From the NCBI GenBank assembly GCA_045635785.1, contig JAZTWJ010000100.1, positions 1 to 49,134 on the forward strand: DNA of 49,134 bases, written 5' to 3'. The notes beneath the pieces are model-generated. The model was not told the DNA's origin. It did no database searches and was given only the letters and a program-made list of their open reading frames with translations. Positions 1 through 49,134 of this stretch are shown here, piece by piece; the first letter of the stretch is position 1; each line of letters begins with the position of its first letter. The translations under genes were made by a program, and so were the position numbers. The stretch is from Candidatus Flemingiibacterium sp. (GTDB lineage Bacteria; Bacillota; Clostridia; Oscillospirales; CAG-272).

Positions 1-165
1 CGTGCGGAAGCAAAGGCGCGCGCCCGGGCAGCGTCTGCCAAGGAACGCCAGCGTAGGCACCTTCTCGCGCACCTCGGCGGGGACGCGCTCCAAAATGCCG
101 TTCTCATGGAAAAACGGCAGTCCGTGAACTTCAATGGGTGCATCAGAATATTTGTAGATCTTCAT
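1..165 (-). CDS. Partial gene (N-terminal 55 aa), probably the N-terminal domain of an SGNH/GDSL hydrolase
   Basis: Hand translation from ATG 165 gives MKIYKYSDAPIEVHGLPFFHENGILERVPAEVREKVPTLAFLGRRCPGARLCFRT, open to the window edge. The G-x-R-x-x-F-R-T ending resembles GxDLY-type SGNH N-termini. It follows nnr on the same strand and is not in the ORF track. Confidence 0.55.
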   Translation of the reverse strand, partial: MKIYKYSDAPIEVHGLPFFHENGILERVPAEVREKVPTLAFLGRRCPGARLCFRT

Positions 166-211
166 GATGGATACCACGCCTTCACAAGAATGAAGGCTTC
201 CCTTTTCTTTT

Positions 212-1723
212 TTATTTTTCAGATTCGCAGGTGGAAAGGATCTCGCGAACAGCTTCGGGGATGGCGCGGACCGTATCGCCCGCAATCATCGAAGCGGTGG
301 GAACCGTGCGTGACGCGATCTCTCCCGCAAGACCGTTCAAATATGCCCCCGCCGCCACGCCAAGCAACAGATCCTCGTCCGAAACAAATCCACAGATGCC
401 CGCAAGAATACCCGAAAGCACATCTCCGCTGCCGGCTGTTGCCATGCCCGAGCATCCGCGATCCGCCAAATACACGGTTTTACCGTCGGTGACGACGGTG
501 GTCGGTCCCTTGAGCAGAACGATCGCACCGACGGATGCGGCATAATCTTTTGCCGCGCTTATGAGATCCTCGCGGAATTCCTCGATCTTTTTGCCGCAGA
601 GACGCGCAAACTCTCCCGGGTGGGGTGTGAGGATCCTCTGGCAAGATGTGTTTTTGAAACTGCCCGCATCCATTTCCGCGAGCGCATTCAGACCGTCCGC
701 GTCGATAACAAGACGGCCGCTGTATGAACAAAAGAGATGTTCTAATAGTCGGCATACTTCCACAGAGCGTCCCATGCCCATCCCCACAGCCGCCGCGGCG
801 GTGTGATGCATCAGCCGATCCATCGTTTCGCTGTGAAAGCGATAGTCGCCGTCCGCATCGTCTAACGGAAATAGGGTGGATTCGAGCAAATACGGAAGTA
901 CAGAGGGAGCAATGCCGCGCGGCACCGCCAGCTTTGCCACGCCTGCGCCTGCGCGCAGAGCAGAAAGGGACAAATTGGCAAGCTTCGCCGCACCGCTGTA
1001 TTCCAAAGAGCCGCCCACAAGAGCAACATAGCCGTAATCGCCTTTGTTGGAGTTGTGGAGGCGACCGTCGAACAAACGGCGAATATCGGCGGCTTCGATG
1101 AGGTAGGCTGGTTCATCGAGCAGCTTGATGCCGATATCGCAATTGATTTTATTTTGAATGACATCTTTCGCGGAATTGAGAAACAATCCGCTTTTGAAAT
1201 TGCCGAGGGAAACGGTCAGATCCGAACGTACACAGCAGTCCGAAAGTCCGCTGTCTCCGCCGAGTCCGCTGTTAATATCCACGGAAACCACATAGGCACC
1301 CGAGGCATTGATACGCTCGATGGCGGTGCGGTATGGCTCTTTCACCTCACCCTTGAAGCCGGTGCCGAAGATGCAATCAAGCACCGTTTTATAGCCTGTG
1401 AGGGACATTTCATCAAGTCCGCGTTTGACGGGAATGCCCGTTGCCAGACACCGTTCGAAATAATGTTTCCCATCGGAGGAGAAGCGCTCCGAAAGCAAAA
1501 ACAGCGTGCACCCAATGCCCGCCTCATGGAGCAATTCTGCCACGACAAAGCCGTCGGCGGCATTGTTGCCCGAGCCGCAGACGATGGCAACGGGCGGCTT
1601 CCATTCCACAGACCCGAAAATGGCGCGTCCGGCGCGCGCGATCAGCTCACGGTAGGACGATGAGGTGACAGCGGTATGCGCATCACTGCGTTTCATGTTG
1701 TCAACCGAAACGACCTTGATCAT
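212..1723 (-). CDS. nnr: Bifunctional NAD(P)H-hydrate epimerase/dehydratase (YjeF_N + carbohydrate kinase domain)
   Basis: Motifs CGSGNNAADG, DCIFGTG, NKGDYG, DADGLN, LTPHPGEF, GMATAGSGDVLSG. Start placed at ATG 1723 because AAGGAG precedes it. Confidence 0.93.
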   Translation of the reverse strand: MIKVVSVDNMKRSDAHTAVTSSSYRELIARAGRAIFGSVEWKPPVAIVCGSGNNAADGFVVAELLHEAGIGCTLFLLSERFSSDGKHYFERCLATGIPVKRGLDEMSLTGYKTVLDCIFGTGFKGEVKEPYRTAIERINASGAYVVSVDINSGLGGDSGLSDCCVRSDLTVSLGNFKSGLFLNSAKDVIQNKINCDIGIKLLDEPAYLIEAADIRRLFDGRLHNSNKGDYGYVALVGGSLEYSGAAKLANLSLSALRAGAGVAKLAVPRGIAPSVLPYLLESTLFPLDDADGDYRFHSETMDRLMHHTAAAAVGMGMGRSVEVCRLLEHLFCSYSGRLVIDADGLNALAEMDAGSFKNTSCQRILTPHPGEFARLCGKKIEEFREDLISAAKDYAASVGAIVLLKGPTTVVTDGKTVYLADRGCSGMATAGSGDVLSGILAGICGFVSDEDLLLGVAAGAYLNGLAGEIASRTVPTASMIAGDTVRAIPEAVREILSTCESEK

Positions 1724-1896
1724 GGAAATTCTCCTTTTTGTTTGCATGGATAATTCCGACTTTCGCAGAACTATCAGCCATATCCATTATACAGGATGAC
1801 GGCAGAAATTGCAAGGGGGTTTTGCGTAAAATGCAATTGAAAAAATTTTCAAATTACATTCATAAACGCAATATTTTGTAAAATCCTCCGCTCCGG

Positions 1897-1926
1897 TTGA
1901 CAGGAGCTGTTTCTTTGTGATATAAT
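1897..1926 (+). promoter_or_regulatory. sigmaA-type promoter for U32-uppP
   Basis: TTGACA (1897) - 18 nt - TATAAT (1921), with an extended -10 TG. Confidence 0.7.
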
Positions 1927-1963
1927 TACAGAAAGAAATAAAGCCGAAAAAGGAAGATCTATC

Positions 1964-3247
1964 ATGATGCAAGCAGAAAAAAGAATGCCGGAGCTGCTGT
2001 CTCCGGCAGGAAATTTTGATAAAATGAAGGCGGCGATCCGATACGGCGCCAACGCAGTCTATTTGGCAGGCGATGATTTCGGCATGCGGGCGGCGGCGGA
2101 CAATTTTACGACGGAGGAGCTTTTTGCGGCGGTGGAATATGCCCATGCACGGAATGTGCGCGTGCATCTGACGCTCAATACCATGCCGCATACCGATGAA
2201 TATCCAAAGCTGGAGGCGTTTGTAAAAGGTCTGCGCGGCGCAGGCATCGACGCGGTCATTGCCGCTGACATCGGCGTGATGGCACTGGTGAAGGAGCATC
2301 TGCCCGAAGCGGAGTTGCATGTATCCACCCAAATGAGCACCGTCAGCGCGGCGGCATGCTGTCAGTGGCATAAGTTTGGCGCAAAGCGCGTGGTTTTGGC
2401 GCGCGAGCTGACACTTGCCGAAATCAAGGAAATCCGTGCGAATACACCTTCCACGCTGGAGCTGGAATCGTTCATCCACGGTTCCATGTGCGTATCCTAC
2501 AGCGGACGCTGTCTGCTTTCCCAGCATTTCGTAGGGCGAGATGCCAATCGAGGCAAATGCGCACAGCCCTGCCGCTGGAATATGACCTTTGCGCCGTCCT
2601 CCTATGCGGACGATGAGGGCAATGCGATGTATGAAATCACCGAGGAAAAGCGTCCCGACAATCGTTTGCCTGTGATGGAAACCGAACGCGGCACCTTCTT
2701 TCTCTCCTCAAAGGATATGTGCATGATCGAGCATATCCCCGAACTGATGGAGGCGGGCATCGACAGCTTCAAGATCGAGGGCAGAATGAAAAGCGAGTAT
2801 TACGCTGCCGTCGTCACCAACACCTATCGCATGGCAATGGACCGTTATGCGTCGGATCCGGCAAAGTATACTTACGATCCCGCATGGCTGCGCGAGTTAA
2901 GCTCGGTCAGCCATCGTGAATACAGTACCGGCTATTATTTTGCAAAGCCGATGGAGGACGCAAATTCCGCAAAGCAGCCCGGCTATATAAAGGAAAAAGC
3001 ATATCTCTGCCTTGTTACGGCATACGATGAAGCGACGGGCATCGCCACTTTTATGCAGCGCAACAAGGTGTTTGCGCATTCGGATGCAGAGATCATCACC
3101 CCCGGAAATATCGGAAAAGATCTGCATTTCGGCGCACTTTTCAACGATGAGGGCACCGAGATTGAATCCGCGCCGCATCCTTATATGACATTCACGGCTA
3201 AGGTACCCTTTGCCGTGACGCCCGGAGATATTGTTCGAGCAAAATAG
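1964..3247 (+). CDS. U32 family peptidase-like protein (TrhP/PrtC-type, probably tRNA hydroxylation)
   Basis: PELLSPAG, GANAVY, ESFIHGSMCVSYSGRC, NRGKCAQPCRW, DSFKIEGRMK. Confidence 0.9.
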   Translation: MMQAEKRMPELLSPAGNFDKMKAAIRYGANAVYLAGDDFGMRAAADNFTTEELFAAVEYAHARNVRVHLTLNTMPHTDEYPKLEAFVKGLRGAGIDAVIAADIGVMALVKEHLPEAELHVSTQMSTVSAAACCQWHKFGAKRVVLARELTLAEIKEIRANTPSTLELESFIHGSMCVSYSGRCLLSQHFVGRDANRGKCAQPCRWNMTFAPSSYADDEGNAMYEITEEKRPDNRLPVMETERGTFFLSSKDMCMIEHIPELMEAGIDSFKIEGRMKSEYYAAVVTNTYRMAMDRYASDPAKYTYDPAWLRELSSVSHREYSTGYYFAKPMEDANSAKQPGYIKEKAYLCLVTAYDEATGIATFMQRNKVFAHSDAEIITPGNIGKDLHFGALFNDEGTEIESAPHPYMTFTAKVPFAVTPGDIVRAK

Positions 3248-3255
3248 GAGATCGT

Positions 3256-4098
3256 ATGGAACTTTTAATTGAAATTCTGAAATCGCTGTTTTTCGGCATC
3301 GTGGAGGGCATCACCGAATGGCTTCCCATTTCATCCACGGGACATTTGATTCTGCTTGGCGAATTTGTCCGCATGGATGTTTCGGACGAATTCATGAGCG
3401 TGTTTGAGGTGGTCATCCAGTTAGGCGCAATTTTGGCGGTGGCGGTCATCTTCTGGAACAAAATCCAGCCTTTCTCGAAAAAAGGCGAAATATGCGGCAT
3501 CATCAGCCGCGACAAATTCATGCTCTGGCTGAAAATTGCCGTCGCATGTCTGCCTGCCGCTGTGGTTGGGCTGCTTTTTGACGACCTCATTGACGCGCTG
3601 TTTTATAACAGCGTAACCGTGGGGATCATGCTGATTCTCGTAGGTGTGGTTTTCATTATTGTCGAAAGCCGCAACAAAAACAGGACGGCGGCTGTAGCCT
3701 CGCTTGACGAACTCACCTTCCGACACGCGCTTGGAATCGGACTTTTTCAGCTGATCGCGGCAATTTTTCCCGGCACTTCCCGTTCGGGCGCAACCATCCT
3801 CGGCGGCTTGATGCTCGGTGTCAATCGTACCATTTCCGCGGAATTCACCTTTTTTCTCGGCATTCCCGTCATGTTCGGTGCTTCACTGCTTAAGCTGGTC
3901 AAGTATGGATTTGACTTTAAGGCATCGGAAGCAATTATTCTGCTTGTTGGCATGGTGAGCGCCTTTGCGGTGTCGATGGTGTGCATCCGATTCTTGATGG
4001 ATTACATCAAAAAACACGATTTTAAGGTGTTCGGACGGTATCGAATCGTGCTCGGTATCATTGTGCTCGTTTATTTCGCGGCAAAGGCATTTATCTGA
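3256..4098 (+). CDS. uppP: Undecaprenyl-diphosphate phosphatase (BacA family)
   Basis: GIVEGITEWLPISSTGH and PGTSRSGATI motifs, multiple TM segments, RBS AGGAG. Confidence 0.95.
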   Translation: MELLIEILKSLFFGIVEGITEWLPISSTGHLILLGEFVRMDVSDEFMSVFEVVIQLGAILAVAVIFWNKIQPFSKKGEICGIISRDKFMLWLKIAVACLPAAVVGLLFDDLIDALFYNSVTVGIMLILVGVVFIIVESRNKNRTAAVASLDELTFRHALGIGLFQLIAAIFPGTSRSGATILGGLMLGVNRTISAEFTFFLGIPVMFGASLLKLVKYGFDFKASEAIILLVGMVSAFAVSMVCIRFLMDYIKKHDFKVFGRYRIVLGIIVLVYFAAKAFI

Positions 4099-4199
4099 CG
4101 AAAACCATGTCAAAATGCCCACTTGGCAGACCATGAACGGAAAATTTTTGTCATAAATCGAAAAATTTCTTAAATTGATGATTATTTCACAAATTTCTG

Positions 4200-4228
4200 T
4201 TGATATAATGAAAAGAATGTGATAAAAT
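4200..4228 (+). promoter_or_regulatory. Candidate sigmaA promoter for pgk-tpiA
   Basis: TTGATA (4200) - 17 nt - TAAAAT (4223) with an extended TG; implies a ~180-nt leader. Confidence 0.55.
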
Positions 4229-4275
4229 ATTGATAGTTCAGATTTCAAAACCACAGTTTCGTTATTTTTTCATAA

Positions 4276-4403
4276 GGCGAAAAGATCGAAAGAGAAATCT
4301 TTCCGTCGGGCATTTGTGGCTCCAATAAGGTCACAGGCCACGGTTTTGCTGCGTAAATCAAGCCCCAAAAGGGGAGAAAGGTAGCTTTCACTGCGGTGAA
4401 AGC
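4276..4403 (+). ncRNA. Structured 5' leader of pgk (candidate cis-regulatory RNA)
   Basis: Four stems: AAAGAT/ATCTTT around C-GAAA-G, GTGGC/GCCAC, CCCC-AAAA-GGGG, GCTTTCAC-TGCG-GTGAAAGC. Confidence 0.45.
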
Positions 4404-4416
4404 AATGGTCATAAGT

Positions 4417-5712
4417 ATGTATAACAAGAAATCCGTAGAAGATATCGCGGTTTCCGGCAAGAGAGTTCTCTGCCGCTGCGATTTCAACGTCCCCGTGAAG
4501 GATGGCGTGATTACCGATGACAAGCGTATCGTCGGCGCAATGAAGACCATCCAATATCTCATTGCCAACGGCGCAAAAGTCATCCTCTGCTCCCACATGG
4601 GCAGACCTCACAATGTTTTAGACGCTGAGATTAAATTAGACAAGAAGGAAAAGGCAAAGATTGCAGCACTTCCCGAAAATGAGCAGGCAGCAGCTACTGC
4701 GGCAGCTCTCGAAAAGGCGAAGGGCGACATTACCAAGCTTTCTCTGAAGATCGTTGCCGATGACCTCATCAAGAAGGGAATCAATGTTACTCTCGCCAAG
4801 GACGTAATCGGTCCCGATGCAAAGGCTAAGGCAGCTGCTCTGAAGGACGGCGAGGTTCTGCTTCTCGAAAACGTGCGCTTCCATGCAGCAGAAGAAAAGA
4901 ACGATCCTGCATTCGCTAAGGAAATGGCAAGTCTTGCTGACATTTATGTCAACGACGCTTTCGGCACCGCTCACCGTGCACATGCTTCCACCGCAGGTGT
5001 GGCCGACTACCTTGAAACAGCTGTTTGCGGTTATCTGATTCAGAAAGAAATCGAAATTATGGGCAAGGCTCTTGACGAGCCGGTTCGTCCCTTCGTTGCT
5101 ATCTTGGGCGGTGCAAAGGTTTCCGATAAGATCGGCGTCATCAACAATCTCCTTGAAAAGTGCGACACCATCATCATCGGCGGCGGTATGGCTTATACCT
5201 TCTTCAAAGCAATGGGCAATCCCATCGGCATCTCCATCTGCGAGAATGACAAGCTCGATCTCGCAAAGGATCTGATGGTAAGAGCTGCTGAAAAGGGCGT
5301 AAACTTCCTGCTTCCCGTTGACAATATCATCGCTCGTGAGTATAAGGAAGATGCAACCTTCATGCGTATTTACTCCGATTCCATTCCGGATGGCTGGATG
5401 GGTCTTGACATCGGCGAAAAGACACAAGAGCTTTACGCCAAGTCTCTCGTCGGTGCAGGCACCGTAATTTGGAACGGCCCGATGGGCGTTTCCGAATGGG
5501 AGAATTTTGCAAGCGGCACCAAGGAAGTTGCAAAGGCAATCGCAGAGTCCGGCGCCATCTCCATCATCGGCGGCGGCGACTCCGCAGCAGCGGTTGAAAC
5601 TCTGGGCTACGCTGAAAAGATGACTCATGTTTCCACCGGTGGCGGCGCATCTCTCGAATTCCTCGAGGGTCTGGAGCTTCCCGGCATCGCATGCCTCAAC
5701 GAAAAGGAATAA
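4417..5712 (+). CDS. pgk: Phosphoglycerate kinase
   Basis: [57 protein letters not shown]. Start is uncertain (4396, 4405 or 4417). Confidence 0.97.
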
Positions 5713-5827
5713 TAACCGAGCGATCTATCGTTTGGCGCATCTAAATGTAATATTCGCGGAAGGCGAAGGTTCTGCCTTTGCTTTCCGCATTTGAATTTTC
5801 CTGTCAAAAATCGAAAGGAACATAAAT

Positions 5828-6595
5828 ATGAATAAAGCTACCCGCAGAACCGTTATCGCAGGCAACTGGAAAATGAACATGACTCCATCCGAAACCTCCG
5901 CATTCATGAAAGAACTTGCTCCGATGGTTGCAGGCAAAGATGGATGTGACATCGTTCTCTGCGTTCCCGCAGTTGACATCGCCGCTGCTGTTGAAGCAAC
6001 AAAGGGCACAAACATCAAGATTGGTGCAGAAAACGTACATTTCAAGGAATCCGGTGCTTACACCGGTGAAATTTCCGCGAAGATGCTCAATGAGTGCGGT
6101 GTGAAATACGTCGTTATCGGTCACTCCGAGCGCCGTCAGTATTTCGGCGAGACTGACCAAACCGTCAATCTCCGCACGCTCGCAGCTGTCAATGCCGGTC
6201 TTACCGCAATCGTCTGCGTCGGCGAAACGCTGGAGCAGAGAGAACTCGGCTACACCGAAACTCTCCTAAAGTTCCAGACTAAAATGGCGCTCACGAATGT
6301 TAAGCCGGAACAGCTCCAGAACATCATCATCGCTTACGAACCTGTATGGGCAATCGGCACGGGTGTAACCGCGACCGCTGATCAGGCAGACGAGGGCAAT
6401 GGCTTCGTCCGTGCCGCTGTTGCGGAAATGTTCGGCGCAGATGCGGCTGAGGCTGTAACCGTTCAGTACGGCGGCTCCATGAACGCAAAGAATGCGGCAG
6501 AACTGCTCGCAAAGGTGCATGTGGACGGCGGTCTGATCGGCGGCGCATCCCTCAGAGCCGCAGATTTTACCGTTATTGTTGACGCGGCGCAGTAA
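5828..6595 (+). CDS. tpiA: Triosephosphate isomerase
   Basis: AGNWKMN, GHSERR, IAYEPVWAIGTG, YGGS, DGGLIGGASL; RBS GAAAGGA. Confidence 0.98.
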   Translation: MNKATRRTVIAGNWKMNMTPSETSAFMKELAPMVAGKDGCDIVLCVPAVDIAAAVEATKGTNIKIGAENVHFKESGAYTGEISAKMLNECGVKYVVIGHSERRQYFGETDQTVNLRTLAAVNAGLTAIVCVGETLEQRELGYTETLLKFQTKMALTNVKPEQLQNIIIAYEPVWAIGTGVTATADQADEGNGFVRAAVAEMFGADAAEAVTVQYGGSMNAKNAAELLAKVHVDGGLIGGASLRAADFTVIVDAAQ

Positions 6596-6621
6596 GAGAA
6601 CCGTATTTCTGAGAAACAATC

Positions 6622-6649
6622 AAAAAAGTTCCCGCAAGGGAACTTTTTT
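6622..6649 (+). terminator. Rho-independent terminator after tpiA
   Basis: AAAAAAGTTCCC-GCAA-GGGAACTTTTTT. Confidence 0.85.
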
Positions 6650-6672
6650 GCCTAATCACAGGAGGAACAGCT

Positions 6673-7752
6673 TTGAATCGCATACTGATAGCCATGAGCG
6701 GCGGTGTGGACAGCTCGGTTGCCGCATATCTGATAAAAAAGCAGGAGCTTGATGCCCTCGGCGTAACGCTCAGACTTTATTCACCGGATGTGGAGCTTGG
6801 CGAAGAATCCGCCTGCGGTTCCCTCTCCGATGCAGAGGATGCTCGCATCGTGGCGGAGCGTCTCGGTATCGAGCATCATCTGCTCAACTTCGGCGCGCAC
6901 TTCAGGGAGCATGTCATCGACCGTTTTGTCGCCACCTATGAAGCGGGCGGAACGCCAAATCCCTGCATTGACTGCAACCGCCTCATCAAATGGCGGCAGG
7001 TTCTTTCCACTGCCGATGAAATGGGCTGTACCCATATCGCCACGGGACATTATGCCCGCGTGGAAAAAGACAGCGTATCCGGCAGAATGCTGCTCCGACG
7101 CGCCGCCGATGAGAAAAAGGATCAGACCTATGTTCTATGGGCGCTCTCGCAAACACAGCTCTCGCGCACAATGTTCCCCCTTGGCGGCATGAGCAAGGAT
7201 GCAGTGCGTCAGATTGCAGAAGCGCAGGGCTTTCTCAATGCCGACAAGCCGGACAGCCAAGATATTTGCTTTGTTCCCGACGGCGATTACGCCTCCTTTA
7301 TCGAGCGATATACGGGAAGAATTCCGCGTGAGGGCAATTTCATTGACGAGGACGGCAATATTCTCGGCAAGCATCGCGGCATCATCCGCTATACCGTCGG
7401 ACAGCGAAAGGGACTTGGCATCGCCATGGGGCGTCCCGTTTTTGTCAGCCGCATTGATCCCTTTGCAAATACCGTTACGCTGGGCGATGAGCCTGCCCTC
7501 TTTTCCAAGTCTCTTGATGCCGAGGACATCAATCTCATTGCTGTTGACAAGCTCCAAACCCCTCTGCGCGTGATGGCAAAACCGCGCTACGGAAAAAAAG
7601 ATGCCCCTGCCACCGTATGGCAAACGGGCGAAAATTCACTGCATGTGGAATTTGATGAGCCGCAGCGTGCGCTCACTAGGGGACAGTCCGTGGTGCTGTA
7701 TGACGGCGACCTTGTCATCGGCGGCGGCATTATTACGGGCTGCGGTAAATAG
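6673..7752 (+). CDS. mnmA: tRNA 2-thiouridine(34) synthase (CxxC+C type)
   Basis: AMSGGVDSS, PNPCIDCN, ATGHYAR, KDQTY, DSQDICF, YTVGQRKGL; TTG start after GGAGG. Confidence 0.96.
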   Translation: MNRILIAMSGGVDSSVAAYLIKKQELDALGVTLRLYSPDVELGEESACGSLSDAEDARIVAERLGIEHHLLNFGAHFREHVIDRFVATYEAGGTPNPCIDCNRLIKWRQVLSTADEMGCTHIATGHYARVEKDSVSGRMLLRRAADEKKDQTYVLWALSQTQLSRTMFPLGGMSKDAVRQIAEAQGFLNADKPDSQDICFVPDGDYASFIERYTGRIPREGNFIDEDGNILGKHRGIIRYTVGQRKGLGIAMGRPVFVSRIDPFANTVTLGDEPALFSKSLDAEDINLIAVDKLQTPLRVMAKPRYGKKDAPATVWQTGENSLHVEFDEPQRALTRGQSVVLYDGDLVIGGGIITGCGK

Positions 7753-7797
7753 CCTTTCGCAATCCTCGGATTTTTGTCAATTTTTAGAGGTTTCCTA

Positions 7798-7826
7798 TTG
7801 CAAAATGTGTTGGGGTTTGATATAAT
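7798..7826 (+). promoter_or_regulatory. sigmaA promoter for HAD-aspS
   Basis: TTGCAA - 17 nt - TATAAT with an extended TG. Confidence 0.65.
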
Positions 7827-7873
7827 AATAATATGCCGCAGACAAACGGTAAAAACGAGGTGCTGATGCCAAT

Positions 7874-8548
7874 ATGAACAATCAAATCAAGCTTGTGATC
7901 TCCGACATGGACGGCACCCTCATCGACTCCGAAGGTGCCCTCGCGAGAGCTTCCGCAGAAGCGCTTGTCAAGTGGGGGATTCATGCACATCCAAAGGAAT
8001 TTAAGCCCTTCACCGGACTTGGCGATAACAGATTCATCGCGGGCGTGGCGCAGAAATACGGTAAGCCGTACACCTACGATATGAATTTGCGGACATATGA
8101 AATATATGAAAAGCATATTGACGAGTGGGTGGTTGTCTTTCCGTGGTCATCAGAGCTTTTGCGGACGGTGAAAAAGGCGGGGCTGAAAATTGCCATTGCA
8201 TCGGCTGCCGATCGCATCCGCGTGGTTTTGAATCTGAAACGGCTCGGATTCGATGCGGATTTCTTTGATGCGGTGATCTCTGCCAACGATGTAAAAAAGC
8301 AAAAGCCCGATCCCGATGTATTTTTATGCGCCGCCGATCGTGTAGGCATCGACCCCCAAAATGCGCTGGTGCTTGAGGATGCGACCATGGGCGTGCAGGC
8401 GGCAAAGACCGCGGGCGCACGATGTATGGCTGTGACCACCTCCTATCCCGAGACGGAGCTGATCAAATTCGGCGCAGATGCCGTGACGGCGGATTTTCAC
8501 GAGCTTTCCGCTTACATTGTCCAAATGAATTCAGAAATACTATCATAA
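7874..8548 (+). CDS. HAD-family phosphatase (subfamily IA, beta-PGM-like)
   Basis: DMDGTLIDS, KPDPDVF, LEDA..GVQAAKTAG. Confidence 0.88.
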   Translation: MNNQIKLVISDMDGTLIDSEGALARASAEALVKWGIHAHPKEFKPFTGLGDNRFIAGVAQKYGKPYTYDMNLRTYEIYEKHIDEWVVVFPWSSELLRTVKKAGLKIAIASAADRIRVVLNLKRLGFDADFFDAVISANDVKKQKPDPDVFLCAADRVGIDPQNALVLEDATMGVQAAKTAGARCMAVTTSYPETELIKFGADAVTADFHELSAYIVQMNSEILS

Positions 8549-8562
8549 AGGAAGAAACAAAA

Positions 8563-10374
8563 ATGGGAGCACAACTTACAAAAAACGATAAGCGTACCTG
8601 CTACTGTGCAGAGCTTTCCGCAAAAAACATCGGCGAAACGGTCTGCCTCATGGGATGGGTACAGCGTCAGCGCGATTTGGGCGGTCTGATCTTCATTGAT
8701 CTGCGCGACCGTACCGGCATCGTACAGCTTGCCTTTGACGACAACACCGACAAGGCTGTATTTGACACCGCTTTCACCCTGCGCTCGGAATATTCTGTCT
8801 GCGCCCATGGCGTGGTACGCGCACGCGGAGAGGGTGCTGTCAACAAGAATATTCCCACCGGTGAAGTGGAGATCGCCGTCACCGAGCTGAAGGTCTTCTC
8901 CGCCTCCCAGACACCCCCCTTCGAAATCGTTGAAAATTCCGATGTCAAGCCTGAGCTGCGTCTCAAGCACCGTTACCTTGACCTGCGCCGCCCCGACCTG
9001 GCATCCAACATCATCGCGCGTTCCAAAATTGCGCAGATCGTGCGCAGGTATTATACCGAAAACAATTTCCTCGAAATCGAAACTCCTTGTCTGATCAAGC
9101 CCACGCCCGAGGGTGCGCGCGATTATCTCGTACCCAGCCGTGTGCATCCCGGCAAATTCTACGCGCTTCCCCAATCGCCGCAGCTTTATAAGCAGCTTCT
9201 CATGCTGTCCGGTTTTGACCGCTATATTCAGATCGCACGCTGCTTCCGCGACGAGGATCTGCGCGCAGACCGCCAGCCCGAATTTACCCAGATCGACCTT
9301 GAAATGTCCTATGTTACCGAGGAAGATGTCATGGAGCTTAACGAAAAGTTCCTTGTCAAGCTTTGGAAGGAATTCAAGGGTATCGACCTTCCCACGCCGT
9401 TCCTTCGTCTGACGTGGCATGAGGCAATGGAGCGTTTCGGCTCCGACAAGCCGGATATGCGCTTTGGCTTTGAGCTGCGCGACATCTCCGATGTGCTTGC
9501 AAATTGCGGCTTCAAGGTATTCGCCGATACCATTGCAAACGGTGGCTCCGTCCGTGCCATTGTCATCGACGGCGCGGCGGCAAAGTTCTCCCGCAAGGAG
9601 ATCGACGCCCTCACCAATTACGTCAAGTCCTACAAGGCAAAGGGCCTTGCATGGTATAAAAATGTAAACGGCGAGATTTCCTCCTCCTATGCAAAATTCC
9701 TGGCCGAGGAAGAAAATGCGGCAGTTCTTGCAAAGCTCGGCGCAGGCGAAAACGACATCATCTTCATCGTTGCAGATAAGAATAAGGTCGTCTTTGATTC
9801 GTTGGGCGCACTCCGCTGTGAGATCGCGCGCCGTTTGGGACTTTGCGATCCCATGGACTTCAAGTTCCTGTGGGTCACCGAATTCCCCCTGCTCGAATAC
9901 GACGAGGAGGACGGACGCTATTATGCGATGCACCATCCCTTCACCATGCCCATGGAGGAGGATCTGCAATATATCAACTCCGATCCCGGCAAAATCCGCG
10001 CAAAGGCATACGACATCGTGCTCAACGGCTATGAGATGGGCGGCGGCTCCGTGCGAATTCACGATGCCGAGGTTCAGGCGCAGATGTTTGAACTGCTCGG
10101 CTTAACCAAAGAAGAAGCAAATGAAAAGTTCGGCTTCCTTCTCGAAGCCTTCAAGTACGGCGTTCCGCCGCACGCGGGTATGGCATTCGGCTTCGACCGC
10201 CTTGTCATGCTGGCGTTGGGACTCGACGACATTCGCGATGTCATCGCCTTCCCGAAGGTGCAGAATGCATCCGAGCTGATGACTAACTGCCCTGCTCTGC
10301 CCGATCTTAAGGCGCTCGACGAGCTTTCCATCGCTGTCAAGCAGCCCGAAAAGGCAGAAAATACCGAAGAATAA
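8563..10374 (+). CDS. aspS: Aspartate-tRNA ligase (bacterial type)
   Basis: GWVQRQRDLGGLIFIDLRD, TPEGARDY, LPQSPQ, FRDEDLRADRQPEFTQ, PPHAGMAFGFDR. True start is ATG 8563; the ORF-track extension overlaps the HAD gene. Confidence 0.97.
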   Translation: MGAQLTKNDKRTCYCAELSAKNIGETVCLMGWVQRQRDLGGLIFIDLRDRTGIVQLAFDDNTDKAVFDTAFTLRSEYSVCAHGVVRARGEGAVNKNIPTGEVEIAVTELKVFSASQTPPFEIVENSDVKPELRLKHRYLDLRRPDLASNIIARSKIAQIVRRYYTENNFLEIETPCLIKPTPEGARDYLVPSRVHPGKFYALPQSPQLYKQLLMLSGFDRYIQIARCFRDEDLRADRQPEFTQIDLEMSYVTEEDVMELNEKFLVKLWKEFKGIDLPTPFLRLTWHEAMERFGSDKPDMRFGFELRDISDVLANCGFKVFADTIANGGSVRAIVIDGAAAKFSRKEIDALTNYVKSYKAKGLAWYKNVNGEISSSYAKFLAEEENAAVLAKLGAGENDIIFIVADKNKVVFDSLGALRCEIARRLGLCDPMDFKFLWVTEFPLLEYDEEDGRYYAMHHPFTMPMEEDLQYINSDPGKIRAKAYDIVLNGYEMGGGSVRIHDAEVQAQMFELLGLTKEEANEKFGFLLEAFKYGVPPHAGMAFGFDRLVMLALGLDDIRDVIAFPKVQNASELMTNCPALPDLKALDELSIAVKQPEKAENTEE

Positions 10375-10475
10375 TCGCTCATTGAAAACAGGGATGCTCT
10401 GTGCTGACGGGGTATCCCTGCGGCATTTTTACCGTCTTGCGCCACAAATGTTTACATACGAAGGAGATCGTCGCC

Positions 10476-12182
10476 ATGGATATTTCAAAACGCAACTCCG
10501 CGCTGGATATTACACGCATTTTTGCAATGTTCAGCGTGATTTCCATTCACTTTTTCCTAAATAACGGCTTTTATCATGAGGTGGTGAACGGCAAGCGGAT
10601 GTTTGTCATGACCACCATGCGAACCGCTTTCACGGTCTGCGTGCCTCTGTTTATTCTGCTGACGGGCTGCCTTATGTGCAAAAAGACGCTTTCGAAAAGC
10701 TATTATCGCGGCATCGTCAAAACACTTGGCATCTATGTCATTGCCAGCATTGCCTGCATCATCTATAAAAGGTTTGTACTTGGATTTGAATTTTCTATTG
10801 GCACGGCGATGTGGAGTGTTCTCAATTACAGCGGCGCTAACTACGCCTGGTATATTGAGATGTACATCGGACTATTTTTGCTGGCACCTTTTCTGAATGT
10901 GATGTACGGCGGTCTTCCGTCACAAAAAGCGAAGCTTGTCCTTCTTGGAACGCTGATCCTTCTCACCACGCTTCCCAGCGCGGTGAACATCTTCAATTTT
11001 TACACAGAGGAGTGGTGGCAGCGCCCCTATCTTTCCACCGAATATCAGCAGTTTTTGCCCGATTGGTGGACGGTGCTGTATCCCGTCACATATTATTGCA
11101 TCGGTGCATATCTGCGGGAATTCCCCGTGAAAATGAAAAAGTGGTTGAATTTGCTGCTGCTTTTGGCGGCAGTGCTGTTTTTCGGCTGGTTCAATTTTTA
11201 CCGCAGCCGCTTCGGCCCCTTCGCATGGGGAAAATACTGCGATTGGTATGGTTTTCCTACCCTTATTTTGACCACACTGACCTTCATACTCCTCTCCACT
11301 ATCCGCACCGATCGCTGGCATGTGGGTGTCAAAAAGGTGCTGATGCATCTTTCAGACTGGTGCCTTGGCGCATATCTGCTGTCATTCATTTTCGATAACC
11401 TCATCTACGCGGAGCTGAACCGTCATGTACCTGCAATGACCGCTCGTCTGAATTGGTATTTGCCCGTGGTGCTATCGGTGACGGTGCTTTCGCTGGCGGC
11501 ATCTTGCGCGGCGAATTTGCTTTGGCTCGGTCTGTCGAAATTGGCAGAATGCATATTTATCCATATCAAGCGTCAGATGCGGATGTCAAGACCCGTACCC
11601 GTATTGGAAACCGAACGTCTGATTCTGCGCCCGTGGGAAAGAAGCGATGCATCGGATCTGTTTACCTACGCATCCGATCCCGAGGTGGGATCGAACGCGG
11701 GATGGGCACCGCATAAAACGATCGAGGACAGCCTTTTGGCAATCGAGCGCTTCCGCTCGACAAAATACGGACTGATATGGGCGATTGAACACAAGGAAAC
11801 GGGAAAGGTCATCGGCTCTGTCGGATTGCACCGCCGCCGTTACATAGGCATTACGGGGGATCGCATGTTGGGCTATTCCCTCTCGCGGGCATATTGGGGG
11901 CAAGGTCTGATGACCGAGGCAGCGCGCACGGTGGTCGCTTTTGCATTTGAAACGCTGGAGCTTCCGATTTTGGCAGTCTCTCATTTCGACGGCAATGATC
12001 GCTCGCGTCGGGTGATTGAGAAGTTAAACTTCACATTTGTGCGCCACTTTGAAAACTGCTGGCAGAATTGGGACGGCGAAATGAAGAGCGAAAACGTCTA
12101 TACCTTGCGATGCGAAGATACAAAGGCATCCCTGCTGAATAAAGTTCCCGCAAACGGAAATAATCTTTCACGCATGACTTGA
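10476..12182 (+). CDS. Membrane acyltransferase-3 domain fused to a RimJ/RimL-type GNAT acetyltransferase
   Basis: N-terminal [10 protein letters not shown]...[11 protein letters not shown] and AWYIEMY with many TM helices; C-terminal [39 protein letters not shown] before ATG 10476. Confidence 0.8.
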
Positions 12183-12207
12183 TTTGTTCAAGATTTTGTG
12201 GTATAAT
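12179..12207 (+). promoter_or_regulatory. sigmaA promoter for smpB-ssrA
   Basis: TTGATT - 17 nt - TATAAT with an extended TG. Confidence 0.65.
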
Positions 12208-12238
12208 AATAGAACCGATCATGGAAGGAGATGACGAC

Positions 12239-12715
12239 ATGGCGGAAAAATCCGGGACAAAGCTGATCGCTCCCAATAAAAAAGCGCGCCATGATTATTT
12301 CGTCATGGAGAGCTATGAAGCCGGTATTGAGCTGTTCGGCACGGAGGTCAAATCCATCCGACGCGGACAGGTCAATCTCAAGGATTCTTACTGCTTTATC
12401 GACAAGGGCGAGCTGTTTGCCACAGGCATTCATATCAGCCCCTATGAGCAAGGCAATATTTTCAACAAGGATCCGCTTCGCATCAAACGTCTTTTGATGC
12501 ACAAAAAGGAAATCAATAAACTGCTTGGACTTGTGACACAGCAAGGACTCACACTCGTTCCGCTGTCCATGTATTTCAAAGGCTCCCGCGTGAAGCTTGA
12601 AATCGGACTTTGCAAGGGTAAAAAGCTGTATGACAAGCGTGATTCCGAAGCGAAAAAGCAAGCAGGCCGCGATATTGAGCGTGCCATGAAATCTCGTGGC
12701 AGAGACGATTATTAG
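12239..12715 (+). CDS. smpB: SsrA-binding protein
   Basis: [40 protein letters not shown] before ATG 12239. Confidence 0.98.
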
Positions 12716-12753
12716 TTTTTTAATCAAATGCAGTTTAACAACTGCATTCCCAT

Positions 12754-13100
12754 GGGGGCGTAAAGGTTTCGACGGGGATTTTGAACTACAGTAAGCGGGT
12801 AGAGACGCCTGATCTCTAAAAAATTGGCAAATTAAAATTAAACGCTAATCATACTGAATTAGCTGCTGCCTAAGTGCAGCTGTCCGCCGGAGGAGTATCG
12901 CGGCCTCCGCTCGGGCATCATTTAGCGGTGAACGTGAGTAGCCCTTTCGCACTTGAAGCTACCATGCACTAAAGTGCTGCCTTGCATCTGAGCCTGCCCT
13001 TCGGCGCAGACGCGAGGGAGATTCAAAGGATGGGATGCACCCGGAGAAAGCTGTATGGATAGGTTTTCGGACAGGGGTTCGATTCCCCTCGCCTCCACCA
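12754..13100 (+). ncRNA. ssrA: tmRNA; tag reading frame (A)ANHTELAAA* at 12844-12873
   Basis: 5' GGGGGCGTAAAGGTTTCGAC, 3' T-arm GGGGTTCGATTCCCC and CGCCTCCACCA; 7-bp acceptor stem with G3.U; immediately after smpB. Confidence 0.97.
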
Positions 13101-13129
13101 CGTAGTGCATACAAAAAAGATGCACACCG

Positions 13130-13155
13130 AAAAACGCAGGTATTCCTGCGTTTTT
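13130..13155 (+). terminator. Terminator downstream of tmRNA
   Basis: AAAAACGCAGG-TATT-CCTGCGTTTTT. Confidence 0.8.
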
Positions 13156-13189
13156 CTCTTAATTATGATTGGAAATGGGGGCATTGGAT

Positions 13190-14110
13190 ATGGACTTTGA
13201 GAAGAAGTTTAGTTATTTCGATTGGAAAAACGAGTTGAAAGAAACATTCGATTGGTTTGAGCATCTATACGAAAACACTTGGATAAGTTGGGAAGAGTTG
13301 ATTGCCGAGTTCGAAGAAGAGTATTTAGGGATCAACTCGGAATTTCAAGAAGATGAGCGCATGGCGACTTGTATCATATTACCATTAACACAATTTGAAA
13401 TACATAACAATGCACTAACGCCAGAATTGCTGGAAGTTTTTGAATCATATTATGATGCCTATACAGAAGATCTTTTAGAAGACCTGTTTAAGCCGTCTGA
13501 ATATGTAGTTGTTCGTGCTGATTTTATCCAGTGTAATAGCTATAAAAATAAAGAATATCCCAAGAATGATAGGAGAATGTACAAATACAAGCTTTCAAGA
13601 AAAGCGACCCAAAAGAAAAGTATTCAGAAAACATTCTCTGAAATTCCATTAAACACACACTATTGTTCGCTTAAGAAAGAATTTTTTGAGCGCTGTAATC
13701 AGCATTTACAGCGGCAGAAATCCTTACAAGAGTTTAAAAACAAAAGTCACAGAAATGAAAATGTCCTTGCTCGTGTATCTGAAGATGTACTTAATTTTTA
13801 CAACTGTAAAATTTCAGAAAATGGAATGGAACGTCTGGCATTAACAATATCTGCATGCTTGTACGAGCTGTCTCATAAGATAATAACTCGTGCCACATTA
13901 CAGCCTATTGTTTGGATGGTAGAATCATTTGAGAACGAACGGTACAGTCGTTTACTAAAAAAGCAAGATTATATTGCAATCAGAAAAGACATTGATGAAA
14001 TAAGAAGAAGTTTAACGTTATTAACAAATGTTTCGACTTTAGAAGAACTATATAAAAAAATGTGTGGATTCAATCAAACCGAGGAAATTAAATTTATCGA
14101 GTTCAAATAA
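13190..14110 (+). CDS. AT-rich hypothetical protein with two helical repeats (possibly Imm3-like)
   Basis: Long ORF visibly more AT-rich than the flanking core genes. Two halves share an E-R-x(10-12)-E-[IL]-x-[NH]...[ED]-Y-x-x-[VI]-R-x-D pattern. Confidence 0.7.
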   Translation: MDFEKKFSYFDWKNELKETFDWFEHLYENTWISWEELIAEFEEEYLGINSEFQEDERMATCIILPLTQFEIHNNALTPELLEVFESYYDAYTEDLLEDLFKPSEYVVVRADFIQCNSYKNKEYPKNDRRMYKYKLSRKATQKKSIQKTFSEIPLNTHYCSLKKEFFERCNQHLQRQKSLQEFKNKSHRNENVLARVSEDVLNFYNCKISENGMERLALTISACLYELSHKIITRATLQPIVWMVESFENERYSRLLKKQDYIAIRKDIDEIRRSLTLLTNVSTLEELYKKMCGFNQTEEIKFIEFK

Positions 14111-14887
14111 ACAATTTGCTTTTAAGATTCCAATGCAAAGGCATCTGCATCTTTTTTGTACGGTGTAGCCATTCATTCTCACGTAAAGTGGGAAATCACA
14201 ACAATACGCCACTTAGCAAGCTTTGACTTGCCAGGTGGCGTATTGCGTTTTGGGTTGCCCGTGAGCGTGACCGGGTAAAATTACGGAAAACGGTGGATTT
14301 TGCGTGGGACCCTCTACCGAACCCACGGAAACGTCGCCTAAGGGACGGAAGCAAACGCGGGATACCAAGGCAAGCGAGGGCGAAACATGGACAGGCAAAT
14401 ACCTCGCAAATGCAAGGACACGGCGAGGCGTTATCCGTTATCATTACGGCATTGTGACAGTATGCTTTACGGTTCTACTGGCGGTTTCTGCAATCAATTG
14501 TAAAGTGAAATGCAATACTTGCTTATGTAATTTATAAAATTAAGTTATAAATTATTAGTTAAGGCAGGTGTTGCATTTTGTATTGCAACAACAAAGCCTC
14601 CGGTGATTAAGCAGCGCTGCCATAGTTTTATCTTATTTTGCTATTTGATTTCGAAAACTGTGCGATTACGCTTTTGCCTTGTGTAACAAGGCTTTTTTTG
14701 TGCTGAAAGTATGCGATTTGCTGAAATGATTACTTTTGAGGATGTTGGAGTTCACTTCAATTTCAGTGCACTGTTCTATCTCGCTTATATAAAAATATAT
14801 TGCGTTATGCAGAAATCACATATCAAAGGCATGGGATTCGTTCAAATTGGAGAATGAATTGTCTTGTGAAAAATGTGGACAATTATG

Positions 14888-14916
14888 TTGACAAAAAATG
14901 GTCTTGATGATATAAT
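14888..14916 (+). promoter_or_regulatory. Consensus sigmaA promoter for the VWA/SLH adhesin
   Basis: TTGACA - 17 nt - TATAAT with an extended TG. Confidence 0.85.
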
Positions 14917-15048
14917 TAAAGAGGTATGGCATACGCTACTTTACTCGAACTTTTTACCGAATAAAGCACAAATTGCTATGACTAGTTTATATGTCCGTGA
15001 TGTTATGCCGTGGGGTGGTACGGCAGCGAGGGCGAAAGGAGAAAATTT

Positions 15049-18000
15049 ATGAAAAAAAGAATAGCAGCTATGATTCTGTCAATTCTTATGGTCGTATCGC
15101 TCATCCCGATATCGGCTGTGCCTGTGTCGGCTGATACCCCGGCTGCACTTGCGACGAATGTGATGCAGAATACCAATCTGAGTGACGGCATAGTTATGTC
15201 CAAATATGCACAGCCGCACCTTGTTGACGGTGTCCCCGACGGAACCGTGGATATCACCATAGAGGCGCACACCACGGGCGTTGTCAAGCAGACTCAGACT
15301 GTAACACCAACCGATATCGTGCTGGTGCTTGACCTCTCGGGAAGTATGAATGACCGTCAAAGCTCTACCACAGTAACCACATATACTGAGATATACGCAA
15401 CCGAGACTCATTACAATTGGGGCATATTCGGCGATTACTACCACGCAGGACTTGGCGTCAATGCAACTCGTTACGTCAAGGTCGGCAGCGAGTATGTCAC
15501 TGCCACACGTTCAAATGACGATGCGAACGGTCATGAGGTGTGGTACTACACTTCGAACAACGGACGCGTATACATTTATCCTGCATTTGAAAACCCGAAC
15601 GCTTCGCTTGTTAACGAGCGTGAACACAATTATGCCGTTGTACAGTTCTATAACAGAACGACCTCCACTGTTCAGGGCGAGCAGAAGATAACTCTTATGA
15701 AGAATGCGGTTGATGAATTTATCAACAGCACCGAAGCATATAACGAGTCTGTTGATGTCACCGATATGCACCGTATAGCTATTGTAAAGTTCGGAACAGC
15801 GGCGTATTATAACAATTCCAATCTTATCGCAGAGGGCGACAACCAAAATAACAGAGGTTACAACTATACCCAGGTTGTAAAAGGCTTCACGACTGTTGAT
15901 GAGGATGGTGCCGCCGAACTTATAGACGATGTTGATGACCTTACGCCCGGCGGTGCAACTGCGGTTGACTACGGTATGAACCTTGCACGTCTTCTTTATG
16001 CAAATCAAGATGAAGAAGATGTCCAGGGCAGAAAGAAAGTCGTTATAGTTTTGACCGACGGCTCGCCGACACATAACAGCAACTACGAGGCAAGCGTTGC
16101 AGGCTCTGCAATTAATCACGCTCTCGAGCTTAAAGAAGAGGGCGTTACCATCTATACCATCAGCGTTGAAGAGGACGCTGACGCAACCGAGCTTGGCAGC
16201 GATAACACCAACCAATTCATGCACTATCTGTCGAGCAACTATCCGAGCGCTTCTTATGCTAACAACAGAATCACCGTCGGTACCGGCAGTCCCACAGCAG
16301 GATATTATCTCACGCCGGACGGAACTCAGAGCCTTGACATGATATTTGACAAGATCAGTCAGGAGGTTGGCACTCCCACCATCACTCTGGGTGACGAGGC
16401 TATTCTTGTTGACGAGATATCCGAATATTTCACTATCACAGACGATATCAACAGTGTTAAGGTTGAAACTCTCGAAAGAATTTCCCCGACAGCTTGGGGA
16501 ATACCCGTTGATGTTACCGATACCATGCCTCCTACAGTTATGGACGGAACTGTCACCGTCAGAGGCTTCGATTTTGACTCCAACTACATTTCAAACGAGC
16601 CCCGTATCGTTGACGGCAAGGAATTCTACGGCAAAATGCTCGTGCTCACCATCAACGTTACTCCAGATTACCAAAAGATCGACACTCACGCAGATGAGAT
16701 CGCGGCTGACGGCGGATTTGTTCCAACCAACTACGGTGTCGCCGAGGTTATGAGCGGGACAACTCCCGTTGCAAAGGTTGAGTCACCGACGATTCAGGCT
16801 AATACAGTCACATATGAGGTTGACGGTGGAGAGTACGCAACCTATTATCGCTTCCCTGGCAGCAATCAGACGCTTATTGATGAGCCAACACTGAAGGGAC
16901 ACACCTTCGGCGGCTGGTCAACCACCGATGTAAGCATTGAAAACAACGGATTCGTGATGCCTGCCGATGACATAACGATCGTCGGTGAGTTCACTCCCGT
17001 CACCCGTACGGTATCCTATCAGTACGTCGGTCTTGAAATTCCAAACAGACCAGCTCTCCCTGATTCGCACGATGAGGTTTACGGTGCGACCGTAAAGGTT
17101 GCCGATCAGCCTGCGAAGATTGACGGCTATACCTTCATCGGCTGGTATCCGCAGGATGAGGTGCTCGGTACTTCAAGCCTTACTTCCTTTACGATGCCCG
17201 ACCACGATGTGGTTCTTCTCGGACGCTTTACCCCCGCAAACACCACTTATAAGGTGGAGCATTACACCGAAAATCTTAACGGAACGTTCAAGCTTGAGGA
17301 ATCTGAAACTCTCTCTGAGCTTACAGGCGATAACGTAAGTGCGGTGATAAAGAATTACGAGGGCTTCACCTTCGACGAGGACTATGATGACGGCAAGGGC
17401 AACAAGACCGTTGCTTCGGGCGTTGTCGCTGCAGACGGCAGTCTTGTTCTCACTCTTTACTACATAAGAAACGAATACGAGGTAACCTACGAGTACGTCG
17501 GTACGGTTCCCGCGGCTGCAGAGCCCTCCGAGTCGGAGCTTGCGACCTACGCCGATACTTATAAGTATGGCGAAACAGTTACCATAGAGGACGACGCATC
17601 CGCGCTTGGTTATATCTTTACAGGCTGGTACAGCACCGGCGGAACGGTAACTCCCACCACTCAAAGCTTCACGATGCCAAATCACGCGGTTACTCTTCGT
17701 GGATATTTCACTGCGAGAACCGATGTTGAATATAAGGTTGAGCATTACTTTGAGGACGAAAACGGCGATTATATCATCGACACGACCAAGACTGAAACCT
17801 TTGAGGGTACGACCGGCGAGACAATTACCGCACAGCCTCTTAACATAGCCGGCTATACCAACAATCAAAATCACGCAGATGCTCTTCTCACAGGCGAAGT
17901 CACTGTTGATGATCCCAATACTCAGGAAGATGAGACTCTCATTCTTAAGCTTTACTACGAGAGAATAGCCTATAAGGTAACCTACGGCTACGAGGGATAT

Positions 18001-21000
18001 GTTCCCGGAACGGCAGATCCAGATGCTGTCGGACTTGCGGATTATACCGAGTACGTTAAGTGGGGTACATGGCTTACGGTGAAAGCACCTGCAGAGGACA
18101 GCGCAAACGACTATGAGTTTGTCGGCTGGTACCGCAACAACAGCGCCGGCAAGATACCCACGACCGGCTTTGAGATGCCCATGCACAATGTTGAGCTTCT
18201 TGGACATTTTGAGCACGAGGGCGACCACGAATACAAGATCCATCATTATTTTGAAAACGAGAATGGCGAGTATGTGGAAAACACCGCTGAGCTTGAAACT
18301 CTGCAGGCTCCCGAGGGTGCCGCAGTCAACACAGTTCCGCTTAATGCAGAATATTATACCTTCAAGGCAGATCATGCCGATAACAAGCTTACCGGAAATG
18401 TGATCGACAACGATGAGGGACTTCTTGAGCTCCACGTTTACTACGAGAGAACGTCGTACACCGTAACATATCTGTATGACGGTACCGTACCCTCTGATGC
18501 TGACAGGCTTCCCGAAAAGCAGACCTACAAGTGGGGGCAGGATGTTGATATAGCTGATGCGGCTGAAGCTGACGGTTACACGTTCATCGGCTGGTACCGC
18601 AACAACGACGGTACAAAGACCGTAATAACCGAGCTTGATATGCCGAAGTACAACATTGAGCTTGCCGGCATATTTATGGCAAACACCGATACACCGTATA
18701 CGGTAAAGCACTACCTCGAAACGGCAGTTGACGGCGTATATGAAACCACTCCCTACGAAACGGAGAGCTTCACCGGTACGACCGATACAGAGGTAACCGC
18801 AGCACCTATCGGAATCCCGAGTTACACTTATAACCCCATCAAGAGCCTGGCTACCCGTACCGCGAAGATCGCAGGCGACGGCTCGACAGTGCTTGAGCTT
18901 TACTACGACAGAAACGAATACAGCGTAACTTACGTTTATACAGTTGCTCCCGAAGGTGCGATACTTCCCGTTGATAACGATGCTCACGCTCACGGAACAA
19001 CGGTGACGGTTAAGAATGCCGACGATCTTAGCGGCTACACCTTCAGCGGCTGGAGTGCGGTAGGCGTTACCGTAACCGGCGGTACCAACCTTGGCGGAGG
19101 TGCGTTTACAATGCCGGAACACAACGTGATTTTCACAGGTCATTACGTTGCAAATAATGCTGCATATGCAGTTGAGCATTGGGTAGAGGACGGCGACACA
19201 TATGTGCTTCACGGTACGAGTGATATACGCATTGGTGAAATCGGAGAAAAGGTAACCGCGGTAAATCATGTTATTCACGGTTATTCCTATTCTGCCGACG
19301 TAACAGAGAGCAAGATTCCTGCAGGCAGCGGTATCGTATTTGTAAATCCCGCGAGAACCGTGCTTGAGGGTACTGTCAGTGCAAATGAGATGCTCACCCT
19401 GAAGTTCTACTATACGGCAGACGAATATGGCGTTACTTACGTTATAGACGGTGCAGTACATCCTGCGGATGCCATCGTTCCCGGTGCGGCTGCTTATAAG
19501 TACGGTACCGAGGTCGAGGTTCATGAGGGATACGATATCCCCGGTTATATCTTCAGTGGCTGGTTGACCACAGATGTGACCGTCTCTGGCGATAAGTTTG
19601 ATATGCCTGCAAACGATGTTGCCTTCAGAGGCAGCTTCACCGCGGACACCGTCAACTACAAGATCAAGTATTGGCAGCAGGTGCTTGAGGGTACCGGCAC
19701 CAAGGAGCACAACGGTAAATACTACGATGAGGTTACCGAAGATGAGCTTACGCTGAGTGCCACCACAGGCCATTTGGTAAGTGCATATCCCGATTACATC
19801 AATACCTATGAGGGCTTTACCGCCACTCCGGAGGATAACGATGAATTTTACGGATATGTAACGGCTGACGATCCCGCAACACCCGAGGACGAAACTCTTG
19901 TACTCAACCTGTACTACGATCGCCTGACCTACAACGTGACTTACGTTTACTCGGGCGTTGCTCCCGAGGGCGTGGAGATCCCCGATTCTTACAACAAGAC
20001 CGGCGTAGTATACGGCACGGCCGTTAAGGTTGAGAATAAGCTTGACGCATATGACGGCTTTGAGTTTGACGGCTGGCACTCTACCGAGGTCAACATCACA
20101 GGCGGAGCTGAAAGCTTCACGATGCCGGCAAAGAATGTTATCATCTACGGCTTCCACAACGGCGAATATGAGGTCAGATACTACGTTGATGATGAGCTTT
20201 ATGAAACCTACACCGTGAGCGTCGGTGCAGTACATGATGTTATTGAAGAGCCCGACGGAATGACAGCCTTCCTTGGCTGGGAAAATCCGCTCAATGTAAA
20301 AGAGAACAAGTTCTTCGAAGCTATAGATAACGAGTTTGTTATGCCTTGGTCCGACGTTGAGATATACGGTGAATTTGATACTGTGATTCCTCCCGTTGTT
20401 CTGTTCGGCAAGCTTACGATAAGTAAAGAGGTCGTTGCTCCCGATGACTTTACTGCACCCGAAGAGTACACATTTGACGTTTACAAGGTAAAAGGCGATG
20501 AGCTTGAACTTAAAGATACTGTCGTTCTGAAGGTAGGCGAGAGCGTATCGTTAAAGCTTTCTCCCGGTGACTACCGTGTATCTGAAAGAAAAGCAGATGT
20601 TGAGGGCTATACACTCACCACCGTTTGCAGCGATGAAGACGCTGTTGTTTCCGTAAGAAACATGGAAGAAACCTCAATAAGCTTCACCAACACCTACACC
20701 GAGATAATGCTTGAAAAGGACGATCACTTTGCTTACATCGTCGGTTATCCCGACGGCACCGTTCGTCCTGAGGCGAACATTACCCGTGCGGAGGTTGTAA
20801 CGATCTTCTTCCGTATGCTCACGGACGCCGCGCGTAACCACTATTGGGCGCAGACCAATAAATTTATCGACGTTGTAGCGACCGACTGGTATAACACTGC
20901 GATCTCTACATTGGCAAATGCAGGCGTGCTTGACGGCTACGACGACGGTACGTTCAAACCGAACGATGCTATCACCAGAGCAGAGCTTATCAAGATCGCG

Positions 21001-21402
21001 GCCTCGTTCTACGATACAACCGCAGGCAAGGAAAGCGAGTTCTCCGATATCGAAAACCATTGGGCAGAGACGTTTATCGAGGAAGCGTATAATCTTGGCT
21101 TTGTTGATGGTTACGGTGATGGTACATTCCTCCCAGATCAGCCGATTACCAGAGCGGAGACGATGAAGATAGTCAACCGCACGCTCGACCGTGTGCCGCA
21201 TAAGGATTATTTGCTTGATTCGATGATCAAATGGCCCGACAACATGGATACGGAGAAATGGTATTACGCCGAGATTCAGGAGGCTACCAATTCTCACGAT
21301 TATACACATGATGATGCACATGAGGTTTGGACAGCTATTCTTCCCGTGCGCGATTGGCCGGCGCTTGAAAGTACATGGAAAGAAGAACATGACGGTGAAT
21401 GA
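15049..21402 (+). CDS. Large S-layer-anchored adhesin: signal peptide, VWA domain, InlB-B-like/Ig-like repeats, Cna-B-like domain, 3 SLH domains
   Basis: Signal peptide MKKRIAAMILSILMVV; MIDAS DLSGS...T...LTDG; about 9 G.[TF]..GW repeats alternating with about 6 Y.VEHY-type repeats; LTISKEV...FTNTY; three G[YF].DGT..P...ITRAE motifs. RBS AAAGGAG. Confidence 0.9.
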   Translation: MKKRIAAMILSILMVVSLIPISAVPVSADTPAALATNVMQNTNLSDGIVMSKYAQPHLVDGVPDGTVDITIEAHTTGVVKQTQTVTPTDIVLVLDLSGSMNDRQSSTTVTTYTEIYATETHYNWGIFGDYYHAGLGVNATRYVKVGSEYVTATRSNDDANGHEVWYYTSNNGRVYIYPAFENPNASLVNEREHNYAVVQFYNRTTSTVQGEQKITLMKNAVDEFINSTEAYNESVDVTDMHRIAIVKFGTAAYYNNSNLIAEGDNQNNRGYNYTQVVKGFTTVDEDGAAELIDDVDDLTPGGATAVDYGMNLARLLYANQDEEDVQGRKKVVIVLTDGSPTHNSNYEASVAGSAINHALELKEEGVTIYTISVEEDADATELGSDNTNQFMHYLSSNYPSASYANNRITVGTGSPTAGYYLTPDGTQSLDMIFDKISQEVGTPTITLGDEAILVDEISEYFTITDDINSVKVETLERISPTAWGIPVDVTDTMPPTVMDGTVTVRGFDFDSNYISNEPRIVDGKEFYGKMLVLTINVTPDYQKIDTHADEIAADGGFVPTNYGVAEVMSGTTPVAKVESPTIQANTVTYEVDGGEYATYYRFPGSNQTLIDEPTLKGHTFGGWSTTDVSIENNGFVMPADDITIVGEFTPVTRTVSYQYVGLEIPNRPALPDSHDEVYGATVKVADQPAKIDGYTFIGWYPQDEVLGTSSLTSFTMPDHDVVLLGRFTPANTTYKVEHYTENLNGTFKLEESETLSELTGDNVSAVIKNYEGFTFDEDYDDGKGNKTVASGVVAADGSLVLTLYYIRNEYEVTYEYVGTVPAAAEPSESELATYADTYKYGETVTIEDDASALGYIFTGWYSTGGTVTPTTQSFTMPNHAVTLRGYFTARTDVEYKVEHYFEDENGDYIIDTTKTETFEGTTGETITAQPLNIAGYTNNQNHADALLTGEVTVDDPNTQEDETLILKLYYERIAYKVTYGYEGYVPGTADPDAVGLADYTEYVKWGTWLTVKAPAEDSANDYEFVGWYRNNSAGKIPTTGFEMPMHNVELLGHFEHEGDHEYKIHHYFENENGEYVENTAELETLQAPEGAAVNTVPLNAEYYTFKADHADNKLTGNVIDNDEGLLELHVYYERTSYTVTYLYDGTVPSDADRLPEKQTYKWGQDVDIADAAEADGYTFIGWYRNNDGTKTVITELDMPKYNIELAGIFMANTDTPYTVKHYLETAVDGVYETTPYETESFTGTTDTEVTAAPIGIPSYTYNPIKSLATRTAKIAGDGSTVLELYYDRNEYSVTYVYTVAPEGAILPVDNDAHAHGTTVTVKNADDLSGYTFSGWSAVGVTVTGGTNLGGGAFTMPEHNVIFTGHYVANNAAYAVEHWVEDGDTYVLHGTSDIRIGEIGEKVTAVNHVIHGYSYSADVTESKIPAGSGIVFVNPARTVLEGTVSANEMLTLKFYYTADEYGVTYVIDGAVHPADAIVPGAAAYKYGTEVEVHEGYDIPGYIFSGWLTTDVTVSGDKFDMPANDVAFRGSFTADTVNYKIKYWQQVLEGTGTKEHNGKYYDEVTEDELTLSATTGHLVSAYPDYINTYEGFTATPEDNDEFYGYVTADDPATPEDETLVLNLYYDRLTYNVTYVYSGVAPEGVEIPDSYNKTGVVYGTAVKVENKLDAYDGFEFDGWHSTEVNITGGAESFTMPAKNVIIYGFHNGEYEVRYYVDDELYETYTVSVGAVHDVIEEPDGMTAFLGWENPLNVKENKFFEAIDNEFVMPWSDVEIYGEFDTVIPPVVLFGKLTISKEVVAPDDFTAPEEYTFDVYKVKGDELELKDTVVLKVGESVSLKLSPGDYRVSERKADVEGYTLTTVCSDEDAVVSVRNMEETSISFTNTYTEIMLEKDDHFAYIVGYPDGTVRPEANITRAEVVTIFFRMLTDAARNHYWAQTNKFIDVVATDWYNTAISTLANAGVLDGYDDGTFKPNDAITRAELIKIAASFYDTTAGKESEFSDIENHWAETFIEEAYNLGFVDGYGDGTFLPDQPITRAETMKIVNRTLDRVPHKDYLLDSMIKWPDNMDTEKWYYAEIQEATNSHDYTHDDAHEVWTAILPVRDWPALESTWKEEHDGE

Positions 21403-21429
21403 TCCGTCTTGAGTATCTTTTCTGAATTG

Positions 21430-21480
21430 AATACCCTGCTACGATTCGAACCCCTGTGGGTTGTAAAGTAGCAGGGTATT
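21430..21480 (+). terminator. Long hairpin after the adhesin gene (probable terminator)
   Basis: 13-bp arms AATACCCTGCTAC/GTAGCAGGGTATT; the loop contains TTCGAACCC. Confidence 0.6.
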
Positions 21481-21617
21481 ATCATTTTATCCAGTAATTA
21501 TGGGGCTTTTTTGAGGAATTTATTTTTACGCAAATCGGACAACGAAAACAAAAATGCAAAAAAACTCTGACAAAACGCAAAAATATCTGACCATTTTCGA
21601 ACCCTCGTGTCTAATGG

Positions 21618-21840
21618 TCAGGCCTCCTTCAATGAAAAATAAGCGTTTTCAATTGTATTCGGAGCCTTATTCCCAAGTGCGAAATCGGGACGACTGTTGT
21701 TGTACATATCAATGTATTTTGCAAGAGATTCTTTTAAGTCTTTTACAGATCGGTAATTAGTTCTGTATAGTTCCTCTTTCTTCAACGTGGAGAAAAATGA
21801 TTCCATCATTGCATTGTCGTGCGGTGTATGTGAACGAGAA
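21618..21840 (-). mobile_element. IS3-family transposase C-terminal remnant
   Basis: PHDNAMMESFFSTLKKEELYR..Y......YIDMYNN.RP...L...P; no N-terminus; frameshift near 21825. Confidence 0.85.
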
Positions 21841-21865
21841 TAATTGATTATGTCATAAGCGCTTA

Positions 21866-21903
21866 AAAGACACGGTTGTGGTCATCCACAGCCGTGCCTT
21901 TTT
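21866..21903 (+). terminator. Terminator-like hairpin
   Basis: CACGGTTGTGG-TCAT-CCACAGCCGTG, flanked by A- and T-runs. Confidence 0.6.
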
Positions 21904-21957
21904 ATTGCAAAACAACACATTATATGTATAAATAACAATAAATACTCCTGCACTTAA

Positions 21958-22368
<411 letters not shown>

Positions 22369-22430
22369 TGACATCACTTTAGCTAAAATTGTTTAAGCAC
22401 AATATCTCACATCTATAAACAACGTCAAAT

Positions 22431-22595
22431 GTTAACTAAAGCACACCTTTGTTTCCGCCTAAATATTGACAAAAATATGTAATTATGATACAATATATTA
22501 TGTATATCTATATGATAAAATCGTTATGGCTGTAGGGTTTCTTTTAATTATGAGTACGTTAACAAAGGTGTACCTTTGTTAACGCCTAAATATTG
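22431..22595. repeat. Two 38-bp imperfect direct repeats with palindromic cores, flanking a promoter
   Basis: GTTAACTAAAGC-AC-ACCTTTGTTTCCGCCTAAATATTG (22431-22468) and GTTAACAAAGGT-GT-ACCTTTGTTAACGCCTAAATATTG (22558-22595). Confidence 0.8.
22466..22494 (+). promoter_or_regulatory. sigmaA promoter upstream of the LRR pseudogene
   Basis: TTGACA - 17 nt - TACAAT with an extended TG. Confidence 0.75.
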
Positions 22596-22646
22596 TATAT
22601 GATTTTTCTATCAAGTTAAAGACAAAAGAAATGGAGGAGTTATAAA

Positions 22647-23255
22647 TTGTTAAAAAGAATTTTACAACTATTCATCAATTGATGTTAGTGCCGCTACTGA
22701 TGGGATATACACATTCTCAATATCAAACGGAGAGGCAACGATTACTGACGTTTACAAACATGCCTTTGGAAACATTGTAATTCCTCAAACTTCAGGTGGA
22801 AATGTTGTGACGAGTATTGGTGATTACGCATTTCGTTCTTGCGAAAGTTTGACGAACATATATATAAACGATATTACATCATGGTTCAATATCGTTTATG
22901 CAAATGGGGCATCCAATCCGCTGTATTATGCTGATAATCTTTTTTGAACAACAGTCGTGTAATCGATTTAGTGATACCAGATGATGTAATGGTTGTTCCT
23001 ATGTATGCATTTTCGGGTGCGGATCTGACACATGTAACAATCCTTGATAGTGTAACGAATATTGAGGATTATGCATTCTATAACTGTTCAAGCCTTTCAA
23101 GTGTGATTATAGGAAAAAACGTAACGAGCATTGGTAGCGCTGCGTTTAATGGGTGTGAGAAAATAACGAATATTACAATCCCAGATGGCGTAACGAAAAT
23201 TGGTAACAAAGCGTTCGCAAGTTGAACAAGCCTTACGAACATAACTATCCCCTAC
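22647..23255 (+). pseudogene. BspA-type leucine-rich-repeat surface protein, disrupted
   Basis: GGAGGA + TTG start; VTSIGDYAFRSCESLT, SNPLYYADNL, VTNIEDYAFYNCSSL, VTSIGSAAFNGC. Frameshifts near 22680 and in the T-run near 22940-22945; in-frame TGA at 23223. Confidence 0.85.
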
Positions 23256-23261
23256 GGTCGA

Positions 23262-24030
23262 ACACCGATCTATAAAGTAACAAAAAAAGATGATGACATT
23301 ATCAATATTTTGGTTCTTGGAACGGATTCACGTAATGTTGTACAGAATCGCGGCAGAAGCGATACGATGAGCGTTGTTTCGTACAACAAAAAGCAGGCGA
23401 GATCAAGATGGTATCTCTGCTTCGTGATATGCTGTTCCGAATGAGTGCTATGATTGGAATAGAATAAATACTGCGTATTTCTTTGACGGTGGTGGCTTGG
23501 CCATCAATACGGTCAATCAGCTTTTCGGTCTCGATATTCAGCAATTTGTTGTCATTGATCTGAACGGAGCGAGAGATTTTATTGATCACATTGGTGCAGT
23601 TGAGCTGTCATTGAACCAATCAGAAGCAAGGGTAATTGGAATACAGTATTCAGAAGACCCGATTCTTCTTGATGGAGCTACCGCGCTTCTTCATATGCGC
23701 AACCGAAGCGGCGGCAGCGATTTTGAGCGTACCGAACGTCAGCGAGAAATGATTATGGCTATCTTCAATAAGATTATTTTCGAAAAATCGCTGACAGAGA
23801 TTCTTGATATTACAAAATATGCGATGGGAATGGCAAGAGCCAACATCTCCGCAACGACTCTGACTTCTCTTGCCACATCTATTATTGCCAATGCCTGTAA
23901 TCTCTCTATAAGAATCGCAAAGTTTGCCCTACTCAGATGCTTATCAATTTGCATGGTACAAAAAATGGCCATCTTATCCTTTGATATCCAGAGTACCGCA
24001 GAACGAATGCTTGAATTCCTGTATGAATGA
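23262..24030 (+). pseudogene. LCP (LytR-CpsA-Psr) family protein, disrupted, lacking its N-terminus
   Basis: INILVLGTDSR...RGRSDTM, MVSLLRD, INTAY, DGATALLHMRNR..SDFERTERQR, spread over several frames. Confidence 0.85.
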
Positions 24031-24242
24031 ACCACCTTTCTTTTCAAGTGATATCATCCATGATTTATATATTACTCACATTGTGAAGTAATATAGCAAA
24101 TCGACGTCCAACACGAAGACTTGCATGGTCAGAAAAGAAAGGATTACCTACCATGAAATGCCTGATTCTGAAAAAGGACAGAGGACCTCCGAGACATCCT
24201 GCTCTCAGAAAACAAAACAAAAATTTTTTGAAAGGAGTTTCA

Positions 24243-27200
24243 ATGCACATGAAACTTAATTTTAAGCGTCTTATGGCGATGTTTCTCAGCATCATGATGG
24301 TTGTCGGTATGCTGCCGACCATGGTGTTTGCTGAAGATGGAGTTGCGACGATTAATGAGTCTGATGTTGCTGCTAGCGCAGTTGTCAAAAGCGACACATG
24401 GGGCGGTATCGACTGGACTCTGACCGAGGACGGTACGCTCACCATTGCTCCTACAAAAGGAACACCTACTACCGACAATAGCGGTAAGTGGACCTATGAA
24501 GTCGGCCAGTGGCCCGAAGCTGTTATTTACAAACAAACCGGTGAAGCTGACGATATCGGCGGTTGGCCGTACAAATTGGATGCTATTAAGATCAAGAGTC
24601 TTGTTATAGAGGAAGGTGTTACCTCTATTGGCTCTTTTGCATTCAATGGAAAATACAGTTTGGATTTAAGTAATTTTGAAGGCGAAGTGGTTATTCCTTC
24701 TACCGTTACCTACATCGGTCAGGAAGCTTTCCAAGGCGTCCCCATGTCCAAACTTACCTTTGCTAAGGGCGGCACCGAGGAACTCTGCATCGCGCAGGGT
24801 GCATTCAAGAACCTGATCATCACAGAGCTTGCTTTGCCCGATGATCGCCCCGTACATTTCCACGCTTGGCTGATGCTTAACTCCACAAAGCTGGAGAACG
24901 TAACAATCCCTGCTACCTTGACCGGTGTTACCGGTACAAACCACGTGGATTACAACCATAATCCCAATGCGCAGACAGATGGCAAATCTTGGTATAGTGA
25001 GGTTCTGAATACTACAAATTCCGGCCTTAAGACCATCGCCTTCGGCAGTGCAGATGCTGCGAATTTGTTCTTTAATAGCGACAATGGGAATGCCAAGACT
25101 GAAGTTGGTGCTGCGACTGTTGCAAATGAGGCCGGAGCTATCACTTACTGTGAGTCTTTGGCTGTTGCTGCTGAGATCGCAAAGTCCGGCGATACCATCA
25201 CCCTGCTGAAGAATACCAGCGAAGAAGTTGAGATTCCTGCTGGTGTAACTTTGGACAAGGGTGAATTCACCGCGGACGGCGTAACCGAAGAAAAGAACTA
25301 CGTTGCACAGGTTGGCGATGACAAGTTCACAGACATCCAGGAAGCAATCAAGGCTGCTGCTCAAATCGGTGGCACTGTAACTCTCCTTACTGATATCGCC
25401 GTTGACACCGAGACGTATACCATTGCTGATGGGGAATCCATTACGCTGGATATGAATAGCAAAAAGATTACCGTTACAGATAATGCAGCGGCAAACTATG
25501 AGCTGTTCTATATCTATGGCGAAATGACCGTAATCGGCAACGGTACAATCGAATTGACCTCCACACACAACCGTGCTTGGAATGCAATGTCCGCTATTTT
25601 CCACAACCGCGGCGGTGTGCTGACTATTCAGGACGGTACGTTTAAGAACCTCGGTGGCACCGACATGGCTTGGGTTGTTGACAATAGCGGCAACTACTAT
25701 GGCGATGCTATCACTAACATTAAAGGCGGTACTCTTAGCTCTACTTATACCGCCATCCGTAACCGTATGGAGCAGAACAGCCACGGCGCAAGCGGCAAGG
25801 CTATTCTGAACATCTCCGGCGGTAAGATTGAAGGTACTACCAGTGCTGTATGGGCACAGGCTGCCAGTGAATCCGTGACTGCTCCTGCTACCGGCGAAAT
25901 CAACGTAACCGGTGGTCAAGTAGGTTTGATCAATACTGCACGCAGTGCAGGTGCAGAGTGCCTGACCACCATCTCCGGCGGTACTGTAGATAGCTTCAAG
26001 GGTGAAGTTGGCGAGCTAAAAGTTACAAGCACGGGTGAGGCTCCTGCAAATATTACTCTCCTTACAGCTGATGGTGAAGAAGTTAAAAACTATGTAGTTG
26101 ACGAAAATGGCGTTTACGTTGAAGCTCCTGCAGTACCTGTACTGTCCGGCTCCGGTACTGAGGCAGATCCTTATCAGATCGGATCTGTTGAAGACCTGAT
26201 CCTGTTCCGCAATAGCGTCAATGCTGGCGAAACCAAGTATAACGCTCCCGGCGTATATGTAGCTCTTACTGCTGACATTGATCTCGGCGCTATTGATAAC
26301 TGGGCACCTATCGGTACCTTTGATTATTCCTTCGATGGAAACTTCAATGGTAACGACAAAGTTATCAAGAATCTGAAGATCTCCGACAACACTGCTACTA
26401 ATGGTGAAGCATACCTCGGCTTCTTCGGCATTACCGCAAATAACGTTGTCGAGAACTTCGTAATCGAAAACGTTACCATTTCCAGCAACGGCCAGATCGT
26501 GGCTGCTGCAATCGCATATCCTTATTACACTACCGTGCGCAACATCACGGTACGCGGCGATATCGCTATCAAGGGTGGCAATTACACCGCCGGTGTTCTT
26601 GCTTACACCAGACTTTGCACCGATGCAAGCAACCTGACCGTTTCCGGTAATGCTAGTTCTTACATCACCGGCGCAAAGACTGTTGGCGGCGTGATCGCTG
26701 ACATTCAGATGAACCATGGTCTGACCGCAAACTACTCCAACTTCAGCGTTTCCGGTGTGAATATCACCGGTGAGATGAGTGTTGGTGGTATTTCCGGCAT
26801 TATTGCTGCGCAGGCCATCAATGGCGCTACTGTTAAGAACGTTACTTTGGTTTGCGGCGATGCTCGCGTGGGTGTTGTAGCAGGCTCTTTGGGCGGCGCT
26901 TCTACCATTTCCAATGTAACCGTTGAAAACGTAACCGGCGCAGCTGCTATCGTTGGTGCTGATTTTGACACCGGCGCAGTTGTTGAGGCCAAGATCGGCG
27001 ACAAGTATTACACCACCCTTGAGGCTGCTCTGGCTGCTGAGGTTGCGGGCGATGTAATTCTGCTTACTCCCTATGTGGTTGAAGCAGGCAACCCTGTTGT
27101 TCTTGACCTCCTGGGTAAGACTATTGTTGGTACAGACAATGCTACTGGCAACTACGGTCTGATCAATATTCAGCCCGGTGCTGACCTGACAATCAATGAC

Positions 27201-30200
27201 AGCGTTGGCGGCGGTAAGATCACTCTTGAAGCTACCAACGATCGTGAATTTAACGCTTACTCCTCCGTAATCTCTAACCAGCGCGGTAAGCTGACTGTAA
27301 ACGGTGGTACCATCGAGCACCTCGGCGGCACCGATATGGCTTACGGTATTGATAACCTGACCAATGGCAAGGGCACTTATGCTGAAACCGTTATCAACGG
27401 CGGTACCATTAAGTCCACCTATCGTGCGATCCGTCAGTTCCTCAACGGTACTGAAGCTCAGAATATCCTCACCGTCAACGGCGGTACCATCGAGGGCGCT
27501 AACAAGTCCATCTGGGCTCAGAACGCGAACGTATCTAATAACCCCGGTACGCTGACTGTAACTGCAGCTGCAGCTTTGTCCGGCGATGTTCTCCTGTCCG
27601 GATCCGGCGTTGACGAATGGACGCTCAGCCTTGCGGTTGCATCCGAGGCACTCAATGATGGATTTACTGTTACCCTGAGCAATGCTGCTACGTATGTTCT
27701 TAAGGAAGTTAACGGCACATGGGGTATTGCTGAAAATCCTGCAATCGGCGCTGTCGCTAAGATCGGCGATCAGTACTATGAAAGTGTTTCTGCGGCTCTT
27801 GATGCGGCTTACAACGCAGGCATGAAGGATGTTGTTATCACCCTGACCGGTGAAACTAACTCCAACACAACAGATAGTGTTGACCTTTATAGCAAGTACG
27901 GCAATGGAACTGCATTTAACACCATCACCTTCAAGCAGGAAGATGCTTCCAAGACTTACTATCTGTATCTTCTTTACACTGGATGGACAACCGGTAAGGT
28001 CGTCTTTGAAGGTGTAAACATTGTTGTTACTGGTCAGCTTTACGCAATCGGTAAGGTTGAGCTGATCAACAATTCCACAATCACTTGTTCCAGCGATACT
28101 GCCAACTTTGTATTCTATGGCGATATGGTCATCGAGCCCGGCTCCAAGTTTGTAAGCTTGGCTGACCGTATCAGCTCCGGCAGCTCCCTGACCGTTGACG
28201 GCGGCAGAACGGATGGTGCTTACAACACCACAGCAGACTACAAGACTGTTTGGCTGTATGTTGAAGCGGGCAACACCATGACCATCAAGAACGGTGCTTA
28301 TGTTGTCGCAAGCAACTACGAATTTGCCAAGCTGGATGTCAGCGGTACTGTTGACGTACAGGACTCCAGACTTGATGTATTCACTGAAATCATAATCGGT
28401 GCGAACGGTGTGTTCAAGGTAGACGGCGGCAGTGATATTAATACCAAAAGCATTACCGGTTCCGGTAAGATCGTTATCGATGTAGCCGGTATGACCGAAG
28501 GTACTGTTAAGGCATTCGAGAATGTCAACTTGTCCGGCTTCACCGGTACGGTTGAAGTGGCAAACGGCAATGGCTTGAAAGCCAAGATCGTTGGCGGCAA
28601 GCTGACTCTGGTTAAGGCTGATGATCCTGTTGTAGCACAGATCGGCACCGTAAACTACGCATCCATTCAGGCAGCTGTAAACGCAGCTGCAGATGGTGAT
28701 GTCATCACCGTAATCGCTGACATCGATCTTGCCAAGACCGAGCTTCAGCTTCTCGACGGCAGCTACGACACGTACTTCCTCGTGGAAGGCAAGACTGTCA
28801 CCATCGACCTCAACGGCAAGACCATCTCCGGCGCATATACCGGTTCTTCCATGCTGGTCGGCGTATTCTCCACTAATAATGGCGGTCACCTGACTCTCAC
28901 CGGCAACGGTACTGTAGACGTAACCGCAACAAATAAGGTTTACAGTCTGATCAGCAACTACACCGACGGCTGCTCGATCACCATCGAGAACGGTACCTAC
29001 AAACTGGATACGGCTGCGAATTGCCTGATCCATACCTCTCCTTCTGCCAATGAAGGCGTAGGCAATGTAGGTGTTGTCATCAAGGGCGGTAACTTCTACC
29101 TGGGCAACGTTGGCACAGGTACAAACGGACAGCCCTGGATCGTCAATGCCAACGAGTCGAACGCGAGACACGCCTGGGTCACCGGCGGTACCTACAACGC
29201 GAACGTCTTTAATCAGCATTGGATTCATGAAGTTCAGTGCGGCGGCAAATACGCTGCAAGAGACAACGGCGACGGTACCTGGACCGTAGTTCCCGCTGCT
29301 GCATACGTTGTTAAAACTGTTAGTACTTACAGTTACTTAGTCGGCTACGAAACCATCAATGAAGCAATCGCGGCTGCAAAAGCTGGCGAAAAAGTATTCA
29401 TTTTCGGATTTGATTCCAATGGTTATCAGACCAGCTACAATAAGGATCTGATTATCGACAAGGCAATCACTGTTGAAGGCGAGACTCTTGATGATGGCTA
29501 CCAGCTCGTTACTGTTAACGGCCAGTTGAGAATCACTGCGGACGGTGCGACCGTAAAGGGTCTGTATGTCTACGATGACGATACCGCAGCTTATATCAAT
29601 GCGAAAGACGTGCTGATTGAAGGCTGTGAACTGGTTGGCGCAAGTTGGGCAGGTCTCTATCAGAGCTACACTACCGGCACTGTAACCTTCAAGGACAGCA
29701 AAATCGTAGGTGCTACTTACGGTATCCACTTTGATGGTTATGACGGCGGCAATATCGTAATCGACAACTGTGTAATTCAGGGCTGGACCAGCTTTGCTTC
29801 CACAATCGACAAGGTTACGATTTCCGATTCTGAATTCTCTGACGAAGCTTACTACAAACTGCTCCGCTTCTATCAGGATGCAGAAGTGACCAACACCACC
29901 TTCCCCGCAGGTATGCGTATCGACTCCGGCGATGGTGGAACAGGTATGGACGGTATTGACCTGACGTTCGACGGCTGTAAGATGGCTGACGGCTCCGACT
30001 TCGCGGATGTATTCCCGGATGATGTACTCGCAAAGTCTGCTGTTTATGTGGACGGCAAACAGTTGAAGCCTGCTGTAGCAAAGATCGGAGACGTTGAGTA
30101 CACTGACCTTTCCGCTGCAGTCAAAGCTGCAACGACTGGGCAAACCGTTACCCTGCTCCGTGATATCAATCTCGGCACGGAATCAATTACCATCGGCGGC

Positions 30201-33200
30201 AAAGCATCCAATGTGACTATCGACGGTGATGGTCATACTATCACCTTTAATGATGTTACGGATAATTGGTATGACGCAGCAATTAACCCCGGTGGACCCA
30301 GTGCATTCACAGTAAAGAATGTTACAATCGAACTGAAGAATGCAGCTCCTAATTTTGCAGCATTCGATATGAAGCGCGGCGGCACTCTGGAAAACGTTAC
30401 CGTTAACGGTAAGTTTGGAAAGTGCGTAATTACATCCGGATCAACTCCTGTTACTGTAACAGGATGTACCTTCAATGGTGCTGACTGGGGTATTTATGCA
30501 GACGGTGCGTTCACCAATGTAAACGTAACCGGTACTACCTTCAACACCACCGGCGCAGCACTTCTTAACGGTAACACTGTATTTACCGGCAACATTATTG
30601 CTGCTAACAGCTATGTTGAATCCACTGCAGCTATTGACGTTTCCGCAAACTTCTGGAACGGCGATAATGCAACCGGTAATGCTCCTACCGCAGATCAGCT
30701 GAAGGGCGAAAAGATCATCTGCGATACTTACTACGCAACCAACACTAACGGCAAGCTTGATGACCTTACCGAATGTGGTGAGCCTGAAGAACCCGTTATC
30801 AAGGTTGTAGTTGGCAACGAGACCTATGAATACGGTCTCAGCAAGCTGGCTCTCCTGAGCAAGCTTATTGGCTCTGAAGCTAATGGTGATACAAAGATTA
30901 CTCTTTTGGATAATGTAACTCTTGAAAACGGTATCCAGGTAGCTGCTTATTGGGATTCTGATGCATTTGCGGCTGTTTCCAAGGCAGTTGAAATTGATCT
31001 GAACGGCAAGACGCTGAACGGCTTCATCCAGATCAACGGCAATGTTACGGCAACCATCAAGAACGGTACTGTTAACAACACCAGCAACTATCCTGCAATT
31101 GATGTTGGCGGCACTGCTACTCTTGAAGACATGACTGTAATATCTACAGACAAGGCATTCCGAACTGCTGACGGTGCTAAGCTCACTGTTAAGAAGGGTA
31201 CCTACAGCTCTGATCCTACTGCTTATGTAGCGGATAAATACATTGCAGTAAACAACGGCAACGGTACGTACAGCGTTGAAGTAGGCGGCACTTGGGGCGG
31301 TATCGACTGGATTCTGACCGACGATGGCACGCTCACTATTGCACCTACCAAGGGTACTCCTGTTCCGGATAAAAACGCTCCTACCAAGAGAACTTACGAG
31401 GTAGGTGAGTGGAGAGAAGCAGTTATCTACAAGAGCAACGGTAGCGCTTCCGCGATCGGCGGCTACCCCTACGATGTTAAAGCTGTTAAGACGCTTATAA
31501 TTGAAGAGGGCGTAACCACCATCGGTTCCTTTACCGCACAGTTCCCGAACCTTACCGGTAAGGTTGTAATTCCTTCTACCGTAACTTACATCGGCCAGGA
31601 GGCATTCCATAAGGCACCGATCACAGAGCTTATCTTTGCTGCTGACGGCACAGAGGGACTTTGTATTGCAAACGGTGCATTTAAGAAGATTCTTATCGAA
31701 GAAATTGCATTCCCGACTGACCGTGAATATATCCACATTCACCACTGGGCGTTTGGCGATTGTCCCCATCTCAAGGAAGCTTACATCCCCGGAGAAATCA
31801 CTAAGGTTTGGGGCGGTGAGCATGTCGATTACTTTGACAACTTTAATGCTCAGAGTAACGTAACTTGGGCTGATTACAGTTCAATCTTTACCGGTTGTAC
31901 TGCAATGGAGACCATTGCCTTTGAGACTGAGGATGCAAGAAATATGTTCTTTGCAAATAATCGCCAGAGTACCGATAAAGACTATATCGTAGCATATGTT
32001 GGTTTGACTGCGTATAATTCATTGGATAAAGCATTTGAAGTGGCTCAGAATGGCGAGACTGTCAAGCTGATTAAGACCGTTAATGATAATAAGACTGTAA
32101 AAGTTCCCGAAGGCGCAACTGTTGTTCTCGATCTCAACGGTAAGACTTTGAACGGCAGCATTCTTGCTCCCAATGCAAATCTGACTGTTCAGAACGGTAA
32201 GATCGTGAACAAAGATACCAGCGTCAGCGCAATCGAAATCAACGCTGGTAAACTTACTCTGACCAATGTTGAAATCGAATCTGCACGTCATGCAGTACGT
32301 ATCGACGGTGCAGTTGAAGCAACCATCAACGGCGGTAAGTACAAGGGCGGTATCGGCGGTACTGCTACTCTGCATGCAGTGAATGCTTCCGGCGGTGCCA
32401 AAGTCACCATCGAGTCCGGTGAATTCTACGGACCCAAGGGCGCTACTGCTGACAGCGGTGCTGCAGTAATGGTACAGGCGAATACCACCGTCATCATTAA
32501 TGGTGGTAACTTCTCCAATGGCAAGAACAACACTCTGGTTGCTAAGACGGATGCTGTTCTGACTATTTACGGCGGTACGTTCGACCAGGATCCCAGTGCT
32601 TATGTGGCTGATGGCTATGAAGCAGTAAAGGGCGCAGATAGCCTCTATACTGTAGTTAAGAGCAAAGCTAAGGTTGCACAGATCGGTGATAACTCCTTTG
32701 ATACCCTCGCTGACGCAATCAAAGCGGCACAGCCTGGCGATACCATTGAGCTTCTTGCTGAGGTAAACGAAAACGTAACCATCGACAAGAACCTCACCAT
32801 CGACGGTGCAGACAAGAACTACACCGGCACGATGACTGTTAACGCAAAACTGAATGTTACCATTCAGAACGTGAACTTTGTTAAAGGCTGCATCAATGAT
32901 CCTGGTGACGCTCACGGTTACCTGACTGTTAAGGATTGTGATTTCGACGGTGTCGATAAGTCCATCGGTTATGCAATCACTGTTCGCGGTGGTGACAAAG
33001 TTGTCATCGAAAACAGCACTGCAACGAATTACAGCACCGGTATGCTCTACATTCCTTCTTCTGTAGCAACTATCAGCGTGAAGGATGTTGAAGTTAGCAA
33101 CGTTGCTGCAGCATTCAACATTTCTTACTCCGGCAACGGTACTTTCGAAAATGTTGAGCTGACCAATGTTACTTACGGTCTCCATGTTCAGAACCACGGT

Positions 33201-34364
33201 ACAAGAACCTTTACTTTGAAGGGCTGGGATGCTGATATTCAGTACCCCATCTACGTTCAGGTTAAGGGGACTGCAACTGTAAACTTCGCATTTGAAGGCG
33301 CAAACGACTTCGGTGGTGGAACTGTTGCTCTTAACAACTATGGTATGCTCGTACTCGCTGCAACTGATGCAACTCTTACTGCTGTCGAAGGCCTCAATAT
33401 CAATATGGTAGCAGAGCTTGCTGAAGATTATGAAGTAGAGTATGGTGAAGGCGTTTATAAGGCAGTTAAGATTGAGAAAGTCGAGCTGTTTAGTTTGACC
33501 AGTGCAAATCTCAAACTTGGTTCCAGCTTGACTATGAACTTCAACATTAACACTTCGTATCTGGTATCCGATATGAATCATTATGCTGAAATCGTTCGGA
33601 TTGGTGCTGATGGTTCTACTGATACAGTAAAGATCGCCCAGAAAGATTGGGAGGCTCGTGAGGATTTGGGTGCGACATTCTTCCGTTTTGGATATGAAAA
33701 CCTCATGGCATATATGATGAATGATACGCTTCAAGTTACAATCTACAACGATAAAGATGTAGCGGTTAGTGAAGTATGGATAGACAGTGTGCTCAATTAT
33801 GCGGAACGTCTCTATGCCGCATATCCCTCCTACGGTACACTTCTCGTTGATATGCTCAACTACGGTGCAGACTGCCAGGTTTACTTTGAGTACGCAACTG
33901 ACAAGCTTGTGAATAGTAATATTTCGGATGAGTGGAAGAACATAGCATCTGAAATCCCCACTCTGACCAATAATCAGATAAAGGGTGAGAATTACAGAAG
34001 CACATCGCTTGTTTGCCAAAGCACGCTGATTTTGACCTTCTACTTTGAACATCTGACTCCTGACATGATCGCAAAGATTACCTATACCGATGCGTATGGT
34101 GAGAATCAGAGTTTGACTGTGGATGGTTCCGAATTCTACTATAACGATTCGATAGGATGCTATGGTGTTGATGTACCTGTAAATGCCTACGATGCACAGC
34201 AGCTTATCAAATGCCAAGTATATAGCGGAGACTCCGTATTTGCTGAAGCATCTGATAGCGTTGAAAGCTATCTCTGCAGAGCTATTGCGGCATACCCCAA
34301 TACTGCTGTATTTAAGAGTGTTGCAAAGTATGTATTCTCAGCAAAGAAGGCTCTGATCGATTAA
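24243..34364 (+). CDS. Giant secreted repeat protein (~3373 aa): two BspA-like LRR modules, GLUG/ZmpB-like segment, beta-helix-like repeats, duplicated C-terminal domain
   Basis: RBS AAAGGAG; signal peptide ending PTMVFA; TWGGIDW.LT.DGTLTIAPTKGTP...IEEGVT.IGSF...IPSTVTYIGQEAF twice; GSGTEADPYQI...LTADIDL...W.PIG; recurring VA.IG...Y.....A...A..G..V.LL linkers. No LPxTG, SLH or dockerin motif seen. Confidence 0.88.
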   Translation: MHMKLNFKRLMAMFLSIMMVVGMLPTMVFAEDGVATINESDVAASAVVKSDTWGGIDWTLTEDGTLTIAPTKGTPTTDNSGKWTYEVGQWPEAVIYKQTGEADDIGGWPYKLDAIKIKSLVIEEGVTSIGSFAFNGKYSLDLSNFEGEVVIPSTVTYIGQEAFQGVPMSKLTFAKGGTEELCIAQGAFKNLIITELALPDDRPVHFHAWLMLNSTKLENVTIPATLTGVTGTNHVDYNHNPNAQTDGKSWYSEVLNTTNSGLKTIAFGSADAANLFFNSDNGNAKTEVGAATVANEAGAITYCESLAVAAEIAKSGDTITLLKNTSEEVEIPAGVTLDKGEFTADGVTEEKNYVAQVGDDKFTDIQEAIKAAAQIGGTVTLLTDIAVDTETYTIADGESITLDMNSKKITVTDNAAANYELFYIYGEMTVIGNGTIELTSTHNRAWNAMSAIFHNRGGVLTIQDGTFKNLGGTDMAWVVDNSGNYYGDAITNIKGGTLSSTYTAIRNRMEQNSHGASGKAILNISGGKIEGTTSAVWAQAASESVTAPATGEINVTGGQVGLINTARSAGAECLTTISGGTVDSFKGEVGELKVTSTGEAPANITLLTADGEEVKNYVVDENGVYVEAPAVPVLSGSGTEADPYQIGSVEDLILFRNSVNAGETKYNAPGVYVALTADIDLGAIDNWAPIGTFDYSFDGNFNGNDKVIKNLKISDNTATNGEAYLGFFGITANNVVENFVIENVTISSNGQIVAAAIAYPYYTTVRNITVRGDIAIKGGNYTAGVLAYTRLCTDASNLTVSGNASSYITGAKTVGGVIADIQMNHGLTANYSNFSVSGVNITGEMSVGGISGIIAAQAINGATVKNVTLVCGDARVGVVAGSLGGASTISNVTVENVTGAAAIVGADFDTGAVVEAKIGDKYYTTLEAALAAEVAGDVILLTPYVVEAGNPVVLDLLGKTIVGTDNATGNYGLINIQPGADLTINDSVGGGKITLEATNDREFNAYSSVISNQRGKLTVNGGTIEHLGGTDMAYGIDNLTNGKGTYAETVINGGTIKSTYRAIRQFLNGTEAQNILTVNGGTIEGANKSIWAQNANVSNNPGTLTVTAAAALSGDVLLSGSGVDEWTLSLAVASEALNDGFTVTLSNAATYVLKEVNGTWGIAENPAIGAVAKIGDQYYESVSAALDAAYNAGMKDVVITLTGETNSNTTDSVDLYSKYGNGTAFNTITFKQEDASKTYYLYLLYTGWTTGKVVFEGVNIVVTGQLYAIGKVELINNSTITCSSDTANFVFYGDMVIEPGSKFVSLADRISSGSSLTVDGGRTDGAYNTTADYKTVWLYVEAGNTMTIKNGAYVVASNYEFAKLDVSGTVDVQDSRLDVFTEIIIGANGVFKVDGGSDINTKSITGSGKIVIDVAGMTEGTVKAFENVNLSGFTGTVEVANGNGLKAKIVGGKLTLVKADDPVVAQIGTVNYASIQAAVNAAADGDVITVIADIDLAKTELQLLDGSYDTYFLVEGKTVTIDLNGKTISGAYTGSSMLVGVFSTNNGGHLTLTGNGTVDVTATNKVYSLISNYTDGCSITIENGTYKLDTAANCLIHTSPSANEGVGNVGVVIKGGNFYLGNVGTGTNGQPWIVNANESNARHAWVTGGTYNANVFNQHWIHEVQCGGKYAARDNGDGTWTVVPAAAYVVKTVSTYSYLVGYETINEAIAAAKAGEKVFIFGFDSNGYQTSYNKDLIIDKAITVEGETLDDGYQLVTVNGQLRITADGATVKGLYVYDDDTAAYINAKDVLIEGCELVGASWAGLYQSYTTGTVTFKDSKIVGATYGIHFDGYDGGNIVIDNCVIQGWTSFASTIDKVTISDSEFSDEAYYKLLRFYQDAEVTNTTFPAGMRIDSGDGGTGMDGIDLTFDGCKMADGSDFADVFPDDVLAKSAVYVDGKQLKPAVAKIGDVEYTDLSAAVKAATTGQTVTLLRDINLGTESITIGGKASNVTIDGDGHTITFNDVTDNWYDAAINPGGPSAFTVKNVTIELKNAAPNFAAFDMKRGGTLENVTVNGKFGKCVITSGSTPVTVTGCTFNGADWGIYADGAFTNVNVTGTTFNTTGAALLNGNTVFTGNIIAANSYVESTAAIDVSANFWNGDNATGNAPTADQLKGEKIICDTYYATNTNGKLDDLTECGEPEEPVIKVVVGNETYEYGLSKLALLSKLIGSEANGDTKITLLDNVTLENGIQVAAYWDSDAFAAVSKAVEIDLNGKTLNGFIQINGNVTATIKNGTVNNTSNYPAIDVGGTATLEDMTVISTDKAFRTADGAKLTVKKGTYSSDPTAYVADKYIAVNNGNGTYSVEVGGTWGGIDWILTDDGTLTIAPTKGTPVPDKNAPTKRTYEVGEWREAVIYKSNGSASAIGGYPYDVKAVKTLIIEEGVTTIGSFTAQFPNLTGKVVIPSTVTYIGQEAFHKAPITELIFAADGTEGLCIANGAFKKILIEEIAFPTDREYIHIHHWAFGDCPHLKEAYIPGEITKVWGGEHVDYFDNFNAQSNVTWADYSSIFTGCTAMETIAFETEDARNMFFANNRQSTDKDYIVAYVGLTAYNSLDKAFEVAQNGETVKLIKTVNDNKTVKVPEGATVVLDLNGKTLNGSILAPNANLTVQNGKIVNKDTSVSAIEINAGKLTLTNVEIESARHAVRIDGAVEATINGGKYKGGIGGTATLHAVNASGGAKVTIESGEFYGPKGATADSGAAVMVQANTTVIINGGNFSNGKNNTLVAKTDAVLTIYGGTFDQDPSAYVADGYEAVKGADSLYTVVKSKAKVAQIGDNSFDTLADAIKAAQPGDTIELLAEVNENVTIDKNLTIDGADKNYTGTMTVNAKLNVTIQNVNFVKGCINDPGDAHGYLTVKDCDFDGVDKSIGYAITVRGGDKVVIENSTATNYSTGMLYIPSSVATISVKDVEVSNVAAAFNISYSGNGTFENVELTNVTYGLHVQNHGTRTFTLKGWDADIQYPIYVQVKGTATVNFAFEGANDFGGGTVALNNYGMLVLAATDATLTAVEGLNINMVAELAEDYEVEYGEGVYKAVKIEKVELFSLTSANLKLGSSLTMNFNINTSYLVSDMNHYAEIVRIGADGSTDTVKIAQKDWEAREDLGATFFRFGYENLMAYMMNDTLQVTIYNDKDVAVSEVWIDSVLNYAERLYAAYPSYGTLLVDMLNYGADCQVYFEYATDKLVNSNISDEWKNIASEIPTLTNNQIKGENYRSTSLVCQSTLILTFYFEHLTPDMIAKITYTDAYGENQSLTVDGSEFYYNDSIGCYGVDVPVNAYDAQQLIKCQVYSGDSVFAEASDSVESYLCRAIAAYPNTAVFKSVAKYVFSAKKALID

Positions 34365-34434
34365 AGGCAACTCCAAAATCTAACATTAATGGCGAAAGCT
34401 GTTTTTGTAAAAAATTCAAGAAAGGAATACCAAA

Positions 34435-34542
34435 ATGAAAAAAACATTTGAAACTCCCGAAGTAAATGTGGTGCCCTTCACTGTTGAGGACATCATTACT
34501 ACTAGTGGAACAGATCGTCCTGGCGAACTTCCTGACGTATAA
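34435..34542 (+). CDS. 35-aa peptide MKKTFETPEVNVVPFTVEDIITTSGTDRPGELPDV
   Basis: Hand translated; strong RBS AGAAAGGA; 70 nt after the giant gene on the same strand; below the ORF-track size cutoff. Confidence 0.75.
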   Translation: MKKTFETPEVNVVPFTVEDIITTSGTDRPGELPDV

Positions 34543-34592
34543 GACATGTCAGTGAAGGCAACTCTTTCGTGGTGAGACCACATAAAACCGGA

Positions 34593-34622
34593 AGGTCAGA
34601 GCACACCATTGTGCTCTGACCT
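34593..34622. other. Perfect 13-bp hairpin after the peptide gene
   Basis: AGGTCAGAGCACA-CCAT-TGTGCTCTGACCT. Confidence 0.7.
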
Positions 34623-34627
34623 ATTGG

Positions 34628-35090
34628 AATGCCTACAGAGAATTGGATAATCAAAATCGGACTGTCCAATTTTCTGTAGGCATTTTTCATTTATAAATTT
34701 CAGCCTCTTTATATTCCGCTTCCACTTGATTTGACGTCATAAATCTAAGGCGTTGATGTGAGCGATAATAGTTGTAGTAGTCGATGTACTTGTCCACCGC
34801 TTCTTTGAATTCTTCTTCCGTCTGATACTACGTACGTCGGAAATCCTCCTTCTTAATTGTTGAAAAAAACGATTCGGCAACAGCGTTATCATGCGGGGCA
34901 CCCAGGGCTGAGAAGGACCGTGAAACATTGTAGTCTTTGAGAAGCATACCAAATTCAAGAGATGTTACATGACGGAACCATCATGTGACCGGAAACTAAA
35001 AATGCATATTGATCTCATTTTAATTCCACACAACAAAATGCCCACAGAACGTTGGACAGTCCGATTTTGATCGTCCAACTATCTGTGGGC
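34628..35090. repeat. Two ~56-bp self-palindromic elements in inverted orientation (34628-34686 and 35035-35090)
   Basis: 48/56 identical by manual alignment; shared core TTGGACAGTCCGATTTTGAT; each element folds into its own hairpin. Confidence 0.9.
34687..34920 (-). mobile_element. IS3-family transposase C-terminal remnant
   Basis: FSALGAPHDNAVAESFFSTIKK[frameshift]EDFRRT*YQTEEEFKEAVDKYIDYYNYYRSHQRL. Confidence 0.85.
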
Positions 35091-35097
35091 CTACGAA

Positions 35098-35493
35098 TTA
35101 GTTGCTGTGGAATGCGATCGCAGTATATCCTGCGATCCTTTTGCCAAGGTCATCTGTTACATCGACCGTATAATGCCCAAGGGTGCGACCTTCTTTATCT
35201 GTCGTGCAGGTGGCAATCAGCTTTGTTCCTTTTGCAGCTGAATAATATCTGATATTACACTCGATCGCTACAGACGGGATCCCCGCATAATTTGACGCGA
35301 CGGCAAAAGCAAAATCCGCAAGTGTGAAGATTGCTCCTCCCATCACACCGCCATGAGCATTTAACAAGTCTTTTGTGATTTTCATTTCACAAACGACCTT
35401 GTCAGCATTCGCTTCAAGAATAACACAGCCTGCATTTGTGGCAAATCGGTCATTTTTGTATTCATCCTGAAGCTTTTTTAATTGTTGATCCAT
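35098..35493 (-). CDS. paaI: PaaI-family hotdog-fold thioesterase
   Basis: NDRFA, LLNAHGGVMGGAIFTLADFAFAVASN; last gene of the paaK operon. Confidence 0.85.
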   Translation of the reverse strand: MDQQLKKLQDEYKNDRFATNAGCVILEANADKVVCEMKITKDLLNAHGGVMGGAIFTLADFAFAVASNYAGIPSVAIECNIRYYSAAKGTKLIATCTTDKEGRTLGHYTVDVTDDLGKRIAGYTAIAFHSN

Positions 35494-35506
35494 TTATAAA
35501 AACCCT

Positions 35507-35956
35507 TTATAACTTGTTGATTTCCTCTTGACTTACAAGCATAATGTCATTTTTGCCAAGTAATGCTGCAATATCTTCCTTTTCCATATTATCCGCTTTA
35601 AGGCGAAGCACCATCAATGCCTTGTTGCCGATAATATAGTTCAGGGAATACATATATTCAATGGAAATGTTATTATCTTCAATAGCAGCCAACGCCTTAT
35701 CAAGACCTGCGGGCTGATTGGGGACTGCAACGCAAATGACATGGTTGGTTTTTGCCATAAAGCCGTTTTCGCGGAGCGCGGCAATAGCAGGCTCAATGTC
35801 ACATCCTCTTACTACGATACGAACGATACCGAAATGCATCGTGTCCGCAATAGAGAGCGCAAGCATATCAATGTTGCGGTCAGCGAGGGCTTTGGTCAGA
35901 GAACGAAGTGTTCCGTTACTGTTTTCAAGATACACTGAAATTTGAGTAATTAACAT
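35507..35956 (-). CDS. Tandem ACT-domain amino-acid-binding protein
   Basis: QISVYLEN..G.L, ALSIADT..FGIVR, VPNQPAGL, IEYMYS; the family usually found next to paaK. Confidence 0.88.
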   Translation of the reverse strand: MLITQISVYLENSNGTLRSLTKALADRNIDMLALSIADTMHFGIVRIVVRGCDIEPAIAALRENGFMAKTNHVICVAVPNQPAGLDKALAAIEDNNISIEYMYSLNYIIGNKALMVLRLKADNMEKEDIAALLGKNDIMLVSQEEINKL

Positions 35957-35974
35957 GATGATCGTTTCCTTTCT

Positions 35975-37297
35975 TTATTTTGTAAGGCCTCTGTTATCAA
36001 TAATGCGCTTTGCCTTTCCTTCCGAGCGAGGGATCGTCTTCGGAGGAACAAGCTTGACGATTGCCGCCACACCTACAACAGACTTAATTTGTTCTGTAAT
36101 TGCATTTCTGATCTTTTCGATGTCCGCAACCGTATCGGAGAAGATCTCATCTGTCAATTCAACCTGTACTTCAAGCCTGTCGGTAGAATTGATTCGGTCA
36201 ACCACGAGCATATAGTGAGAAGAAACACCGGGGATGCGGAGCAAGACCTCCTCGATCTGGCTCGGGAACACGTTTACACCGCGAATGATCAGCATATCAT
36301 CGGTTCTACCTGTGATGCGGCTCATTCTGACATGGGTTCTGCCGCAAGCGCACGGAGCTGCATCAAGCGTGCAAATATCGTGTGTGCGATAACGGATCAT
36401 CGGCATGCCTGTTTTGGTAATGGTTGTGAACACCAGCTCGCCGCTCTCTCCATAGGGCAAAGGCTCGCCCGTCTTAGGATCAACGATTTCTGCAATCACA
36501 TGGTCTTCATTGACATGCATGCCGTTCTTGGCTGTACACTCAAAAGCAACGCCGGGGCCGGCGATTTCTGTAAGACCGTAAATGTTGTAAGCGTTAATAT
36601 CAAAAAGGGCTTCCAGCTTGTCTCTCATTTCCTCTGTCCAAGGCTCTGCACCGAAGCAGCCGGATTTCAGCTTGAACTCTTTCAGATCATAGCCCATTTC
36701 TTTCAGGGACTCACCGAGGAAGATCGCATACGACGGTGTGCAGCAGAGCATCGTTGCACCAAGGTCGTGCATCATCATAAGCTGTCTTTGTGTGTTTCCG
36801 CTTGACATCGGCACGACCATCGCGCCGACTGCCGAAGCTCCCTGATGTGCGCCAAGACCACCTGTGAACAAGCCGTAACCGTAAGTTATCTGAATGATAT
36901 CGTCCTTGCCGGCACCTGCGGCGGCAAGCGAACGAGCGACCATTTCCGTCCAAACATTCACGTCGTTTTGCGTGTATCCCGAAACAATCGGCTTGCCTGT
37001 TGTTCCCGATGAGCCCTGAATTCTGACGATTTCGGATTTATCTACCGCAAGCAGTCCGTAAGGGAACTCATCACGCAGGTCTGTTTTATTGGTAAAGGGA
37101 AGAAGGCGAAGATCATCCACGCTCTTAATATCTTCGGGCTTTACGCCTGCTTCATCCATTCTGGCGCGGTACAAAGGCACATTTTTGTAAACATGAGCGA
37201 CCGTTTCGGCAAGTCGCTTGCTCTGAATGTCACGGATGCTTTCTCTGTCCATGCATTCAATTTCAGGGTTATAAATCTTATTTTCTGTAATTTTCAT
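35975..37297 (-). CDS. paaK: Phenylacetate-CoA ligase
   Basis: SSGTTGKP, YGYGLFTGGLG, FGAEPW, YGLTEIAGPGVA, RYRTHD, GRTDDMLIIRGVNVFPSQIE, EGKAKR. RBS GAAAGGA before ATG 37297. Confidence 0.93.
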   Translation of the reverse strand: MKITENKIYNPEIECMDRESIRDIQSKRLAETVAHVYKNVPLYRARMDEAGVKPEDIKSVDDLRLLPFTNKTDLRDEFPYGLLAVDKSEIVRIQGSSGTTGKPIVSGYTQNDVNVWTEMVARSLAAAGAGKDDIIQITYGYGLFTGGLGAHQGASAVGAMVVPMSSGNTQRQLMMMHDLGATMLCCTPSYAIFLGESLKEMGYDLKEFKLKSGCFGAEPWTEEMRDKLEALFDINAYNIYGLTEIAGPGVAFECTAKNGMHVNEDHVIAEIVDPKTGEPLPYGESGELVFTTITKTGMPMIRYRTHDICTLDAAPCACGRTHVRMSRITGRTDDMLIIRGVNVFPSQIEEVLLRIPGVSSHYMLVVDRINSTDRLEVQVELTDEIFSDTVADIEKIRNAITEQIKSVVGVAAIVKLVPPKTIPRSEGKAKRIIDNRGLTK

Positions 37298-37356
37298 GAT
37301 GATCAATCCTTTCGATTATAGTTGTTGATGTATTTAAATCCGTTACTCTTTGTGTT

Positions 37357-37437
37357 TTACAACACAAAGGTACAGAATGCAAATCCGGCAGTACACATAT
37401 TCTTTTTAGGGCATGCATCGCTGCTTTTTATCTTCAT
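37357..37437 (-). CDS. 26-aa upstream ORF MKIKSSDACPKKNMCTAGFAFCTFVL
   Basis: Preceded by a full Shine-Dalgarno AAAAGGAGGTG; its stop codon lies in the hairpin CTTTGTGTT/AACACAAAG. Confidence 0.45.
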   Translation of the reverse strand: MKIKSSDACPKKNMCTAGFAFCTFVL

Positions 37438-37471
37438 TCTGATATAACACCTCCTTTTAGATGATGCTTGT

Positions 37472-37521
37472 AAAACAAAATGCCCGTATGGATTTGACTT
37501 TCATCAAATATCCATGCGGAC
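37472..37521 (-). terminator. Attenuator terminator in the paaK leader
   Basis: Minus strand GTCCGCATGGATATTTGAT-GAAA-GTCAAATCCATACGGGC followed by ATTTTGTTTT. Confidence 0.7.
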
Positions 37522-37580
37522 TTTCTTGCGCTTTTATCACTGTTGTTCAACATCAAACCGACGACAAAGGAGCCATCGAG

Positions 37581-37664
37581 TCAATGTTTTTCAGCAAGGG
37601 CAGAAAAACCGCATGGATGGCTAAAGTAAAATCGCTCATTGAAATTATTGCGAATATATACCAT
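37581..37664 (-). CDS. Candidate Phe/Tyr-rich leader peptide MVYIRNNFNERFYFSHPCGFSALAEKH
   Basis: RBS GGAAAGGAG; 4 Phe + 2 Tyr including FYF; contains ATCCATGCGG, which is complementary to the 5' arm of the downstream terminator. Confidence 0.7.
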   Translation of the reverse strand: MVYIRNNFNERFYFSHPCGFSALAEKH

Positions 37665-37712
37665 GGCAATTCTCCTTTCCCCGCTTATTATATGCATTCT
37701 TTACTTACGTAT

Positions 37713-37741
37713 ATTGTACACCTAATTTGTCAAGTTGTCAA
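37713..37741 (-). promoter_or_regulatory. sigmaA promoter for the leader-paaK transcript
   Basis: Minus strand TTGACA - 17 nt - TACAAT. Confidence 0.75.
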
Positions 37742-37914
37742 GAGTTTTTTGAGAAAAATAGGATGTTGCAAAATTAAACTGCAATTTCAAGTTAGAAATT
37801 AGATGGCGGAGGCGCGGCGCGGGCGAAAAAGGGTGATGATCGGGGCGATTTGCTCGCCCATACCGAAGAAAATCACGGGAACTCTGAAAAGAGGAGCCCG
37901 TGACTTTTTTGTCC

Positions 37915-37943
37915 TTGACAGCATTCTTTAACTATGCTATAAT
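37915..37943 (+). promoter_or_regulatory. Consensus sigmaA promoter for the sugar-acid operon
   Basis: TTGACA - 17 nt - TATAAT with an extended TG. Confidence 0.85.
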
Positions 37944-38059
37944 AATGATAAGATATAAAAGAGTGTGCACAAGCGAAACCGATGCAGGTAGTATAACAAA
38001 TTATATGCAACGAATGTTGCGATAGATGGCAGAATACGCCAGAGGGGGAGAGATTAAAG

Positions 38060-38857
38060 ATGAATGATTTAGAACTGTTTTCCATGTACATGAAACTTTG
38101 CGATGTTCCGACCATCGAACCGGAACACGGACCGGATCCTCTGCTTGAGGGTAAGCGCGTCGGATTTGTAAACGGCGGCGCATGGATTCAACTTTGGTCG
38201 TATTATTTCGGAAGACGCTATCTCCCGGGTGTTAAACTTGTCAACGTAAGCAACGAAGCGGTTCAGCTTAATTTCATGACGGCGCATCATAAAGGTGAAC
38301 CGTGTCCGCCTCAAAGCAATATCGATCTTTTTGCGCAATATGCAAAACAACTTGTTGAGCTTGCTCACGTAGATGCGGTTATGGTCACTTGTTCGACGAT
38401 GAACAGAAGCTTTGATGTCGTTAAAAAGGCTCTCGAACCATATGGCGTGCCGGCGGTGCAGATCGATGAGCCGATGATGGAGACGTCTGTGAACAGAGGC
38501 GGAAAAACGCTTGTTATAGCAACGCATGGACCTACGGTTAAGAGTACACAGGCACTCCTTCTTGAAACTGCCGCGAAGCTTGGAAAACCCGAGCCGCAAT
38601 TTGTGGGTGCAACGGTTGAAACCGCGTTTGAAAAACTCGGGCGTGGTGACGTGCTCGGACATAATGACGAGCTGGCGCAGTGCATTGACCGCAGCGTGAA
38701 GGAAGACGGCATCAATCAGGTCGTGTTGGCACAGCTTTCCATGAGCGTGATGGCGGTGCAGTATCCGGATCTGGAGGCGCGGTTTAGCGTGCCGGTTTAT
38801 ACCAGCGGCGTGCAGGGATTTGAACGGCTTCGGGATATTCTCAGAAGCAAAAAGTAA
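38060..38857 (+). CDS. Asp/Glu/hydantoin racemase-superfamily protein
   Basis: DAVMVTCSTM, VQIDEPMME, LVIATHGPT, VVLAQLSM. Confidence 0.75.
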   Translation: MNDLELFSMYMKLCDVPTIEPEHGPDPLLEGKRVGFVNGGAWIQLWSYYFGRRYLPGVKLVNVSNEAVQLNFMTAHHKGEPCPPQSNIDLFAQYAKQLVELAHVDAVMVTCSTMNRSFDVVKKALEPYGVPAVQIDEPMMETSVNRGGKTLVIATHGPTVKSTQALLLETAAKLGKPEPQFVGATVETAFEKLGRGDVLGHNDELAQCIDRSVKEDGINQVVLAQLSMSVMAVQYPDLEARFSVPVYTSGVQGFERLRDILRSKK

Positions 38858-38880
38858 TATTGATATTTAAGGTGATTAAT

Positions 38881-39786
38881 ATGAAAGAATATGATTTCGC
38901 CAAAATGGAAGATTTGGCTTATCAAATCCGGCAAAACGCCCTAACGATGATCATTTCAAGTCAGTGGGGGCATCCGGGCGGATCGCTGTCATGTGCAGAC
39001 ATCCTTGCCGCGCTTTATGGCGGCGTCATGAAATATGATCCGAAACAGCCTCTTGCCGAAAACCGTGATCGGCTTGTTATGAGCAAAGCGCACTCGTCCC
39101 CTGCGCTCTATGGCGCATTGGCGGCGGTGGGATATATTAGCGAAAAAGATCTTGAACAATACTGTCTGATCGGCGGTTTAGACGGACATCTTGACTGCCG
39201 TGCGACGCCCGGTGTCGATATGAGCGGCGGCTCCTTGGGCTGCGGCTTGTCGACAGCGGTTGGCATGGCGTGGGCACTCAAGAAAAAGGAGCAGTTCGCG
39301 CGTCGCGTATACTGCATTGTGGGCGACGGAGAACTGAGCGAAGGTCAGAATTGGGAAGCGGGTATGACAGCTGCACAGTATAGGCTGGACAATCTTACGA
39401 TGCTTATTGACTACAATAAAGTCATGGCAAAAGGTGCTGTATACACGGAGGTCACCTTGGAACCGCTGAAGGATAAGCTTACCGCATTTGGTTACAGCGT
39501 GTACGAATGTGACGGACACGATGTGAGGGATATCGTAAAAACATTGGATACAGCCAAGAAACGGCAGTTTATCGGCAAACCAACGGCTATCATCTGCCAT
39601 ACTGTCAAAGGATGGGGCGTGGATGACTTTGAGTATGACTACAATTGGCATACGCATGCACCGCACGGACCGGAGGCGGAGGAATACAGAAAAGAATTGG
39701 CGCAGCGGTTTGGTAAACCGTTCCCGAAGCCGGTTGAGCAGCGAAAGGACGTGAATCATATCAGAAGCTTTCTTGGGGAGGTGTAG
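38881..39786 (+). CDS. Split transketolase, N-terminal (TPP-binding) subunit
   Basis: GHPGGSLS, RDRLVMSKAH, GSLGCGLS, GDGELSEGQNWEA...DYN, HTVKG.G. Confidence 0.92.
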   Translation: MKEYDFAKMEDLAYQIRQNALTMIISSQWGHPGGSLSCADILAALYGGVMKYDPKQPLAENRDRLVMSKAHSSPALYGALAAVGYISEKDLEQYCLIGGLDGHLDCRATPGVDMSGGSLGCGLSTAVGMAWALKKKEQFARRVYCIVGDGELSEGQNWEAGMTAAQYRLDNLTMLIDYNKVMAKGAVYTEVTLEPLKDKLTAFGYSVYECDGHDVRDIVKTLDTAKKRQFIGKPTAIICHTVKGWGVDDFEYDYNWHTHAPHGPEAEEYRKELAQRFGKPFPKPVEQRKDVNHIRSFLGEV

Positions 39787-39791
39787 TTGTT

Positions 39792-40730
39792 TTGAGGATA
39801 GATGCGTTGAATCAGAGAGAGGTCTTCGGCTTAACTCTCGTAGAGCTTGGTCAGAAATATAAAAATCTTGTTGTGCTGGATGCGGATTTGAATACGTCGA
39901 CCAGAACCGTGCTTTTTAAGGAAGCCTTCCCGGATCGCTTTATTCAGTGCGGAATTGCAGAAAGCAATATGATGGGGATGGCGGCAGGTCTGGCAAAAGA
40001 AGGATTTATTCCCATGCCCAGTACGTTTGCCTCTTTTGCGGCACACAAAGCGCTTGATCAGGTATATATGAATGTTTGCCTGCCCAAACTGAATGTGAAA
40101 ATCCCCGGAAGCTATGTGGGAGTGACAGCCGGCGAGTGCGGCGCTTCCCATAACTGCGCAGACGATTTGGCAATTATGCGCTCCATGCCGTTTACAAAAG
40201 TTGCAGCGCCCGGCGACAACGCTGAGCTTGCCGCTTGTATGCGCGCGATGATGGAAACAGACGGACCTGTGTATTTCCGTGTCCCGAGAATCGAGGGCGC
40301 GACTTTGTTCTCGGATGGTCATGAGTTTGTGTGGGGTAAGGGTCATGTGCTGGAGGAAGGATCGGATGCGGCACTTCTCGGCACCGGTTTTATGACGGGA
40401 ATTCTGCTCCGGGCGGCAGAGTTGCTGAAAAAAGACGGGATCCACTGCACGGTGGCTCATTTTGGAAGCATCAAGCCGCTTGACGAAGAACTTGTGAAAA
40501 TCATCGCCAAGAGCGTTCCGCTGATGGTTACGTTGGAAAATGGCAGGATCTTCGGTGGATTCGGCGGTGCCGTGGCAGAAACCGTGGCGGAATGCGGCGG
40601 AGCCAAGGTTCTGCGAATGGGACTTGGCGATGATGTCTTCCACAGCGATATGATCGAACGGATCCTGCGCCATTGCAAACTTACTCCTGAAGATGTTGCC
40701 CAAAAGGTAAAGGAGAATTTACAGCGATGA
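39792..40730 (+). CDS. Split transketolase, C-terminal subunit
   Basis: LDADL, GIAESNMMGMAAGLA, GASH...DDLAIMR, GPVYFR, SIKPLD; TTG start after GGAGGTG. Confidence 0.92.
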   Translation: MRIDALNQREVFGLTLVELGQKYKNLVVLDADLNTSTRTVLFKEAFPDRFIQCGIAESNMMGMAAGLAKEGFIPMPSTFASFAAHKALDQVYMNVCLPKLNVKIPGSYVGVTAGECGASHNCADDLAIMRSMPFTKVAAPGDNAELAACMRAMMETDGPVYFRVPRIEGATLFSDGHEFVWGKGHVLEEGSDAALLGTGFMTGILLRAAELLKKDGIHCTVAHFGSIKPLDEELVKIIAKSVPLMVTLENGRIFGGFGGAVAETVAECGGAKVLRMGLGDDVFHSDMIERILRHCKLTPEDVAQKVKENLQR

Positions 40731-42022
40731 ATGAGCTGCGGCCGGTGACGGTTGTGATCGACGATGATCCAACCGGTATACAGACAGTAAAAGATGTGCT
40801 TGTGTTTATGGATTGGAGCGAAGAAACGATCGCCGATGCATATAAAAGCGAATGCGGTTTCTTCATCCAGACCAACGCCAGAGCGATGAGTCAGGACGAG
40901 GCATATAGGATCAATTATGAAATTGCTGTAACGCTCTGCCGTCTGCGCGCTGTTACGGGAAGAGATTTTTTGATCTGTTCACGTTCGGACTCAACCCTTC
41001 GTGGGCATTATCCGACTGAGACCGATGCATTGGCAGACGCGCTGAAAGCAAATGATCTGCCGACACAAGGCGTTTTGCTCTGCTTTTTCTTCGATGAAGG
41101 AGGACGGCTTACCGTCGATGGCGTGCATTATGTGAAGGATGGCGAAAAACGTGTCCCTGCGGCACAAACCGAATCGGCGCGAGATCGGACCTTTGGATAC
41201 CGTTCCTCGCGGTTGGATGAATATGTGCAGGAGAAAACAGCGGGCGCAATCTCGGCAAGTGAGGTTCGATTGCTGACGTTGGACACGATCCGAAACGGTG
41301 ACATCCGTAGTGCGCTTGACTGTGACGTGCCTGTTGTTGCGTGTGACGGCGAGAGCATGAGTGATATGGAACTGTTGGCAGAGGCGGTTTTGGCATCGGC
41401 AAAGGATGGAAATCGCCGCATGATACGGTGCGCAGCTTCGATCGTGCGCGCCTTGCTTGGGCAAAAAGCAAGTGCACCGCTGGCTCCGGAATCGCTCAAA
41501 AGCGATTCGCCTTACGGTGGGCTCATCGTGGTGGGATCACATACGGCGAGAACGACGGCACAGCTGGATATGCTACGGGATTTCAAGGTGAAATGGTACG
41601 AGCTGGATGTGTCGACAGATCTTTCGTCACAGATCCCCTCGCTTGCTCAAAATTGTGAGAACGCGCTTCGAAACGGTGAAACGGTGGTTCTTTACACCTC
41701 CAGAAAGCTTCTTTCTTTTGATGATCCTGCAAAGAGTCTTGCGTTTTCGGTGTCGGTTTCTGCGGCACTGACGGAAGTTGTGCGCCAAATTACGTTGATG
41801 CCGAAGTTTGTGATCGCCAAGGGTGGAATTACATCGTATGATATCGGCGTGAAAGGGCTTGCTGTGCGAAAAGCACGCGCTATCGGGCAGGCGCTTCCCG
41901 GAGTGCCGGTTTGGCGTCCGTTGGACGGTCGTTTCCCAGGCATGCCGTATATTATATTCCCCGGTAATGTGGGCGAAAAAAACGCTCTGGCTGATCTGGT
42001 AAAATCTTTAAGTAAAGGATAA
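40727..42022 (+). CDS. Four-carbon acid sugar kinase (DUF1537 family)
   Basis: DDDPTGIQTV, RSDSTLRGHYP.E, VVGSH...T..QL, IAKGGITS.D, IFPGNVG. Confidence 0.92.
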   Translation: MNELRPVTVVIDDDPTGIQTVKDVLVFMDWSEETIADAYKSECGFFIQTNARAMSQDEAYRINYEIAVTLCRLRAVTGRDFLICSRSDSTLRGHYPTETDALADALKANDLPTQGVLLCFFFDEGGRLTVDGVHYVKDGEKRVPAAQTESARDRTFGYRSSRLDEYVQEKTAGAISASEVRLLTLDTIRNGDIRSALDCDVPVVACDGESMSDMELLAEAVLASAKDGNRRMIRCAASIVRALLGQKASAPLAPESLKSDSPYGGLIVVGSHTARTTAQLDMLRDFKVKWYELDVSTDLSSQIPSLAQNCENALRNGETVVLYTSRKLLSFDDPAKSLAFSVSVSAALTEVVRQITLMPKFVIAKGGITSYDIGVKGLAVRKARAIGQALPGVPVWRPLDGRFPGMPYIIFPGNVGEKNALADLVKSLSKG

Positions 42023-42330
42023 TCGTTGTGCATTCACTGACAAAAAATTGACGGTTCCCGATACAAAACTGCTTTTAGACGGGAAAGATTTTCAGCATCA
42101 GAGTTTGAGTTTTTTAACGCGCCGCTTCATCAAGCGTTCAACGCCAGCGATGATTCAGTAAAAGAATATGCATTCAAGGATGGATTGAAATTATTAGGAC
42201 AACAAATCAGAATTTGTTGGTGAAAGTTTGCGGAAATATATTTCAAATATTTATGCATGCGATAATTTTATCCCGCCACCTTCGAAGGGGGCAGGATCGC
42301 TTGTGAACGATGCGTAAAAAGGAAAACATC

Positions 42331-43266
42331 ATGAACAATAACATAAAACTGAATTGGAAAAAGATTCTGACCGCCGTCCTTGCGGCACTGCTGATTCTTG
42401 CGCTGTTCCGTATCGCATCCCTTTCAAGCGAGATGGATACGCTGAAAAACAGCCTCAACAACCTGCATTCCGAGATCAATATTATCCGAAACAACGTCAG
42501 CAGCATCTATAACACCGTGGATGAACGGCTGAAAAAGGAAGCAAGCCTCCTCGCCTCGGTGGAGACCGGCTATGGCGTATTGAATCACGATACCCATGAA
42601 GTAAGCGTTGAGCTATCAATCGTCCCAAAGACGGTCACGGACGATATGGAGCTGTACGTCACGATCGGAGATACCGAGCATAAATGCGAACGGTCAAATA
42701 CAACCTTTACCGCATCCGTTCCGGTGTATCTTTTCCTTGATTATGACGAGCATCTGACGCTGACCATCAAATCTCAAGCAGGCACGCAGACGGAGATCTT
42801 GGAGGATGTCCGCATCGGCAGCCTGTATTCCTCCTATCTGCCGCAGATCTATGCAAGTCTTGAAAACAACACCAATCTGAAGTACGGCAAGCTGAAAATC
42901 TACGGCAGTCTCCATGTGGACTATAAACCCACACCGTCGGGCGTGGATGTTGTAAGATCCGAGCTTATCACCGAGGTGAACGGCGTGGAAACCGATCGCC
43001 GTGTGCTGACGGGAGATTTGACGAAAAATCATTTCACCGAGCAGGTTGAAATGACCGTGGATGCCACGTTCGATGATCACGTGGTGATCTATCTGCTCTC
43101 CAAGGATTCGCTTGGTTATATCCACAAAAATATTGTGGAAGAATGGTATGAAACAAATGGGTCTGTATCCAAGTGGGATGAAACAGCCGCAGTTGCCCCC
43201 GAACCTCATGCACCCATGGTTGATGCGATTTACGATAAGAATGGAAATCTGCTGAACGAGGAATGA
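42331..43266 (+). CDS. Membrane-anchored hypothetical protein with an N-terminal coiled coil
   Basis: One hydrophobic N-terminal segment, a heptad-like stretch (MDTLKNSLNNLHSEINIIRNNV), then beta-rich sequence. Confidence 0.75.
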   Translation: MNNNIKLNWKKILTAVLAALLILALFRIASLSSEMDTLKNSLNNLHSEINIIRNNVSSIYNTVDERLKKEASLLASVETGYGVLNHDTHEVSVELSIVPKTVTDDMELYVTIGDTEHKCERSNTTFTASVPVYLFLDYDEHLTLTIKSQAGTQTEILEDVRIGSLYSSYLPQIYASLENNTNLKYGKLKIYGSLHVDYKPTPSGVDVVRSELITEVNGVETDRRVLTGDLTKNHFTEQVEMTVDATFDDHVVIYLLSKDSLGYIHKNIVEEWYETNGSVSKWDETAAVAPEPHAPMVDAIYDKNGNLLNEE

Positions 43267-43546
43267 GAGAAATACACAAAAAATTACAGTGATATGATTT
43301 TGGGGGAATATAAACATGAAACGGCTATGACCGTTTCTGCAGAGCTTGATCGGATGGTCATGGAGAAGATCGATCAAGTGAAAAAATAAGCGAAGTTCAG
43401 TCCACGAGAAACAAAATCTTGTGGGCTGATTTGCTCTATAATTCGGTCATCTCATATCATATTCGTTCCATTTTTTGCAATGAACGCAGATTTTTTGCGA
43501 GATATATAGGTGAAGAGCTCTACCATCATCCGAGGGAGGTGCAAGC

Positions 43547-44122
43547 ATGGGAAAATCGAATCAAACTCCTGATGACCGCATCGTGGAATTATACTGGGCG
43601 CGGTCGGAGGACGCCATCCGCGAAACTGCCGCCAAATACGGCGAATACTGCCACTATATTGCTTACAATATTCTCTATAACCGCGAGGATGCCGAGGAAA
43701 GCGTGAACGACACCTATCTTGACGCATGGGAAAGTATGCCGCCGCACAAGCCGTCAATTCTCTCCACATTCCTTGGAAAGATCACGCGGCGTATCTCCAT
43801 CGACCGATGGCGCAAAAAGCACGCAGGCAAACGAGGTGGCAGACAGATGGACTTGATTTTGGACGAGCTTGAGGACTGCGTGACAGCTTCATACGATGTG
43901 GAAACAGTGATCGAGCAGAAAGAAACGGCACGGATTATCGAAGAATTTCTTGATAGTCTTCCCGCTACCGAACGCCGTGTGTTCCTCAGACGCTATTGGT
44001 ACATGGATTCCATAGCAAAAATTGCACTGGATTATGACTTCACCGAGAGCAAAACCGCATCCATGCTACACCGCACGAGAAAGAAACTGCGTGACAAATT
44101 AGAAATGGAGGGGTGCCTATGA
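43547..44122 (+). CDS. ECF-type RNA polymerase sigma factor
   Basis: RSEDAI, IAYNIL..REDAEESVNDTYL.AW, FLGKITRR.SIDRWR, FLRRYWYMDSI.KIA...L.RTRKKLR; RBS GGGAGGT. Confidence 0.93.
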   Translation: MGKSNQTPDDRIVELYWARSEDAIRETAAKYGEYCHYIAYNILYNREDAEESVNDTYLDAWESMPPHKPSILSTFLGKITRRISIDRWRKKHAGKRGGRQMDLILDELEDCVTASYDVETVIEQKETARIIEEFLDSLPATERRVFLRRYWYMDSIAKIALDYDFTESKTASMLHRTRKKLRDKLEMEGCL

Positions 44123-45561
44123 AAAAAGAACAGATCGTTGATATGATCGGGGAGGCTCCCGACAAATTCGTAAAGGATGCAAAGGAATACAAAAAACGAC
44201 CCATTCCTCGATGGTCGAAGTGGGTTGGCAGCATTGCTGCGGTGCTTGCGATTATGATTCTTGTAAACAATATGCCTTCAGTCCCGCTCGCCATTTCGGC
44301 AAATGCGGTCAGCGTGGCTTCGGAATCAAGGAAGCTGGAACGCCCAAGAAACGGCAGTGATTCCGATTTGTTCAATGATTGGATAGCACAGCGTGACGCT
44401 CGTGAAGATGTGGTAGAATCCGCACGGAGTCCCATTTCCGATTTTGCCGGATTGGTCTCGGGCGGTGTGCTTTCCGGCGTGGATGACACCAACCGTGTGT
44501 GGTCGCCCATCAATGCCTATATCGCCCTTGCCATGACCGCTGAGCTGACGGGCGGCGAAACACAGGCAGAGCTGCTGGAGCTTCTCGGTGCAGAAGATCT
44601 CTCCGAGCTTCGCAGTCGGATCAGCGCGGTGTGGGAGGAGATCTACGAGGACAACGGCAAGGAGATCAGCGTGCTCGCCAACTCCCTGTGGCTTGACAAA
44701 GATGTGGAATATGTGCAGGAGAAAATGGACTCCATTGCCTACGATTACTACGCATCGGTGTATCAAGGGGATCTCGGCAGCGAGAAAACCAACCGTGCCA
44801 TGACAAACTGGATGCGGAATCAGACCGGCGGACTCCTGAAAGACAGGACGCAGAATTTGCAGCTTGAACCCAAAGATCAGGTGCTTGCCATTGTTTCTAC
44901 GATCTATTTTCAGTCCCAGTGGAAGGATGAGTTTAGTAAAGCAAGCAATAAGCAGGCAATATTCCATGCGGTCAGCGGAGATGTGGAGTGTACCTTCATG
45001 AACAAGAAGGAATATCACATGAACTACTTCTGGGGCGAGGATTACGGTGCCGTGCAGATGGTACTTGAAAACGGTTCGTATATGTGGTTCATTCTCCCCG
45101 ACGAAGATAAGACCGTGGACGATGTGCTGGCGAGCGATGAATACATGAAAATGATCACGCAAGAATATCTTCGCTCCGGTGAGGAAGCCAACCGCAAGTG
45201 GATGAAGGTCAACCTCTCCGTCCCGCAGTTTGACGTTTCGGGCAGTACCGATCTGAAAAACGCACTGCAGAACGCAGGGCTTAATAAGATCTTTGAGCTG
45301 TACGGCAATGATTTCTCGCCCTCCATCATCAAGATAAATGAAAAGAATGATCCCGCCTACCTTGACAGCATCAACCAGGACACCCGCGTGAAGATTGATG
45401 AAAAGGGTGTCGCCGCCGCAAGCTACATTGAACTGAACCTCGGTGCCGGTGCCGCCATGCCGCCCGATGAGATTATTGATTTCGTCCTCGACAGACCGTT
45501 CGTGTTTGCCGTTACAAAAAGTCAGATCCCGTTGTTCGTGGGCACGGTGAATATGCCGTAA
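44119..45561 (+). CDS. Serpin with a cytoplasmic anti-sigma-like N-terminus and a TM helix
   Basis: ATGA overlap with the sigma gene; IVDMIGEAPDKFVKDA, basic patch, hydrophobic helix. Serpin motifs WSPINAYIALAM, ANSLW, NW..NQTGG, TIYF..QW...F, VPQF, DEKG.AAAS, DRPFVF, PLFVG.V. Confidence 0.9.
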   Translation: MKKEQIVDMIGEAPDKFVKDAKEYKKRPIPRWSKWVGSIAAVLAIMILVNNMPSVPLAISANAVSVASESRKLERPRNGSDSDLFNDWIAQRDAREDVVESARSPISDFAGLVSGGVLSGVDDTNRVWSPINAYIALAMTAELTGGETQAELLELLGAEDLSELRSRISAVWEEIYEDNGKEISVLANSLWLDKDVEYVQEKMDSIAYDYYASVYQGDLGSEKTNRAMTNWMRNQTGGLLKDRTQNLQLEPKDQVLAIVSTIYFQSQWKDEFSKASNKQAIFHAVSGDVECTFMNKKEYHMNYFWGEDYGAVQMVLENGSYMWFILPDEDKTVDDVLASDEYMKMITQEYLRSGEEANRKWMKVNLSVPQFDVSGSTDLKNALQNAGLNKIFELYGNDFSPSIIKINEKNDPAYLDSINQDTRVKIDEKGVAAASYIELNLGAGAAMPPDEIIDFVLDRPFVFAVTKSQIPLFVGTVNMP

Positions 45562-45569
45562 CAATACAG

Positions 45570-45610
45570 AATCTCCCCGTGAAGCGATCGAAGCTTACGG
45601 GGAGATTTTT
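45570..45610. terminator. Terminator between the convergent serpin units
   Basis: AATCTCCCCGT...ACGGGGAGATT followed by a T-run. Confidence 0.75.
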
Positions 45611-45650
45611 AATTTAGATTTACGGATATATCTTGTCATTCACCTTCCCG

Positions 45651-46325
45651 TCACCAGTCGCTGTAGCGGAATTCAATTCGGTTTTCATCCTCAAAAATCA
45701 AGACGAAGCTCCATTCGCCGTGGTTGTAACCGCCGTCCCAAAACAGCATATAGCGGACGGCATCCGTTTCGCCGCTTGACCAATTCAATTCATTATGCCA
45801 ATCCGCATCACTACCGATCCATACTGCTTTTTCGGAAAGCACTTCCGACCAAATTTCCAGCTCGTTTTCGCTTGTCTCAAAGGACAGCTTGAATTCTTCA
45901 CCGCCCTGCAAAAACTGCGGAAGGTAGGAAAACTGCACGTTCTCCACGCCATTCGGTATAGCAGACGGAAAGATGTTATCAACTCCGTCTTCGTCCTTGA
46001 TCTTGGAAAATGCTCTGCCGTAATAGCGGATATCGGTTACTTCAAATGTGACGTGCTGAAAAAAGAGAATAAACGCATAGAATGCCGAAGCAAAAAACAA
46101 AACGACAGAAAGAATGACGGTGAGGACTGTTGTGGCTTTTGCGGACATGATTTTCGTATATGCCAAAATTGAAACGGCAAGCAAGATCAGCGTGGGTAAG
46201 AGCAGTAATGCGATTTTCAGATACAACGGCTGAACAAAGCTGCCAAAAAGTAAGGCTGCAAGCAAAAAACACAGAAATGCAATTCCTGCCATGATAAGCG
46301 GGAACTTGATACACGGTCGAGCCAT
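45651..46325 (-). CDS. Hypothetical membrane protein (3 N-terminal TM helices + soluble domain)
   Basis: Hydrophobic segments in residues ~10-90; starts 2 nt after the lipoprotein serpin stop, with GGAGG upstream. Confidence 0.75.
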   Translation of the reverse strand: MARPCIKFPLIMAGIAFLCFLLAALLFGSFVQPLYLKIALLLLPTLILLAVSILAYTKIMSAKATTVLTVILSVVLFFASAFYAFILFFQHVTFEVTDIRYYGRAFSKIKDEDGVDNIFPSAIPNGVENVQFSYLPQFLQGGEEFKLSFETSENELEIWSEVLSEKAVWIGSDADWHNELNWSSGETDAVRYMLFWDGGYNHGEWSFVLIFEDENRIEFRYSDW

Positions 46326-46327
46326 CG

Positions 46328-47584
46328 TTATCCCTCCACATCCATCATCGTGCCGATGAAGAACGGGATGTTATTTTCGCAGTCGATGAGCATATACACA
46401 AACGGGCGATCTAGGATGACTTCCTTTTGATCAATGGGTTCCATTGCCCCTTCGGTCTTCATCTCCACCACAGTCGCCGCACCTGCCTTTGTTCCTTTTT
46501 CGTCTACGGAAATGAAGGTCTTGTGCAGTACACGGCTGATGGAGATATTGCCATCGATAGAGGTGCCGAGCTTTGTGAAATCTGCGGCAGATCCGTCAAA
46601 CGCATCGGTCATGCCCATGGATTTGAGGATATCTCCCATTTCGATGTTATATTCACTCTCAAACTTGGGTATGCCGGTATAGACAGGAGTGCTTTCTGCA
46701 CCTGCAAGCAGTTTCGTCAACTTTTCGCCGTCAAGGGATTCCACATACTCTGTAACCGACACGTTTTTATCAGGCAGAAGTGCCGCGAATGCGTATTTGC
46801 GGTCGGCGTAATATTTGATAAATCCGGTGGCGTTCTTATCCTCCAGATATTTGCTCTCGGTGGAGTACATCATATCGACCGAACGGTTTGTGCCGTCCTC
46901 TGTGATGAAGTTGTTCTTTCTCACTTCATCGGTTTTGTAGATGTTCTGCCACTCTGCATCAAAGGCAAGGGCATTGACGAGATACATGACCGCATCGGCA
47001 GAAATCTCGTCGAGGATGTTTTTGATCATGCCGTCGGTCTCATCCTCTACCCATGCGTTGATGGCATCAAGCGTCGTCTTGTCAAAGGGAACGCCGTACA
47101 GATTTGCATCATAATAATCCTTGTTCTTCTGCAGAAAATCCTTGCTCACAGTAAGGCGTCCGTCGTCGATGAACCATATCGAATTGGCAAGGTGAAGCTT
47201 GTACTTTTCCTCGTCAGGCAGATCGTTCATGTAGCTGAGCGCCCATAGATTCAGCTCATCTACGGGCATACCCAGCACCGCTTCCATCTGCGAAAGCGTG
47301 TTTCCATCAGCGCCGTTTGCTGTCATGGACAGTGCCACAAGGACCGACAGTGGAGAGATCAGTATATTGGCACTTTCCGAGGAAAGTGCGCCTTCCTCAA
47401 CGCTTTCCTTGATCAGCCGCACAGCAAAATCGGTCACTGCGTTATTCCTGTCAAGCTTTGAGTCTACGACGACCTTGTTCCCCTTGATGCCGTCCATCAG
47501 ATCGGTGGCGTTGTTGTTACCGCAGCTGAAAAGTGCGGTTGTAAGGATGATGATCGTTAGTGCGAGTGCGATAAGTCTTTTCAT
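46328..47584 (-). CDS. Lipoprotein serpin
   Basis: Lipobox LFSC; ISPLSV..ALSM..NGA.G.T, ANSIW, INAWV...T.GMI, LVNALAF.A.W, IPKF, hinge DEKGTKAGAAT, DRPFVY, PFFIG. RBS AAGGAGG. Confidence 0.94.
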   Translation of the reverse strand: MKRLIALALTIIILTTALFSCGNNNATDLMDGIKGNKVVVDSKLDRNNAVTDFAVRLIKESVEEGALSSESANILISPLSVLVALSMTANGADGNTLSQMEAVLGMPVDELNLWALSYMNDLPDEEKYKLHLANSIWFIDDGRLTVSKDFLQKNKDYYDANLYGVPFDKTTLDAINAWVEDETDGMIKNILDEISADAVMYLVNALAFDAEWQNIYKTDEVRKNNFITEDGTNRSVDMMYSTESKYLEDKNATGFIKYYADRKYAFAALLPDKNVSVTEYVESLDGEKLTKLLAGAESTPVYTGIPKFESEYNIEMGDILKSMGMTDAFDGSAADFTKLGTSIDGNISISRVLHKTFISVDEKGTKAGAATVVEMKTEGAMEPIDQKEVILDRPFVYMLIDCENNIPFFIGTMMDVEG

Positions 47585-47924
47585 GTGCGTTCCTCCTTAG
47601 TCGTAGAAAAATTCATAATCGGGCGAAGCTGTCCATTCCTCTGTGGCGGCGAGAATGCGTTGGATGCTTCGTCTTACTCTATATCTCGTTATATTTTTGC
47701 GTTGGTTTTATCCTGTAGATATATTATACCATACATTTTTGAAATTATCTTGAACAACGCAAAAAGACTGCCGATTTTGGCGGCAGCCTTTCGTATGATT
47801 TATGATTCCTGACCCGAATAAATCGGATGAAAACCAATAAAATCGCCGAGTGAGAGCTTGCTGCACTTCCCGATGTCCGTTCCAAGTTACCGATTTATCA
47901 TTTGTCGACACATAGCGAAATGTT

Positions 47925-48200
47925 TTCTTGGCGCTATCAAACCATGTCATTTCTCTTCCCAATTCGAGAACCTTGAGTTTCCCTTCATTCAAATACATTT
48001 TGTTAATATCTATAATTTCCAATTCGCCGCGTTGAGATGGTTTTAAGTTTTTTGCTCTATCAACAACGGTATCATCAAAAAATACAGCCCCGGAATAGCA
48101 AAATTACTTTTTGGCTTTTTCGGTTTTTCTTCTATGGAGATTATCCTCTCATTATCAAACTCTATAACACCAAATCGAGACGGCGACTTAACCAGCAAGT
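47925..48200 (-). pseudogene. rfbA: Glucose-1-phosphate thymidylyltransferase (RmlA/RfbA) internal fragment
   Basis: [32 protein letters not shown][frameshift][38 protein letters not shown]...WFDS. Confidence 0.85.
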
Positions 48201-48234
48201 AAAAAGCCTTAAAACACTAGGTTTTTAAGGCTTT
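48201..48234 (-). terminator. Terminator hairpin after the att-like sequence
   Basis: AAAGCCTTAAAA...TTTTAAGGCTTT, with a T-run on the minus strand. Confidence 0.65.
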
Positions 48235-49134
48235 CATTTGGCTCCCCCGTGGAGTTCATATCCGAAATTATGCCTGATTCTTCAAGTTCGGCAAAGGTGA
48301 CTGTTTTTGTTCCGTTTTTGTAATTGAATGTGATCACCAATTTATCCTCATAGAGGAAAATCGCATTGACAAAGGCATCTATGAATTTTCTTCTGTGCTC
48401 AAATATGTTTGTATCAAAGGTGCGGAACTTGTGGAACCAAAACACAATGATTTCTCTTGAAACCATCGGCTTTCCAATCTCTTTTTTGGCAATTTGGATT
48501 TGCAGCTCGCTTTTCCGTGCCTCAAGCTCCGCCATCTTATTCCTGGTGGACTCGCCGCAGATACCCATCATGATCGCATTCAGAAGGTTTTCGATTCCCT
48601 TTTCAACCTCGGCAAGCTGATTTTGAGAACAGGAACAACTGTGTTTTCTGCCTCCTGCAATTTCATCACATCGTCGGCAAGCTGCTCAATCAGCGCATCG
48701 TCGTACACAATTTTCTTGATTTCAGCAATTACCAAATCCTCAATCCACGATTTTCTCACCGTTTTCTTGTCGCAGCCGAGCTTGCGTTTTACACCCGAAC
48801 ATTTATAATAGCGATAAACAGTATCATCACGGCGCTTTCCGCTCTCCCCTGCCATCATTCGCTGACATTTGCCGCAGAATAATTTTGTGGAAAGCAGATA
48901 TTCTTCCTCTGCTTTGTGCCGTGCCGGAGCCTTCTTATTGGATTCCATCCGCCTCTGCACCGCATCAAACAGCTCTTCCGGAACGATAGTCGGAATCCCT
49001 TTTGGAATGACCGTATCGCGAAAACGGTATTCGCCAAGATATCTTCTGTTTCGCAGAATGTTCGACACAACATTTTCGGAAATCACCGCGCCTTTGCGGT
49101 TACGAATCCCTCTCGCTTGCAGATCATCCACAAT
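48209..49134 (-). pseudogene. Large serine recombinase (recombinase domain, Zn ribbon, coiled coil); partial and frameshifted
   Basis: IL.NRRY.G, P.IV.EELF..VQ, YLLS.KLFCGKC, YRYYKC...CDKK. One base is missing in the A-run near 48621-48624; restoring it joins the two ORFs (VLKNQLAEVEKGIENLLNAIMMG). Confidence 0.88.

What the first reader, a model, noticed from the sequence alone, without database searches (positions are those of the whole stretch)
43547..47584. ECF sigma + serpin-domain anti-sigma + lipoprotein serpin: candidate protease-sensing signalling system
Seen: the ECF sigma gene overlaps (ATGA) a gene whose product has a ~30-aa cytoplasmic segment (IVDMIGEAPDKFVKDA), a basic patch, one TM helix and a complete serpin. 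A second serpin with a lipobox lies convergently, followed by a 3-TM protein. Established: anti-sigma factors are normally encoded right after their ECF sigma with this topology. RsiV (lysozyme) and RsgI (polysaccharide) use extracellular sensor domains, and serpins change conformation greatly when their reactive loop is cleaved. Inference: the first serpin is a sensor whose cleavage by host or microbial proteases releases the sigma factor, which could induce protective genes such as the lipoprotein serpin. I know of no characterised serpin acting as an anti-sigma sensor.
Basis: partly seen in the sequence, partly recalled or inferred. Interest (0 to 1): 0.85.

Follow-up and report, generated by a model that had tools for sequence, protein, structure and literature searches.

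The report
Serpin-tipped anti-sigma protease switch
A gut-type Clostridia bacterium encodes a gene-switch protein (ECF sigma factor) joined to a membrane protein with a serpin (protease-trap fold) outside and a short tail inside that likely holds the sigma off, so attacking proteases would switch on genes predicted to make more protease inhibitor.

Summary
The anatomy is confirmed. An ECF sigma (43547-44122) overlaps by ATGA a 480-aa gene: cytoplasmic peptide, one TM helix, complete serpin. All 27 related serpins carrying such a peptide sit directly behind a sigma(-like) gene; 0 of 46 signal/lipoprotein serpins do. The peptide-TM module heads about 6,370 protein clusters with swappable ectodomains, so it is very probably an anti-sigma domain; binding is untested. 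A conserved TGCAAT-N16-CGAG promoter suggests autoregulation, and its second-best site in this genome precedes a chagasin-type inhibitor gene. The reactive loop is the most conserved region, but hinge and shutter are non-canonical, also in unfused relatives, so protease sensing is inferred (about 50%). Correction: the lipoprotein serpin and 3-TM gene are not conserved neighbours. That serpin is the remnant of a separate ECF operon whose promoter fits a different sigma subtype. It works like sigmaV-RsiV but is not RsiV; my paper searches found no description. This scan reported the same module before on other DNA (38 notes, at least 35 genomes). New variant of a known kind.

The parts
43476..43502 (+). 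Predicted autoregulated ECF promoter: -35 TGCAAT (43476-43481), 16-nt spacer, -10 CGAGA (43498-43502)
   Evidence: Conserved upstream of 9 of 9 close relatives with upstream DNA; best site in the own genome with a matrix built from relatives only (24.6 versus 18.9 genome-wide; rank 1 of 1723 upstream regions)
43547..44122 (+). ECF sigma factor (P0002, 191 aa)
   Evidence: Pfam r2, r4_2, ECF; TIGR02937 above cut-off; closest solved structure SigW 5wuq, E 4e-12
44119..45561 (+). Putative anti-sigma factor with serpin ectodomain (P0001, 480 aa), translationally coupled by ATGA
44119..44223 (+). Cytoplasmic segment, residues 1-35: putative sigma-binding peptide (1-21) plus basic patch
   Evidence: Shared with non-serpin proteins that follow the same ECF group; 6370 clusters at E<=1e-3
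44224..44307 (+). TM helix (about 36-52) and signal-peptidase-like A61-N62-A63, candidate site-1
   Evidence: A61 in 115 of 120 and A63 in 108 of 120 close homologues; present in 12 of 23 fused serpins of the tree set
45400..45465 (+). Hinge and reactive-centre loop, E428 (P17) to P449; P1 predicted G444 or A445
   Evidence: Lowest-entropy part of the protein: hinge 0.40, RCL 0.54, body 1.01 bits over 120 sequences
45568..45609 (.). Terminator-like hairpin between the convergent units
45651..46325 (-). 224-aa 3-TM protein of unknown family, behind the lipoprotein serpin; not part of the conserved module
   Evidence: No Pfam family; unnamed Bacillota clusters at 0.95; no homologue in the loci searched
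46328..47584 (-). Lipoprotein serpin (P0003) of the tengpin/siropin-like clade, canonical hinge and shutter
47597..47665 (-). Gene remnant: last ~22 codons of a domain found as anti-sigma ectodomain (L063/L091) or lipoprotein (L095) in ECF-serpin operons
   Evidence: 58% over 26 aa to the C-terminus of the gene before the serpin in L063, E 3e-5 within the fetched loci
47684..47710 (-). Orphan ECF-type promoter TAAAAC-N16-CGAGA of the lipoprotein serpin, matching the promoters of the L058/L062/L064 sigma operons

Best explanation
The coupled sigma and membrane-serpin genes likely form a protease-triggered switch, in which the serpin's cytoplasmic tail is predicted to hold the sigma at the membrane until a protease cuts the reactive loop, which would expose a juxtamembrane cleavage site and would free the sigma to make more of the pair. 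Steps. (1) Shown: two-gene unit, ATGA coupling, conserved promoter, terminator. (2) Strongly inferred, about 0.88: residues 1-35 bind and inhibit the sigma. (3) Inferred, about 0.55: an elastase- or subtilisin-like protease cuts near G444/A445 and the loop inserts into sheet A. (4) Inferred by analogy with tengpin and RsiV: insertion displaces the N-terminal strand (residues ~61-70) that packs on the serpin body, so signal peptidase cuts after A63, an M50 site-2 protease cuts the TM stub, and the sigma is released. (5) Inferred: the sigma re-transcribes its own operon from TGCAAT-N16-CGAG, giving positive feedback and more serpin, and possibly a chagasin-domain inhibitor gene elsewhere in the genome. 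The lipoprotein serpin next door is an unlinked leftover of another ECF operon.
For: 27 of 27 peptide-bearing serpins (about 30-85% identity) lie within -23 to +44 nt of a sigma(-like) gene; 0 of 46 signal/lipoprotein serpins do (with L009/L010); 3 of 3 further metagenome loci agree. 4 of 4 non-serpin proteins hit by residues 1-48 follow an ECF of this group. Of the 66 top module hits of 200 aa or more, 10 have a Pfam serpin and 56 do not. Serpins are joined to at least three different N-terminal peptide types behind different ECF groups. The serpin is the only extracellular domain, is intact, and its hinge and loop are its most conserved parts. In the model, residues 61-70 are confident (pLDDT 84) with a strand at 62-65; tengpin's N-terminal strand caps a patch that strand s1A takes over after the S-to-R change (PMC1905895). 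RsiV is sensor and inhibitor of one enzyme and is cut by signal peptidase, then RasP (PMC5014341, PMC6066255). SPase I and M50 proteases are in the genome. Other serpins here are ECF outputs: 13 of 46 lie one gene behind a sigma and 10 of 46 have an ECF-type promoter, against 12 of 1723 background regions. The second-ranked promoter site heads a Pfam I42 inhibitor gene.
Against: No binding, cleavage or expression evidence. Hinge (P14 Val/Cys, P9 Tyr/Phe) and shutter (S56 to N, N186 to S/T, H334 to Q in about half) depart from the conserved serpin set, and the same hinge occurs in 6 of 6 unfused clade members, so they are not sensor-specific and inhibition is uncertain. Only 12 of 23 fused serpins keep the A-x-A, and 7 of 23 have long Pro/Thr/acidic linkers that make tight mechanical coupling doubtful; a lipoprotein relative (L052) also matches the pattern, so it may be structural. 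The loop-inserted model is generic: the canonical lipoprotein serpin was modelled the same way. Split operons (sigma, anti-sigma, lipoprotein serpin) show that a serpin can be a plain output. The I42 site has a mismatched -10 (CGATT), scores 13.7 against 13.3 for the third site, and no full-length orthologue was found in 150 family genomes. The loci are related, so counts are not independent events.
Confidence: 0.5

Rival explanations
1. Anti-sigma with a tethered inhibitor. The N-terminus holds the sigma, but the serpin is cargo that arose by fusion of an anti-sigma gene to the downstream serpin output gene. Release is triggered by direct clipping of the exposed linker or by another envelope stress, not by the serpin's conformational change.
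For: Split sigma/anti-sigma/serpin operons are common (13 of 46). Fused and lipoprotein forms interleave in one serpin clade. 7 of 23 fused forms have long flexible linkers. The nearest sister sigmas (61% identity) have non-serpin ectodomains.
Against: In the window's subfamily the linker is short and the juxtamembrane segment is as conserved as the serpin body (entropy 0.94 versus 1.01). No other extracellular domain remains to sense a signal. This rival still makes the system protease-responsive if the linker is the bait.
Confidence: 0.27
2. Non-inhibitory serpin receptor. The serpin fold binds a ligand other than a protease (peptide, glycan, small molecule) or acts as a slow latency timer, and that change controls the anti-sigma.
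For: Altered shutter triad and bulky P9 (triad defined in PMC8198886). A reactive loop this invariant is unusual for an inhibitor that chases varied proteases (own knowledge). Non-inhibitory serpins exploit the S-to-R change for ligand handling (PMC8233489 passage).
Against: P17, P15, P12-P10, the alternating hydrophobic pattern P8/P6/P4 and the loop length (32 residues from P17 to the conserved Pro, range 28-34 in both clades) are kept. Lipoprotein members with no sigma link keep the same hinge.
Confidence: 0.13
3. No regulation through the serpin. The N-terminus is a long signal peptide or anchor removed constitutively at A-x-A, and the serpin is simply a secreted product of a sigma controlled some other way.
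For: Conserved Pro...A-x-A after the hydrophobic segment. No Pfam or NCBIfam anti-sigma family matches P0001's N-terminus.
Against: The acidic 21-residue peptide occurs only behind ECF genes (27 of 27 versus 0 of 46) and heads thousands of unrelated ectodomains. 11 of 23 fused forms lack a credible A-x-A.
Confidence: 0.07
4. One reading: the same sigma also drives the convergent lipoprotein serpin and 3-TM gene.
For: The lipoprotein serpin has an ECF-type promoter with the same -10 (CGAGATATA) and spacing; it ranks 6 of 1723 with the pooled matrix of 18 sites. No cognate Lys-type sigma was found in the 89%-complete assembly (one sigma fragment at a contig end could not be typed), so cross-reading is possible.
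Against: Rank 277 of 1723 with this sigma's own matrix. A -35 ending in C goes with Lys at sigma position 171 in 8 of 8 cases and never without it (0 of 15); the window sigma has Ala. No related locus has this arrangement.
Confidence: 0.15

Closest known systems
sigmaV-RsiV (Bacillus subtilis, Clostridioides difficile, Enterococcus faecalis; ECF30)
   Same: ECF followed by a single-pass anti-sigma whose ectodomain both senses and inhibits a host enzyme; site-1 by signal peptidase, site-2 by RasP (PMC6066255 abstract and introduction; PMC5014341 passages). Similar -35 (TGCAACA in ECF30, PMC7826278 supplement).
   Different: Ectodomain is a serpin, not DUF3298/DUF4163. No DUF4179 hit for P0001 (only sub-threshold hits in 6 of 25 relatives, best E 0.036). 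After the A-x-A the model gives a strand, not amphipathic helices. -10 is CGAG, not CGTC. A covalent suicide mechanism would replace reversible binding.
Tengpin, siropins and other Group T bacterial serpins
   Same: Serpin fold; tengpin is the best PDB sequence match (E 3e-27); an N-terminal extension packs on the body (PMC1905895). The lipoprotein serpin P0003 belongs here (hinge GTKAGAAT, shutter S/N/H, xDLM motif like tengpin's NLM).
   Different: P0001 belongs to a separate clade (SH-aLRT 100) with hinge GVxAASY and a changed shutter; no characterised member was found in my searches, and none of the characterised serpins I read about is attached to a sigma regulator.
Bifidobacterium breve protease-inducible serpin operon
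   Same: Protease exposure (papain) induces a surface serpin (PMC8012564 passages, citing Alvarez-Martin 2012, which I did not read).
   Different: Controlled by a separate two-component system, not by an ECF sigma, and the serpin is not itself the membrane regulator.
Corticosteroid- and thyroxine-binding globulins
   Same: Serpins that use the S-to-R change as a switch instead of for inhibition (PMC8233489 passage); precedent for a serpin reporting proteolysis.
   Different: Soluble eukaryotic carriers; no transmembrane signalling or transcriptional output.
Firmicutes ECF groups with single-TM +1 anti-sigmas and varied ectodomains (ECF232, ECF265, ECF266 in Casas-Pastor 2021)
   Same: Conserved N-terminus with exchangeable extracellular domains, subgroup-specific AAC/CGT-type promoters (supplement parts 22, 27, 28).
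   Different: No serpin is mentioned (0 hits in the main text and in the held, truncated supplement). Group membership could not be tested without the ECF Hub profiles.

Membership tests
ECF (group 4) sigma factor | sigma2 and sigma4 domains only, under about 200 aa | tested here: met
ECF (group 4) sigma factor | Autoregulatory -35/-10 promoter upstream of its own gene | tested here: met
   Motif conserved in 9 of 9 relatives and top-ranked in the own genome; activity itself not tested
Single-pass membrane anti-sigma factor | Encoded at +1 and coupled to the ECF | tested here: met
   27 of 27, 3 of 3
Single-pass membrane anti-sigma factor | Short cytoplasmic N-terminus, one TM helix, extracellular C-terminus | tested here: met
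   Hydropathy and basic patch before the helix; helix 32-50 in the model
Single-pass membrane anti-sigma factor | N-terminal module shared across different ectodomains behind the same ECF group | tested here: met
Single-pass membrane anti-sigma factor | Binds and inhibits the cognate sigma | not testable with these tools
Single-pass membrane anti-sigma factor | Destroyed by regulated intramembrane proteolysis | tested here: inconclusive
   SPase I and M50 present, PrsW not found in the 89%-complete genome; A-x-A in 12 of 23 fused forms
RsiV family (ECF30) | DUF4179 amphipathic-helix region after the TM | tested here: not met
   No hit for P0001; sub-threshold in 6 of 25 relatives
RsiV family (ECF30) | DUF3298/DUF4163 lysozyme-binding ectodomain | tested here: not met
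   Ectodomain is PF00079
RsiV family (ECF30) | Sigma classified in ECF30 | not testable with these tools
   No ECF Hub profiles available
Inhibitory serpin (P0001) | Complete serpin fold with intact loop of normal length | tested here: met
Inhibitory serpin (P0001) | Hinge consensus: P17 E, P15 G, P14 T/S, P12-P9 small (consensus recalled, not from a call) | tested here: inconclusive
   P17, P15, P12-P10 met; P14 Val and P9 Tyr depart. Val at P14 occurs in some inhibitory serpins (recalled)
Inhibitory serpin (P0001) | Shutter triad S56/N186/H334 | tested here: not met
   N132/S260/Q420 by alignment to tengpin (triad from PMC8198886)
Inhibitory serpin (P0001) | Forms a covalent complex with a protease | not testable with these tools
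   Needs an assay
Tengpin/siropin-like inhibitory serpin (P0003) | Canonical hinge, shutter triad and N-terminal xDLM cap | tested here: met
   cap residues from PMC1905895

The most novel reading that the evidence does not exclude
A widespread class of gut Clostridia uses a serpin as a transmembrane protease receptor: suicide capture of a protease drives loop insertion, which pulls an N-terminal clamp off a signal-peptidase site and frees an ECF sigma that runs a protease-defence regulon (its own serpin and a chagasin-type inhibitor). The serpin sensor has been plugged onto at least three different sigma/anti-sigma pairs.
Probability: 0.4. Interest if true: 0.88.

Novelty: new variant of a known kind. 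Interest (0 to 1): 0.68.

Why it matters
A recent superfamily review calls the role of prokaryotic serpins enigmatic and says prokaryotes lack the regulatory networks serpins serve in eukaryotes (PMC8233489, section 12). A serpin that gates a sigma factor would be a direct counter-example and the protease counterpart of the lysozyme receptor RsiV. It would give gut commensals a way to detect host or microbial proteolysis, which is raised in intestinal inflammation, and it is testable with two genes and one promoter in a laboratory Bacillus host. Swapping the reactive loop could give programmable protease reporters. Even under the weaker rival, the data tie many clostridial serpins to ECF regulons and define an uncharacterised serpin clade with a rewired shutter.

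Tried and rejected
The VIA-align fold comparison did not run, and the cluster-member look-up could not be made, so I have no named isolate carrying the module. No RNA holder was listed for 43300-47800. The structure model cannot tell sensor from inhibitor: both serpins were modelled loop-inserted. Pfam, NCBIfam and the ESM Atlas gave no named family for the N-terminal peptide (Atlas hits 0.84 or lower). An HMM of the first 30 residues of fused serpins, run over 4762 own-genome N-termini, ranked the paralogous anti-sigma on C30 third (E 0.06) behind an unrelated protein and did not list the one on C10, so that test was weak. Promoter matrices were mis-anchored (one search failed its positive control; one search had one wrong row and one missing); crashed at that step; only one search is used for ranks, and I quote the version without the downstream bonus I had added after seeing the sites. 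With the three closest operons removed from the Lys-type matrix, the lipoprotein promoter falls to rank 53. The careful serpin tree did not finish; both trees are quick ones. No full-length orthologue of the I42 gene in 150 family genomes, two partial N-terminal hits only. No match covering 80% of P0001 in plasmids. A sigma-70 scan found nothing above chance around the locus. Rejected: chance adjacency; RsiV membership; a conserved four-gene cluster.


Full report
1. Observation. The sigma (P0002) has Pfam regions 2 and 4 and passes TIGR02937. The next gene starts inside its stop codon (ATGA) and encodes P0001: 35 hydrophilic residues ending in a basic patch, one hydrophobic segment, a ~55-residue extension and a serpin (Pfam 122-480). 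A hairpin at 45568-45609 (z -7.1) closes the unit. On the other strand lie a lipoprotein serpin (P0003), 24% identical to P0001, and a 3-TM protein of no named family. The genome is an unnamed 1.8-Mb, 89%-complete assembly; named relatives are Clostridia MAGs, several with animal-gut titles.

2. The pair is conserved. A protein search found 2518 relatives among 7997 scored candidates, the best 120 at 59-100% identity. All 10 GTDB loci and all 3 metagenome loci have the sigma directly upstream. I widened this with a family sample (100 of 151 genomes have some serpin; 30 loci fetched plus 2 more by region), an order sample with P0003 (67 of 251 genomes; 30 loci) and a phylum sample with the P0001-clade profile (7 of 401, own genome included). 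Dropping the own loci, two fragments without N-terminus (L012, L026) and one likely duplicate (L032), 73 serpin loci remain. All 27 with an acidic N-terminal peptide before the TM helix lie within -23 to +44 nt of a sigma gene (one, L027/L051, is an HTH-sigma4 gene); none of the 46 signal-peptide or lipoprotein serpins does (L009 and L010). Most flanks were 1.0-1.5 kb. These loci are kin, so this is a pattern, not 27 independent events.

3. The N-terminus behaves as an anti-sigma module. Residues 1-48 also hit four non-serpin proteins, and all four follow an ECF of the same group. The own genome has two more such pairs with other ectodomains (C30, C10). A profile of 25 such N-termini matches 6370 clusters at 50% identity (E<=1e-3), at the protein start in all 150 listed; of the 66 listed proteins of 200 aa or more, 10 have a Pfam serpin hit (8 complete), 1 an Ig-like domain and 55 no family. 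In the sigma tree the nearest sisters of the window's clade (61% identity) have non-serpin partners. Serpins of the same clade are also joined to two other peptide types behind distant ECFs (L046/L049, L055). No Pfam family names the peptide; DUF4179 appears below threshold in 6 of 25 rows. Binding to the sigma is inferred from position, topology and modularity; it could not be modelled.

4. Promoter and regulon. TGCAAT-N16-CGAG lies 45-70 nt before the sigma start and is kept in 9 of 9 relatives with upstream DNA. A matrix from relatives alone finds the window's site as the best in the genome and first among 1723 upstream regions. Second is a site before a secreted protein with a chagasin I42 domain (C107:34550; Pfam E 2e-12); its -10 is imperfect, its margin over the third site is small (13.7 versus 13.3) and no full-length orthologue was found, so it is a lead. 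Across 23 sigma-promoter pairs, Lys at position 171 goes with a -35 ending in C (8 of 8) and other residues never do (0 of 15; sites assigned by me; two further sigmas had no assignable site).

5. The lipoprotein serpin is a separate story. No P0003 orthologue or 3-TM homologue lies next to the module in the loci examined; some are short contigs. Its closest relatives are third genes of sigma/anti-sigma/serpin operons (L058, L062-L064, L074). In the window, the DNA before it holds the last ~22 codons of the kind of gene that precedes the serpin in L063 (58% over 26 aa) and, directly upstream, TAAAAC-N16-CGAGA, one base from the TGAAAC promoters of the L058/L062/L064 sigmas. It ranks first with the Lys-type matrix and 277th with the window sigma's matrix. 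I read this as an ECF operon that lost its sigma and anti-sigma, beside a recombinase at the contig end. Weak cross-reading is possible because the -10 is identical. More widely, 13 of 46 unfused serpins lie one gene behind a sigma and 10 of 46 (four from one genus) have a GGAAC-N16-CGTC promoter, against 12 of 1723 background regions.

6. Is the serpin a sensor? For: it is the only outside domain, and its hinge and loop are the least variable parts over 120 sequences (0.40 and 0.54 bits against 1.01). Loop length is normal and P1 is Gly444 or Ala445 by counting. A Pro...A-x-A motif follows the TM (A61 115 of 120, A63 108 of 120) and overlaps a confident strand in the model, recalling tengpin's N-terminal cap, whose place s1A takes after the S-to-R change (PMC1905895, parts 1-2 of 3 read). 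SPase I and M50 proteases are present, PrsW was not found. Against: P14 is Val/Cys and P9 Tyr/Phe in all 29 clade members, fused or not; the shutter has Asn at 56 in 21 of 23 and Ser/Thr at 186 in 22 of 23 fused rows (triad from PMC8198886 passages). Only 12 of 23 fused forms keep a credible A-x-A, and 7 have long linkers. The model matches latent and cleaved serpins best, but the canonical P0003 was modelled loop-inserted too, so this shows only compatibility. I put anti-sigma function at about 0.88 and serpin-mediated sensing at about 0.5 overall.

7. Known systems and print. It works like sigmaV-RsiV (PMC6066255 abstract and introduction; PMC5014341 passages) but fails the RsiV domain tests. 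B. breve induces a serpin with papain through a two-component system (PMC8012564 passages). Siropins inhibit elastase and proteinase 3 (PMC5127057 passages; PMC8233489 section 12). Searches: serpin + anti-sigma gave 18 papers, serpin + ECF sigma + Clostridia 0, a four-term search 13, bacterial serpin searches 20 each; I saw these as listings and abstract openings only, and none describes such a system. The ECF reclassification has no 'serpin' in its main text or in the held supplement, which is cut and lacks any tables beyond it (PMC7826278; parts 22, 27, 28 read). Subscription journals and bioRxiv supplements were not searchable. The hinge consensus and the remarks on loop variability are recalled, not from a call.

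8. Earlier notes of this scan. 38 notes in at least 35 genomes describe the same module (one more by sequence; none for this genome). They are unchecked and not independent support. One pointed to split operons, which I tested. The promoter-residue covariation, the remnant operon, the I42 lead and the shutter swap come from my own calls.

9. Verdict. A real, conserved two-gene module: an ECF sigma with a probable anti-sigma factor tipped by an unusual serpin. New variant of a known kind; interest 0.68.

Noticed in passing
G000:C107:34550-35668 (L110:2551-3669, +): Secreted 372-aa protein with copper-amine-oxidase N domain and chagasin I42 inhibitor domain; the middle looks RsiV/DUF3298-like by eye (no Pfam hit). 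Preceded by TGCAAT-N16-CGATT, second-best site for this sigma.
   Followed up: partly
G000:C22:14687-15898 (L098): Third serpin of the genome, a lipoprotein with its own GGAAC-N16-CGTCTA ECF-type promoter, so probably read by another ECF.
   Followed up: partly
G000:C30:6568-8180; C10:435-2179; C88:1-144: Three paralogous ECFs of the same group; C30 and C10 are followed by anti-sigma-type genes with unnamed ectodomains.
   Followed up: partly
L051:7321-11112 (G076:C55): Tandem arrangement: ECF + anti-sigma, then an XRE-HTH fused to a sigma4-like half, then a peptide-TM-serpin.
   Followed up: no
L046, L049, L055, L104, L105: Serpins of the same clade behind distant ECF sigmas with different N-terminal peptides, suggesting repeated fusion.
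   Followed up: partly
L091:3543-4250, L095:4944-5519, L115:2732-3316: An unnamed ~150-aa domain found as anti-sigma ectodomain or as free lipoprotein, repeatedly in ECF or serpin operons; its tail is the remnant in the window.
   Followed up: partly
window 42331-43266 (+): Orphan 311-aa protein with one TM helix and a coiled coil just upstream of the promoter; no family, no homologue in the loci searched.
   Followed up: partly
window 48209-49134 (-): Serine recombinase in two frames (Recombinase and zinc-ribbon domains, then a 120-aa tail) at the contig end; L001 also has recombinases and two group II intron RT genes beside the module.
   Followed up: partly
window 15049-21402 and 24153-34364 (+): Two giant surface proteins: 2117 aa (vWA, InlB-type repeats, SLH) and about 3400 aa (BspA leucine-rich repeats, pectate-lyase-like adhesive domain), downstream of the tmRNA gene at 12754-13100.
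   Followed up: no
L062, L066, L069, L072, L078: Lipoprotein serpins with open frames of 565-592 aa, that is about 150 extra C-terminal residues after the serpin.
   Followed up: no
L002 (2.5-kb contig): The module appears at 80% identity in a MAG titled Candidatus Cryptobacteroides; on so short a contig this may be mis-binning, not transfer.
   Followed up: no
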